DNA from: a virus
Virus record (IMG/VR): IMGVR_UViG_3300027834_000011
Coordinates: 1-44,744 of that record
Strand: one strand, 5' to 3'
Length of the DNA: 44,744 nt
Below the pieces are notes generated by a model, which made no database searches, was not told the DNA's origin, and was given only the letters and a program-made list of their open reading frames with translations. Made by a program: the position numbers and the translations under genes. Position 1 is the first letter of the stretch. The number at the start of each line of letters is the position of its first letter. Of this stretch, positions 1 to 44,744 are shown one piece after another.

Positions 1-127
1 ATAGGTGAAATTTCAAAGATGAAGCTCCAGTCACTGGACAGGAAAAGGAAGTTTCTGGAGCTGGTTTCACCTTTCCAATCAGAGAATTTGAAAAATCTGC
101 TATTGCTATGGGGGTGGCACCTGTTGA
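1..127. repeat. Terminal direct overlap: identical to 44618-44744. This is circular closure of the assembly, not a biological repeat.
   Basis: Base-by-base reading shows 1-127 (ataggtgaaatttcaaag...ggcacctgttga) equals the last 127 bases of the window. Confidence 0.95.
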
Positions 128-225
128 TTTTTGGCCTCTCTGCATGTTTCAGTTTCAGTCTATTCGTTTGGCTCATCTCCAAAAACACGGACTTCGCCCT
201 GATGGTTCAAGCGCTGGTACAATGA
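1..225 (+). CDS. Zero-frame continuation of the tail assembly chaperone ORF (same ORF as 44303-44744)
   Basis: Same reading frame through the overlap. The distal part (LLLLWGWHLLIFGLSACFSF...) looks non-protein-like, so the functional product probably leaves this frame early. Confidence 0.4.
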   Translation: MGEISKMKLQSLDRKRKFLELVSPFQSENLKNLLLLWGWHLLIFGLSACFSFSLFVWLISKNTDFALMVQALVQ

Positions 226-293
226 CCCTTGCTGACTTAAACGAGTTGAGGAAGGGAGTGAGAGAGGCAGAGGCAAAGAAGAATGGCACTTAA
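9..293 (+). CDS. -1 frame extension of the tail assembly chaperone (gpT-like part of a G/GT-type fusion)
   Basis: The -1 frame is open from base 9 (after TGA 6-8) to TAA 291-293. It has no ATG/GTG/TTG before 108, yet it reads as plausible protein: DEAPVTGQEKEVSGAGFTFPIREFEKSAIAMGVAPVDFWPL...TLADLNELRKG. Its end overlaps the tape measure start at 283. Confidence 0.55.
   Translation, partial: NFKDEAPVTGQEKEVSGAGFTFPIREFEKSAIAMGVAPVDFWPLCMFQFQSIRLAHLQKHGLRPDGSSAGTMTLADLNELRKGVREAEAKKNGT
15..62 (+). promoter_or_regulatory. Candidate -1 frameshift signal: A_AAG slip site (15-18) plus a downstream stem (23-30 pairs with 55-62)
   Basis: In the zero frame, TCA AAG allows tRNA-Lys to re-pair on AAA (15-17). 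An 8-bp perfect stem AGCTCCAG/CTGGAGCT starts 4 nt downstream and encloses a 24-nt loop. Confidence 0.35.
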
Positions 294-2529
294 AGTTGGA
301 ACGCTTCAATATGATATAGATGTTGACACAAGAGGCCTTAATAAGGCAGTGTCTTCAACTAACAGGTTGTTCAGTCGCCTTGGTCGCACCATTGCTGCTG
401 CTCTATCATTTGAAGCTGCCCGGCGCACCGTTCTCCTAGCTGAGAAAATGACCCTGTTGGATGTTCGCATCAAGAATGTGACAAAGTCCACCAAGGAATT
501 TACAAAGTCTCAACAAGAGCTAATTCGCACAGCCAATAGCACTGGCCAATCATTCCAAGCAACTGTCCAGTTGTTTGAGCGCCTTAAGATTGCCTCCAAA
601 GATATTGGAGCAAGCAATGACCAAGTTTTGAGACTCACTGAGACAGTCCAAAAGCTTGGTGTTGTTGGTGGTTCATCTGTTGATGAGATGAAGTTCTCCC
701 TTCGCCAGTTCTCCCAAGCAATGGCAGAGGGTCTTGTGCGTGCGCAAGAATTTAACTCCATTGTTGAGAACACCCCATTCATCATGGATGCCATTGCTGA
801 CTCTATGGGTGTATCAATTGGCCAGCTTCGCCAAATGTCCAGAGAGGGCAAGCTTCTCTCCAAGGATGTATTCAACGCACTTCTAGCAAAGCAGGATGAG
901 GTTGTTGAGCGCTTTGAGAAATTCCCTTTGACAACTTCACGTGCCATGCAGGCAATTGAGAATAACTTTGGCCAAGCAATCAAGAAGATCAATGATGAAA
1001 TTGAGGCTTCTCCCCCTCTTGCTAAGTTCTTTCAAGAAATGGCAAACAAAATCCCTAAGTGGGGCAATGATTTCTTGCGGGCAATCAACACAGTTCAAGC
1101 TGGTTGGGTTGTTCTCACTGCTACCTTTGAGGCCAAGTGGGATATTATGCTCCAAAGGCTATCGCTGGCTTGGGATCAGTTCAAAGGGGCCTTTACATCT
1201 GGTGGAGCTGACATTGAATTCTCTTGGGAAATCCTAACCAAGACAATTGGCTTTCTTTGGTCTAAGGCCTTGGACACAATGGAGCTTACATATGCCAAGT
1301 TCATAGCTGGTGTTGCTGAGGTTGCTGATGCCACCGGGTTTGATGACATAGCTGAGTCACTTAGAGGGACAGCTAAAGAGTTCCTTGGTGCATCCCATGA
1401 TGCCAAAGCCTTAAAGACTGAAATTGAAGGCCTTGTTGTATCTAATAATAAAAGGAAAGAGGCAGAGGCCAATGCCAATGAGGAGCGCATTGCAGCTCAC
1501 AAAAAGGCAGTGGCTGAAATCCTTGAGAAGAAGAAAACAGCGATTGGTGCTGCTGCTGAAGAGCTTGATGCTGATCTAGCGCGCATTAATGCTGTAGAAG
1601 AGGCAGAACGCAAGGCCCGGGAAGCCAAATTGCCGGGGGGTCTTGTTGAGGATAAGCAAGCCCCTTCTGTTGATGGGATAGAGGTAAATGCTGGCGTGAC
1701 AGGAAGCATAGAGCAGTTGATGGCTGATATGGGCAATGAGACTCAAGCAATTCTCAACGCCTTAAGAGAACGCAACAAGAAAATCCTTGATGCCACAGAA
1801 GAAGGTGAGACAGCTAGAGAGGATTTGATCAGAGAGAGCCGGAAAAAATTCAACAGAGACATGTTGGCATTTGAAAAGCAAAATGCGATTATGGGCCTTC
1901 AACAGATTGGAAGCTTTCTGGATCAACTGGTTGGTGTTCTGGCTGCTGGCGGCAAGAAGCAAAATGCCCTTTACAAAGGATTGTTCTTGGCCATGAAAGC
2001 TATCCAAGTGGCAACCATTATTGCTGAGACTGAGGTTGGCGCTGCCAAGGCAATTGGCCTCATGGGTCCGTTTGGGCTTCCTCTAGCCAATGTCATTAGA
2101 GCATCCGGGTATGCATCTGCTGGCTTAGTGGCTGGCCTAGCCATTGGAGACACTTTCTCAGGCGGTGGCAGGGTTTCTGGCGGTGATGTGTTTGCTGGCG
2201 CAATGCACCCAGTCAATGAGAATGGAAATCCAGAAATACTTGTGCAGGGTGGGAGGCAATTCCTCTTGCCGGGCAGTAGTGGTGGCAAGATTGTTCCAAC
2301 AGGGGGCACAGGGATGGGTGGGAGCGCGCCCTCCATCACAATTAACAACAATGGTCCAGCAATTGATGTGGAAAGCTCTAGGATGTCAGATGGCGAGATT
2401 GTCTTGGCAATTAAGGCAGCAGAAGATACTGCAGTGAGCAGAGTGGATACAAGCCTTGCCTCTCAAAGAGGTTCAACTTATAAATCCTTGAGAGAGGGTG
2501 CTGATGTGGGGAGAAATATCCGTGGCTGA
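283..2529 (+). CDS. Tail tape measure protein
   Basis: 748 aa, directly after the chaperone. It has long Ala/Glu/Lys-rich helical stretches and a Gly-rich C-terminus. The N-terminal core (LRQFSQAMAEGLVRAQEFNSIVENTPFIMDAIADSMGVSIGQLRQMSREGKL) is typical of tape measure proteins. Confidence 0.9.
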   Translation: MALKVGTLQYDIDVDTRGLNKAVSSTNRLFSRLGRTIAAALSFEAARRTVLLAEKMTLLDVRIKNVTKSTKEFTKSQQELIRTANSTGQSFQATVQLFERLKIASKDIGASNDQVLRLTETVQKLGVVGGSSVDEMKFSLRQFSQAMAEGLVRAQEFNSIVENTPFIMDAIADSMGVSIGQLRQMSREGKLLSKDVFNALLAKQDEVVERFEKFPLTTSRAMQAIENNFGQAIKKINDEIEASPPLAKFFQEMANKIPKWGNDFLRAINTVQAGWVVLTATFEAKWDIMLQRLSLAWDQFKGAFTSGGADIEFSWEILTKTIGFLWSKALDTMELTYAKFIAGVAEVADATGFDDIAESLRGTAKEFLGASHDAKALKTEIEGLVVSNNKRKEAEANANEERIAAHKKAVAEILEKKKTAIGAAAEELDADLARINAVEEAERKAREAKLPGGLVEDKQAPSVDGIEVNAGVTGSIEQLMADMGNETQAILNALRERNKKILDATEEGETAREDLIRESRKKFNRDMLAFEKQNAIMGLQQIGSFLDQLVGVLAAGGKKQNALYKGLFLAMKAIQVATIIAETEVGAAKAIGLMGPFGLPLANVIRASGYASAGLVAGLAIGDTFSGGGRVSGGDVFAGAMHPVNENGNPEILVQGGRQFLLPGSSGGKIVPTGGTGMGGSAPSITINNNGPAIDVESSRMSDGEIVLAIKAAEDTAVSRVDTSLASQRGSTYKSLREGADVGRNIRG

Positions 2530-3034
2530 ACAATGGCCTAAACTTAACACCGATATTTTGCTTGCTGGGTATAGCCCGGTTGAAAATTCGCACACCCAAA
2601 ATAACAAGGTTCAATCTGGCGCACTCCGCTTTGAGTTGTTGACGGATGTTGTTCCAATGAATGCAAAGATCACCCTCAACTTGTCCTCATTTGATTTCCA
2701 GTTGTTTGATGGCTGGTTCAAAAAGACAATTGCCTATGGATCAAAATCATTTATAGTTCCGCTCAAGGTTGGGATGGGTGTTGTTGATCATGAGTGCTAT
2801 TTTCTTGGCCCATATGTGCCAAGCCCCATTGGCCAGAGATGGAAAGTTTCAGCCACACTGATAGCCATTCAGAAGCAATATAATACGGATGCTGATATTG
2901 ATCAATTGATGGTGCTGGCTGAGTTGACTGATGACTTGTATAATGATCAATTCTTTATTGACTTTGATACATTCTTGAATGTCACCCTTCCTGATGCTTG
3001 GGAGAATATACAATATGGAACGGATTTTAGTTAA
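2522..3034 (+). CDS. Minor/distal tail protein, lambda gpM-like, with a C-terminal add-on module
   Basis: GTG 2522 is preceded by GGGGAG (2509-2514) and overlaps the tape measure stop; the longest ORF starts at ATG 2498. It is the first gene after the tape measure. The W...SG.LR...L.L....F..F....GSKSF pattern resembles gpM. The last 33 aa recur in 43747-43851. Confidence 0.6.
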   Translation: MAEQWPKLNTDILLAGYSPVENSHTQNNKVQSGALRFELLTDVVPMNAKITLNLSSFDFQLFDGWFKKTIAYGSKSFIVPLKVGMGVVDHECYFLGPYVPSPIGQRWKVSATLIAIQKQYNTDADIDQLMVLAELTDDLYNDQFFIDFDTFLNVTLPDAWENIQYGTDFS

Positions 3035-3558
3035 TGGCAGTTGATCAAGAAGCTTGGAATAGGTTTTTGGCCTCAGCACCAGAGGGTGTTAGGGAGTACA
3101 GAACTATTGAGCTGAGTCACCCTGAATTCTCTGCTGGCCAACTTCGCTTTGTTAAGGATTATGTTGATGCTGATCTTGGACTTGAGGCTGATGCCCCAAG
3201 AAACCCCGGCGAAGTTGTGACCTTTACAGCAATTGCTATGGATGTCAAAGAGCCAGATGAAACAGGCGATGCAGAGCAAATCCTTCAAATAAACCTTGGC
3301 GCTGTTGGTGGTGAGGTTCAAGATGTTCTAAAGGAGATAACTGCAGCAGGGGTGCTAACTCCAATCCAAGTAATTTATCGAAAATACTATGGAGGGGATT
3401 TGACTGAGCCTGTTGTGAGATTATCCTTGTCAGCATCTGGACTTAAATTCAAATCATATGCAGCAGTTGCATTTACAGCAGAAGATATCGACTTGGCAGT
3501 GAAGCCAAGTGGTGAAATATACACAACAGAGCGATTTCCGGGATTGGTGGGAGTATGA
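3034..3558 (+). CDS. Minor tail protein, gpL-position (DUF1833-like by eye)
   Basis: TAATG coupling to the previous gene. It is the second gene after the tape measure. It has YRTIELSHPEF..LRFV and a C-terminal YTTERFPGL. Confidence 0.55.
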   Translation: MAVDQEAWNRFLASAPEGVREYRTIELSHPEFSAGQLRFVKDYVDADLGLEADAPRNPGEVVTFTAIAMDVKEPDETGDAEQILQINLGAVGGEVQDVLKEITAAGVLTPIQVIYRKYYGGDLTEPVVRLSLSASGLKFKSYAAVAFTAEDIDLAVKPSGEIYTTERFPGLVGV

Positions 3559-3968
3559 TTGAAATAAGACATTTGATAGGAGTTCCATACTTGGAAGGAG
3601 GCTTCACACTAGAAGGAGCTGACTGTTGGGGAATAACCCTGTTGGCACTCCAAGAATTTGGAGTTGATCTTGATGATTTTGCTGGCAAGTATTTTTCTGG
3701 TGATGAGCTTGGATCAATCATAGCCTCAGAGAAAGGTGCTTCTGATTGGAAGCTAGTTGAAGAGCCAACCCCCGGAACTGTTGTCTTGATGAAGAGTGTT
3801 GGTGTGGAATACTTTGACCACATTGGCGTTTACATTGGGAAAGATTGGGTGCTTCACACTCATGGGATGGGTTCAGGAAGTTGCATAAACCGCTTGAGAT
3901 CAATTGACCGGGCATTCAAAGAATTGGAGTTTTATGAGCACACAACCCTCAATAACAATCCTTCATGA
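3555..3968 (+). CDS. NlpC/P60 (C40) peptidase-domain tail protein, gpK-like
   Basis: ATGA coupling. Catalytic Cys context GADCWGITLLAL, His context FDHIGVYIG and a downstream HTH. It occupies the gpK position in the tail tip block. Confidence 0.8.
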   Translation: MIEIRHLIGVPYLEGGFTLEGADCWGITLLALQEFGVDLDDFAGKYFSGDELGSIIASEKGASDWKLVEEPTPGTVVLMKSVGVEYFDHIGVYIGKDWVLHTHGMGSGSCINRLRSIDRAFKELEFYEHTTLNNNPS

Positions 3969-6432
3969 CCCAGCAGGGAAGTTGAAGCGAGAATTTGAGC
4001 AAGCCTCTATTGGACAGAGGCTTGATGAGTGGCTTATTGACTTTTATGGCCCAGATGGATTTACCACGCCCACAAGAATTTTCCGTGGGGAGATAAATGA
4101 GAAGCATGAGCTTAAGCTTGAGGACATATTTGGCTTAGTCCTAAAAGAGGGTGACATCATCACAATTGTCCACTGCCCAGCAAGCCCATTGGCTATATTT
4201 GTTGGCGCATTGATTGTTGGGGTTGCAGCCTCAGTTCTTTTGCGCCCAAGCCTCCCTGACATAGAAAGCCCTGAATATGTCCAGCCTGTTGAGTCGCCAA
4301 ACAATAGATTGAGTGGCCAGACAAACATTGCACGGCCTTTTCAAAGAATTCCAGACTTGTTTGGGCAAAACAGAATTTATCCTGATCTGATTGCAAAGAC
4401 ATATTTTGAATACATCGCCAACATAAAATATGTCACAGAGTTTCTCTGCATTGGCCGGGGGGAATATCTTGTTGAAGATTTAAAGGCTGGTGAAACTCTC
4501 ATTTCTGATATTGAAGGGTCATCTGCTGTTGTCTATGAGCCAGATACAAGGCCAGACATCTTGCTTGATGTCACTGAGTCAGGGCAAGTTGATGGCCAAG
4601 AAGTCAATGCGCCAAACGATGGCACAGGGGTTGATTTATCAAATAAGACAGTTTTCTGGAATAGCTCTTCTGTGTTCTCAGGGTTTCAACTTACAGGGTT
4701 GGGAGGGCTGCAAAATGGGGATAGCATAACCATCGCAAATTCATCTACCAATGATGGGACTTACACTGTGGAAGCAGTTGAAATCATTTTTGATGCTGAA
4801 TTGCACATCACGGAAACACTTGTTGAGGTTCAGGAAACCACTTTTGATCTTGGAGTTGACACAGGAGTTGACATAACAAGCAGCGAGGGAAATCCTTCCA
4901 CAATTGGCCCTTTTGTTGTTCCCGGTGGCACAGAGAGAATTTGGATTGACATCCAGTGCCCAAAAGGGCTTCAAGAAATTGATGGGACAGATAGAAATCA
5001 AGTGACTGTGGAATTTGAAGCACACCTTCAGCGCCTTGATGGCGATGGTGACCCCCTTGGCGCAGTTCAGACTGAGACATTTGAGGTGAGCGGAAACACC
5101 CAAGACCCTCAATTTGAGACATTCAAGTTCACTCCTGATTTTCAAGGTGATCCATATGAGGTTTCAGTTGAGCGCCTCACCAACACAGTAAATGACTCCA
5201 CAATCCAATATTTTGACCTGACAAAGTGGACAAGGCTTGCTGGGGTTGATGAGCTGAGTGATGTTGATGTCCCTGATTTTGGTGATGTTACAACTGTTCA
5301 GATTACAACCAAGGCCACCGAGCAAGCAACCTCTTTGCAAAAGAGAGAGTTCAATGCGGTTGTCACACGGAAGCTTAAGACATATGACATTGACACCCAG
5401 ACAATAAGTGTTGGAACATCTGCAACTGCCCGGATGGCTGATGCAGCAATGCACCTTCTGATGGACCCATTTGGGGGCAACAAGTCCCAATCAGGAATTG
5501 ATCTTGATGGGCTTTACACAATTCAAGAAAGCATTGAAGGTGATCCAATTTATGGTGATGATCTTGGGCGCTTCTGCTACTCTTTCTCAAACTCCAAAAC
5601 ATCTGTTGGGGATGAGCTCAGAACAATCCTCCTTGCAGCTAGGTGCACAGCATATCGAGTTGGAGACACAATCAATTTTGTCCGGGATGAGGCCAAGCCA
5701 TTCCCTGTGATGTTGTTTGGGAAGAGAAATAAAGCCCCTGACACAGAGGTGAAATCTGTAAAGCTATTTAAGCCCGGTGATTTTGATGGTGTGCAACTTC
5801 AGTGGCAAGACCAAGAAACAGGAACTCCATCCACCATATTATTCCCAGAGGAAACAGGTGGTGGATCAAATAATAAAACACTCAATGCTGCTGGAATAAA
5901 AAATTATCTTCAGGCTTGGAACTTTGCCAAGGTTGAATATGATCGCTTGCTCTATCAACGCACTGCTGTATCAACAAAGGTCACCAAGGATGGATTGATG
6001 GCTGTTGTTCATGATAGGGTGGCCAATGTTGATGGCACCAATGTAAGAGCACAGGATGGTGAGATTGTAGATTATTCTGGGCTTGAAGTGATCACATCTG
6101 ATCCAATTGATTTTGAAGGCCAAGCATCAGGAAGTGTTCTGATAAGAAATGATGATGGAGAATTGTCAGGTGAGCTTGCTGTTACACCAAGAGGGGATAG
6201 CGAGAATGGATTTGTCTTTTCCTCAAGCCCAACATATAATATTTTCCTTAGAGGCGAAAATGATTATCAGATAGGGATGTTGTACAAGTTTGTCCCTGAT
6301 GTTGTTCAGAGCCATGATGATGATGATTATACCATCCAAGAGGTTTCTCCCTCTTCTGATGGATATGTTGAGATTAGGCTTATTAAATATGATGACCGGA
6401 TTTATGGTGCAGATACCACAGTGCCAACATAG
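3934..6432 (+). CDS. Tail tip / host specificity protein (gpJ-like) with a possible gpI-like N-terminal domain
   Basis: ATG 3934 follows GGAG (3926-3929); the longest ORF starts at 3904. The product is 832 aa and follows the NlpC/P60 protein. The N-terminal ~110 aa end in a hydrophobic stretch (PLAIFVGALIVGVAASVLL), as in tail assembly protein I. Confidence 0.6.
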   Translation: MSTQPSITILHDPAGKLKREFEQASIGQRLDEWLIDFYGPDGFTTPTRIFRGEINEKHELKLEDIFGLVLKEGDIITIVHCPASPLAIFVGALIVGVAASVLLRPSLPDIESPEYVQPVESPNNRLSGQTNIARPFQRIPDLFGQNRIYPDLIAKTYFEYIANIKYVTEFLCIGRGEYLVEDLKAGETLISDIEGSSAVVYEPDTRPDILLDVTESGQVDGQEVNAPNDGTGVDLSNKTVFWNSSSVFSGFQLTGLGGLQNGDSITIANSSTNDGTYTVEAVEIIFDAELHITETLVEVQETTFDLGVDTGVDITSSEGNPSTIGPFVVPGGTERIWIDIQCPKGLQEIDGTDRNQVTVEFEAHLQRLDGDGDPLGAVQTETFEVSGNTQDPQFETFKFTPDFQGDPYEVSVERLTNTVNDSTIQYFDLTKWTRLAGVDELSDVDVPDFGDVTTVQITTKATEQATSLQKREFNAVVTRKLKTYDIDTQTISVGTSATARMADAAMHLLMDPFGGNKSQSGIDLDGLYTIQESIEGDPIYGDDLGRFCYSFSNSKTSVGDELRTILLAARCTAYRVGDTINFVRDEAKPFPVMLFGKRNKAPDTEVKSVKLFKPGDFDGVQLQWQDQETGTPSTILFPEETGGGSNNKTLNAAGIKNYLQAWNFAKVEYDRLLYQRTAVSTKVTKDGLMAVVHDRVANVDGTNVRAQDGEIVDYSGLEVITSDPIDFEGQASGSVLIRNDDGELSGELAVTPRGDSENGFVFSSSPTYNIFLRGENDYQIGMLYKFVPDVVQSHDDDDYTIQEVSPSSDGYVEIRLIKYDDRIYGADTTVPT

Positions 6433-6469
6433 GCAACCCACAAATGATGATAGGGATTAGGAGAGTAAA

Positions 6470-7558
6470 ATGGCTTTAAGTGCAGCAGATATTGCGAGAG
6501 CAGAAACCAATGTAAATGCAGTTAATGCATGGGCAGAAGGTGATGAAACTACATCCACAGCAATGGCCAATGGGCGCATTGTTCCGTCACCAGCCAAAGT
6601 TATCTATAACGCACACTTATTTAAAACCCCCACAGCTTATAGTGCTGCAGCAACATACACTGATGCCACCGAGCCAGTGACCCAAGGCGGCATCACCTAT
6701 GCTCCACAGATTGGGCAACTTCCAATTGGTCCAGAAGCTTTTGACAGCAATAAGTGGTATGTGTTGCAGGGCTATGTAAGTGGTTCGGGTGCTGACCTAG
6801 ACATGGCGGGTGGTGATCTTGATATGGCTGGCGGTGATATTGATAATGCGGGTGTAGGTGTTTTTACTGGCAAGGTGCAGATAGCCCCATCAACGGGAAC
6901 AAATCCTGCTTCTATTCAATTTACAAATACGGGGGGTAACGCCTTCTTTGGTGTTGATAATAGCGCGGGTTCAAATTTTGCTTCATCACCTTACGCCACT
7001 GTAGTTTATTATATCTCAGGAAGGGAATTCATTTTCAGTGACAACGGGACGACTGTTGCAAAATTCGAGGCTAGTACAGGTGTTCTTGACCTATCCTCAA
7101 ACGGTGTAAAGCTAGGCGGTACGGCGGCGGCTAATCTGCTAGATGATTATGAAGAAGGGACTTTCACGCCCGAAATAAGTGATACAAGTTCGCCCGTTTC
7201 AAAAGGTCAAACATATAGTGCACAAATAGGGCGATATACCAAAATAGGAAACCGCGTTATTTGCATGGTAAATATAACGATGTCCTCAATAGGAACGCTT
7301 ATAGTTGGTTCTACTGCTAATATCGTGGGTCTTCCTTTTACCTCAGAGGGTACGGGCTTCAATAACCCAAGCGCTGTGGTTAGGGGGTCGGGTTTAAACC
7401 TTGGCGCAGTAGGAAACAACCTAGTGTTTCAAATGAACCGCGCGCAATCCGCTGGCGATTTATGGGTTTATGACACTGTCGGAGGCGTCACTGGCCTACA
7501 AATTTCAGAGCTTTCGGCAAGCGGTAGTATTCAATTAACTTTAATTTACGAAGTTTAA
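6470..7558 (+). CDS. Tail fibre / receptor-binding protein
   Basis: AGGAGA RBS. It follows the J-like gene. It contains the internal repeats DLDMAGG DLDMAGG DIDNAGV and a Gly/Ser/Thr-rich beta-type C-terminal domain (GTFTPEISD...GRYTKIGNRVICMV...GLPFTSEG). Confidence 0.7.
   Translation: MALSAADIARAETNVNAVNAWAEGDETTSTAMANGRIVPSPAKVIYNAHLFKTPTAYSAAATYTDATEPVTQGGITYAPQIGQLPIGPEAFDSNKWYVLQGYVSGSGADLDMAGGDLDMAGGDIDNAGVGVFTGKVQIAPSTGTNPASIQFTNTGGNAFFGVDNSAGSNFASSPYATVVYYISGREFIFSDNGTTVAKFEASTGVLDLSSNGVKLGGTAAANLLDDYEEGTFTPEISDTSSPVSKGQTYSAQIGRYTKIGNRVICMVNITMSSIGTLIVGSTANIVGLPFTSEGTGFNNPSAVVRGSGLNLGAVGNNLVFQMNRAQSAGDLWVYDTVGGVTGLQISELSASGSIQLTLIYEV
6794..6856 (+). repeat. Three tandem 21-nt (7-aa) repeats inside the tail fibre gene
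   Basis: gacctagacatggcgggtggt / gatcttgatatggctggcggt / gatattgataatgcgggtgta. Confidence 0.85.
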
Positions 7559-7568
7559 GGATTTAAAA

Positions 7569-8057
7569 ATGACTATTCAAACAAGAACTATAATTGACCA
7601 TATCCGCAAGGTTTCAATCGCGGCAACTGATGAACACGCAGCGAATACAATCTATGAAGTTAAGCGGGTCACTGAAACTTACGATGATGCAATCACACCT
7701 GTTGAAGCGGTGGATGCAGTTACTGAAATGCAACCTGTTATTATTCCAGCAAGCCCTGCAACCTATGAAAAAAATGACAATGGAGCGCTTGTAAAAATCT
7801 CAGCAGCTGTTAAGTCATATCCAGCAATGACTGAATATGTTAAAGCCACATACAATTACAAAGGCGAAGAGCTTACACCAGCTATTGAAGCTGAACCAAT
7901 TCTTGAAGAAGTGGTGGTCACACCAGCTATTGAAGCTGTTACTGATGTAACAGAAGTTTCGCCGCCTCACAGATCAACTTATGCTGAGGCAGACCTTCCA
8001 GAGGATGTTTCAGCCCACATCAACACCCATGGTGTTGATTGCGAAAAGGGCATTTAA
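7569..8057 (+). CDS. Hypothetical acidic protein downstream of the fibre (possible fibre accessory/chaperone)
   Basis: AAGGA RBS, 162 aa. A 19-nt direct repeat (7875-7893 and 7920-7938) encodes TPAIEA twice. There is no recognisable domain. Confidence 0.5.
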   Translation: MTIQTRTIIDHIRKVSIAATDEHAANTIYEVKRVTETYDDAITPVEAVDAVTEMQPVIIPASPATYEKNDNGALVKISAAVKSYPAMTEYVKATYNYKGEELTPAIEAEPILEEVVVTPAIEAVTDVTEVSPPHRSTYAEADLPEDVSAHINTHGVDCEKGI

Positions 8058-8194
8058 TCAAATCTGTTTTGAGTGATTGGGAGTGATGGGATGAATTATG
8101 GTCGATTGGTTACCAACAGTTTTGTTGATTATGGCGTTTCTATTTCCCATCATCACAATCGCAAGGTTTGTGGATGGAATAAGGAATTGGTGGC

Positions 8195-8470
8195 ATGAAA
8201 AGCACAATGTACAGAGACATAGCAAATCTATCAGCCGGGGCATCAGTCACGAGCGGGGGGATGATGGGATTTCTTTCAGCCAATGCCGCTGCGCTCGGTG
8301 TCCTAATTTCAACAACAACTCTTGTGATGGGCTTTATATTCTATCTTCTGAATTATCGCCTAAACAGACAGAAGATGAAGTTGAAGGGTGAACAACTAGC
8401 GCTTGACAATAAGCTGCTGGAAGAACGGAAAGCGCTAGACAGGCGCAGAAAAGGAGAAGATGATGCTTAG
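8195..8470 (+). CDS. Holin-like small membrane protein
   Basis: 91 aa with two hydrophobic segments (GASVTSGGMMGFLSANAAALGVL; TTTLVMGFIFYLL) followed by a highly charged C-terminus. It lies upstream of the endolysin. Confidence 0.5.
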   Translation: MKSTMYRDIANLSAGASVTSGGMMGFLSANAAALGVLISTTTLVMGFIFYLLNYRLNRQKMKLKGEQLALDNKLLEERKALDRRRKGEDDA

Positions 8471-8909
8471 TTTATTTGGATCACTGTTGGGCTTTGGAAC
8501 AAGCTTCCTCCCAAAAGTGTTGGGCTTTTTTGAGAAGAAGCGTGACCAGAAGCATGAAATTGCACTGCAACAAGAAATCAGGATCACCAATAAGGAGCTT
8601 GCTGGGCAGGCTCTTGAGTTGGCGACAACATCTGGTGAGATTAAGTATGCTGTGGAGAACCAGAAGCAAGCCGGGAAGCCAACAGGCATCACTTGGGTTG
8701 ATGCTCTGCGTGGCAGTGTAAGGCCTGTTGTCACATATATCTTTGTGGTTGAATTTGTGATCTTACAATTCATTGTATACTTCACAGCCACAAGCACTGG
8801 GGTTGACGCTCTTGAGGCTGCTAGGTTGGTCTTAGATGATCAGTTTGTTGCAGGCTTCTGGGGAATTATCTCTCACTGGTTTGGCAACAGAACCTTTAAC
8901 AGAAAATGA
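8460..8909 (+). CDS. Membrane protein, possible 3-TM (GTA-type) holin
   Basis: AAGGAG RBS. Hydrophobic segments are LFGSLLGFGTSFLPKVLGFF, VVTYIFVVEFVILQFIVYF and GFWGIISHWF. It is ATGA-coupled to the endolysin. Confidence 0.45.
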   Translation: MMLSLFGSLLGFGTSFLPKVLGFFEKKRDQKHEIALQQEIRITNKELAGQALELATTSGEIKYAVENQKQAGKPTGITWVDALRGSVRPVVTYIFVVEFVILQFIVYFTATSTGVDALEAARLVLDDQFVAGFWGIISHWFGNRTFNRK

Positions 8910-9346
8910 TAACAATAGGAATACCAGCAGAGGCAATTGACCTCATTGTGGAGTCAGAAGCATTTGAGGCCACCCCTTATATTTGCCCTGCTGGTAAACT
9001 TACTATTGGCTATGGCCATGTGATCACCAAAGGTGAGAGCTTTACCAGAATAACAGAGACTAAAGCCAGAGAGCTGCTGATGAAAGATGCTGCTTGGGCT
9101 GCAGTGGCCATTGCCCGGCTGATCTATCAACCTCTATCCCACAACCAGAGAGCTGCCCTTATATCCTTTGTGTACAACATTGGCTCTGGCAACTTCCAGT
9201 GTTCCACCATGAGGGTGTATCTCAACCGGGGGGATTACTATGCTGCTGCTGGTGAATTCTGGAAGTGGAGAAGAGCAAGGGGCATCATCATGGGTGGGCT
9301 AGTGAAAAGAAGGGCGCTTGAAGAAGCGCTGTTCAGGGAAGAATGA
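8906..9346 (+). CDS. Endolysin, GH24 lysozyme family
   Basis: ESEAFEATPYICPAGKLTIGYGH fits the E-x8-(D/C)-x5-T catalytic triad of T4/P21-type lysozymes, here with Cys at the Asp position. Confidence 0.85.
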   Translation: MITIGIPAEAIDLIVESEAFEATPYICPAGKLTIGYGHVITKGESFTRITETKARELLMKDAAWAAVAIARLIYQPLSHNQRAALISFVYNIGSGNFQCSTMRVYLNRGDYYAAAGEFWKWRRARGIIMGGLVKRRALEEALFREE

Positions 9347-9733
9347 TTTTATAATTCTAACCAACTCAGCAAAGCCCTCCTTGTTTCGGTCAAGAATTCT
9401 CACCGGGTCAGGCTGCACATCATCATAATCAGGCCCATAAAATTGATCACCCCAATACAAGCTCATCTGGCCATTGTTGTGGCCCACTAGGATAAGGGCA
9501 AAGCCTCCGCTCTGGCAGTGGTTGTAGCACCACCGCTCTTGTCCATCTTGGAACTTGATCTTGTTGCCCGGGTTGTTGGTCCATTTATTCTCAATCCAAC
9601 CAGAGCCTCCTGTGGCTATGTGAAAGTGAACATCTGGCATTGCGGTGGAAACTTTGTTCTCAACTCGCTGGAGCTTTATGGTGTTGAGGTTCATGTGCCT
9701 CTTCATGTTGTCATATAAAACTTTCTCAGTCAT
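9299..9733 (-). CDS. VRR-NUC / PD-(D/E)xK-type nuclease
   Basis: ATG 9733 overlaps the SNF2 stop by 8 nt. MPDVHF...GSGWIENKW fits a D...E-x-K nuclease core. VRR-NUC next to SNF2 is a common phage pairing. Confidence 0.55.
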   Translation of the reverse strand: MTEKVLYDNMKRHMNLNTIKLQRVENKVSTAMPDVHFHIATGGSGWIENKWTNNPGNKIKFQDGQERWCYNHCQSGGFALILVGHNNGQMSLYWGDQFYGPDYDDVQPDPVRILDRNKEGFAELVRIIKSFFPEQRFFKRPSFH

Positions 9734-11453
9734 GATCTTCAATCAAGAATAGGCTCTCAGGGTCTTGGAGTACGAGTGTGGCCAAGTCTTTCTTTGCCCT
9801 TAGTGCATTAATGATATTGTTATCTTGTGTGTCACCAGCAACCAAGTCCCATATCATTAGGTGGCCTCCTTCTTCAATGGTGTCCTCAAGCCCCTTTCTG
9901 TGTGCCCTCTTCTCACTTTCCTCTCTGAACCTCAGTGATGGATCATTATTATAGAACACCACATGCTTGGCTGCTGTAAGGGTGTGCCCAATACCAGCAT
10001 TCCTTGGCTGCCCAATAAAATACTGGGTGGAGTCATCTGTCATGAACTTTTTCTTGGCAAGCTCTCGGTCATCAGAGTTAATTCCTCCATGATAGCTGAC
10101 AGCAGCATCACCAAGGTGGTTTTGCATTGCCTCAAGATCAGCCCGGAACCTAGAGAAGATGAGCACCTTGCCATCAAGTTGGCTCAATAGGGTGGTAAGG
10201 GCTGCCAATCGGCTTGAAGTCTCTCCTATGGGCTTAAAATCGCCAATCTGAGGCCACCAACCAGCGCTGATTTGTTGGAGGCGCAAACTCTTGACAATTG
10301 CTAGATCAGCCTCAAGTGGATTTTCCCTCTCATTTTCATTGAAATATGCGAGCTTCTTGGAGTTCATCTCATTGTATATGCGGCGCTCTTCCTTGGTGAG
10401 CTCAAAGGTCCAGCGCTTGTATCTCCTTTGGGGAAGATCAAGACAATCTTTCTCAAGCACTCTGTAGCAATAGCCATCAATGCGCTTGTGAAGCTCTGGC
10501 AGGTTCTTATATCCAACCACATCTTTGAAATAGCCAATCTTGCAAAACTCAGCTTTGAATGCTGTGAGGGTGTCATGGCCAATGATAAATGGATCAAGGA
10601 ATAGGAATTGGCTGTAAAGCTCAACAGCACTCTCAGCCACTGGAGCGCCATCCAAGATCATTCGATGTGGAGCCAAAGGAGCGCACTTCCTGATAATAAA
10701 CTTGGTGCGCTTGGCTGTTGGGTTTTTGATTGAGGCGCTTTGGTCAATCACCAGCATGCACCTATTCTCTGTGAGAATTCTCAAAATCCAGTCTTTAGCC
10801 TTTTGGCTTGCGAATGCCTCAACATTGAATGTAAATATCTTAAGGGTGTCATCGCCAGTTGCCAACACTGCCTCATACTCTTTCACCCGGGCTTGTGTTA
10901 AGTTTGGGTTCCACCAAGCGGATTTGTAGTTGCACCAATCCGGGACATCCTCTGGAATTTCATTCTCAGTCCAGTTCCTGTGCACTCCATTTGGCCAAGC
11001 AATAACAACAAGGCAATCAATCTCTTTCTTTTGGAAGAGCCAACAAGCCTTATCAATTGTGACCTTTGTTTTGCCTGTCCCTTGCTCCATGAATAGCCCA
11101 AAGGCTGGTAAATCTCTTGAAAGGAGGAAGGCTTGGCGCTGGTGGTCCATTGGCTCTCTGGCATATTGATATGAGCCATCATCACTTTGTTCAATGTGCT
11201 TGATTGATCTCATTTCCTCTGCTGCCAACTCTGCTGCCAACAACTCATCTTTAATCCCAAGGGCATCACCTTGCCACTCAGCCTCTGGCCAGTGCTCCAT
11301 GATGTATTTGATATTGGCACCAGTTGGTCTGAACATCAAATCCCGGTCAATCCATTTGGTGTGACCGGGCAGCTCTTTTAGGAGGGCATAATTGCCCCCC
11401 TTTAAGCTTGTTGAGATTATGTAATTGCGGTTCTTGTAGTGCTTTATGATCAC
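9726..11453 (-). CDS. SNF2-family helicase/translocase
   Basis: Motif I MEQGTGKTKV, motif II LVIDQSASIKN, helicase-C region LIFSRF...GGINSDDR...QPRNAGIGHTLT. GTG start coupled (GTGA) to the upstream gene. Confidence 0.85.
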   Translation of the reverse strand: MIIKHYKNRNYIISTSLKGGNYALLKELPGHTKWIDRDLMFRPTGANIKYIMEHWPEAEWQGDALGIKDELLAAELAAEEMRSIKHIEQSDDGSYQYAREPMDHQRQAFLLSRDLPAFGLFMEQGTGKTKVTIDKACWLFQKKEIDCLVVIAWPNGVHRNWTENEIPEDVPDWCNYKSAWWNPNLTQARVKEYEAVLATGDDTLKIFTFNVEAFASQKAKDWILRILTENRCMLVIDQSASIKNPTAKRTKFIIRKCAPLAPHRMILDGAPVAESAVELYSQFLFLDPFIIGHDTLTAFKAEFCKIGYFKDVVGYKNLPELHKRIDGYCYRVLEKDCLDLPQRRYKRWTFELTKEERRIYNEMNSKKLAYFNENERENPLEADLAIVKSLRLQQISAGWWPQIGDFKPIGETSSRLAALTTLLSQLDGKVLIFSRFRADLEAMQNHLGDAAVSYHGGINSDDRELAKKKFMTDDSTQYFIGQPRNAGIGHTLTAAKHVVFYNNDPSLRFREESEKRAHRKGLEDTIEEGGHLMIWDLVAGDTQDNNIINALRAKKDLATLVLQDPESLFLIEDHD

Positions 11454-11677
11454 TTAGACCACCTGTGGATGAACTCATCAGGAAGGTTCTCACAGCTATC
11501 TTCAGAATTGATTGAGTCAACTCTGAAGCACTCCCCTGTTGAGTGGCTAAAGTACACCACTGGAGTGATGAAGTATTTAGCAGCCACTAGGTTGATGGCA
11601 ACCACAATAAAGAGAAGCATCAAGAGGCCTGTCAACCGCTCTTTGAAGGTTGATGGCACCTTTGTCTTATCCCGCAT
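11450..11677 (-). CDS. Small membrane protein, hypothetical
   Basis: 75 aa with one TM segment (GLLMLLFIVVAINLVAAKYF). It overlaps both neighbours. Confidence 0.5.
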   Translation of the reverse strand: MRDKTKVPSTFKERLTGLLMLLFIVVAINLVAAKYFITPVVYFSHSTGECFRVDSINSEDSCENLPDEFIHRWSK

Positions 11678-12068
11678 CTTTAAGCTCCTTGCGCTCTTGA
11701 GCAGTCAACATTTTGCTATCACAAACTGGACACTTGGGCCTAGCCCAATCAAGACAGAGCTTGTTTGTTTTAAGCATGTATCCATCCTCTGGACAGCGCA
11801 AGTTGTAGTGCTTGACTTCATCAGAAAGCTTCTTCTTGGCTTCCTTCTCAGGGGCAGCTTCAGCTTTTGCGGTGATGATTTTCCAGACTTCTTTATCAGA
11901 GGCTTTAAGGCTCTTGACTTCTGCTGGGGTTGCTTCTTCCAAGGCTCTCTTTAGCTTGTCCATGCCAGTTGCCCTTGAGGCAAATCGCTTTACAGAAGAG
12001 ATTGTGATTGTGTTGTAGGCGGCAACTAGCTCTGGGCCAGTCAAAGTTGTTAAATCATAGTTCATCAT
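11667..12068 (-). CDS. Hypothetical protein with a C-terminal 4-Cys zinc ribbon
   Basis: 133 aa. The C-terminus NLRCPEDGYMLKTNKLCLDWARPKCPVCDSKMLT is homologous to the C-terminus of the SprT-like protein at 31884-32486. Confidence 0.6.
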   Translation of the reverse strand: MMNYDLTTLTGPELVAAYNTITISSVKRFASRATGMDKLKRALEEATPAEVKSLKASDKEVWKIITAKAEAAPEKEAKKKLSDEVKHYNLRCPEDGYMLKTNKLCLDWARPKCPVCDSKMLTAQERKELKDAG

Positions 12069-12129
12069 TAGTTCCTTTCATTTCTTTCACTCAGAATAGT
12101 ATCTTCTATTTTTGACCAGAAGGCAACAG

Positions 12130-14997
12130 TTAAGTTTCTTTTGAATTCAATGGCTTAACATAATCTTCATTTCCAGTTAGCTTTATGAAGCGCTTGATGT
12201 AAGCCTTTCTGAAGCCCTTCCTTGTCCTAGCTTTGAAGATGTACCAATCACCAATTTTGCCCTCATCAACAATCTTCTTTCCCCACTTTAGATAGTCATA
12301 GCGATTAATAGAGGCCATGATTGCATCAGTGTCATCCTCTAGGGTCATATTGAGATAGAGTGTTTGGCCTTGCATGATTGAGCCTCCCCTCTTCTCAATG
12401 TTGATTGGCTCATTGTGGTCACGTTGGTTTTTGGTTGCCAGCTTTGCTATGAACACAACCATGCCATTTGACTTGTCTGTTATGTCCTCAACATTTCTGA
12501 GCCGGGATGCAATGTTGTATGCGTCAGGGTCATCATAGATATGCCCCCAAAGGTCTTGTCCCTCCGAAATTGTATCATATGGGGTGACAGGATTGTCCAT
12601 CAACTTATGGTGGCGAGGGGTCAAGTCTCTTCCCTCTTCCCTCCGCAGCATGATGTCTGCTGCCATCTTGAGGCCAATCCCCTTGATGCCTATCAATCCA
12701 CCAATCAACTTGCCATCTTGAACTGACCATTGATCAGTAGAAAGCTCCTTGTTGAATGGCTCATATTCATAGCCCTCTTCTCTGAGCTCACGCAGGATTT
12801 TGATTGTTTGGTCATCATCCTTGGCGTGTCTCAAAGAGGCAGCAGCAAATTCAAGGTGGAATTTCCCTTTCAATAAACAACACCAATAGCTGATCAACCC
12901 ATAGGCCACAGCGTGAGATCGGTTGAAGGCCCATGAGCCCATGGTGTTAATCTTGCTCCAAATTTCTGCCGCTTTCTCTTCCTCAATCCCTTGGTTGGCA
13001 GCTCCCTTTTTGAATTGCTTCCACTGCTTGTCAAAGTATTCCTCACCAAGCGACTTGCTCATTGCCTTTCTGATTGAGGATGTTTCTTCCCATGAGAACT
13101 GGCCAATATCTCTAACAATCTGCATCACCTGCTCTTGATAAACAATCACCCCATATGTGACCTCTGTTATGTCCTTGGCCAGTGGATGAAGATATTCAAT
13201 TGGAGACTTGCCAGAGTGCCTTTCCAGCCACTCAGTAGCACCACCAGAGTTGAGAGGCCCGGGCCTAGCTAGAGCGGTGATTGATACCATGTCCTCAAAA
13301 TTCTTCATGGTGATCCGCTTGGTCAAGCTTTGCAGGGCATATCCCTCAAACTGGAAGATGCCAGAGAATTGTCCATTGTTGAGAACTTTAAAAGCTGCTG
13401 GATCATCTGTTGGGTACTCCATCAACTGCTCTCTAGTCCACCCAATTTGATCAAGGGTGTCTTGTAGCACTGAAAGGGTTCTAAGGCCCAGCGCATCAAT
13501 CTTCAGAAGATTAAGCTCCTCAGCATCATACTTATCCACCATGGAGGCTCCTGTGCGCTCATCCACTGAACAATAGTATGAAACTGGGTCTGCAGTCACT
13601 AGAATTCCAGCAGCATGTTGCCCTGTGTGCTTGGCATGTCCTTCAATATCTGTACAAACAACCATCTCAGGATATTTCTCAAGAACTCTCTGCCCCGGGG
13701 CAAGCTGCTCAAAGGTGTCCATGATGCAAAAGTTTGCCCGGCTGTCACCACCAGACCTTTCCAAGATTGAGTCTTTCAAATCCTTCATTTCCCATGCAGG
13801 GATGTTGAGTGCCTTTGCTACCTCCCCAATGGTTGACTTTGGCTTGAAGCGGTTGATGGTGCCTAGCCTAGCCACACACTCAGAGCCATACTTGTCCTTT
13901 AGGTAGTCAAACACCATGTCGCGCCTGTCATCTGGGAAGTCAATGTCAATATCAGGATAATCAGCCCGGTTGATATCAATGAAGCGCTCAAACAATAGTC
14001 CATATGGAATTGGATCAATCTCAGTTATTCTTAGGATATAGCAGACCAATGAGCCACAAGATGATCCACGAGCTGGACCCACAAGCATATTATCCTTGGC
14101 GAAGTCAATCATATCAGCCACGACATAGAAATAATCAGCAAAATCCTTCTCATCAATGAGGTCAAGCTCTCTCTTTAGCCTGTCACCATACACTGGGTCA
14201 GATAGGTCAACCCCTCTTGATGGTGCTGCCTCTTCACACATCTGCTTGAGTTTCTTCTCAACAACAGGCTTAACCATTTGGGCCTTTGGCAATTCCACTG
14301 TGCAACTCTCAGCAATTTCCTCTGCTGTTTTGATTGCCCGGTCAATGATTTCTTGGTCACACCAGTACAATTCCTCAGCCAACTCATATTCATTTATGAT
14401 GTGTTGCGCAGAAGCCTTTTTCTCAGCTCCCATGCTGCAGACAATCTGATATGGGCCAGAGCAATCTGGTGTTGGGTAATAGTTGTCAGAGCATGCCACA
14501 AAATCTCCATTTATTGCATCAACCTTCTCAGCATCCTTCTTTGTTGTAGTTGGATCAAGGGCATAGTATATATTGTCACCCTCATCAATCTTCATAACGG
14601 CTGACGCAGGAAGGATTAGAGTGATGTTTGTTGAGACATGCTTGATTTCCTCCCAATCCAATCTTGGGATATAGTAGAACTTTTCAGTGGCAAGCGTCAC
14701 CAACTCATAAAGCTCCTTGAGGCCAACTTCATTATTGGCAATCAGCCGGACCCAACTCACTCCCTGTTTGGTGCGCTCTTCCATGTCATCAACAATAGCA
14801 AGCTCTACGCCATAGATTGGCTTGATGCCCTTCTTGTCACAAGCCTTTTTCCACTGTACATGCCCCCAAGTTCCATGGCGGTCACACATCCCTGCTGACT
14901 TGCCATTCATATCAAGAACAACCTCAAGGCTTCCAAATGCTGCCCGGAATGAAAATTCAGTTCTGTTGCATAAATTTATCATCAATCTTGTATCCAT
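12130..14997 (-). CDS. dnaE: DNA polymerase III alpha subunit (DnaE-type)
   Basis: GPARGSSCGSLVCYILRITEIDPI, ERFIDINRADYPDIDIDF (catalytic Asp pair), HAAGILV, KIDALGLRTLSVL and an HhH-like GIKGIGLKMA. The start is taken at ATG 14997 (MDTRLMINLCNRTEFSF); the longest ORF extends to 15039. Confidence 0.9.
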   Translation of the reverse strand: MDTRLMINLCNRTEFSFRAAFGSLEVVLDMNGKSAGMCDRHGTWGHVQWKKACDKKGIKPIYGVELAIVDDMEERTKQGVSWVRLIANNEVGLKELYELVTLATEKFYYIPRLDWEEIKHVSTNITLILPASAVMKIDEGDNIYYALDPTTTKKDAEKVDAINGDFVACSDNYYPTPDCSGPYQIVCSMGAEKKASAQHIINEYELAEELYWCDQEIIDRAIKTAEEIAESCTVELPKAQMVKPVVEKKLKQMCEEAAPSRGVDLSDPVYGDRLKRELDLIDEKDFADYFYVVADMIDFAKDNMLVGPARGSSCGSLVCYILRITEIDPIPYGLLFERFIDINRADYPDIDIDFPDDRRDMVFDYLKDKYGSECVARLGTINRFKPKSTIGEVAKALNIPAWEMKDLKDSILERSGGDSRANFCIMDTFEQLAPGQRVLEKYPEMVVCTDIEGHAKHTGQHAAGILVTADPVSYYCSVDERTGASMVDKYDAEELNLLKIDALGLRTLSVLQDTLDQIGWTREQLMEYPTDDPAAFKVLNNGQFSGIFQFEGYALQSLTKRITMKNFEDMVSITALARPGPLNSGGATEWLERHSGKSPIEYLHPLAKDITEVTYGVIVYQEQVMQIVRDIGQFSWEETSSIRKAMSKSLGEEYFDKQWKQFKKGAANQGIEEEKAAEIWSKINTMGSWAFNRSHAVAYGLISYWCCLLKGKFHLEFAAASLRHAKDDDQTIKILRELREEGYEYEPFNKELSTDQWSVQDGKLIGGLIGIKGIGLKMAADIMLRREEGRDLTPRHHKLMDNPVTPYDTISEGQDLWGHIYDDPDAYNIASRLRNVEDITDKSNGMVVFIAKLATKNQRDHNEPINIEKRGGSIMQGQTLYLNMTLEDDTDAIMASINRYDYLKWGKKIVDEGKIGDWYIFKARTRKGFRKAYIKRFIKLTGNEDYVKPLNSKET

Positions 14998-16196
14998 GTT
15001 AGTTGTTCTTTGGCTCTGGTGACAGCAGTGTAAAGCCACTGCTTTCTGAATTCCTTTTTCTGCTTCATCATCTTATCATCAGCCACAATTACATTGTTCC
15101 ACTCGCTGCCCTGAGATTTATGGCAGGTGATGGCATAGGCATAATCCAACTCAAGAAGCCCTCGCCTTGAGAAGAAAGGCTCTTCCTTCTCCCCATCACT
15201 ATAGGTTTTAAGGCAGTGGTATTCATAGAACGGGACATCAGTGTAAATCTGTCCATCATATTCAACTGATATGAGCCACTGGCCACTATCATCAACATAA
15301 GCATCACCAATGCAGTTCATCTGGACCCCATTAATGAATGGACCTCTTTGTGCATTCTTGAGGCAGATTAAGCGCTCATCCTTCTGTGGGATTTGGCCTT
15401 CATATTCAAGCTTCTTTCTGAACCACTTGTTCAGCTTGTGGCGAGTTCTATTCATCCCAGTGATGACTTGATCAGCATCCATCCACTGTTGGTGAGTCAC
15501 TTCTGTCTTGGATACAATGCGACAAAGATCAGATTGATATTGCGCCCGGTCAACAGAGCCATTGCGCACATCCATAGATAGGCGAATGATTGGGCTTTCT
15601 AGCGCTTGTCTGTGAACCTCTTCCAAGACAGCATTGGGTGTGGCCTTTGTGAACCAGCCATCATCGCCAACTGGAGGAAGCTGCCCTCCATCACCAACAA
15701 ATAATATCTTTGCGCCAGTTGATACCAGATCATCTCTCATGGCCTTAGTTGCCATGGATGATTCATCAACAATTATGAGCTGATCTTTTGCTACATCTGG
15801 ACCACCATTATACTCAAAAGAAAGCTTTGAAGAGGTCAAATCCCTCCGCATATCTTCAACCTGTTGGCTCAACTCAAAGTCATCCGGGTTCTCTTTTAGC
15901 TTCTTCTTGAGAATTTCATATTCACCAGAGCCAGCAGAGTTTGGAGAGTAAAGGAGCTTGTGAACGGTGGTCACATCAATCCCATCAAGCTTGCTCTTTA
16001 AGACTGATGCAGCCTTACCAGTTGGCGCACAACAGGCTAGTGTTCCTGTGAAGGTGCTGGCCAGCTCTTGAAGGAGGAATGTCTTTCCAGTTCCAGCATA
16101 TCCATGAAGGGTGAAGAGGGGGTCACTTGAATTGGAGTACCAATCCTTGATGCCTTTGGCTGCATTGCTTTGTTCAACTGATAAAGTCATCAACAA
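14982..16196 (-). CDS. SF1B DNA helicase (RecD/Dda-like)
   Basis: Walker A GYAGTGKT, motif II IIVDESSM, FVGDGGQLPPV and the C-terminal YAITCHKSQGSEW. Confidence 0.85.
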   Translation of the reverse strand: MLMTLSVEQSNAAKGIKDWYSNSSDPLFTLHGYAGTGKTFLLQELASTFTGTLACCAPTGKAASVLKSKLDGIDVTTVHKLLYSPNSAGSGEYEILKKKLKENPDDFELSQQVEDMRRDLTSSKLSFEYNGGPDVAKDQLIIVDESSMATKAMRDDLVSTGAKILFVGDGGQLPPVGDDGWFTKATPNAVLEEVHRQALESPIIRLSMDVRNGSVDRAQYQSDLCRIVSKTEVTHQQWMDADQVITGMNRTRHKLNKWFRKKLEYEGQIPQKDERLICLKNAQRGPFINGVQMNCIGDAYVDDSGQWLISVEYDGQIYTDVPFYEYHCLKTYSDGEKEEPFFSRRGLLELDYAYAITCHKSQGSEWNNVIVADDKMMKQKKEFRKQWLYTAVTRAKEQLTWIQD

Positions 16197-16395
16197 TTAT
16201 CTTTCTGTTTTTGGTGGCGCAATCTGGGTGGAATTTTTTCCACTCTCTGTGCTCACAATTGAAAATGGCAATAAGCCTTTTATTCTCTTTGTCAATCCAC
16301 CGCATCATAGCAGCTAGATTTGCCCAAGGCCAAAATTGAACACTCTGCGCCTCCACTGGAATAAATCTTGGCTCAAGCGCCCACAAATATGTCAT
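16174..16395 (-). CDS. Hypothetical protein
   Basis: 73-aa ORF co-oriented with and overlapping its neighbours. No motif recognised. Confidence 0.4.
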   Translation of the reverse strand: MTYLWALEPRFIPVEAQSVQFWPWANLAAMMRWIDKENKRLIAIFNCEHREWKKFHPDCATKNRKIIVDDFIS

Positions 16396-16799
16396 TGCTC
16401 TTCTGCCTTTCTGTGATAGGTCTTGGTTGGCTTATCACCAACAAATGGTGATTCAGCAGTCCTAGCCCCTTTGTGCTCTCCAGAGGTTATTTCAATAATC
16501 CTCCAATTCTTTGCCCAGACTTCATTCTTGACTCTCCCACACATTGCCAAGTCCATTATCCTTACGCCAGCAGCGCATATTCCATGGTCAGATAGGAACT
16601 CCCCATTTGTTGGGCATCTATCCCCTGCTAAAGCAGTCTTGACAACTATGTTGAAAACCTTCTCCATGGCTTTCTTGGTTGAGGTGGCTTTCCTGTGTGG
16701 CTTTTTAGGCTCATCACCAGAGTTCTTCTTTTTAGGCCTGTTCAATTCAGGCCTAAATGTTTTCTGTAGTGCTAGAGCTGCCTCTGTGTATTCCCCCAT
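16392..16799 (-). CDS. Hypothetical protein with a basic N-terminus
   Basis: 135 aa, with AGGAAGAAAGAGGAG upstream of ATG 16799 and a Lys/Pro-rich N-terminal third. No domain recognised. Confidence 0.5.
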   Translation of the reverse strand: MGEYTEAALALQKTFRPELNRPKKKNSGDEPKKPHRKATSTKKAMEKVFNIVVKTALAGDRCPTNGEFLSDHGICAAGVRIMDLAMCGRVKNEVWAKNWRIIEITSGEHKGARTAESPFVGDKPTKTYHRKAEEQ

Positions 16800-16804
16800 G
16801 GTGA

Positions 16805-16909
16805 TTACTCCTCTTTCTTCCTAGCCTTGGTGTTGTTTACAGCCCCTCCATTCTTGAAGTGGATTTCAGGGTGATCAGCCAAGAGCTTCTTTGCTGTTAT
16901 CTTGGCCAT
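16805..16909 (-). CDS. Possible 34-aa basic mini-protein (not in the ORF track)
   Basis: It translates to MAKITAKKLLADHPEIHFKNGGAVNNTKARKKEE. Its ATG shares a base with the MazG stop (TAATG), and it fills the otherwise empty 16800-16908 gap. Confidence 0.3.
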   Translation of the reverse strand: MAKITAKKLLADHPEIHFKNGGAVNNTKARKKEE

Positions 16910-17256
16910 TACACCCTCTCCTCAAATCCGAATTTCTCAGAGGTTGCATTGAACTTTTCTTTGATGATGTCTTCAAGATCAACACCCAGCTCATTGGCAA
17001 TCAAATCTGCATAGATTATCACATCAGCAATCTCTAGTGCAGCTTGCTTCTTTAGATCAGCCATGTCAGCTTCAGTCTCACGAGTGACAGCGCCTGTTTC
17101 AATGCGCCGGATTTTCTTGATCACATTACAAAGCTCACCTGTTTCACCAGCCAGAGCATTGCCCCAATCAGCCAAGCTCCACTTTTCACCTGAGTGCCAA
17201 GCCTCAGCCCGGGCAACACTTGCCTCTCTCAATCTTCTTAAAAAATCTAACATCAC
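16909..17256 (-). CDS. MazG-like nucleoside triphosphate pyrophosphohydrolase
   Basis: 115 aa, all-helical. GETGELCNVIKK and EIADVIIYADLIANELGVDLEDIIKEKF match the MazG acidic helix pattern. Confidence 0.75.
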   Translation of the reverse strand: MMLDFLRRLREASVARAEAWHSGEKWSLADWGNALAGETGELCNVIKKIRRIETGAVTRETEADMADLKKQAALEIADVIIYADLIANELGVDLEDIIKEKFNATSEKFGFEERV

Positions 17257-17456
17257 ACTAGTCCTTTCTCTGTTGCAAGCTGCTCAGTCATTGTTAAAAC
17301 TTTATCATAAGGGTCATATTCAACTTGGGACTTTGGCAGCCAAATCCCCTTTTTGTCCCCATCATCATCCCGGCTCTCACCATCCCAAACAAGATATGCT
17401 TTGGGTGTTTCATGGATGACTTCATGATCATCAACGTCAATCAAGTTGCTTTTCAT
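17253..17456 (-). CDS. Hypothetical protein
   Basis: TAATG coupling at 17456 (MKSNLIDVDD...KAYLVWDG...IWLPKSQVEY). 67 aa. Confidence 0.5.
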   Translation of the reverse strand: MKSNLIDVDDHEVIHETPKAYLVWDGESRDDDGDKKGIWLPKSQVEYDPYDKVLTMTEQLATEKGLV

Positions 17457-17992
17457 TACAGCAACCCCTTCTCTCTCATCCACTTGACGCAGGCGACAAG
17501 GGCTTCAGTGTCAGCCATTGCTCTGTGAGCACCTTCAAATTCTTCCCCTGTTGCCTCTTTGTATAGCTTGGCCAAGCTCAAGCGATAGCCATGGAGAGAA
17601 TAAGATTTCTCAACTGTACATATGTGGCGTGGAGGCCATGGGAATTGAAGTTGGCGACCTAGCCGGGCAAGCTCAAAGAACATCATCTTTCTATCAAAGT
17701 CAAGGTTGTGCGCCACAAGCGTTGTCTCACCAAGGAAGAAGCTAGCAAGCTTCCCATAGCTGGCTGAGAATGGCAGTTCATCTTTCAATAGATCATCTGT
17801 TATGCCTGTGATCTCAACAATCTTTGATGGGAGCTTTATCCCCGGATTGGCTAAGAATTCAAGGCGCTCAACCTCTTCAAGAGTTTCAGGATCAAGCTTA
17901 ATCCCAGCAAACTCAATTATCTGTGGCTGTTGTTTCAAGGGTACAGCATCACCCTTCGCAAATCCAGTTGTCTCTGTGTCAAAAATTATCAC
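17456..17992 (-). CDS. DEDDh 3'-5' exonuclease (DnaQ/epsilon-like)
   Basis: ExoI IIFDTETTG, ExoII VAHNLDFDRKM, ExoIII GAHRAMADTEAL (H-x4-D). Confidence 0.85.
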   Translation of the reverse strand: MIIFDTETTGFAKGDAVPLKQQPQIIEFAGIKLDPETLEEVERLEFLANPGIKLPSKIVEITGITDDLLKDELPFSASYGKLASFFLGETTLVAHNLDFDRKMMFFELARLGRQLQFPWPPRHICTVEKSYSLHGYRLSLAKLYKEATGEEFEGAHRAMADTEALVACVKWMREKGLL

Positions 17993-18308
17993 AATAAAAT
18001 TCCTCTTCTTCTTTCTGCCTTATGGCAATCAATTCAAAATATTCATCCCAGCTCTTTGGGAGCCTTGTATCATCTTGGGTGCGCATGTGATCAAATACAC
18101 CTTCACAACTCCATATAGTCTCAGCACCGTTGGCCACATCGCACTGCCCATCATTGTTGCTCTGGCAGCTTTCGCATTCCCCCTTGTCCATCTCATAGTA
18201 GCTTTCAGCCCACTGGGAGCCGTTGCACTTGCCTCCGCTTATCCTATGGGGGAAGTCATAGGCATCACAGAGACAAGTGACATTTATTCTAGGGTGATCT
18301 TTCATCAT
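17979..18308 (-). CDS. Cys-rich hypothetical protein (putative metal-binding)
   Basis: The start is taken at ATG 18308/18305 (MMKDHPRINV). It has 8 Cys in ~60 aa, including CLCDAYDFPHRISGGKC and ECESCQSNNDGQC. Confidence 0.5.
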   Translation of the reverse strand: MMKDHPRINVTCLCDAYDFPHRISGGKCNGSQWAESYYEMDKGECESCQSNNDGQCDVANGAETIWSCEGVFDHMRTQDDTRLPKSWDEYFELIAIRQKEEEEFYCDNF

Positions 18309-18804
18309 CGCTGAATAGATCACCTTGGCCACCAGCGAGTTGATCAGCCTCTTTAAGCATGAAGGCATACACCCCAAGGTCTGTGATTGAGTCCTCATGG
18401 CCACCAGCATCATAGTTGTGGCAGTAACGAGTAAGCTTGACCACAATCAATTCCAATAGGTGGAACCGCATGAAGTCATCATCTGTCTTGAGATTAACTC
18501 CATCAGGGAATAGATTGGCCATGACTGGCCCAACACGCTTATAGTTGTCACCATAGACTGCATTGCGCTCCTGATAAAGTTGCGCTGCTGCACCAAGGTG
18601 GTGACCAGCATTTAAGGGGGAGCCATGAGATTTGTGGATTGCATTCCACTTTGATGGATCAAATTCCTCTGGCCCAATTGGCAAGCACTCAACTTTTGGG
18701 GCATATTGAAGCCCATCCTCAGTTCGCACCCTCTGCTTTGAGTCTGTGTGTTGCACTGTGCTGTCATAATCATGAACCGCCGCATGAAAGGGGTATGAAG
18801 TCAT
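18289..18804 (-). CDS. MazG-like all-alpha NTP-pyrophosphatase-fold protein with an N-terminal fibre-like motif
   Basis: The C-terminal two thirds (QERNAVYGDNYKRVG...FMRFHLLELIVVKLTRY...GGHEDSITDLGVYAFML) resemble the K.DYG...DK..R...DS..DL..Y pattern of MazG/DUF1599-type domains. The N-terminal YAPKVECLPIGPEEFDPSKW matches tail fibre residues 77-96. Confidence 0.5.
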   Translation of the reverse strand: MTSYPFHAAVHDYDSTVQHTDSKQRVRTEDGLQYAPKVECLPIGPEEFDPSKWNAIHKSHGSPLNAGHHLGAAAQLYQERNAVYGDNYKRVGPVMANLFPDGVNLKTDDDFMRFHLLELIVVKLTRYCHNYDAGGHEDSITDLGVYAFMLKEADQLAGGQGDLFSDDERSP

Positions 18805-19292
18805 TATTCATCTCCCTTTTCAATGCGCATGATCAACTTAAGGTCGAAGCCAAACAAGCCCCGGGTGTTGTATATGCGATAGTGATAGCGGCGACCAGTC
18901 TCAAGCAGCTTGGAGTTGGTGTGATCAACCGTTCTAACATCTTGGATGATCTCAAATGGCAAGTTTTCTGGCATCTCATCAACATGCATCCCAATGTGGC
19001 TCATGAATGTTCCAGAGCGCCCAGCCGATTTATGCCAGTTTGGCCCACTCTTATAATCAAGGATTTCAAATTCAATCCCTGACTCATAGTGGAAATACAG
19101 ATCAGCTTCTGTGTTGCCATAATCGCCATGGACCTTTCCGCTAGTGGTGACACTGTCAGTGATCCACTTTGTTAAGTCATAGCCCCCAAGGAAGCACCCA
19201 GCAAAGCTGCTATCCATTTTGGCCAATTCAACCATAACACCATCCACATCATCAGTGGCAATGGCAATTTGTTCAATCTTAAAGTTTATCAT
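18804..19292 (-). CDS. VOC (glyoxalase/dioxygenase-fold) family protein
   Basis: The start is taken at ATG 19292 (MINFKIEQIAIATDDVD...). It has FEILDYKSGPNW and SHIGMHVDE. The assignment is by eye. Confidence 0.45.
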   Translation of the reverse strand: MINFKIEQIAIATDDVDGVMVELAKMDSSFAGCFLGGYDLTKWITDSVTTSGKVHGDYGNTEADLYFHYESGIEFEILDYKSGPNWHKSAGRSGTFMSHIGMHVDEMPENLPFEIIQDVRTVDHTNSKLLETGRRYHYRIYNTRGLFGFDLKLIMRIEKGDE

Positions 19293-19305
19293 GTTAGTTC
19301 CTCTC

Positions 19306-20040
19306 TTAAAGCCCAAATGGGATGATACACCCATGGAAGTATTTGTGGTGGTATTTATCTTGTAAAAGGTGCGCAATGAATTGAGCAAGAGCCTCTGGTG
19401 GTGTCTCTTCACCAATGGCCAAGCCCTTCAATTGGTACTCCTTTGCTTCTTCAAATGTCCAACCGCGCATCTCTGGCACTCGGTTGTCAATGTAATCACT
19501 CATGCCAGTCCCGGATAGCTTGTTGGGAGCAATGCCAAAGACTGTTATCCCATGGCGAGGGAATAGCTCTCTAGCAAGTTGCTTTGTCATGATATCAGCT
19601 GCAGCCTTACTTGCGTTATATGCCAAGGAGGATGTCATTGGCATGTGGGATGCGTTTGATGTGATATTGAGAATTGTCCCGGCTGACTCCTTAAGCCTCT
19701 TCCGAAAGATTTGTGACGTGAAAAGGATTGACATGGCATTGGTATCAAGAAGCCTGTCCCAATCTTTTTGCTCAATGTCCTCTAGGAAGTCAATGCAATT
19801 TACGCCAACACAGTTGATGACAATATCAACCCCGCCAAGGTGCTCAAAGGCGCTTTCAATATCAACCTTTGATCTGACATCACCCATCTTTAGGTGATAG
19901 TGTGAATCACGAATTCTGTCAATTGGCTCTTTGGCATCAAATTTGTCAAATCCATACACTGTGTGTCCATAGCCCAAAAGCTCTTTGCATATTGCTAGGC
20001 CTAATCCGCTTGATGCGCCTGTTACAACTATTCTACTCAT
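19306..20040 (-). CDS. Short-chain dehydrogenase/reductase (classical SDR)
   Basis: ATG 20040. Cofactor motif VVTGASSGLGLA, NCVGV, and catalytic S...YNASKAA (YxxxK). Confidence 0.85.
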   Translation of the reverse strand: MSRIVVTGASSGLGLAICKELLGYGHTVYGFDKFDAKEPIDRIRDSHYHLKMGDVRSKVDIESAFEHLGGVDIVINCVGVNCIDFLEDIEQKDWDRLLDTNAMSILFTSQIFRKRLKESAGTILNITSNASHMPMTSSLAYNASKAAADIMTKQLARELFPRHGITVFGIAPNKLSGTGMSDYIDNRVPEMRGWTFEEAKEYQLKGLAIGEETPPEALAQFIAHLLQDKYHHKYFHGCIIPFGL

Positions 20041-20311
20041 TTCTTGACCCTTCTTTTGTATCAATTTGGGAGGCAAGAAGCTTGAACATCTTAAGCTCAC
20101 AACGCTTGATGCGCCCTTTTGTGTTTTCAATTGCGATGTTTAGACAAGGCTCAATGACATTCAAATAGTTGAAATCAAGCAAGCTGCCATTTACACCAAA
20201 TCTGACCTTCTCATGGGTGGACTTTGAGGCTGTTGGAATTTGTGCATTTTCTAGCCCAGCAAGAGTTTCAACCAAGTTCTGGTGGTGTTCTGTCAATTTT
20301 TCCATGCCCAT
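20033..20311 (-). CDS. Hypothetical protein
   Basis: TGATG coupling at 20311. 92 aa. No motif recognised. Confidence 0.45.
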   Translation of the reverse strand: MGMEKLTEHHQNLVETLAGLENAQIPTASKSTHEKVRFGVNGSLLDFNYLNVIEPCLNIAIENTKGRIKRCELKMFKLLASQIDTKEGSRNE

Positions 20312-20805
20312 CAGTAATCTCCCTTTTGGCATTGGAGGCAAGTGACACCATTATCACGCCACATATCAACAACCCGGTCCCGGTCATCAATGGCTGCAAC
20401 AACAGTGCCAAGCATCCTTATCTCATCAAGCATCTCTTTCTTGACAACATCATCTGAGCGATAGTCCCCATCAGATCGGAAATAAACTCCATGCGGGTTG
20501 ATGCCATACTTAGCAAGCCAATCTAGGGTCTTTTTGACTACCTCTGGTGTGCCCATTCGACCTGTACAGATCATGATGTTGCTGACTTGCTTTAAGCTTG
20601 AGAACAGCTCAACAATGTCCCACTTTGGCTCATCCTTATCGCAAGCTAGATTGAATGCATTCCAGTCAACTTTCTTGCGCTCTTCATCACTGTCACTATA
20701 GCCCCTAATGAAGTGCAAGCGGTGGCTGATATCAGCAAGAGTTCCATCTAAGTCAAAGATGTATATGAATGATCCATCTATTTCTTGAAGTGCTTTTCTA
20801 AACAT
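20311..20805 (-). CDS. HAD-superfamily phosphatase (nucleotidase / PNK-phosphatase-like)
   Basis: Motif I FDLDGTLAD, motif II ICTGR, and a Lys plus acidic motif KKEML...AIDDRDR. Confidence 0.75.
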   Translation of the reverse strand: MFRKALQEIDGSFIYIFDLDGTLADISHRLHFIRGYSDSDEERKKVDWNAFNLACDKDEPKWDIVELFSSLKQVSNIMICTGRMGTPEVVKKTLDWLAKYGINPHGVYFRSDGDYRSDDVVKKEMLDEIRMLGTVVAAIDDRDRVVDMWRDNGVTCLQCQKGDY

Positions 20806-20807
20806 GA

Positions 20808-21536
20808 CTAAGCCTTTCTCAACAAATCAACGTGTTTCAGTTGCTGAATGTAATCCTCTTGAGAGAGCGCTCCAGCCTCAAATGCACCCTTAAGAGCTGC
20901 CTCAAGCTCTGCTGATGCATCTTTCCCTTTAGGGAATAAGAAAGCCTCAGCCCAAGGGTGAACCTCAAAGATGGCCTCAACCATCATGTCAAACACATCT
21001 CTATATTCACTTTGGGTTCTTAGCCCAACCCGGCTCTTTGCCATCTCTGACATTGTTCTCAGGTTGAATTGAGCAATGATGTTGGTGTGGATGTTTGTTG
21101 GCAACACCCCTCTGGCATCTTCTGCTGGAATTCCAATCTCAAGCATGGCATCATAGGCATCTTGGATTTGTGCCATGGAGCGTTGATAAATCGCCAGCGC
21201 ACCACCATGATCAGCAATCTTTTTAGGCACCAAATATCCAAACTTCTCCATCTCCAACATCCGCATTGTCTGTTGAGCATAGGAGCCTGTGCGAGTTCTC
21301 ACAAACTGGTGAGTGAAAGCTCTGGTGACTCCCCGGATTTCAAATGTGTAGTTGACAAACTCCCAAGAAGAGGGGATTGTGTTGGCCATATAGTCCAACT
21401 CCGCTTGCTTCTGTTCTGGGGTCATGTCCTTGATTTTCTGCTCTGTATCTTCACAAAGCTCAAGGCGAGTTGACTTGGTATAAAGCAGCTTGTCCACTGC
21501 ATTATGTGTGGCATCAATTAATCTTACACTAGGCAT
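20808..21536 (-). CDS. thyX: Flavin-dependent thymidylate synthase ThyX with a variant signature
   Basis: WEFVNYTFEIRGVTRAFTHQFVRTRTGSYAQQTMRM aligns to the ThyX block ...hQlvRHR..S....S.R. AEDARGVLPTNIHTNIIAQFNLRTMSEM and QSEYRDV also match. The signature reads RTR..S....T.R instead of RHR..S....S.R. Confidence 0.8.
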   Translation of the reverse strand: MPSVRLIDATHNAVDKLLYTKSTRLELCEDTEQKIKDMTPEQKQAELDYMANTIPSSWEFVNYTFEIRGVTRAFTHQFVRTRTGSYAQQTMRMLEMEKFGYLVPKKIADHGGALAIYQRSMAQIQDAYDAMLEIGIPAEDARGVLPTNIHTNIIAQFNLRTMSEMAKSRVGLRTQSEYRDVFDMMVEAIFEVHPWAEAFLFPKGKDASAELEAALKGAFEAGALSQEDYIQQLKHVDLLRKA

Positions 21537-22116
21537 TGCGCTTCCCCTTAAGGCCAATTTGTTTGTTCAATTCGCCAAATTGCACTGCTGGCAATCCGGG
21601 CTTGGGTGTTTCAGTGACAGTCCCCAAAGCTCTATCAATGGCTGGGATTGCCTCTGGCCAGATATCCTTCAGCGCCTTGACACTTGAAACACTCGCCAGT
21701 GCCACCTCAGTCTTTCTGGTGATTGCCATTTGCTCTTTGGTAAGAACTAAGGCTTTGGCGTATTCCTTCTCAGCCCAAATAGTTGCTGAGTGGTCAACAG
21801 GGAGCTTAAGTGTGTAAGGTGTGTTGTCTGGGAGTGGAATTTTCTCACCAAACTGGACTTGGATTCGTCCGGGATTGCTGCTATATGAGCCAAAAAGGAC
21901 ATATGCACAAGACTTGCTTTCAAGCCAACCTTTAGGCAGAGAATTAATCTTTGCCCAATCAGCTTTTGATATCTGTGCAAGATATACTTTCTTGGCCTTT
22001 TCTGCAATCCTATCATGAATTGCTTGCTCTTTTGCTTGAAGCTCTTTGAGCTTATCACCAATGAGCTCATGCAGGATTGCACTTCTCAAGTTGGCATTTA
22101 ATCGAATAGATGACAT
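21529..22116 (-). CDS. Hypothetical protein in the ThyX neighbourhood
   Basis: ATG 22116 lies 1 nt after the upstream stop, with AAGGAG upstream. 195 aa (MSSIRLNANLRSAILHELIG...). It may belong to a nucleotide-modification-associated family, but I could not verify this. Confidence 0.5.
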   Translation of the reverse strand: MSSIRLNANLRSAILHELIGDKLKELQAKEQAIHDRIAEKAKKVYLAQISKADWAKINSLPKGWLESKSCAYVLFGSYSSNPGRIQVQFGEKIPLPDNTPYTLKLPVDHSATIWAEKEYAKALVLTKEQMAITRKTEVALASVSSVKALKDIWPEAIPAIDRALGTVTETPKPGLPAVQFGELNKQIGLKGKRNA

Positions 22117-22117
22117 G

Positions 22118-23056
22118 TTATTCTCCTTTTGCTTTGAGCATGCGCTCATAGGCTGTTTTGTTATCAATAAATTGGGATATCACTTTGATGTCATTCACAA
22201 CATCATCTAGGAGGATTTGCCTCCAAGTTGCAAAGCGCCCAAGGCTGTAGATGTTGTGTTGTTCAGTCATGGCAATGATAAAGTTTCTGCGCTTCTCTTC
22301 ATCTGCTGGTTGCAGCTTGCCGAATTTCTGGAACTTCAATTCACCCTCTGGTCTTATTGGAATGTCAATGCCAAAGAACTTCTTTAATAGGTGGATGGAA
22401 AGCTCACCAGCAATCTCTGTATCAACCGGGCGCTCAATGAATTCAAGAATGAACTTATTTCCAGTGATGCTTGCGCGATAATATGAGCGAAACTCATCCG
22501 GGAAATACACTGTTTGATAGACATCACACTCAATGGGGATGTCAAAGCTGTATGACCAAATTGGGAGGAAGTCAAAATCAGGCCTTTGATCCTCTGGCCA
22601 GCCAACAATATCCATCAACACAGGCATAGGGAGTGTTGAGATGATTGGTGAGCCATCAGAGGGCTTGAGATTTGTCAAGCCAATTCGATTTCCAAAGCGT
22701 ATATCAGCCCCTCTTGAGCATTGCTCAATAAAATTAGGGGGTGCAATAAATCGCTTTGATGGAGCCAAGTTCACAGAAGAGCGTGAGAGGATTTTCCCTG
22801 TCACCTTTCTTGAGTATCGGTTGTTGGCTTCAATGGTTGTTTCGCTGCACAGCTCATTCTGGATAACAATGCCCTTGATGACATCAACCTCTCTGAATGG
22901 GATGCCTGTGGCCTCAGACACAGCTTGGCTTCTAAAGCGCAATAGGGCTGCATGATTGTTAGGGAGGCTGTCTTGGGCCTCATATACAACAGGCTCATGC
23001 CTACGCAACACACTTGCTGCTAGCAATCCTGCCATCCCTGATCCAAAAATCCTCAT
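22118..23056 (-). CDS. Rossmann-fold flavoprotein-like oxidoreductase
   Basis: N-terminal dinucleotide-binding motif RIFGSGMAGLLAA...VVYEAQ. The C-terminal GRFATWRQILLDDVV is reminiscent of the UDP-galactopyranose mutase / amine-oxidase-type flavoenzyme tail. 312 aa. Confidence 0.55.
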   Translation of the reverse strand: MRIFGSGMAGLLAASVLRRHEPVVYEAQDSLPNNHAALLRFRSQAVSEATGIPFREVDVIKGIVIQNELCSETTIEANNRYSRKVTGKILSRSSVNLAPSKRFIAPPNFIEQCSRGADIRFGNRIGLTNLKPSDGSPIISTLPMPVLMDIVGWPEDQRPDFDFLPIWSYSFDIPIECDVYQTVYFPDEFRSYYRASITGNKFILEFIERPVDTEIAGELSIHLLKKFFGIDIPIRPEGELKFQKFGKLQPADEEKRRNFIIAMTEQHNIYSLGRFATWRQILLDDVVNDIKVISQFIDNKTAYERMLKAKGE

Positions 23057-23301
23057 TGGTCCAACTCCACTTCATTCATGTGGGTCAATTTCAACTTAGG
23101 GAAAGCACAAGTGAATGTAGAGTTGTCCCATGATCTGTAATAATGGATCAAGCGAGTTCCTTTTTCATACAGAAGAGGGAGTTCAGCATAAAAATTTATG
23201 ACAGTTCCGCACTCATCTGTGACTGCTTTCACTACACCCTTGCGCCCATCAATTGTGGAAACTGTATCACCAACTGCCACTCTTTTTAATGCACCATTCA
23301 T
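23053..23301 (-). CDS. Hypothetical protein
   Basis: 82 aa, with an RBS-like AAAGGAATTAAAGGG upstream and ATGA-coupled to the downstream gene. Confidence 0.5.
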   Translation of the reverse strand: MNGALKRVAVGDTVSTIDGRKGVVKAVTDECGTVINFYAELPLLYEKGTRLIHYYRSWDNSTFTCAFPKLKLTHMNEVELDQ

Positions 23302-23327
23302 CCCTTTAATTCCTTTTCTTTCTTTAT

Positions 23328-23552
23328 CTACGCATCAACAAATTTGATGATGCCTTTTTCTGCCCATATTCGCCAATAATCAAGGCGACTTCCCGGTGCT
23401 GCTTTGTACTCTTCATAAGATGCTCCTTCTTCAAGAGCCTCCCAAGCATACCATCCATGGGTCCATTTCATGTGAGGGTTCAAGTCAACTTGCTTAAGCG
23501 CTCTTTTCCCTGCATAAATGGATTTGCGTCCACTGTTCTTATTACCCGCCAT
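23328..23552 (-). CDS. Hypothetical small Trp-rich basic protein
   Basis: 74 aa (MAGNKNSGRKSIYAGKR...WTHGWYAWEAL...DYWRIWAEKG). Confidence 0.5.
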   Translation of the reverse strand: MAGNKNSGRKSIYAGKRALKQVDLNPHMKWTHGWYAWEALEEGASYEEYKAAPGSRLDYWRIWAEKGIIKFVDA

Positions 23553-23635
23553 GTCAATCTCCCTAGTTGTGGCTGGCCCATTCTAATTGGGGGTAAGGCA
23601 AAGGCCAGCCACTTGCTGAGGGTCATCAGCAATTC

Positions 23636-24466
23636 TTACATTGGATCATCATCGTTTTCTTCAACATCACCCTCACTAGAGTGCTCTTGAACTTTGACAT
23701 CACCAGAGGAAATCTGTTCACGGAACTTTTTAGCCTCCATGTAGATTTCGCTGCCACCGGGCAGATCAACTGTGTTATCCGCACCAGCGATTTTCCAACC
23801 AAACCAATCACCAGAAGCATTGCTCTCTGGGGTGGTGGTCATCATATAGGAGCGATAGAACATAGCAGGGTTGAATGTCCCACTGCCATCCGCTTTTTCA
23901 AGGCGAAGTTGATTGATCATTGTATTCCAGCGCTTGGCTTTCTTAAGCTGCGTGCTGGACATTGAGATCACTGCAGGGCTGAATGCGCCAGTTTCTGGAT
24001 CAATAATGAACACAAAGTATTCAGAAGTGGTCACAATATTGGTGCCTTTGCCAGTGCAATCCCGGTTCTTATCATCTTTTGTTGTCCCGTTGAGGACAGA
24101 TGAATCATTACCATGGTCAGCAACAAAGCCACCACCATCTTCACGGAGCTTCCACTCAATGTATGCGCGGCGATAACTAACTGGAACAACCAGCAAGCCA
24201 ACCTCACCATCAATGACAGTGCCGCTCACTGAGTCAAGCACCATGCCTTCTTCAGCGCCATCAATATAGGCATCATCTTTCTTTTTGACTTGAGGTGATA
24301 GGGTTTGAAGAATAGAGAGGCGAGGGATTGTGAAATCATCCTTGTCCATATTCTCCTGACCAGCACCAGCATCATCTTCAAAGTTCACAGCAGAAGTAGC
24401 TACTGCTGTTGATCCCTTCTCTGCTGACTTAACAGCCGTTTTAGTATTCTTCTTCTCAGTTGCCAT
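23636..24466 (-). CDS. Hypothetical protein with an acidic C-terminal tail (possible ssDNA-binding/recombination protein)
   Basis: AAGGAG RBS, 276 aa, a disordered N-terminus, and an acidic tail SSEGDVEENDDDPM as seen in phage SSBs. It lies at the head of the replication arm. The function is not established. Confidence 0.35.
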   Translation of the reverse strand: MATEKKNTKTAVKSAEKGSTAVATSAVNFEDDAGAGQENMDKDDFTIPRLSILQTLSPQVKKKDDAYIDGAEEGMVLDSVSGTVIDGEVGLLVVPVSYRRAYIEWKLREDGGGFVADHGNDSSVLNGTTKDDKNRDCTGKGTNIVTTSEYFVFIIDPETGAFSPAVISMSSTQLKKAKRWNTMINQLRLEKADGSGTFNPAMFYRSYMMTTTPESNASGDWFGWKIAGADNTVDLPGGSEIYMEAKKFREQISSGDVKVQEHSSEGDVEENDDDPM

Positions 24467-24502
24467 GGGAATTATCTCCTTGTTTGGCGTTTCACCAGCA
24501 CA

Positions 24503-25105
24503 CTATCGTGCTTTTGTGATTTTAGCCTTGCGGCCTGTGTAGACTGCGAATGTGTCAAATGGGACATCCTCACCAGCAGCCAATTTCTCACGCACCCAAG
24601 CTGAAAGCGTTTGTGCGTTTACTGATTTGTTGTGATCTGCATCCAAGCCATAAGTTTCAGAGACTTGCGCAATGATATCACCAGCAATGTTTCCACCACC
24701 CTTGCCAACATCAATGACCACTTCATCTTTGATGATTGCACCAGAGCCAGCATCAGTTAGGTATTTGATGCCATCCTCAAAGCGGGTGCGCATCTCTTCT
24801 TGCTTATCTTCATCCCTCTGCTTATTGATATTAAGGAGGGTGGGAAGAGCGGCCTTGATGATTGGCATGATCTTGATTTTTGTCCCATCACTTAGGGAGA
24901 ATTCAGACATGCCAGCAGCATCCATTAGGTCTGGAAGATCAACTGTTTCAATGGCTGAATATTGACCTTCAAGCTCTTTGAGGCTGTCTTTTGCTGTCTT
25001 GATTTTAGTTGCAAGATTGTCCATCTTAGTAGCTGCATCAGAAATCGCTTTGAGGTCTTGTGGGGCAGCACTTTTGCTGTCATCTTCAAAATTTGGGGTA
25101 CTCAT
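24503..25105 (-). CDS. Hypothetical protein with an N-terminal coiled coil
   Basis: 200 aa. A coiled segment (ISDAATKMDNLATKIKTAKDSLKELEGQYS) is followed by a globular part. The family was not recognised. Confidence 0.5.
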   Translation of the reverse strand: MSTPNFEDDSKSAAPQDLKAISDAATKMDNLATKIKTAKDSLKELEGQYSAIETVDLPDLMDAAGMSEFSLSDGTKIKIMPIIKAALPTLLNINKQRDEDKQEEMRTRFEDGIKYLTDAGSGAIIKDEVVIDVGKGGGNIAGDIIAQVSETYGLDADHNKSVNAQTLSAWVREKLAAGEDVPFDTFAVYTGRKAKITKAR

Positions 25106-25123
25106 GTTGAGCCTTTCTTTTCT

Positions 25124-25498
25124 TTAACTATCTGTGCGAAGGGTCAAAGGTACATATTCACCTTTTGATCCATTGCGCTTGCCATCCTCACCAACCATTC
25201 GGTCCCATAGGAGGAAGCGAATTTCAGTGAAGCCATATCCCATCAGCACCATTACACATGCCCAGATTGCAGCCGGGTCACCAGTATTAGGCCAAAGGAG
25301 ATAATCAGTGTGAGGATTGAATGCATCAAGTCTGTCCCTCGCAACACGCATCATGGTGTTAGGGTCAGATGATACTTGCTCATCAGGCTCAAATACGAAT
25401 TCACACTTGCCATACTTAAGAGCAGGTGTCAAATCCGGGGTCCAGCCAACGGCGTTGGCTTTTGGGCGCTGAGAAACATAAACTGTTGATTGTGGCAT
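25124..25498 (-). CDS. Hypothetical protein (first gene of the long leftward operon)
   Basis: 124-aa ORF immediately left of the divergent intergenic region. Confidence 0.5.
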   Translation of the reverse strand: MPQSTVYVSQRPKANAVGWTPDLTPALKYGKCEFVFEPDEQVSSDPNTMMRVARDRLDAFNPHTDYLLWPNTGDPAAIWACVMVLMGYGFTEIRFLLWDRMVGEDGKRNGSKGEYVPLTLRTDS

Positions 25499-25715
25499 TT
25501 CACATCCTTAATTGCGTTAATTTCTTTCCTTGATCTGAACCTGCCTGAAAAATATCCAAAGGGCAAGCTCTTTTTTGATCAGTGCCAATATTGCCTTTTT
25601 TGAAAAGAAAAGCAACAACGGTGATGAGCAAATAAAATCTTGTCTTTTCCTCTAAAAGAAGAGACAACAGAAGCCCCTCTCTCTTGGGGTCAACAAATGC
25701 AAATAAAGGAATATA
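25499..25715. promoter_or_regulatory. Divergent AT-rich intergenic region between the leftward replication operon and the rightward primase gene
   Basis: 217 bp with no ORF, T/A tracts, and a TAAAAT hexamer at 25633-25638. I could not pin down a convincing -35/-10 pair. Confidence 0.4.
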
Positions 25716-27815
25716 GTGGACATGGATGAGGAATTTGTAGGCATTTCAACAGTTTATGAGGAAATGTCAAAACAGCTTGGCTTGGTTGAGCAGCACCAAA
25801 AGCGCCTTGAGTCAAGAGGATTTAGTGATGAAGAAATTGTCCAAGGGGGATACAGCTCATTATCAGCTAGAAGAAAGACTGTCATTGCCCAATTAGAAAA
25901 GCAGAAAGCAAATCTTTCTGGTGTCCCGGGCTTCTGGGTGGACAACAAGAAGCCTAAATTGGCAGGGCAAAGTGGTCTTTTAATCCCAGTGCGAAACTTC
26001 TATAATCAAATTGTTGGCATGAAAATCCGCTCAGATAAAGATAATATCGCAGCAAAATATACCCAATTAAGCTCCAACCCAAAGCCAGATAAAGAGGGCA
26101 ACACAAAATACCCGGGTGGCACAGCAGCAAAGACGCACATCCACTATCCTATATTTAAGAAGCCGGATGGACCCATCAAAACAGTGCGAATAACAGAGGG
26201 TGAATTGAAGGCTGACATTGCCAGCTCCGCTTCTGATGTGTACACAATATCAATCCCGGGTGTCAATATGTGGCAATGGGCGCTTGATGCCATTGAGCAG
26301 CTAGGAGCCACAGAGGTTTATCTGGCATTTGACTCAGACAAAGACAAAGAATTTTCATCATCAACCCCTCAAGCCAAGCAGCCATTTGAAGTTGCGCGGG
26401 CGCTTGCCTCCTTATATATGGGAGCAAAAGAGAAGGGCTATGACACCAAGATTGAACACTGGGATGGTGAATATGGAAAGGGCATTGATGATGTTCTTGT
26501 TGGAGGCCACAGCGACAAAATAAGATTTATGACTGATGACGAGTGCAACCAGTTTTGTGCAAAAGCCCTCAAGGGCAAGATGCCACTGGAATGGCTCTAT
26601 ATAATTGGCACCAAGCGCTTCATCAACCCAAGGACATTCCAAGAGCTAGACAAAGAGCAATTTTCTGATAAGTTCGCACCAGACTTCAAAAAGGAAAAGG
26701 CTGCTGATGCTGTGATTAAGCACCCCGGCTTTCCCAAAGTTGACAATCCTATTTATCTGCCCGGTCAACCACCATTGATAGAAAGGGGAGAGCTTAAGCA
26801 CTTCAATTTCTGGACAGATTGTGGAGCCAAGTCTGAAGAGGGTGACATTGATCCATTCACAGCACACGCTGAGTTGATCCTCCCTGATGAGACAGAGCGC
26901 AACATAATGCTCGACTGGATGGCATACAATGTACAACAGCCGGGTAAAAAGATACACTGGGCACTCTTGATCCAAGGGGTCCAAGGAACTGGAAAGAGCT
27001 TCTTTGGTGAAGCCATGCGGTTGGTGCTGGGAAAGAAGAATGTTTCCAATCCATCCAATGAGGCCATTCATGAACCATACACAGGATGGCAGAAGTCTTG
27101 CCAACTGGTTGTTGTTGAAGAGATGATGGCCAGAGGCAGACTAGAATTGATGAATAAGCTCAAGCCTATGATCACACAGGACATTGCTGTCATCAGAGAC
27201 ATGTACAAGCCAGCATACGAGCAACCAAACTGCTTCAACCTATTCCTATTCACCAACTATAAGGATGCAATCATCTTGGATGATGATGACAGGCGCTATG
27301 GGGTGCTATTCTCCAGTGCTGTCCCAAAAGATGCGCAGTATTATGAAGAGCTATTTGGTTGGCTTGAGAAGAATGCTGGCAAGGTGAGAAAGTTCCTAGA
27401 GGATAGAGATATATCCAACTTCAAAGCAAAAGGGCATGCCCCAATGACAGAGGGCAAGAAGGTTCTCATTGGTGAGAGCTTAATGCCTCTGGAACAGTGG
27501 ATCAGAGATGGCATTGAGGACAGCGCTTGGCCTTTCCATGGGGACTTACTCGCAACAAGGCACTTGATGGGGTGCTTGCCACACAGGCTTGGCCGGGTGA
27601 GTGAGACAATTGTTGCCCGGGCATTAGCTAAGATGGGCTGTCAGAAGGTTGGAAGGGTGAAGTTGAACACTGATGGCTATGTTAGATTGTGGTCACTAAG
27701 GCGGCATGAGATGTATGGGAGTGCTGAGAGCACCTTCTTGGCCAATGAATATGAGAAGTGGTCTGCAGAGAAAGAGCCGGGTGGAAATCCCCTTAAGGAT
27801 GCGGAGCCAATTTAG
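25716..27815 (+). CDS. Primase-helicase (Toprim-like N-terminal part plus D5/P4-type SF3 helicase)
   Basis: Acidic Toprim-like motifs RITEGELKADI and LAFDSDKD. Walker A GVQGTGKSFFGE and Walker B LVVVEEM. Start at GTG 25716 or ATG 25722. Confidence 0.8.
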   Translation: MDMDEEFVGISTVYEEMSKQLGLVEQHQKRLESRGFSDEEIVQGGYSSLSARRKTVIAQLEKQKANLSGVPGFWVDNKKPKLAGQSGLLIPVRNFYNQIVGMKIRSDKDNIAAKYTQLSSNPKPDKEGNTKYPGGTAAKTHIHYPIFKKPDGPIKTVRITEGELKADIASSASDVYTISIPGVNMWQWALDAIEQLGATEVYLAFDSDKDKEFSSSTPQAKQPFEVARALASLYMGAKEKGYDTKIEHWDGEYGKGIDDVLVGGHSDKIRFMTDDECNQFCAKALKGKMPLEWLYIIGTKRFINPRTFQELDKEQFSDKFAPDFKKEKAADAVIKHPGFPKVDNPIYLPGQPPLIERGELKHFNFWTDCGAKSEEGDIDPFTAHAELILPDETERNIMLDWMAYNVQQPGKKIHWALLIQGVQGTGKSFFGEAMRLVLGKKNVSNPSNEAIHEPYTGWQKSCQLVVVEEMMARGRLELMNKLKPMITQDIAVIRDMYKPAYEQPNCFNLFLFTNYKDAIILDDDDRRYGVLFSSAVPKDAQYYEELFGWLEKNAGKVRKFLEDRDISNFKAKGHAPMTEGKKVLIGESLMPLEQWIRDGIEDSAWPFHGDLLATRHLMGCLPHRLGRVSETIVARALAKMGCQKVGRVKLNTDGYVRLWSLRRHEMYGSAESTFLANEYEKWSAEKEPGGNPLKDAEPI

Positions 27816-27909
27816 TTCTTGCCTTTCAACAAAGGGCTTCACACTCTCTTAATAGTTACTTGGCATGGTGACTCCTTTATGTTGAAAACACTAAAACTAC
27901 CCACAGAAT

Positions 27910-27945
27910 AACCCGCATGAGTCACATCATGCGGGTTATTTGTTT
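27910..27945. terminator. Bidirectional rho-independent terminator between convergent genes
   Basis: An 11-bp perfect stem AACCCGCATGA (27910-27920) / TCATGCGGGTT (27927-27937) with a 6-nt loop, followed by ATTTGTTT. It lies 7 nt from the stop of the leftward gene. Confidence 0.75.
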
Positions 27946-28297
27946 ACCAATTGACTTCACGCTTGAAGGAGGCTGAAACATCAGGATGTGCATCAACGCT
28001 GCGAGTGGTGCCATATTGTTCCATCTGCCTAACAATGCCTATTAAGTCAGATAAATCTTCCTCTTGGACATTGAACACCTTTACATAATCATGGTTCTTA
28101 TAGCGCCCAACCATGATTATTTGGGATGGTGCTTTCCTGCGCAAATCAATGTGAAGGTCTGTCCTCTCCTTTATATAGCCTTTAGCTTGGGCCATAGAGC
28201 GGCGAACAATATCAATTCGGCCATTTGTCTGTTTGTTGTCTCTGTCATACTCTCTCACAATCTGAAAGAGCTTTTTGATCCACTTAATCACTTTCAT
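27944..28297 (-). CDS. Hypothetical protein (last gene of the early leftward operon)
   Basis: 117-aa ORF followed by the terminator hairpin. Confidence 0.5.
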   Translation of the reverse strand: MKVIKWIKKLFQIVREYDRDNKQTNGRIDIVRRSMAQAKGYIKERTDLHIDLRRKAPSQIIMVGRYKNHDYVKVFNVQEEDLSDLIGIVRQMEQYGTTRSVDAHPDVSASFKREVNW

Positions 28298-28303
28298 TCC
28301 TTT

Positions 28304-28714
28304 CTATTTATTTACCATTCCATCAAGGATAGCAGCAAGCCAACAAAAGACAATGCCCATCACAAACAAGTCCTCAGCCTTTAAATCCTTGATGCGCTTC
28401 ATATCTCTCTTGGCTGCAACAACAATCCTTGTTTTCACTAGCTCCCATTGTCGATTGAGTTGGATAGATTGACGGACAATGTCAGGGAGAATTGCATTTT
28501 GCGCTTTGGCATAGGCCTCCAGAGTGTCCGGGTTGCGCCCAACAAGATAGGAAGTCCAAAGCTTGATTGATCCATCATCCATGTAGAATTCAAGATAATG
28601 GCCACCGCTTGTTATGTCAGTGGCCAGTTGTACATCCACTACATGAACCATGTCAATATCAAGGTCATTGACCCCTTTGAGAAGGAGCCTGTGCTTGTTA
28701 TGATCCTTGCTCAT
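28304..28714 (-). CDS. Hypothetical protein with a C-terminal TM segment
   Basis: 136 aa. C-terminal LFVMGIVFCWLAAILDGMV. Confidence 0.5.
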   Translation of the reverse strand: MSKDHNKHRLLLKGVNDLDIDMVHVVDVQLATDITSGGHYLEFYMDDGSIKLWTSYLVGRNPDTLEAYAKAQNAILPDIVRQSIQLNRQWELVKTRIVVAAKRDMKRIKDLKAEDLFVMGIVFCWLAAILDGMVNK

Positions 28715-28926
28715 GGCGAGAGCATTTCTGGTGTCATCTGGTCTATCGCCCTTTGAGGAATATCAGAGATGTCCACCTTTTCGCCAGATTGCAGACGCTC
28801 CCAGATGATAGTGTCATCAAGAGCCTCAATGAAATCATTTATTTTGTATGGCCCCACTGATGTGCCTCTGAATGTTGTGCTCAGAAAGTTCCGCAGGGAT
28901 TTCAATGTTTCTAGTCTCTTTTCCAA
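28711..28926 (-). CDS. Hypothetical protein
   Basis: TTG start at 28926, 5 nt downstream of a GGAGG. ATGA-type coupling to the next gene. Confidence 0.5.
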   Translation of the reverse strand: MEKRLETLKSLRNFLSTTFRGTSVGPYKINDFIEALDDTIIWERLQSGEKVDISDIPQRAIDQMTPEMLSP

Positions 28927-29080
28927 TTAAGCCTCCTATTGCTTGTTTTATGGTGTCAATCAGCGTTGGCTTTGCATCGCCAACATAGATGTTAATAGTT
29001 AAGTTGACAGGGCTATTGTTGATTGAAGCCCCGCCTCCATTACACACATGGCCAAAAGTTGAATTGCTTTCTCTTTGCAT
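28835..29080 (-). CDS. Hypothetical protein whose 3' end overlaps the next gene by 92 nt
   Basis: ATG 29080 is coupled (TGATG) to the upstream stop. It translates to MQRESNSTFGHVCNGGGASINNSPVNLTINIYVGDAKPTLIDTIKQAIGGLIGKE... Confidence 0.4.
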   Translation of the reverse strand: MQRESNSTFGHVCNGGGASINNSPVNLTINIYVGDAKPTLIDTIKQAIGGLIGKETRNIEIPAELSEHNIQRHISGAIQNK

Positions 29081-29361
29081 CACAACCCAAACCAATGAAA
29101 GTTCTTAGCCAGAGTGACAAAGATGAATGCAATGATGAAGGTGGCAGGGAAGTCAATTTGGCTGTCCGGCTTCCACTTGATAGGATTAGGTTCATCACCG
29201 TTTTGGGTGTATTCCCGGATGTATGCCACCAATAGGGAGGCTGCTAGGCCATCCCAACCATCAGGGAGGATCAAGACCAGTGCCATGGCGATTGTACCGC
29301 CAATGGCGTGTTTAAACTTGTCTTGGTTGCGCTGATAAAAGGCTTTCAATTTACTCAACAT
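29080..29361 (-). CDS. Small membrane protein, hypothetical
   Basis: ATG 29361 lies inside the end of the upstream gene. Two hydrophobic segments (GGTIAMALVLILP; FPATFIIAFIFVTLA). Confidence 0.5.
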   Translation of the reverse strand: MLSKLKAFYQRNQDKFKHAIGGTIAMALVLILPDGWDGLAASLLVAYIREYTQNGDEPNPIKWKPDSQIDFPATFIIAFIFVTLAKNFHWFGL

Positions 29362-30505
29362 TGTCCAAGCCCTCTCCATCAGTGTATTCCACCTCAATGC
29401 AGGCAAGGCGATTATGCCCAAGAGCTGCATCAGCCAAAGCCTTTGTTGGGTGGCGATAGCAAAAAGCCTTATACACATTCAACCAAATGGTTGTTTTCTC
29501 TGGTGGGGTGTTGATCAAGTCTGTTGGCTTCTCACCAACATCCGCTTCCAAGTATTTGCCCTCAGATGTATAGGTGCGGATATCTTCATCACCATCACCA
29601 TACATGACTACTGCCACAATTGGATAATGCCCACCAGCCTTATAAGTTGTGATTATCCTTGCTGCAATTCCCGCTCTGGTTTGAACAGGCTTTGTTGGGT
29701 CAAAGGTTGGAGTTGCCTCTTTAGGTGTCTCTTCAGAAGTTTTAGCCTTAACCTGTACAGCAAATAGATTTGACAGTGCGTCAACTGCTGTGTCCATCGG
29801 GAGAGGGTTCTTTTCATTATTGATGGCTGTTAACACACCTTCCATGGCGCCTTCAATTGACCAGCAATAGTCCCAGTAGCCATGGTTTATCTCAATAAAG
29901 TTGTCACTGTATTTCCCAAGAGGGTCCATTCCTGCATCTGAGTTGGCAATTCTCCACCCACTCTTTGCGCCATCAAACAGCACAATTGCGCCATCTTCTG
30001 CTTTTGCCATAATTGGAAAAGACAAATCTTCAATTGCTGTCTCACTAAGGGGCTTTGGCTTCACAGCCTCCGCACTTACATTTAGATTGATTGTTCCAGT
30101 AGTCATTTTAGTTCCTTTCTTAGTTCCGTTTTTGATTTTAATGTTGTTTATAGTTCGCCTTATGGCTTCGCGTTGCTCTGGGGTAATTGTTGATGGCTTA
30201 TTCAAGTTGTTCAACACCTCTTTTGGTGGAGGGCAAAGGCCATCCCTATTCTTAATTAGATACTCACCAGAGGCAAGGGGTTGCCCCGCCTTTCTAAATG
30301 CTTGTTCCATCTCAATCATGGCATCAGCAAATGCCCGGTCTGTTGCCTTCCATGCCTTGGCCAAGTCATTAGCCTGCATGCGCTTCATTGCCCTTACAGC
30401 AGCAATTTTCATCTCTTCCCGGGCTTTCTTGGTTGCTCTTCTGTGCTTCAATTCCTTGAATATCCACTTGAGCTCAGAGATTGTGTGTTTCCAATATGAT
30501 CTCAC
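29351..30505 (-). CDS. Hypothetical protein
   Basis: 384-aa ORF with GTGA coupling at 30505, a basic helical N-terminal third, then a globular part. No domain recognised. Confidence 0.5.
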   Translation of the reverse strand: MRSYWKHTISELKWIFKELKHRRATKKAREEMKIAAVRAMKRMQANDLAKAWKATDRAFADAMIEMEQAFRKAGQPLASGEYLIKNRDGLCPPPKEVLNNLNKPSTITPEQREAIRRTINNIKIKNGTKKGTKMTTGTINLNVSAEAVKPKPLSETAIEDLSFPIMAKAEDGAIVLFDGAKSGWRIANSDAGMDPLGKYSDNFIEINHGYWDYCWSIEGAMEGVLTAINNEKNPLPMDTAVDALSNLFAVQVKAKTSEETPKEATPTFDPTKPVQTRAGIAARIITTYKAGGHYPIVAVVMYGDGDEDIRTYTSEGKYLEADVGEKPTDLINTPPEKTTIWLNVYKAFCYRHPTKALADAALGHNRLACIEVEYTDGEGLDNVE

Positions 30506-31188
30506 TTTTTAATTCCCTTCTTCCATGCAAGCATAAGGATTTTCTCTGTCAATTCTGGGCTTCCATTCCAATAGAATAGATGCATCAAATCCCAATTGCG
30601 CTCCTTAACATAGCCCATGCAGATTTTGGCATCACAATTTTGCGCAAGGCGGTGGATTGATCTGGATGAAATTCGACTGAGGCCAAGATATAAGCGGTCA
30701 AAGCGCCTCATCAACCTAGCAAGCCTGTCAGCCTCCCAATAGTCATGGCGCTCACGCAGGGCATTGTACTTGTGGAGGGCTTTCCCTAGCTCAAGAGGCA
30801 TGTTGTGAAGGTTCAATACAGCAGAGGCTGTGGTGATTTCCTTCCATGCCATCTTAGGCTCTTCTTCAATCAGATTGATGCCAGCAAAATCACTGTCAGT
30901 CCTTGCCCAAAATCTATAGATGTGATCTATCCCATCAAGACCACCCTCAGATGACACCTCTGACTTGTGAGGGAAGAGAATGACCTGTGGCTCACTGTCA
31001 ATCTTAACAGTGATTTCATGAGGCACTTCTTGGTGGCGCACTGCCAGCTGTTTTGCCATTGGGATAGAGGAAATCTCAATTGACCCACAAGCAGACACAC
31101 TGGCATCTGCACACCTTAAGTCATTAACTGATTGGCCATCTTCATAGGCTATATCAATTGTCACCAGTGATGCTTTAATCATTGTCAT
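30502..31188 (-). CDS. Hypothetical protein
   Basis: 228-aa ORF overlapping both neighbours. Confidence 0.5.
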   Translation of the reverse strand: MTMIKASLVTIDIAYEDGQSVNDLRCADASVSACGSIEISSIPMAKQLAVRHQEVPHEITVKIDSEPQVILFPHKSEVSSEGGLDGIDHIYRFWARTDSDFAGINLIEEEPKMAWKEITTASAVLNLHNMPLELGKALHKYNALRERHDYWEADRLARLMRRFDRLYLGLSRISSRSIHRLAQNCDAKICMGYVKERNWDLMHLFYWNGSPELTEKILMLAWKKGIKK

Positions 31189-31879
31189 GACTTGTCTCCA
31201 ATAGCTCTTTTAAGCCAATCACCGCCATGGTCTGATTATCAACACCAAGGAGCTTCCACAATTCTGTGAGGGCAACAATAGATATCTGGTGACCAATTTC
31301 CAAGTGGGACATAAGCTCTCTAAGGGATGCCAATTGCACTTCAAGCTTCAACACCTCATCAGCTTCCTTTTTCAAGAACCGCGCCGCAATTCTGGCCACT
31401 GATCTTGTCTCAATTCTTGCGCCAAAGACCTCTGCTGATTTGTCAAATTCAGGGATGCAAACATCAGATTTCTCCTTTGTCCACTTGGCTATTTGCTCTT
31501 GCACCCAGCCCTCTCTGTGATTGTCAATCATGTGTTTGATGCTATAGCTATGGCTTCTAGCGTGACTTTCATACCACTCTTTTTTGGCTGCATCCTTGCG
31601 AAGCTTAAGCTCTTCTGCGCTGATTAGCCCAAAATCATCTCGCTCATCATCACTAAGGTCACGAAGCTCTTGCATCTTGTTGAAGTGGTGGTGATCATAG
31701 GTGTTGTGGTTAGCATGCTTTATAACAATGGCTGTCCCATCATCAAAATATATCCCAAGCTTGCCCTCTTCTTGGAGCAATATGTGCTCAACAACTCTCC
31801 CTTTGAAGGCTTCATCAATAGCCTCTTCTTTATAGGGCTTGAAAACAACATCCAATATGTATCTGTGATTGTTTTGCAT
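31175..31879 (-). CDS. Hypothetical protein
   Basis: ATG 31879 is preceded by GAGAGGATAAG. 234 aa with a His-rich patch (HANHNTYDHHHF). Confidence 0.5.
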   Translation of the reverse strand: MQNNHRYILDVVFKPYKEEAIDEAFKGRVVEHILLQEEGKLGIYFDDGTAIVIKHANHNTYDHHHFNKMQELRDLSDDERDDFGLISAEELKLRKDAAKKEWYESHARSHSYSIKHMIDNHREGWVQEQIAKWTKEKSDVCIPEFDKSAEVFGARIETRSVARIAARFLKKEADEVLKLEVQLASLRELMSHLEIGHQISIVALTELWKLLGVDNQTMAVIGLKELLETSHDND

Positions 31880-31883
31880 GATC

Positions 31884-32486
31884 TTATCCTCTCTCATCTT
31901 TTGTTAGCATCTTGCCACCACAGCATGGGCAGGCAGGACGCGCCATGTTGAAACACTCTAGGGTGGTCTTGATATAATAGTCATCAACAGGGCAGCGAAG
32001 GTTGACACTGGCTTTCCATGGCTGCTTCTTCTTAGGGCTTCCCTGCCCACCTGCATTAAGGCTCTTGTGTGGATAAGGGGGCATGCGCTTGAGGATTTTG
32101 GTGAGGATGCTCTTGAACTTCTCTCCCTCAGTGGTTGCTGTCATCTTACCTTCTAAGCCGATTGCTAGAGCTATTTTCTTGAACTCTTTGCCGTGACCAA
32201 AGCCAGAGCCTAGAGTGGCGTGGATCATCTCATGGGCTAGGATGCCCGCAACGCGCATTGGCTCTGCTTGGTTAGGCTTGATGAATATCTCTGGGCGCTT
32301 GGCCTCACTGGCTTCCTTATACCAACACTCACCAATGGCTGCGCCTCTTCCTCCAGAGGAAGTGAAGCCGCAACTGATTGCGATGTCAGCCGGGACATCA
32401 ACATTGGCCTCCTTCTTAAAGAGGGATTTCTTCATGTGGTTGGCTAGACGGTTCAGCCACTCTTCTCTTGTGATTTTCTTAGGCAT
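31884..32486 (-). CDS. SprT-like zinc metalloprotease-domain protein with a C-terminal zinc ribbon
   Basis: HExxH in ILAHEMIHATLG, followed by GHGKEF. C-terminal LRCPVDDYYIKTTLECFNMARPACPCCGGKMLT. Confidence 0.7.
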   Translation of the reverse strand: MPKKITREEWLNRLANHMKKSLFKKEANVDVPADIAISCGFTSSGGRGAAIGECWYKEASEAKRPEIFIKPNQAEPMRVAGILAHEMIHATLGSGFGHGKEFKKIALAIGLEGKMTATTEGEKFKSILTKILKRMPPYPHKSLNAGGQGSPKKKQPWKASVNLRCPVDDYYIKTTLECFNMARPACPCCGGKMLTKDERG

Positions 32487-32721
32487 TCACTTTCTCCCAA
32501 TAAGCCCACTCACTGAGTGCGTCTTTTGCTTCTTCAAAATATGGCATCAGGCACTCAACAACAAAGTCCCACTCAAAGTCCTTTATCCAGCACCCAAGGA
32601 AGTTTTCAAAATCTTCCATAAGGCTGTCAATTGTGGTTGTAGGTTCCCACTGGTAATCCTTAATGATTAGGAGTTCCACCACTTTATTTTCAATTGTGAG
32701 TTCTTGATCAGGGGTTAGCAT
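32479..32721 (-). CDS. Hypothetical acidic Trp-rich protein (first gene of the early leftward operon)
   Basis: ATG 32721 is preceded by AAAGGAATTAAAGAG. The longest ORF starts at TTG 32826. Confidence 0.45.
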   Translation of the reverse strand: MLTPDQELTIENKVVELLIIKDYQWEPTTTIDSLMEDFENFLGCWIKDFEWDFVVECLMPYFEEAKDALSEWAYWEKVNA

Positions 32722-32847
32722 CTCTTTAATTCCTTTATTTGCTTTTGTTAATTTGTTATCGCTTATTATTGACCAGAGGGCAAGAACTTTGTTGGTCAAA
32801 AATGGTGAAAATGCGAGATAGTTCAAATGTTACTTATTTGAGGTGAT

Positions 32848-32939
32848 ATGAGTAATTATATTACAAGATTAAAAGTTATGGATTTTGGAAAATGTGTAAT
32901 AAAGGGTCTGTTTTGGGTTGTAGATGAGTAATTATATTA
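32848..32939. repeat. Two copies of a 16-nt direct repeat ATGAGTAATTATATTA (32848-32863 and 32924-32939)
   Basis: The copies are exactly identical. Each is preceded by a TTGAGG/TTGGGT-like hexamer. The reverse strand of each copy reads TATAAT. Confidence 0.8.
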
Positions 32940-32955
32940 TGTCAAGGGAGAGTGG

Positions 32956-33250
32956 GACCGGGTTCAGACCGGGTTGTCACCGGGTTTGTGTGAAAAAATA
33001 GTTGTGTGATTTCAAGGGCTTCACCGGGTAGACCGGGTAGACCGGGTTTTTTAAGGAAAGTGTATATAGTATGTAAATAGGGGAGGGTAAATATAGGGGG
33101 TAATATAGGGGGAGAGAAAAGGTTTGCCATGAAAACCCGGTCTACCCGGTGAGATTTTGGAAAATGGCTTGCAACTACTTGTTTTTGTTGAGTAAAATAC
33201 AGACCGGGTTTGAGTGGTTAAACCCGGTCTAAGCCGGTCTGAACCCGGTC
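32956..33250. promoter_or_regulatory. Array of 12 copies of a 9-bp motif (G/C)ACCGGGT(T/A): candidate operator/iteron or terminase-recognition sites
   Basis: Forward copies start at 32956, 32967 and 32978 (11-bp phasing), at 33022, 33031 and 33040 (9-bp tandem), and at 33202. Reverse copies start at 33134, 33143, 33221, 33231 (degenerate) and 33242. 33201-33210 and 33221-33230 form a perfect 10-bp inverted repeat. Confidence 0.7.
33102..33130 (-). promoter_or_regulatory. Candidate leftward sigma70-type promoter (early operon)
   Basis: On the minus strand: ATGGCA (33130-33125), a 17-nt spacer, then TATATT (33107-33102). The -35 directly abuts motif copies at 33134-33151. Confidence 0.35.
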
Positions 33251-33290
33251 TTGGGTTTATTGGTGTGAATTGGGGGTGCACACATCTGGC

Positions 33291-33319
33291 TTGACGATTG
33301 ATGCTGCGGCAGATAAAAT
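33291..33319 (+). promoter_or_regulatory. Candidate rightward sigma70-type promoter for the packaging/structural operon
   Basis: TTGACG (33291-33296), a 17-nt spacer, then TAAAAT (33314-33319), about 38 nt upstream of the terS ATG. Confidence 0.5.
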
Positions 33320-33356
33320 CTGAGCACTCACAAAAACTCAAATTGAATGGACAAAA

Positions 33357-33983
33357 ATGGCCAGCAAGAAAACAGCATCAGGCGTTCCGGGCACAGAGAG
33401 CCATCAAGATAAAGCGGGTGTCATCAGATCAGCCCCCAAAAGAGAAATTAAAAAGCCGCCAAGCAAGACAGGCAGGAAGGTTGGGAGGCCCAAGGGCAAG
33501 AAGAATAGAACAGCCAGCCAGATTGAGGCTGACAAGAACCGTAAGGCTGGAGTGTTAAAGCACAAGGCCACTTTAGCTGCTAAAGATCGGATGGCAGCGA
33601 GTGAGGCGCTTGATGAATTAGGATTTGACCCTCTCAAGTTTGCTGTTGATGTGGCCATGGGAAAAGAGCTAAAGATCAATCACCCATTCTTAAAGGTAAT
33701 CAATGGCCGTGTGAAGCAGTGGCAGCAGAGAGCTGAGAAAGGCATGGCCTTTGACCCTGCTGAGTTTGAAGAGTTCATGGCCATGGCTGTTAAGAGCCTT
33801 GGAGACTCATGGACGCCAATTGACTTGAGGAATAGGAATGCACTTGAGTTGATCAAGTACATTCACCCCCAGCTTAAGAGCCAAGACATCAATATGGGTG
33901 GGGCTATGGGCATAGCGGTGGTCACTCCATTGTGCAGAGAAGAGATAGAGTTGTTTGATAAGTGGTTTGGGGAGAATTACTAA
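33357..33983 (+). CDS. terS: Terminase small subunit (putative)
   Basis: It lies immediately upstream of terL and is TAATG-coupled to it. The N-terminus is basic (GRKVGRPKGKKNR). NALELIKYIHPQLKS resembles the conserved terS helix. Confidence 0.5.
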   Translation: MASKKTASGVPGTESHQDKAGVIRSAPKREIKKPPSKTGRKVGRPKGKKNRTASQIEADKNRKAGVLKHKATLAAKDRMAASEALDELGFDPLKFAVDVAMGKELKINHPFLKVINGRVKQWQQRAEKGMAFDPAEFEEFMAMAVKSLGDSWTPIDLRNRNALELIKYIHPQLKSQDINMGGAMGIAVVTPLCREEIELFDKWFGENY

Positions 33984-35467
33984 TGGATGATGAATTGTCC
34001 ATGAACACTAAGCGGATGCTAAAGCACAAATGTGAGAATGACCATATTGCCTTCACTCGCTATGTATTCAAGAACCTCATGAACCAGAAGTTCATTGTGA
34101 ATGAACACCACTCCCTTATAGCAGACACCCTGCGGAGGGTTGAGACAGGCGAGATCAAGCGCCTTGTCATTAATGTGCCACCCGGATACACCAAGACATT
34201 GATGGTGGTCCATACTTGGGTGGCTAGGATGATGGCCAAATACAATCGCTCTCGCTTTCTCCATCTCAGCTATTCTAATGATCTGGCCTTGTACAATTCC
34301 TCTGAGGTCAAGCGCATAATTGGCTCACCTGAGTATCAAGCCTTGTGGCCTATGACCATGCGTGATGATGCCAACTCTAAGGGGATGTGGTTCAATAACT
34401 TCTCTGGAGGCATGTACTCCAAATCAGCAGGTGGTCAGGTGACTGGTTTTCGTGCTGGCCTAATGGATGAAGAGAGCACAGACTTTGATGGCGCATTGAT
34501 CATTGATGATCCAGTCAAGCCAGATGATGCCCGGTCACAGCTCAAGAGGGAAAAGATCAACGACAACTTCAATGGCACAATCCTCTCTCGCCTTGCGCTC
34601 CCTAGAAAGACACCACTCATAGTGATCATGCAGAGGGTCCATGATGCTGACCTTAGTGGGTATTTGCTCAAGGGTGGCTCAAAGGATGATTGGCACCACC
34701 TTCTATTGCCTGTTGAGATTGAACAAGATGAGGCTTATCCTAGAGAGTTCACCCATGGCATTCCCATTCCCCATAAGCTAGAGGATGGCCCATTGTGGGA
34801 GTTCAAGCATAATGCTGAGGACATTGAGCAGCTCAAAGAGGCGCACCCATATACATACTGGGCACAATATGCCCAAAGGCCTCAACCTGTTGGCGACATC
34901 ATCTTTGAGGAGGCTTGGTGGAAGTATTACAACAGTGATGCCCTCCCTGCCTTTGAGTGGACAGCCATCTATGCTGATACTGCCCAAAAGATCAAAGAGC
35001 ATAATGACTATTCTGTATTCCAGTTGTGGGGCAAGCTTGATGGGTGCATCTATTTGATTGATCAGATCAGAGGCAAGTGGAAAGCCCCGGACCTTAGACG
35101 AAATGCCATTAACTTTGTTGAGAAGTGGCACAACCCCTCTGCTACATTCTCCAAGCTTCGATATATGAAGGTTGAGGACAAGGTGAGTGGAACGGGCCTC
35201 ATTCAAGACTTAGAAAAAGAGCTTAAAATTCCAGTGTTGCCGATTGAGCCAATAGGAGATAAGCTCTCAAGAGCAATGGATGGCTCACCATTTATTCAGT
35301 CCAGCCGGGTCTATCTCCCTGAGAAAGCTCCTTTTGTGATTGACTATCTTGATGAGTTCAATAAATTTAGTAGCGATGACAGCCATGATCATGATGACCA
35401 AGTTGACCCAACGCTCTATGCAATACAAGACATGATCCAAGGTGCTGTACATATTGGCACTTGGTAA
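33983..35467 (+). CDS. terL: Terminase large subunit
   Basis: ATPase motifs VINVPPGYTKT and ALIIDDPVK. Nuclease-domain acidic residues lie in IYADTAQK...DYSVFQLWG and DDSHDHDDQVD. 494 aa. Confidence 0.85.
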   Translation: MDDELSMNTKRMLKHKCENDHIAFTRYVFKNLMNQKFIVNEHHSLIADTLRRVETGEIKRLVINVPPGYTKTLMVVHTWVARMMAKYNRSRFLHLSYSNDLALYNSSEVKRIIGSPEYQALWPMTMRDDANSKGMWFNNFSGGMYSKSAGGQVTGFRAGLMDEESTDFDGALIIDDPVKPDDARSQLKREKINDNFNGTILSRLALPRKTPLIVIMQRVHDADLSGYLLKGGSKDDWHHLLLPVEIEQDEAYPREFTHGIPIPHKLEDGPLWEFKHNAEDIEQLKEAHPYTYWAQYAQRPQPVGDIIFEEAWWKYYNSDALPAFEWTAIYADTAQKIKEHNDYSVFQLWGKLDGCIYLIDQIRGKWKAPDLRRNAINFVEKWHNPSATFSKLRYMKVEDKVSGTGLIQDLEKELKIPVLPIEPIGDKLSRAMDGSPFIQSSRVYLPEKAPFVIDYLDEFNKFSSDDSHDHDDQVDPTLYAIQDMIQGAVHIGTW

Positions 35468-35481
35468 ACAGGAGAAGAAAT

Positions 35482-36297
35482 ATGACATATGGTGGAATTG
35501 TTGGAGGCCTTTCAAGCCTTGCCTCTGGAGTGGCTCCAGATCAAGCAATTGTGAATAAATTCTCTCACAGAGATGATTTGTCAACAAGTTTGAAAGATGT
35601 TTGGGATCACCCGGATGCTTCCTTGGAGTATTTGGGTGGAATTGGCTCTGGTGAGACAATGGACATTGTAAGGGCATCACCCACAATTGACAAAGTTGGC
35701 GGGACAGGTGCCCACTCAATTACTTTGTTTGGCATTGATGATGATGGATGGTATCAAGAGGCAACTTATTCTCTTGATGGGGAGGCAACCATCACAACAA
35801 CTGAAGTATGGTTGCGAGTTTGGAGGGTCAAAGTTGTTGGCCCATCTCAAGCTGGAGGTGACCCAAAGGTGCCAAATGTTGGTGACATAACAATCCAAGC
35901 AGCTACATCCTTGACAGTCCAATCATTTGTTGAGGCTGGTGCTGGTATCACTCACATGTCTCACTTTACAGTCCCAAGAGGCTTTGTTGGTGTCGGGATT
36001 TATCTCAATGGCACAACTGGCTCTGGCAAGGAAGTTGACTTGTTCTCTCTTGTAAGAGAGTCACCTCTTGATGGCACAGTTGGCCCATTCATAAGAGGAA
36101 GAAATTACAAGCTTCTTGAGACAGGAATTGAACAGACTGATGCAGCATTTCTTCCAGAACTTACTGATGTTTTATTTCAAGCAAAAACAATAGCAGGGAG
36201 TGCCACCATTGGGCTTACATTTCAAGTGCACTTGATCAAGAGCAGCCTTGTTGGATCAAACACCTTGAAAGAAATAACTGCTCAATTGAGCGCATAG
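35482..36297 (+). CDS. Hypothetical beta-rich protein inserted between terL and portal
   Basis: AGGAGA RBS, 271 aa, Gly/Thr/Val-rich beta-type sequence (HSITLFGIDDDGWYQEATYSLDGEATITTTEVWLRVWRVKVVG...). The family was not recognised. Confidence 0.5.
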   Translation: MTYGGIVGGLSSLASGVAPDQAIVNKFSHRDDLSTSLKDVWDHPDASLEYLGGIGSGETMDIVRASPTIDKVGGTGAHSITLFGIDDDGWYQEATYSLDGEATITTTEVWLRVWRVKVVGPSQAGGDPKVPNVGDITIQAATSLTVQSFVEAGAGITHMSHFTVPRGFVGVGIYLNGTTGSGKEVDLFSLVRESPLDGTVGPFIRGRNYKLLETGIEQTDAAFLPELTDVLFQAKTIAGSATIGLTFQVHLIKSSLVGSNTLKEITAQLSA

Positions 36298-36306
36298 GAA
36301 GCAACC

Positions 36307-37689
36307 ATGAAAATTCCCTTTACCAACATACACATTTCCACTAATGAGGATTTGTTCACATCCCGGTCAAAGTTCTTCCAGTCTTTTGGGTGGGGAGTTT
36401 CCATGGGTGGCATGCGTGATATCAATGACATCTTTGGCTATAGCACAAGCCGGACCTTCTTGGATTATTTCAGGGCATACCGCTTTGGTGATGTGGCCAA
36501 GCTGATCATTGACCTCCCAGCCAAGTCCTGTTGGCGTGGTGATATTAGGATTGTGGACAAGGATAACAAAGAGTTGATTGAAGATCAGATGCGCATTCTC
36601 AAAAAGATTAAGTTCTTTCAAAAATTAGAGCGTGCTGACATCCTTAACCGCATTGGGCGCTTCTCTGTTCTCTATGTGATGGTGCCTGATGGCATGGACC
36701 CTCACCAACCGCTTGCGACATCCTCCCCTGATCAATTGGAGAGGGTTTCTTTTGCCCCTTACTCTGAGGATGGCATCACCATCACTGCTTGGGACACTGA
36801 GCCAACATCTCAGCGCTTTGGGCTTCCTACAATGTACAACTTGCAGGTGATTTCTCGTGGAGAGAAGGAGCAAACAGATGTGCGTGGTGCTGTCCAAGTT
36901 CACTGGACAAGGATTATCCATATGGCTGAGGGAGCGCTTGACAGTGATGTTGAGGGCATGCCAACATTGGAGAACTTGCTCAACCGTCTTGTTGATTTGA
37001 ACAAGGTTGTTGGTGGATCGGCTGAAGCTTACTTTAGGAATGCCAGACAGAAGCTGGCGCTTGAGTCAGACCCCAAATTTGCTGTCAAGATGGATGATGA
37101 GACAAAGGCAGCGCTCAAGACAGAGGCTGATAAGTTCCAAAATAACTGGACAGACATATTGAAGCTGTCCGGGCTTAAAGCTAACATGCTCCAAGTCACT
37201 CATGCTGACCCAGAGGGAAGCTTCAACACAATCATTCGCCTTTTGGCTGGTGCTGCTGGCATCCCAATCCGGGTGCTTCTGGGAATTGGCGTTGGCCAAC
37301 TATCTGGTGCTGAGGACAAGGCCAGCTATGCAGAGCGCATTACTGAGCGCAGAGAGAGTGATTGTGAAGGGTGGCTCTGGCGTGGTCTTGAAATCCTAGC
37401 CAATGCTAAGATGCTGGATGATGTCTTTCTTGAGGGAGAGGTTGATTGGCCAGAGGTTTCTGCTTCCACTGAGGCTGAAGAAGCTGATATTGCTGTTAAG
37501 AAAGCTCAAGCCCTCGCTTTGACTTCTAATGCCCTTGGGCCTGTTGGTGGATTGGCTGATGAAGTTACCGCAGAGCAAGCCATTGAGGACATTCTTGGGA
37601 TGGAGTATAAGCCTGACACTGCTGCGCTAGATGATGACGCAGAGATGGAAGAGGAAGCTGCAAGGATGGCTGCTGAGGGGGCTGAGTAA
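36307..37689 (+). CDS. Portal protein
   Basis: 460 aa. It sits after terL and before the MuF-like gene, and has an acidic C-terminal tail. It looks DUF1073/HI1409-like by eye (FRAYRFGDVAKLIIDLPAKSCWRG). Confidence 0.75.
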   Translation: MKIPFTNIHISTNEDLFTSRSKFFQSFGWGVSMGGMRDINDIFGYSTSRTFLDYFRAYRFGDVAKLIIDLPAKSCWRGDIRIVDKDNKELIEDQMRILKKIKFFQKLERADILNRIGRFSVLYVMVPDGMDPHQPLATSSPDQLERVSFAPYSEDGITITAWDTEPTSQRFGLPTMYNLQVISRGEKEQTDVRGAVQVHWTRIIHMAEGALDSDVEGMPTLENLLNRLVDLNKVVGGSAEAYFRNARQKLALESDPKFAVKMDDETKAALKTEADKFQNNWTDILKLSGLKANMLQVTHADPEGSFNTIIRLLAGAAGIPIRVLLGIGVGQLSGAEDKASYAERITERRESDCEGWLWRGLEILANAKMLDDVFLEGEVDWPEVSASTEAEEADIAVKKAQALALTSNALGPVGGLADEVTAEQAIEDILGMEYKPDTAALDDDAEMEEEAARMAAEGAE

Positions 37690-38577
37690 TTGGCTGGAAC
37701 CCATAATCCAACCAAGACACTGACCATCCAGAAGCAGTGGCGGCGTGAAGTTGATAAGCGGTACAGAGATTTGTCCCGGGCTATCAACAAAGCGCTCCTT
37801 CTTGGTGATGCTGGTGGCTTTGTGTTCAATGAGAGTGCATTCCAGTTCAAGGACAACCCCAAGGCTGTTGTTGAGTTCATGCTCTGGCTTCAAGGGCAGA
37901 TTGATCAGAAGATTTTGGACAATAAGAATATTGTGACTGCCTCAACTGACTTTTGGCAGAACAAATATATTGACCGGGCATACATCTCTGGGATGGAAAG
38001 AGCAAAAGCTCAACTGAGGAAAGCACCCACATCACTAGGCAAGCTCCTAGAGGATATCAAGCCAGCAGACATCAATGGGACAGCCAAGATGCATCTTGGT
38101 GCAGGCATTGGAGGGGGCAGCGCCTTTATTGGTGTTCCAATCCACCTTGATGCCATTCAAACGCTGTACACCAGAGACTTTGCGCAACTTAAGGGCATCA
38201 CTGATGCCATGAGCCAACAGATTTCCAGAGTGCTGTATGAAGGGGTTGAGCAGGGGCTTGGGATGGCTGAAGTTGCCCGCAATATCAATGACCGGGTGAA
38301 CAAGATTGGCCGGACAAGGTCAAGGTTATTGTCCCGGACTGAAACTGTGAGATCATACAATGTTGGTGTGATCAATGAAGGGATTGAGACAGGGAGAAGG
38401 TTCAATGAGGTAGTAAATTACAAGTGGGCTGACTCAGATGATGGGGCAGTGCGCCCAGAACACTTAGCGAGGGATGGCCTTGTCTACAATGCTGGCACTG
38501 CATTCTCCCTTATTGGTGAGCCAAATTGCAGGTGCGCTTTGATCCCTGTGATTGGCCAAAAAGTAACTGGATCATAA
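37690..38577 (+). CDS. Head morphogenesis protein (SPP1 gp7 / Mu F-like)
   Basis: RTETVRSYNVGV...W.DSDDGAVRPEHLARDGLVY...GEPNCRCALIP is the hallmark C-terminal motif. The TTG start directly follows the portal stop. Confidence 0.8.
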   Translation: MAGTHNPTKTLTIQKQWRREVDKRYRDLSRAINKALLLGDAGGFVFNESAFQFKDNPKAVVEFMLWLQGQIDQKILDNKNIVTASTDFWQNKYIDRAYISGMERAKAQLRKAPTSLGKLLEDIKPADINGTAKMHLGAGIGGGSAFIGVPIHLDAIQTLYTRDFAQLKGITDAMSQQISRVLYEGVEQGLGMAEVARNINDRVNKIGRTRSRLLSRTETVRSYNVGVINEGIETGRRFNEVVNYKWADSDDGAVRPEHLARDGLVYNAGTAFSLIGEPNCRCALIPVIGQKVTGS

Positions 38578-38634
38578 AAATAATTTCTCTTTTGTTTTTG
38601 GTCACAGTAATATTGTTCATGAAATAGGTGAAAT

Positions 38635-39957
38635 ATGAAAATTGCGATTAATTCAACGACTGATGGCCACTATAGGACTGAGATGCTCAACAACCGTGAG
38701 CACATAGTCACTACAATGGTGCCCATTGTCGGAAATACCGTTATGAATGGGGGCTTCTATTCTGATGCTGAGGTTGAAAAATCTTACAATCAGCTTGATA
38801 TGCTTCCAGCCCCTAACAAGCACCCAACCGTTGCAGGGCAGAATGTCTCTGCCTTCCACCCTCTCGCTGTCAATGCCCAGAACTTTGGTGCAGTTGTTCG
38901 CAACCCCACTAAGGAGGGAGAAGTTGTCACCAATGAGCTATGGGTTGACGCCGAGGTGGCCAATAAGTCCAAAGATGGCAAAGAGCTTATCAAGCGGATC
39001 AAGAACAAGAAGAAGGTTGGCGTGAGCACCGGGCTGACCTTAAAGCAGAGAGCTGCCAATGGCACTGCTGCTGATGGAAAAGATTACACTTGGGAGGGGG
39101 CTGACTTCAAGTTTGATCATGTGGCAATCCTCCTTAATGAGAAAGCTGCTGGTGACCATGTAGGCACTGCACTGAAATTTAATGAGGGGCAAGATGATGA
39201 GGACACAATTGATATTGTTCAAATCAACGAGCTGACCACAACCCAATTATATCAGAAGCTGCGTGAGCTAATCACACCAGCACGCTCTGATGATTGTCAC
39301 GTTTATGCTTGGCCAGATGAAATCTTTCCTGACTCCAAGCAATTTATTTATGAAAAGAGAATTCGTGGTGAGAAGAGGAAGCTCTTCAAGCGTGGATATG
39401 CCATTGACAGTAATGACGTTGTCACACTGCTTGGCGATGAAGTTGAGGTGGTCAAAAAGATCACCTTTGAACCCGTTGGTGAACAAAACACCAATAATAT
39501 GGAGAATGAAATGCCCAAAGAAGATAAAGCAGTGAAAGCTGCAGCCGCTTCAAGTGGTCAAGAGGCAGGTGCTGCACCAACGGTGTCCAATGAAGATGCC
39601 ATTGCGAATGCACAAGCTTTGCTGAAAGAGAATGGCTTCACAGCCAACTCTGAAGCTGACCAAGCTAAAATTGACAAGCTGCTTGCCAACTCCGATAAGC
39701 TGGAAAGCCTATTGGCGAATGAGGACACCCGAATTGGTGAAATCAAAGCAGATATTGTCAAAAACTCAACCATGACTGAAGATGAGCTTGAAGGCATGTC
39801 TGAAGGTGTGTTGACCAAGCTTCAAAATCAATTCCGTCCAGCTAACTACTCTGGCCAAGGCGGTTCTGGCGTAACAAACACCAATGGTGATGATGCACCT
39901 GCTGGCGGTTATGGTGCTGACTCTTTTGAAGCAAACGCAAACAAGGAGGACAAGTAA
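38635..39957 (+). CDS. Prohead protease/scaffold-type protein (DUF2213-like N-terminus, coiled Ala/Glu-rich C-terminus)
   Basis: VGVSTGLTLKQRAANGTAADGKDYTWEGADFKFDHVAILLNEKAAGD resembles the S.GY...G...G..Y...Q.dI..NHVA motif. It sits before the decoration and capsid genes. Confidence 0.55.
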   Translation: MKIAINSTTDGHYRTEMLNNREHIVTTMVPIVGNTVMNGGFYSDAEVEKSYNQLDMLPAPNKHPTVAGQNVSAFHPLAVNAQNFGAVVRNPTKEGEVVTNELWVDAEVANKSKDGKELIKRIKNKKKVGVSTGLTLKQRAANGTAADGKDYTWEGADFKFDHVAILLNEKAAGDHVGTALKFNEGQDDEDTIDIVQINELTTTQLYQKLRELITPARSDDCHVYAWPDEIFPDSKQFIYEKRIRGEKRKLFKRGYAIDSNDVVTLLGDEVEVVKKITFEPVGEQNTNNMENEMPKEDKAVKAAAASSGQEAGAAPTVSNEDAIANAQALLKENGFTANSEADQAKIDKLLANSDKLESLLANEDTRIGEIKADIVKNSTMTEDELEGMSEGVLTKLQNQFRPANYSGQGGSGVTNTNGDDAPAGGYGADSFEANANKEDK

Positions 39958-39958
39958 C

Positions 39959-40426
39959 ATGGCTGGTTCACCAAATACAATCCTGCTTTCCGCTTATGAT
40001 GAGCGCTTGAGCAGCAAAGGTGTAAAAGAGGCTCTTAGTGATGCTGCTATTACACCGGGTCACTTGATTGAACGCACAGCGACTGGTGTTGCTGTTCATT
40101 CCTCTTCAAATGGCCGTGCGCAGAAAATCTTTGCGCTTGAAAATGTTGCTGATGCTTCTGGCATTGATGATGCATACGTTGCTGGCGAGACAACCCGCTT
40201 TTGGTTTGGCCGTGCTGGTGATGAAATCTATGCACTCATTCCTGCTGCAGCCCCTGCAATTGTAAAAGGCGATGGCCTTGCCTCAAATGGTGATGGCACA
40301 TTGGTCAAAGTGACAGATACAGCTCTTGGCGCTCCGCTTGATGAAGTGGTTGTGGCTTATGCAGCTGAAGATGTTGACAACTCTGGTGGCGGCACTGCTG
40401 TTCGCCTAATCGTGGAGGTAGCATAG
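39959..40426 (+). CDS. Head decoration / capsid-associated protein (DUF2190-like by eye)
   Basis: AAGGAGG RBS before ATG 39959. 155 aa, Ala/Gly/Val-rich. It lies immediately upstream of the major capsid gene. Confidence 0.5.
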   Translation: MAGSPNTILLSAYDERLSSKGVKEALSDAAITPGHLIERTATGVAVHSSSNGRAQKIFALENVADASGIDDAYVAGETTRFWFGRAGDEIYALIPAAAPAIVKGDGLASNGDGTLVKVTDTALGAPLDEVVVAYAAEDVDNSGGGTAVRLIVEVA

Positions 40427-40427
40427 T

Positions 40428-41447
40428 ATGACCGCAATTATTACTGATATCCACTCACCTGAATATGCATCTATTGCAAACAAGGTGATGAATGAAGATG
40501 TTGCGTGGAATAACGCATTGATGGACAGCCCTGATGGCAAACGCATTGTTAATGCGGATGGCACATTGCGCCATGAAGATCATCGCCGCATCATGGAAAA
40601 GTTGGTGACTGTTCGCCGCTTGAACTTGAACGGCATCAAGGATCTGTTTGCTGCTGGGCTTACAAGCTCAGAGAGCATTGGCACAACTTTGGTTGGCCGT
40701 GAATCAATTGATGAGTTCCGCGCTGCTAAGACATCTATGAACCCTGTCGCTGGTGATAACAACCAGATTGACTTCCTCTTGAAGTATGTTCCACTCCCTA
40801 TTAACCATAGTGGTTGGCGCATCCCATTCCGTCAGATTGGCTTCCCTTATAAGCAATCAACCGGGATGACTGAGTCAGTTCGTCAAGTGAATGAAGCTAC
40901 TGAGAACATGCTGTTCAATGGTAACTCAGACATTGTTGTTGATATCAATGGCGTTAAAGCGGAAATCAAAGGTTACACTACAACCTCTTTCCGTCAGACA
41001 CTAGCTATCAGTGACTGGACAGACTTGGCAACCAACCGTGAGAAGATTGTTGATGAGACACTAGAGATGGTGAGCTTGGCATTCCGTGAAGCTTCTGTTT
41101 CTGATGCAAATTCAATGATCCTTTATGTTGGTAAAGCCATCTGGACAAACATGCAGGCTGATTACACCCTTCAAAAAGGTGACAAGACGCTCAAGCAACG
41201 CATTGAAGATATTGCTGAGATCAAAGAAGTTAAATATGCGGATAAGCTCCGTGATATTGAAGTTCTATTGGTTGAAATGTCTGATGCAACAATTGAGCTT
41301 GCCGTTGCAGCCCGCACAACCACAGTCCCAGTTCGCCGGACATCTGATGTTGATGATCAAGCATTCTTCACATACAATAGTATGGTGCCAATCATCAAAG
41401 AAGATCGCAATGGCAAAACTGGTATTGTTCATGGCACACGCCCATAG
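40428..41447 (+). CDS. Major capsid protein
   Basis: 339 aa, GGAGGT RBS. Position and size are typical of HK97-fold capsid genes that follow scaffold and decoration genes. Confidence 0.7.
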   Translation: MTAIITDIHSPEYASIANKVMNEDVAWNNALMDSPDGKRIVNADGTLRHEDHRRIMEKLVTVRRLNLNGIKDLFAAGLTSSESIGTTLVGRESIDEFRAAKTSMNPVAGDNNQIDFLLKYVPLPINHSGWRIPFRQIGFPYKQSTGMTESVRQVNEATENMLFNGNSDIVVDINGVKAEIKGYTTTSFRQTLAISDWTDLATNREKIVDETLEMVSLAFREASVSDANSMILYVGKAIWTNMQADYTLQKGDKTLKQRIEDIAEIKEVKYADKLRDIEVLLVEMSDATIELAVAARTTTVPVRRTSDVDDQAFFTYNSMVPIIKEDRNGKTGIVHGTRP

Positions 41448-41461
41448 AAAGGAACTGACTA

Positions 41462-41851
41462 ATGGCTAAAGAGAAAACACAGAAGTATCGCGTCACGCAT
41501 GGTGGAATTCACACTGGCGGTAAGAACTCAGAAGAGCGCAAAATTGGCTCTACTGTTGAGCTAACTGATGCTGGCGCACGTTCCTTGGCTGGTAAAGTCA
41601 CACCGCTTGCTGAGTGGGAGAAGGCCAATGCGTCAACTCCTAATTCAGAAGAGGTTCAGAAGCTTGCTGCCTCTTTGGATAAAACCAAAGAGCAGCTTTC
41701 AGAAGCTAAAGAGCAATTGTCAGCAGCCAAAGAAGCCAACGCTGACTTTGCTACATCAAATGAGGATTTGGCCAAGGCCAATGAGGCGCTTGATAAAGAG
41801 CTAAAGGCAGCTCAAGCTGAGATCAAAAAGCTTACACCCAAGGCCAAGTAG
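41462..41851 (+). CDS. Coiled-coil hypothetical protein (head-associated?)
   Basis: 129 aa. The C-terminal two thirds are heptad-like (KTKEQLSEAKEQLSAAKEANADF...LDKELKAAQAEIKKL). Confidence 0.5.
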   Translation: MAKEKTQKYRVTHGGIHTGGKNSEERKIGSTVELTDAGARSLAGKVTPLAEWEKANASTPNSEEVQKLAASLDKTKEQLSEAKEQLSAAKEANADFATSNEDLAKANEALDKELKAAQAEIKKLTPKAK

Positions 41852-42226
41852 TTGGCCCGGGTAACTGATGCAGAAGTGAGAGAGGTTGCTCCTAATTTGG
41901 ATGCATCTCTCTCACTTGATGCTTTTATCACCGCAGCCGATTTGGTAGTGGATAGGATTGCAGCTGGTTGTGGTTCAGATTTTTCTGATCCTCTGCTCAA
42001 GGAAATTTCTCGTTGGTATTCTGCCCACTTGGCAACTGTTGCCTCACCAGAGGCAAGAGGGCTTGTCAAAGAGAAGTTTGAAGGGGCTGAAAACACCTTC
42101 CAATCATTCACTGCTGGCTCTGGTGTTATGTCCACTCAGTATGGCCAAATGGCCAATCAAATTTCCAATGGCTGTCTTGAAGAGGCCACAATCAGGGAGG
42201 CGAAGGCACTTTTTGCACAATCATGA
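41852..42226 (+). CDS. Head-tail adaptor/connector protein (DUF4054-like by eye)
   Basis: The TTG start follows the upstream stop. The TDAEVREV...ISRWYSAHLATVA pattern and its position after the capsid gene support the call. Confidence 0.5.
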   Translation: MARVTDAEVREVAPNLDASLSLDAFITAADLVVDRIAAGCGSDFSDPLLKEISRWYSAHLATVASPEARGLVKEKFEGAENTFQSFTAGSGVMSTQYGQMANQISNGCLEEATIREAKALFAQS

Positions 42227-42546
42227 GTTCATTCAAAACCCCACAAACAATCACCTATTGGTTGCCCGGCGCTCTTAATGGCTCTGGCGGCAAGGTCTGG
42301 GCTGTTGGCGTAAAGGTTGCAGCGAGGGTTGCCACCAAGGTCAAAGAAGTGATTGGGCCTGATGGGAGCAAGCAGCTTACCACAAACGCTATTTATTCAA
42401 GAGTTGACATCCCTATTGATGCCATGATTGCTGTTGGTGATTATGAAGGCCAAGCCGCACCAGAGCCTCAGTCCACCAAGGCCAAGAGTGTGATATTCCG
42501 TGTGACTAATGAGACAATGTCAGATATGTTTATGGTCTATGTCTAA
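42223..42546 (+). CDS. Head closure / head-tail joining protein (putative)
   Basis: ATGA coupling, 107 aa, located in the connector block. Confidence 0.4.
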   Translation: MSSFKTPQTITYWLPGALNGSGGKVWAVGVKVAARVATKVKEVIGPDGSKQLTTNAIYSRVDIPIDAMIAVGDYEGQAAPEPQSTKAKSVIFRVTNETMSDMFMVYV

Positions 42547-42929
42547 TGGCCAAGGGCATGACACTCAAAGTCAAACAAGTTGGGCAAAAGAAATTTAAGC
42601 GGAGGCTCAAGAAAGAGTTGAACAAGATTGAAGGCGACTTGGAGAAGGGCATGACATTTGGGTTGATAGCACTCCAAGAAGATGTTGAGGAAATCACCCC
42701 AAGGCGAGATGGCTTTTTGATTGGCTCTATGTTCACTGCAGCCAGAAAGGCTAGAAATAAGATTGTTGGGCGCATTGGCTTCACTCAAAAATATGCTGCC
42801 ATTGTCCATGAGATGCCTGATGATACAAATTGGACAAAGCCAACTTCAGAAAGCAAATTCCTTGAGAAGGGGGTTGAGAGAAATTTGGACAAGTTTATTA
42901 AGGTTGTTAAGAGGTATGCAAGACGATGA
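42546..42929 (+). CDS. Tail completion protein, HK97 gp10-like
   Basis: TAATG coupling. ITPRRDGFLIGSMF...GFTQKYAAIVHE resembles the vP.dTG.L..s...Ya..vE pattern. Confidence 0.5.
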   Translation: MAKGMTLKVKQVGQKKFKRRLKKELNKIEGDLEKGMTFGLIALQEDVEEITPRRDGFLIGSMFTAARKARNKIVGRIGFTQKYAAIVHEMPDDTNWTKPTSESKFLEKGVERNLDKFIKVVKRYARR

Positions 42930-43330
42930 TGAATTCAGTCACACAAGACATTGCTGATCTATTGGTTGCGGCTGGCCTTGGCACTCTTGGCACAAACCTC
43001 TTCCACCCAGCATTTGGGCCTGATGATCTTGATGTTCAAACCATGATTGGAAGCTCTGGTGGCATGGATGCTATTCCATCCCTCTCTTATGAGCAACCAA
43101 ACTTTCAGGTGATGTGTCGAGGGGAGCGAGAGGGTGACGCCATGGATGTCTATACAACCATTCGCACCATCTTTGAATACCTCAACAACAAGGACCGGGA
43201 TGGTGAGGTGATTAATGGCACAACATATCTAGGCTTCCACCCAAAGGGCAATGTTGCCAGCCTTGGTATGGATGAGCACAAGCGCTATGTGTACACAATG
43301 AACTTCTATACATTCAGGAACCCAGCATGA
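42926..43330 (+). CDS. Tail terminator / minor capsid 2-type protein
   Basis: DIADLLVAAGLGTLGTNLFHPAFGP...FQVMCRGE pattern. It is the last gene before the tail tube genes. Confidence 0.5.
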   Translation: MMNSVTQDIADLLVAAGLGTLGTNLFHPAFGPDDLDVQTMIGSSGGMDAIPSLSYEQPNFQVMCRGEREGDAMDVYTTIRTIFEYLNNKDRDGEVINGTTYLGFHPKGNVASLGMDEHKRYVYTMNFYTFRNPA

Positions 43331-43851
43331 CCCAGAACAATAGGCAGGGAAGAGAATTCAAGTTCCAGACAACTCTTAATGGGGGCAACAATTGGAATGA
43401 CATTGGCGGCATTGCATCAAAAGAGTTTGTCCGGGAAAGGGCAATTTCTGATACCACAAGCCAATCTACCCCGGGCAATGAGACAGAGGCCTGTGATCAT
43501 GGATACATGTCTGCCTCTGCAACCTTCTCTGGCAAGGTGGATAAGCGCTCTGGTGTTGGCCTAGATGATTACAAGGCTTTATCATTGGTGGCAAATTCAA
43601 GCCCTCCACAAGATTATTTCCGAATGACTGATGGCATGGATGATGCAGGAGAAACCTTTGAGGGCTATTTTCTCATCACCAGCTTTGGAAAGACCACTGA
43701 CCAGAATGGCATTGTGGAATATTCAGTTTCTCTAATCAACACAACCGACTTATACTATGTTGACCAGTGGTATGTTGCACTTGAGTTTTTTGCCAACACT
43801 ACCCTTCCCGATGCTTGGGAGAATATACAATATGGAACAGATTTTAGCTAG
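43327..43851 (+). CDS. Tail tube (major tail) protein paralog 1, with a C-terminal add-on module
   Basis: Paralogous to 43866-44297 (shared blocks TSQSTPGNETEAC and ExYEG.FLITSFGKT..QNGIVE.S). It carries an extra 34 aa ending TLPDAWENIQYGTDFS. Confidence 0.7.
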   Translation: MTQNNRQGREFKFQTTLNGGNNWNDIGGIASKEFVRERAISDTTSQSTPGNETEACDHGYMSASATFSGKVDKRSGVGLDDYKALSLVANSSPPQDYFRMTDGMDDAGETFEGYFLITSFGKTTDQNGIVEYSVSLINTTDLYYVDQWYVALEFFANTTLPDAWENIQYGTDFS

Positions 43852-43865
43852 AATGGAGACTAAAA

Positions 43866-44297
43866 ATGACTGCAAATAACATCCAAGGCCGCACCCTCCT
43901 ATTGCAGATCAGCGATGACGCTGGCTCAACATGGAAGGATGTTGGTGGCATTTCCACAAAAGAGTTTAACCGTGACAACCCAATTACTGATGTCACAAGC
44001 CAGTCCACCCCGGGCAATGAGACAGAAGCCTGTTACAATGGCTATTCAACTGTCACTCTCAATGGCTCTGGTAAGGCTGACACTCGTGATGATGTTGACA
44101 CAATGGGCTATAAAGCTTTCAGTGCGATTGCCAACAGCTCAACCCCATCCGCTCTAATGCGCTTGGCTGACTCAGAAGAAACCTATGAAGGAACCTTCTT
44201 GATCACCAGCTTTGGTAAGACATCAGAGCAGAATGGCATTGTTGAATTCTCAGCTGCTCTGCAAAATGAGAGCGCCATCACCTTCACACAGACTTAA
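43866..44297 (+). CDS. Tail tube (major tail) protein paralog 2
   Basis: GGAGA RBS, 143 aa. It lies immediately upstream of the chaperone. The G..L.LQI.D..G..W.D.GG pattern is typical of siphovirus tube proteins. Confidence 0.75.
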   Translation: MTANNIQGRTLLLQISDDAGSTWKDVGGISTKEFNRDNPITDVTSQSTPGNETEACYNGYSTVTLNGSGKADTRDDVDTMGYKAFSAIANSSTPSALMRLADSEETYEGTFLITSFGKTSEQNGIVEFSAALQNESAITFTQT

Positions 44298-44302
44298 TTG
44301 CC

Positions 44303-44744
44303 ATGGCAAATAAGTATGAAGGAGAAGAGACTGTTGAGGTAGGCAAAGATGTCTACCTCTGCAAAGTTGACTTCAGATTTCTTGTAGAGCTAAAGGAGAT
44401 GGCTGGGATGGACCCGGCTGCAATCTTTACCAATTTGAATTCTGGCGATTGTGACCCAGACCAAATCAAATCTGTGGTTGTCTGCGCACTTAGGTCTGAA
44501 AATGGAAAGAGCATTGAGGCTGAAGAGGAAAAGAAGGATATTGCAGAAAACATAATTGCAGGCTATGGCCTTCAAGAGTGTTGGCTCCTATCCCAGCACC
44601 TTCTCAGCTATGCTATGATAGGTGAAATTTCAAAGATGAAGCTCCAGTCACTGGACAGGAAAAGGAAGTTTCTGGAGCTGGTTTCACCTTTCCAATCAGA
44701 GAATTTGAAAAATCTGCTATTGCTATGGGGGTGGCACCTGTTGA
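44303..44744 (+). CDS. Tail assembly chaperone (gpG-like), 5' part. The ORF runs off the window end and continues at base 1 after circularisation.
   Basis: ATG 44303 lies 6 nt after the tail-tube stop. The gene sits between the tail-tube genes and the tape measure. It translates to MANKYEGEETVEVGKDVYLCKVDFRFLVELKEMAGMDPAAIF... The frame is continuous with ORF 19..225. Confidence 0.7.
   Translation, partial: MANKYEGEETVEVGKDVYLCKVDFRFLVELKEMAGMDPAAIFTNLNSGDCDPDQIKSVVVCALRSENGKSIEAEEEKKDIAENIIAGYGLQECWLLSQHLLSYAMIGEISKMKLQSLDRKRKFLELVSPFQSENLKNLLLLWGWHLL
44618..44744. repeat. Second copy of the 127-bp terminal overlap (equals 1-127)
   Basis: Identical string to 1-127. The ORF entering it continues in frame at base 1. 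Confidence 0.95.

Follow-up and report, generated by a model that had tools for sequence, protein, structure and literature searches.

Among Pbunavirus phages, LC-MS has shown that the DNA of F8 and 14-1 contains thymidine hypermodified at TG with a sugar- or polyol-type group (2025 preprint, PMC12191111). In the virion DNA of these phages, nucleosides of 362 and 390 U stand in for about one quarter of T. They are interpreted as a tetrose sugar-alcohol derivative and a cyclised aldopentose derivative, and canonical T is retained beside them; the authors name no biosynthetic genes for the modification (PMC12191111). Phages of Wifcevirus resist the tested RM systems except the type III system EcoP1_I and have no known protection mechanism (PMC11990801). 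F8, 14-1 and the Wifcevirus phages all carry the gene module described below, which also occurs in Kylevirus and in more than 1,000 metagenomic lineages.

The window examined here, meaning the whole 44,744-nt stretch of DNA, is the 44.7-kb genome of an uncultured siphovirus. A preliminary description had proposed that nine contiguous, co-oriented genes form an island. All nine minus-strand ORFs were confirmed at their given positions, an independent gene caller returned matching products of 312, 195, 242, 164, 92, 244, 162 and 171 aa, and the gene junctions range from -8 to +13 nt, so the packing is real. The island is not, because the block continues into DnaQ, MazG, helicase and DnaE genes and its core is kept as a unit in many phages. 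It represents, in this phage, a gene set that is widespread among phages, and it forms the nucleotide-metabolism part of a conserved replication module. The block lies directly upstream of the phage's DnaQ/DnaE replisome genes, and the order in the module is UGM-fold flavoprotein, clade-specific ThyX, PNKP-type HAD phosphatase, DUF6378 helical protein, DnaQ and DnaE. The features are as follows.

22118..23056, minus strand: flavoprotein, 312 aa, with a UDP-galactopyranose-mutase (UGM)-like fold, core (phrog_4828, 9e-73; no Pfam family)
21529..22116, minus strand: Nmad5 (nucleotide modification associated domain 5) protein, 195 aa, rare accessory (PF18757, 45 bits; phrog_1965)
20808..21536, minus strand: ThyX, flavin-dependent thymidylate synthase, core (Thy1, 124 bits; TIGR02170, 90.5 bits)
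20311..20805, minus strand: HAD phosphatase of the PNKP phosphatase-domain type, 164 aa, core (PF25109, HAD_PNKP, 101.6 bits; phrog_415)
20033..20311, minus strand: 92-aa protein, called by the independent gene caller
19306..20040, minus strand: classical short-chain dehydrogenase/reductase (SDR), 244 aa, accessory (adh_short, 124.7 bits)
18804..19292, minus strand: VOC (glyoxalase/dioxygenase-fold) protein, 162 aa, accessory, after the SDR (fold assigned via relatives)
18289..18804, minus strand: DUF6378-family helical protein, 171 aa, core (C-terminal part of phrog_4889; conserved domain at residues ~60-160)
17979..18323, minus strand: Cys-rich protein, 114 aa, between the block and dnaQ (phrog_5016)
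17456..17992, minus strand: DnaQ-type 3'-5' exonuclease, marking where the block meets the replisome genes (RNase_T, 87.6 bits)
16909..17256, minus strand: MazG-like all-alpha NTP pyrophosphohydrolase, 115 aa (PF12643, 28.9 bits; phrog_229)
14982-16190: PIF1/RecD-like helicase, followed by the DnaE gene (precomputed Pfam AAA_30, UvrD_C_2)
12130..14982, minus strand: DnaE-type DNA polymerase III alpha subunit (precomputed Pfam PHP, DNA_pol3_alpha, DNA_pol3_finger), 40-42% identical to Vibrio, Ralstonia and Pseudomonas phage polymerases

Conservation of the block was evaluated in 53 IMG/VR loci that extend 6 kb or more downstream of the flavoprotein. In all 53, which span widely differing phage types and hosts, ThyX followed the flavoprotein immediately or at a short distance, DnaQ came directly after the module in 50, and the DUF6378 and HAD genes were present in 46 and 42, respectively. 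The SDR (18/53), the VOC protein (7/53) and Nmad5 (1/53, detectable only in the closest relative) were patchy, and the 92-aa protein belongs to this phage only. Conservation as a unit holds for a core of five parts tied to the replisome genes and fails for the nine genes as a whole. Among cultured phages the flavoprotein was found in 362 records and the linked ThyX type in 367, with counts of 292/292 for Pseudomonas, 27/27 for Escherichia and 9/9 for Serratia phages; actinophages and Bacillus and Clostridium phages, which carry a more distant ThyX, were absent from the ten most frequent organism names of the flavoprotein search. In essence, the flavoprotein and the clade-specific ThyX are the invariant pair of the module.

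The ThyX had been singled out for its variant signature, which indeed reads RTRTGSYAQQTMR; the variant is not unique to this phage, being common to the whole flavoprotein-linked ThyX clade, and the residue pattern recurs in 69 flavoprotein-linked ThyX sequences. Relative to T. maritima ThyX, residues Q75, R78, R80, S83, R90, R147 and R174 are kept and the changes are H53I, H79T, E86Q, S88T and Y91M. Every dUMP-binding residue is retained, and the clade-wide changes (H53I and H79T) are located on the flavin/NADPH/folate side. Judged by its residues, this ThyX looks competent for dTMP synthesis, and since it also passes the TIGR02170 (thyX equivalog) cut-off of 87.9, plain dTMP synthesis is fully sufficient to explain it.

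The GSGMAG Rossmann motif (GxGxxG) reported for the flavoprotein is present, together with a weak NAD_binding_8 match, and the reported resemblance to UGMs was borne out by the AF2 model (pLDDT 90.6), whose best Foldseek PDB matches were UGMs (E ~1e-10, TM 0.55-0.68), then LSD2 and renalase. The YRAS/T and GRFxxWR motifs are common to the family profile and T. cruzi UGM. There was no GLF-family sequence match, and the likeness is therefore one of fold, not of sequence family. The Pbunavirus homologue, gp66 in 14-1 and gp065 in F8, is named galactopyranose mutase in some database records. The family comprises 1179 cluster representatives, one of which is fused to a YfbR-like 5'-deoxynucleotidase. 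A UGM-like fold, that database label and an SDR resembling sugar or polyol dehydrogenases would suit a role of the flavoprotein, SDR and VOC protein in sugar-nucleotide metabolism directed at the glycans of the host surface or at glycosylation of the virion, with the proximity of ThyX due only to genome organisation. We consider such envelope remodelling highly improbable, given the constant pairing with ThyX in diverse phage types and hosts and the missing GLF match; moreover, the window genome yielded no glycosyltransferase, flippase or sugar-activating enzyme, and the fusions of VOC with DUF1599-like and of flavoprotein with YfbR-like domains point to deoxynucleotide metabolism.

Identification of the HAD phosphatase by its DLDGTL motif was correct, as the protein carries DLDGTL and DDRD in addition to its HAD_PNKP match, and in Pbunavirus, Kyle and Gekk3-15 the HAD and DUF6378 domains form one fused protein. 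The 171-aa protein, previously regarded as MazG/DUF1599-like, gave no Pfam match of its own, MazG and DUF1599 included, while 9 of 30 relatives match PF19905, as does the precomputed annotation of homologues, placing them in DUF6378. Its AF2 model (pLDDT 69.8) is helical at residues 50-156, the four longest helices spanning 66-156, and had no PDB match with E<0.9, so that a MazG fold was not confirmed. The second MazG stands, scoring above its cut-off of 27. With one of the two "MazG" proteins not demonstrably MazG, the suggested exclusion logic of two pyrophosphatases plus a nucleotidase is unproven.

The supposed 195-aa ORFan is Nmad5, matching well above the cut-off of 27 bits over nearly the full model, and its gene adjoins ThyX. 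In Pseudanabaena phage Pam3, Nmad5 is flanked by aGPT-Pplase1 and a thymidylate-synthase homologue; it also occurs in unrelated contexts elsewhere. The SDR is classical, as had been stated (TGASSGLG, YNASK), with acetoin/butanediol, glucose/ribitol and FabG-type reductases as its best PDB relatives and 45% identity to the SDRs of Pantoea phage Kyle and Aeromonas phage Gekk3-15, two cultured phages that carry both SDR and VOC genes. The VOC assignment is carried by relatives, 6 of 14 of which match Glyoxalase_4 (best 4.8e-10), and by the family profile (PDB 3gm5, 3e-4), whereas the window protein alone reaches only E=0.078; residues Q8, E74, E76, H99, H103 and H124 are invariant, and two relatives have an N-terminal DUF1599-like extension. 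The 92-aa protein remains an ORFan, having no PHROG or NCBIfam match, only a sub-threshold Pfam match to NKAIN (E=0.011, 15.6 bits, cut-off 25.9) and no relatives by jackhmmer in 88 related loci. In agreement with the preliminary description, the search of the entire 44.7-kb genome found no kinase, glycosyltransferase, methyltransferase or aGPT-Pplase, which leaves few other enzyme candidates if the DNA is modified.

Restriction-site avoidance was measured as depletion of 6-bp palindromes, comparing those containing TG/CA with the others. In the window 0/15 TG/CA palindromes were depleted vs 8/27 others, and in 28 non-redundant module carriers including the window, which share ancestry, the values were 0/307 vs 52/560 (Fisher 1e-10). 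When CG-containing sites were left out, the 28 carriers gave 0/280 vs 20/353, and no other dinucleotide class showed a comparable sparing. These data bear on whole-base replacement, in which a canonical dNTP is removed and the DNA is built with a fully substituted base such as dU or hmdU. Phages with hmdU or dU genomes are known to use pyrophosphatase/nucleotidase exclusion, and the MazG-like enzyme, the HAD phosphatase and the YfbR-like fusion in one relative would fit the same logic. However, the persisting avoidance of non-TG sites indicates that protection is not genome-wide, the measured relatives replace only about a quarter of T, in sequence context and with canonical T kept, the ThyX looks dTMP-competent, and the 171-aa protein is not demonstrably a pyrophosphatase. 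We regard this explanation as very unlikely.

Our best reading, held with a confidence just short of even, is that the block is a variant of a sugar/polyol-thymidine hypermodification module. The preliminary proposal of a hypermodification or non-canonical nucleotide pathway, one outside the known kinase and aGPT-Pplase logic, gains real support from the Pbunavirus adducts, the Wifcevirus resistance, the TG/CA sparing and the negative search for kinase, glycosyltransferase, methyltransferase and aGPT-Pplase genes; that the module genes make the modification, including each reaction step, is something we infer from co-occurrence. The module would take part in making the hypermodified thymidine at TG as in Pbunavirus, with ThyX performing C5 one-carbon chemistry on dUMP, the flavoprotein handling a sugar-derived group, the HAD enzyme removing phosphate from a nucleotide or sugar-phosphate intermediate and the MazG-like enzyme shaping the dNTP pool. 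In the window phage the SDR and VOC pair, perhaps with Nmad5 and the 92-aa protein, may tailor the attached group. UGMs are sugar-nucleotide flavoenzymes, so the fold of the flavoprotein fits a sugar-type adduct, and the YfbR-like fusion, the VOC and DUF1599-like fusion and Nmad5 beside ThyX fit as well. Against it, TG specificity implies a DNA-level, sequence-reading enzyme and nothing in the block resembles one; the flavoprotein, not of the UGM family by sequence, could simply be a reductase; the SDR, VOC and Nmad5 genes are patchy; and the many unannotated ORFs of Pbunavirus and the window could encode the real pathway.

The main rival, which we hold somewhat less likely, is that the block serves the ordinary supply of deoxynucleotides in a phage that encodes a DnaE replisome of its own. 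ThyX would make dTMP with the flavoprotein as NAD(P)H-dependent redox partner of a lineage lacking His53 and His79, the MazG, DUF6378 and HAD proteins would provide pool sanitation and salvage, the SDR and VOC proteins would be auxiliary metabolic genes unrelated to DNA, and genes outside the block, such as the ORFans at 29.3-31.9 kb, would encode any TG-specific modification. The equivalog match and intact dUMP contacts agree with this, a ThyX with H53I and H79T might need a reductase, the fold matches include renalase and NAD(P)H-bound UGM structures, the block lies inside a replication gene array, the SDR and VOC genes are patchy, and the SDR is generic. However, we know of no ThyX that requires a partner flavoprotein, the UGM/amine-oxidase fold would be an odd choice for a flavin reductase, and the HAD and DUF6378 proteins, the YfbR fusion and Nmad5 exceed the needs of dTMP supply. 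Ordinary supply would also leave the TG/CA sparing and the Pbunavirus adducts without candidate genes, no other small-molecule enzymes being detectable in the genomes.

The comparison with Pbunavirus bears on both readings. F8 and 14-1 differ in adduct and not in module, their module proteins being 81-97% identical, which speaks for ordinary supply and means that the module alone cannot set the adduct. In site avoidance phage 14-1 is like the window (0/16 TG/CA palindromes depleted vs 10/41 others), whereas the unrelated Pseudomonas phages phiKMV and LUZ24, the only two negative controls, are unlike it, with 4/13 and 4/15 TG/CA sites depleted. The block is a strong, though unproven, candidate for the thymine-decoration pathway of Pbunavirus.

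Eight ORFs lie back to back on the minus strand from 23056 to 18289, and a ninth gene, which the preliminary description had counted with them, lies at 16909-17256. An independent gene caller returned identical products from three separate assemblies (312, 195, 242, 164, 92, 244, 162, and 171 aa), and the intergenic junctions in the block range from -8 to +13 nt. A consensus scan of the array for promoters and terminators gave no signal exceeding chance, and therefore no operon boundary could be drawn within the block. The array is not the island that had been claimed but extends past 18289 into replication genes (a Cys-rich 114-aa gene, DnaQ, MazG, a PIF1/RecD-like helicase, and a DnaE-type polymerase), in an order conserved in relatives, and is thus better described as a conserved module. 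The main features discussed here are as follows.

22118-23056, minus strand, flavoprotein (312 aa)
20808-21536, minus strand, ThyX (242 aa)
17979-18323, minus strand, Cys-rich 114-aa protein (phrog_5016), sharing about 35 nt with the 3' end of the DUF6378 gene
23636-25498, minus strand, trio matching Pam3_gp32, DUF7307, and Pam3_Gp34 (Pfam), just upstream of the block
29351-31897, minus strand, three adjacent co-oriented ORFans (384, 228, and 234-240 aa) without a Pfam or PHROG match
31884-32486, weak SprT-like protein (200 aa; phrog_6361), adjoining the ORFan trio

Two of the three families in the trio at 23636-25498 are named after Pseudanabaena phage Pam3. Its 200-aa and 276-aa members recur in many module loci and the third is found again in L007, the closest relative of the window; the 276-aa member has an acidic C-terminal tail (EENDDDPM) reminiscent of SSB proteins. 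The three assemblies came from different samples (JGI, ENA ERZ27237540, and Logan SRR5248753), measure 44,647-44,758 bp, and have differing end points, as compared using the window and the loci L089, L090, L106, and L107. Since the ends are permuted among the assemblies, the genome is probably complete and either circularly permuted or terminally redundant. A megablast search of the block against 50,697 phage records returned no match; the phage is novel at the DNA level. The precomputed Pfam annotation of all called genes includes siphovirus-type structural genes, terminase, portal, helicases, primase-helicase, and lysis genes, and it contains no kinase, glycosyltransferase, methyltransferase, or aGPT-Pplase in the 44.7-kb genome, so that their absence, remarked on earlier, is borne out genome-wide.

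In an exhaustive HMMER search, the flavoprotein family comprised 1179 clusters at 50% identity, nearly all of them single-domain proteins of 300-335 aa, and the protein was found in 362 cultured phage records, from Pbunavirus and Wifcevirus-type coliphages to Serratia, Pantoea, Erwinia, Aeromonas, Vibrio, Ralstonia, and Rhizobium phages. Annotated relatives have the flavoprotein first, then ThyX, then HAD/DUF6378, which are often fused and carry the wrong label "polynucleotide kinase", in some cases SDR and VOC, and finally DnaQ and DnaE. Across the 53 IMG/VR loci with at least 6 kb of sequence downstream of the flavoprotein, ThyX was present in all 53, DnaQ in 50, DUF6378 in 46, HAD in 42, SDR in 18, VOC in 7, and Nmad5 in 1. 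The gene set of L007 (flavoprotein 52% identical) is nearly the same and includes Nmad5, SDR, and VOC. Synteny from tblastn and jackhmmer searches showed that the orthologous flavoprotein/ThyX/HAD/DUF6378/DnaQ/DnaE module is shared with the Pbunavirus-type clade. Among cultured phages, 367 records carried the clade ThyX (at least 80% coverage) and 362 the flavoprotein, with identical genus counts, the two sets being compared by totals and genus counts rather than record by record. Actinophages and Bacillus and Clostridium phages, which carry more distant ThyX proteins, were not among the ten most frequent organism names in the flavoprotein search. Overall, conservation as a unit in related phages held for the core module, while SDR, VOC, and Nmad5 are patchy and the 92-aa protein has no detectable relatives.

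Among the carriers of this module, modified DNA has been measured for the cultured Pseudomonas phages F8 and 14-1 only. Yee et al. (bioRxiv 2025, PMC12191111) reported that F8 DNA resists restriction enzymes with TG in their site, whereas EcoRI and HindIII both cut it; an older, anecdotal study described partial cutting of a PB1-like phage by EcoRI and HindIII. LC-MS showed about one quarter of T to be replaced, by a 362 U nucleoside in F8 and a 390 U nucleoside in 14-1, which the authors read as a derivative of a tetrose sugar alcohol and a cyclised derivative of an aldopentose, respectively, and they described Pbunavirus as lacking known hypermodification genes (PMC12191111). Our literature search found no later paper assigning genes to the Pbunavirus modification. 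We tentatively read the block, at a little under an even chance, as one version of the module that produces, or helps to produce, this sugar- or polyol-thymidine hypermodification; SDR, VOC, Nmad5, and the 92-aa protein would then serve as tailoring parts specific to the lineage. Replacement of the whole base is less likely, and we regard it as very improbable. Plain dTMP supply is the main rival, a possible reading though one we would not bet on; the flavoprotein would then be a redox partner of a ThyX lineage with changed flavin, NADPH, and folate-side residues. In its favor, the F8 and 14-1 adducts differ although their module proteins are 81-97% identical, with no obvious module difference explaining the distinct adducts, and TG specificity needs a DNA-reading enzyme, none of which is visible in the block. 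The Pbunavirus 'polynucleotide kinase/phosphorylase' has no kinase domain and consists of HAD, an acidic low-complexity linker, and DUF6378; in this gene, F8 and 14-1 differ mainly in the length of the linker. In the window genome, the ORFan trio at 29351-31897 is a possible hiding place for unrecognised DNA-acting enzymes.

Restriction-site avoidance bears on the hypermodification reading. The observed counts of the 64 six-base palindromes were compared with those expected from an order-4 Markov model, and a site expected 3 or more times was called depleted when its Poisson p was <0.01.

Depleted six-base palindromes out of those tested, with and without TG/CA
Set; TG/CA sites; other sites; test
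Window; 0/15; 8/27; hypergeometric p ~0.02
28 non-redundant module carriers; 0/307; 52/560; Fisher 1e-10
Same 28 carriers, CG-containing sites excluded; 0/280; 20/353
Pbunavirus 14-1 (TG modification measured); 0/16; 10/41
phiKMV (same host, without the module); 4/13; 16/33
LUZ24 (same host, without the module); 4/15; 6/38

Among the depleted sites in the window are AGATCT, TCTAGA, CCTAGG, GGCGCC, and GCTAGC, and every other dinucleotide class in the 28-carrier set was 2-11% depleted. CTGCAG and GTGCAC are absent from phiKMV and LUZ24, and CAGCTG is also absent from phiKMV. The pattern fits a clade-wide protection of TG-containing sites, in a test that has two negative controls, draws on carriers sharing ancestry, and is silent on the responsible genes. 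The phiKMV polymerase relatives considered as wider controls were near-identical genomes only, which leaves phiKMV and LUZ24 as the sole controls. LUZ24 (locus L105) has at 7377-13075 a cluster of amidoligase, glutamine amidotransferase, RimK-like, and gamma-glutamyl cyclotransferase genes that might itself modify something, and LUZ24 is therefore no guaranteed unmodified control.

When counted by complete absence, 23 of the 48 palindromes without TG/CA are wholly missing from the window (AGATCT, TCTAGA, CCTAGG, GGATCC, and ACCGGT among them) and none of the 16 with TG/CA. The dinucleotide composition of the window is extreme for a phage: at 46% GC, the observed/expected ratios are 0.36 for CG, 0.52 for TA, 1.41 for TG/CA, and 0.73 for AC/GT, and ACGT is found 9 times and TCGA 15 times where base composition predicts about 172. 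The depletion of CpG and the excess of TG/CA are common to L007 and several low-GC relatives and absent in Pbunavirus; the bias is for that reason probably a host or lineage composition trait, and a link to the TG motif was rejected.

The ThyX assignment was confirmed by Pfam Thy1 (124.3 bits; cut-off 24.8) and the NCBIfam thyX equivalog TIGR02170 (90.5 bits; cut-off 87.9), both above their curated cut-offs. The literal motif RHRxxSxxxxSxR does not occur; the window reads RTRTGSYAQQTMR, with H79 changed to T and S88 to T. Relative to T. maritima ThyX, the protein keeps Q75, R78, R80, S83, R90, R147, and R174 and carries H53I, H79T, E86Q, S88T, and Y91M, with Arg at H178. The 69 non-identical ThyX sequences linked to the flavoprotein, those of Pbunavirus among them, all have Ile or Val at position 53 and no aromatic residue at position 91; 53 of them have Thr at position 79, and 66 have Gln at position 86. 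The dUMP-binding residues Q75, R78, R80, R90, R147, and R174 are invariant in the aligned clade (one sequence being gapped at 147 and 174). Since the deviation is seen across the linked ThyX proteins, the variant signature pointed out earlier is real but marks the clade and is not peculiar to this phage. In comparison with canonical ThyX (T. maritima TM0449 and PBCV-1 A674R), the fold, the family, and the dUMP-binding residues are shared, whereas the window protein and its clade have RTR for RHR and altered positions 53, 86, 88, 91, and 178. As judged from these residues, the enzyme looks fully competent for dUMP binding, a further point for plain dTMP supply.

A GxGxxG motif is present in the 312-aa protein, which falls in no Pfam family (only a weak NAD_binding_8 match was obtained) and matches phrog_4828, a family without an assigned function. 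Its AlphaFold2 model (pLDDT 90.6; 44-sequence alignment) was compared with the PDB using Foldseek, and the top nine matches and most of the top-ranked ones were UDP-galactopyranose mutases (UGMs; E 7.6e-11 to ~1e-9, probability 1.00, TMq 0.54-0.68), followed by LSD2, renalase, and PHBH-type enzymes. The YRAS/T and GRFxxWR motifs of the family profile align with T. cruzi UGM (PDB profile match E=0.45). There was no match to the Pfam GLF domain, and hhalign of the family against E. coli Glf aligned only the 24 N-terminal residues of the Rossmann motif (probability 16%), so that active-site residues are not comparable. Membership of the UGM (GLF) family by sequence was rejected on these grounds, and because the Glf alignment spans the Rossmann motif alone, we refer to the protein, on the strength of its predicted model, as UGM-fold and not as a UGM. 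It shares with Glf the FAD Rossmann motif and the overall fold (E ~1e-10, TM up to 0.68) but is shorter, at 312 aa, than bacterial (~367-390 aa) and eukaryotic (~500 aa) UGMs, and it is accompanied in the genome by nucleotide enzymes rather than glycan genes. A role in envelope sugars, which the fold would bring to mind, is less likely as well, and we consider it most improbable. In one metagenomic protein of 506 aa (P0164), a YfbR-like HD-domain 5'-deoxynucleotidase (~34-162) is fused N-terminally to the flavoprotein domain (191-501), which could be a gene-calling artefact.

The remaining proteins of the block were assigned by profile searches. The proposed HAD phosphatase carries DLDGTL (DxDxT motif I) and matches HAD_PNKP at 101.6 bits (cut-off 27.6), making it of the PNKP phosphatase-domain type. 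The 171-aa protein had been called MazG/DUF1599-like, an identity that the searches did not support: it has no Pfam match, including to any MazG/DUF1599 profile, its helical model has no PDB match at E<0.9 (Foldseek), and an EExxE-type motif is absent among the invariant residues. DUF6378 alone is supported, through 9 of 30 relatives that match it and the precomputed annotation of homologues, and the protein is thus assigned by homology to DUF6378. The second MazG proposed at 16909-17256 (115 aa) stands, with PF12643 at 28.9 bits against a cut-off of 27 and a match to phrog_229. The SDR likewise has the TGASSGLG and YNASK motifs of a classical SDR and an adh_short score of 124.7 bits. Its relatives, in the best 25 of 214 NCBIfam matches and the best PDB matches, are of the FabG, acetoin, glucose/ribitol, and DhbA types, and no pteridine or folate reductase was among them; a FolM, PTR1, or QDPR type reductase was rejected for lack of such a signal, and the enzyme is by these comparisons a generic classical SDR. 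In the window protein the match to VOC is weak (E=0.078), but on profile evidence the assignment is secure for the family: 6 of 14 orthologues match Glyoxalase_4 (best 4.8e-10), and the family profile matches PDB 3gm5 at 3e-4. In two relatives (L012:13180-13989 and L034:11047-11976), VOC has an N-terminal extension of ~100 aa resembling DUF1599/Nmad1 (E=0.042 against PF07659 in one). The 92-aa protein had no detectable relative anywhere searched and stays an ORFan.

The 195-aa protein, in contrast to its earlier description as an ORFan, matches Nmad5 (PF18757) above the Pfam gathering threshold (45 bits against 27; residues 4-189, model positions 1-205 of 206), in agreement with the precomputed annotation. 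We know of no biochemical activity for Nmad5 proteins. A word-indexed homologue search returned only the protein itself, and a pattern scan of IMG/VR returned two distant loci with uninformative contexts. In one, on a 70-kb viral contig (L093:4357-9616), Nmad5 lies amid genes for a phosphoribosyltransferase, a Tad3 Thoeris inhibitor, an ATP-grasp protein, a methyltransferase, and a GT2 glycosyltransferase, which may be another modification or counter-defence cluster; in the other, it adjoins Rad52. The Nmad5 proteins of Pam3 and Dhillonvirus resemble that of the window, whose match spans the full Pfam model, but are only 26-32% identical to it. In Pam3, too, the gene is followed directly by a thymidylate-synthase-type gene and a nucleotidase, while elsewhere it is near a capsid gene (Dhillonvirus, for which the published paper offers genetics without chemistry), by Rad52, or in the ATP-grasp/methyltransferase/GT2 cluster. 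Since the distant contexts are uninformative and unrelated, Nmad5 is therefore unusable as a marker of thymidine modification, and its occurrence in unrelated contexts is a point for the dTMP-supply reading.

For the hypermodification reading, a chemical route can be proposed from enzyme analogies. UGMs form a covalent iminium between flavin N5 and sugar C1; in ThyX, the methylene iminium is on flavin N5 and is delivered to C5 of dUMP. Extrapolating from these reactions, the UGM-fold flavoprotein and clade ThyX might together act as a 'sugar-thymidylate synthase', an idea we hold to be unlikely because it leaves the TG specificity unexplained. The two enzymes would join an aldose, or its phosphate, to C5 of a deoxyuridine nucleotide or residue, and reduction by flavin hydride or cyclisation would follow; removal of a phosphate would then fall to the HAD enzyme, and SDR and VOC in the window phage could change the redox state or stereochemistry of the sugar. 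Both published masses agree with simple sums: dU (228) minus H plus 1-deoxypentit-1-yl (135) gives 362, a reduced pentose adduct, and dU minus H plus C-hexosyl (163) gives 390, a cyclic hexose adduct. The TG specificity argues for an additional DNA-level step outside the sugar-coupling model.

Overall, the observations of the preliminary description were largely correct, with four corrections (Nmad5, DUF6378, a clade-wide ThyX variant, and a module instead of an island), and its interpretation is partly supported. A widespread module that was sequenced many times and never given a function is now a concrete candidate for a recently found DNA hypermodification, with a named candidate gene set: the strictly co-inherited UGM-fold flavoprotein and atypical ThyX, accompanied by a HAD phosphatase and a DUF6378 protein. 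The phages that share these genes form a very large clade of more than 1,000 protein clusters, many hosts, and many morphotypes, and the TG/CA site sparing, a signature read from sequence only, suggests that modification is clade-wide. Pbunaviruses are among the most used therapeutic Pseudomonas phages, and the sugar-type thymidine hypermodification reported for them in 2025 is of a kind not seen before. If the reading is true, it would reveal a new biosynthetic logic for DNA hypermodification and, in the sugar-thymidylate synthase version, a hypermodified thymidine pathway with neither an hmdU kinase nor aGPT-Pplase. It would also help explain the RM resistance of Wifcevirus, predict uncultured phages targeted by modification-dependent nucleases, such as END nucleases, and lead one to expect a different adduct in the SDR and VOC variants (the window, Gekk3-15, and Kyle).

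The closest known systems are the modules of Pbunavirus (14-1 gp57-gp66 and F8 gp056-gp065), Wifcevirus, Kylevirus, Serratia phage MTx, and Aeromonas phage Gekk3-15, which have the same gene order and the same TG/CA site sparing, with identities to the window of 37-39% for the flavoprotein, 39-50% for ThyX, and 37-42% for DnaE; Gekk3-15 and Kyle have SDR and VOC genes too. Pbunavirus differs in being a 66-kb myovirus with small ORFs between flavoprotein and ThyX, whereas the window, at ~44.7 kb, has siphovirus-type tail genes, no such ORFs, separate HAD and DUF6378 genes, and the added Nmad5 and unique 92-aa genes. With canonical thymidine hypermodification (M6, ViI, SP10, and PaMx11; Lee et al., PMC8989533), the proposed pathway shares the base, a partial and context-dependent substitution, and genes adjoining thymidylate-synthase-type and nucleotidase genes, with Nmad5 in some clusters, e.g., that of Pam3. 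The PaMx11 flavoenzyme gp47 is MnmC1-like, and its role is unrelated to that of the window flavoprotein. In place of the ThyA-family dUMP hydroxymethylase, 5-HMUDK P-loop kinase, aGPT-Pplase, and PLP or radical-SAM enzymes of those pathways (the first three being absent from the Pfam annotation of all called genes and PHROG scans of the ORFans), the window has ThyX and a UGM-fold flavoprotein.
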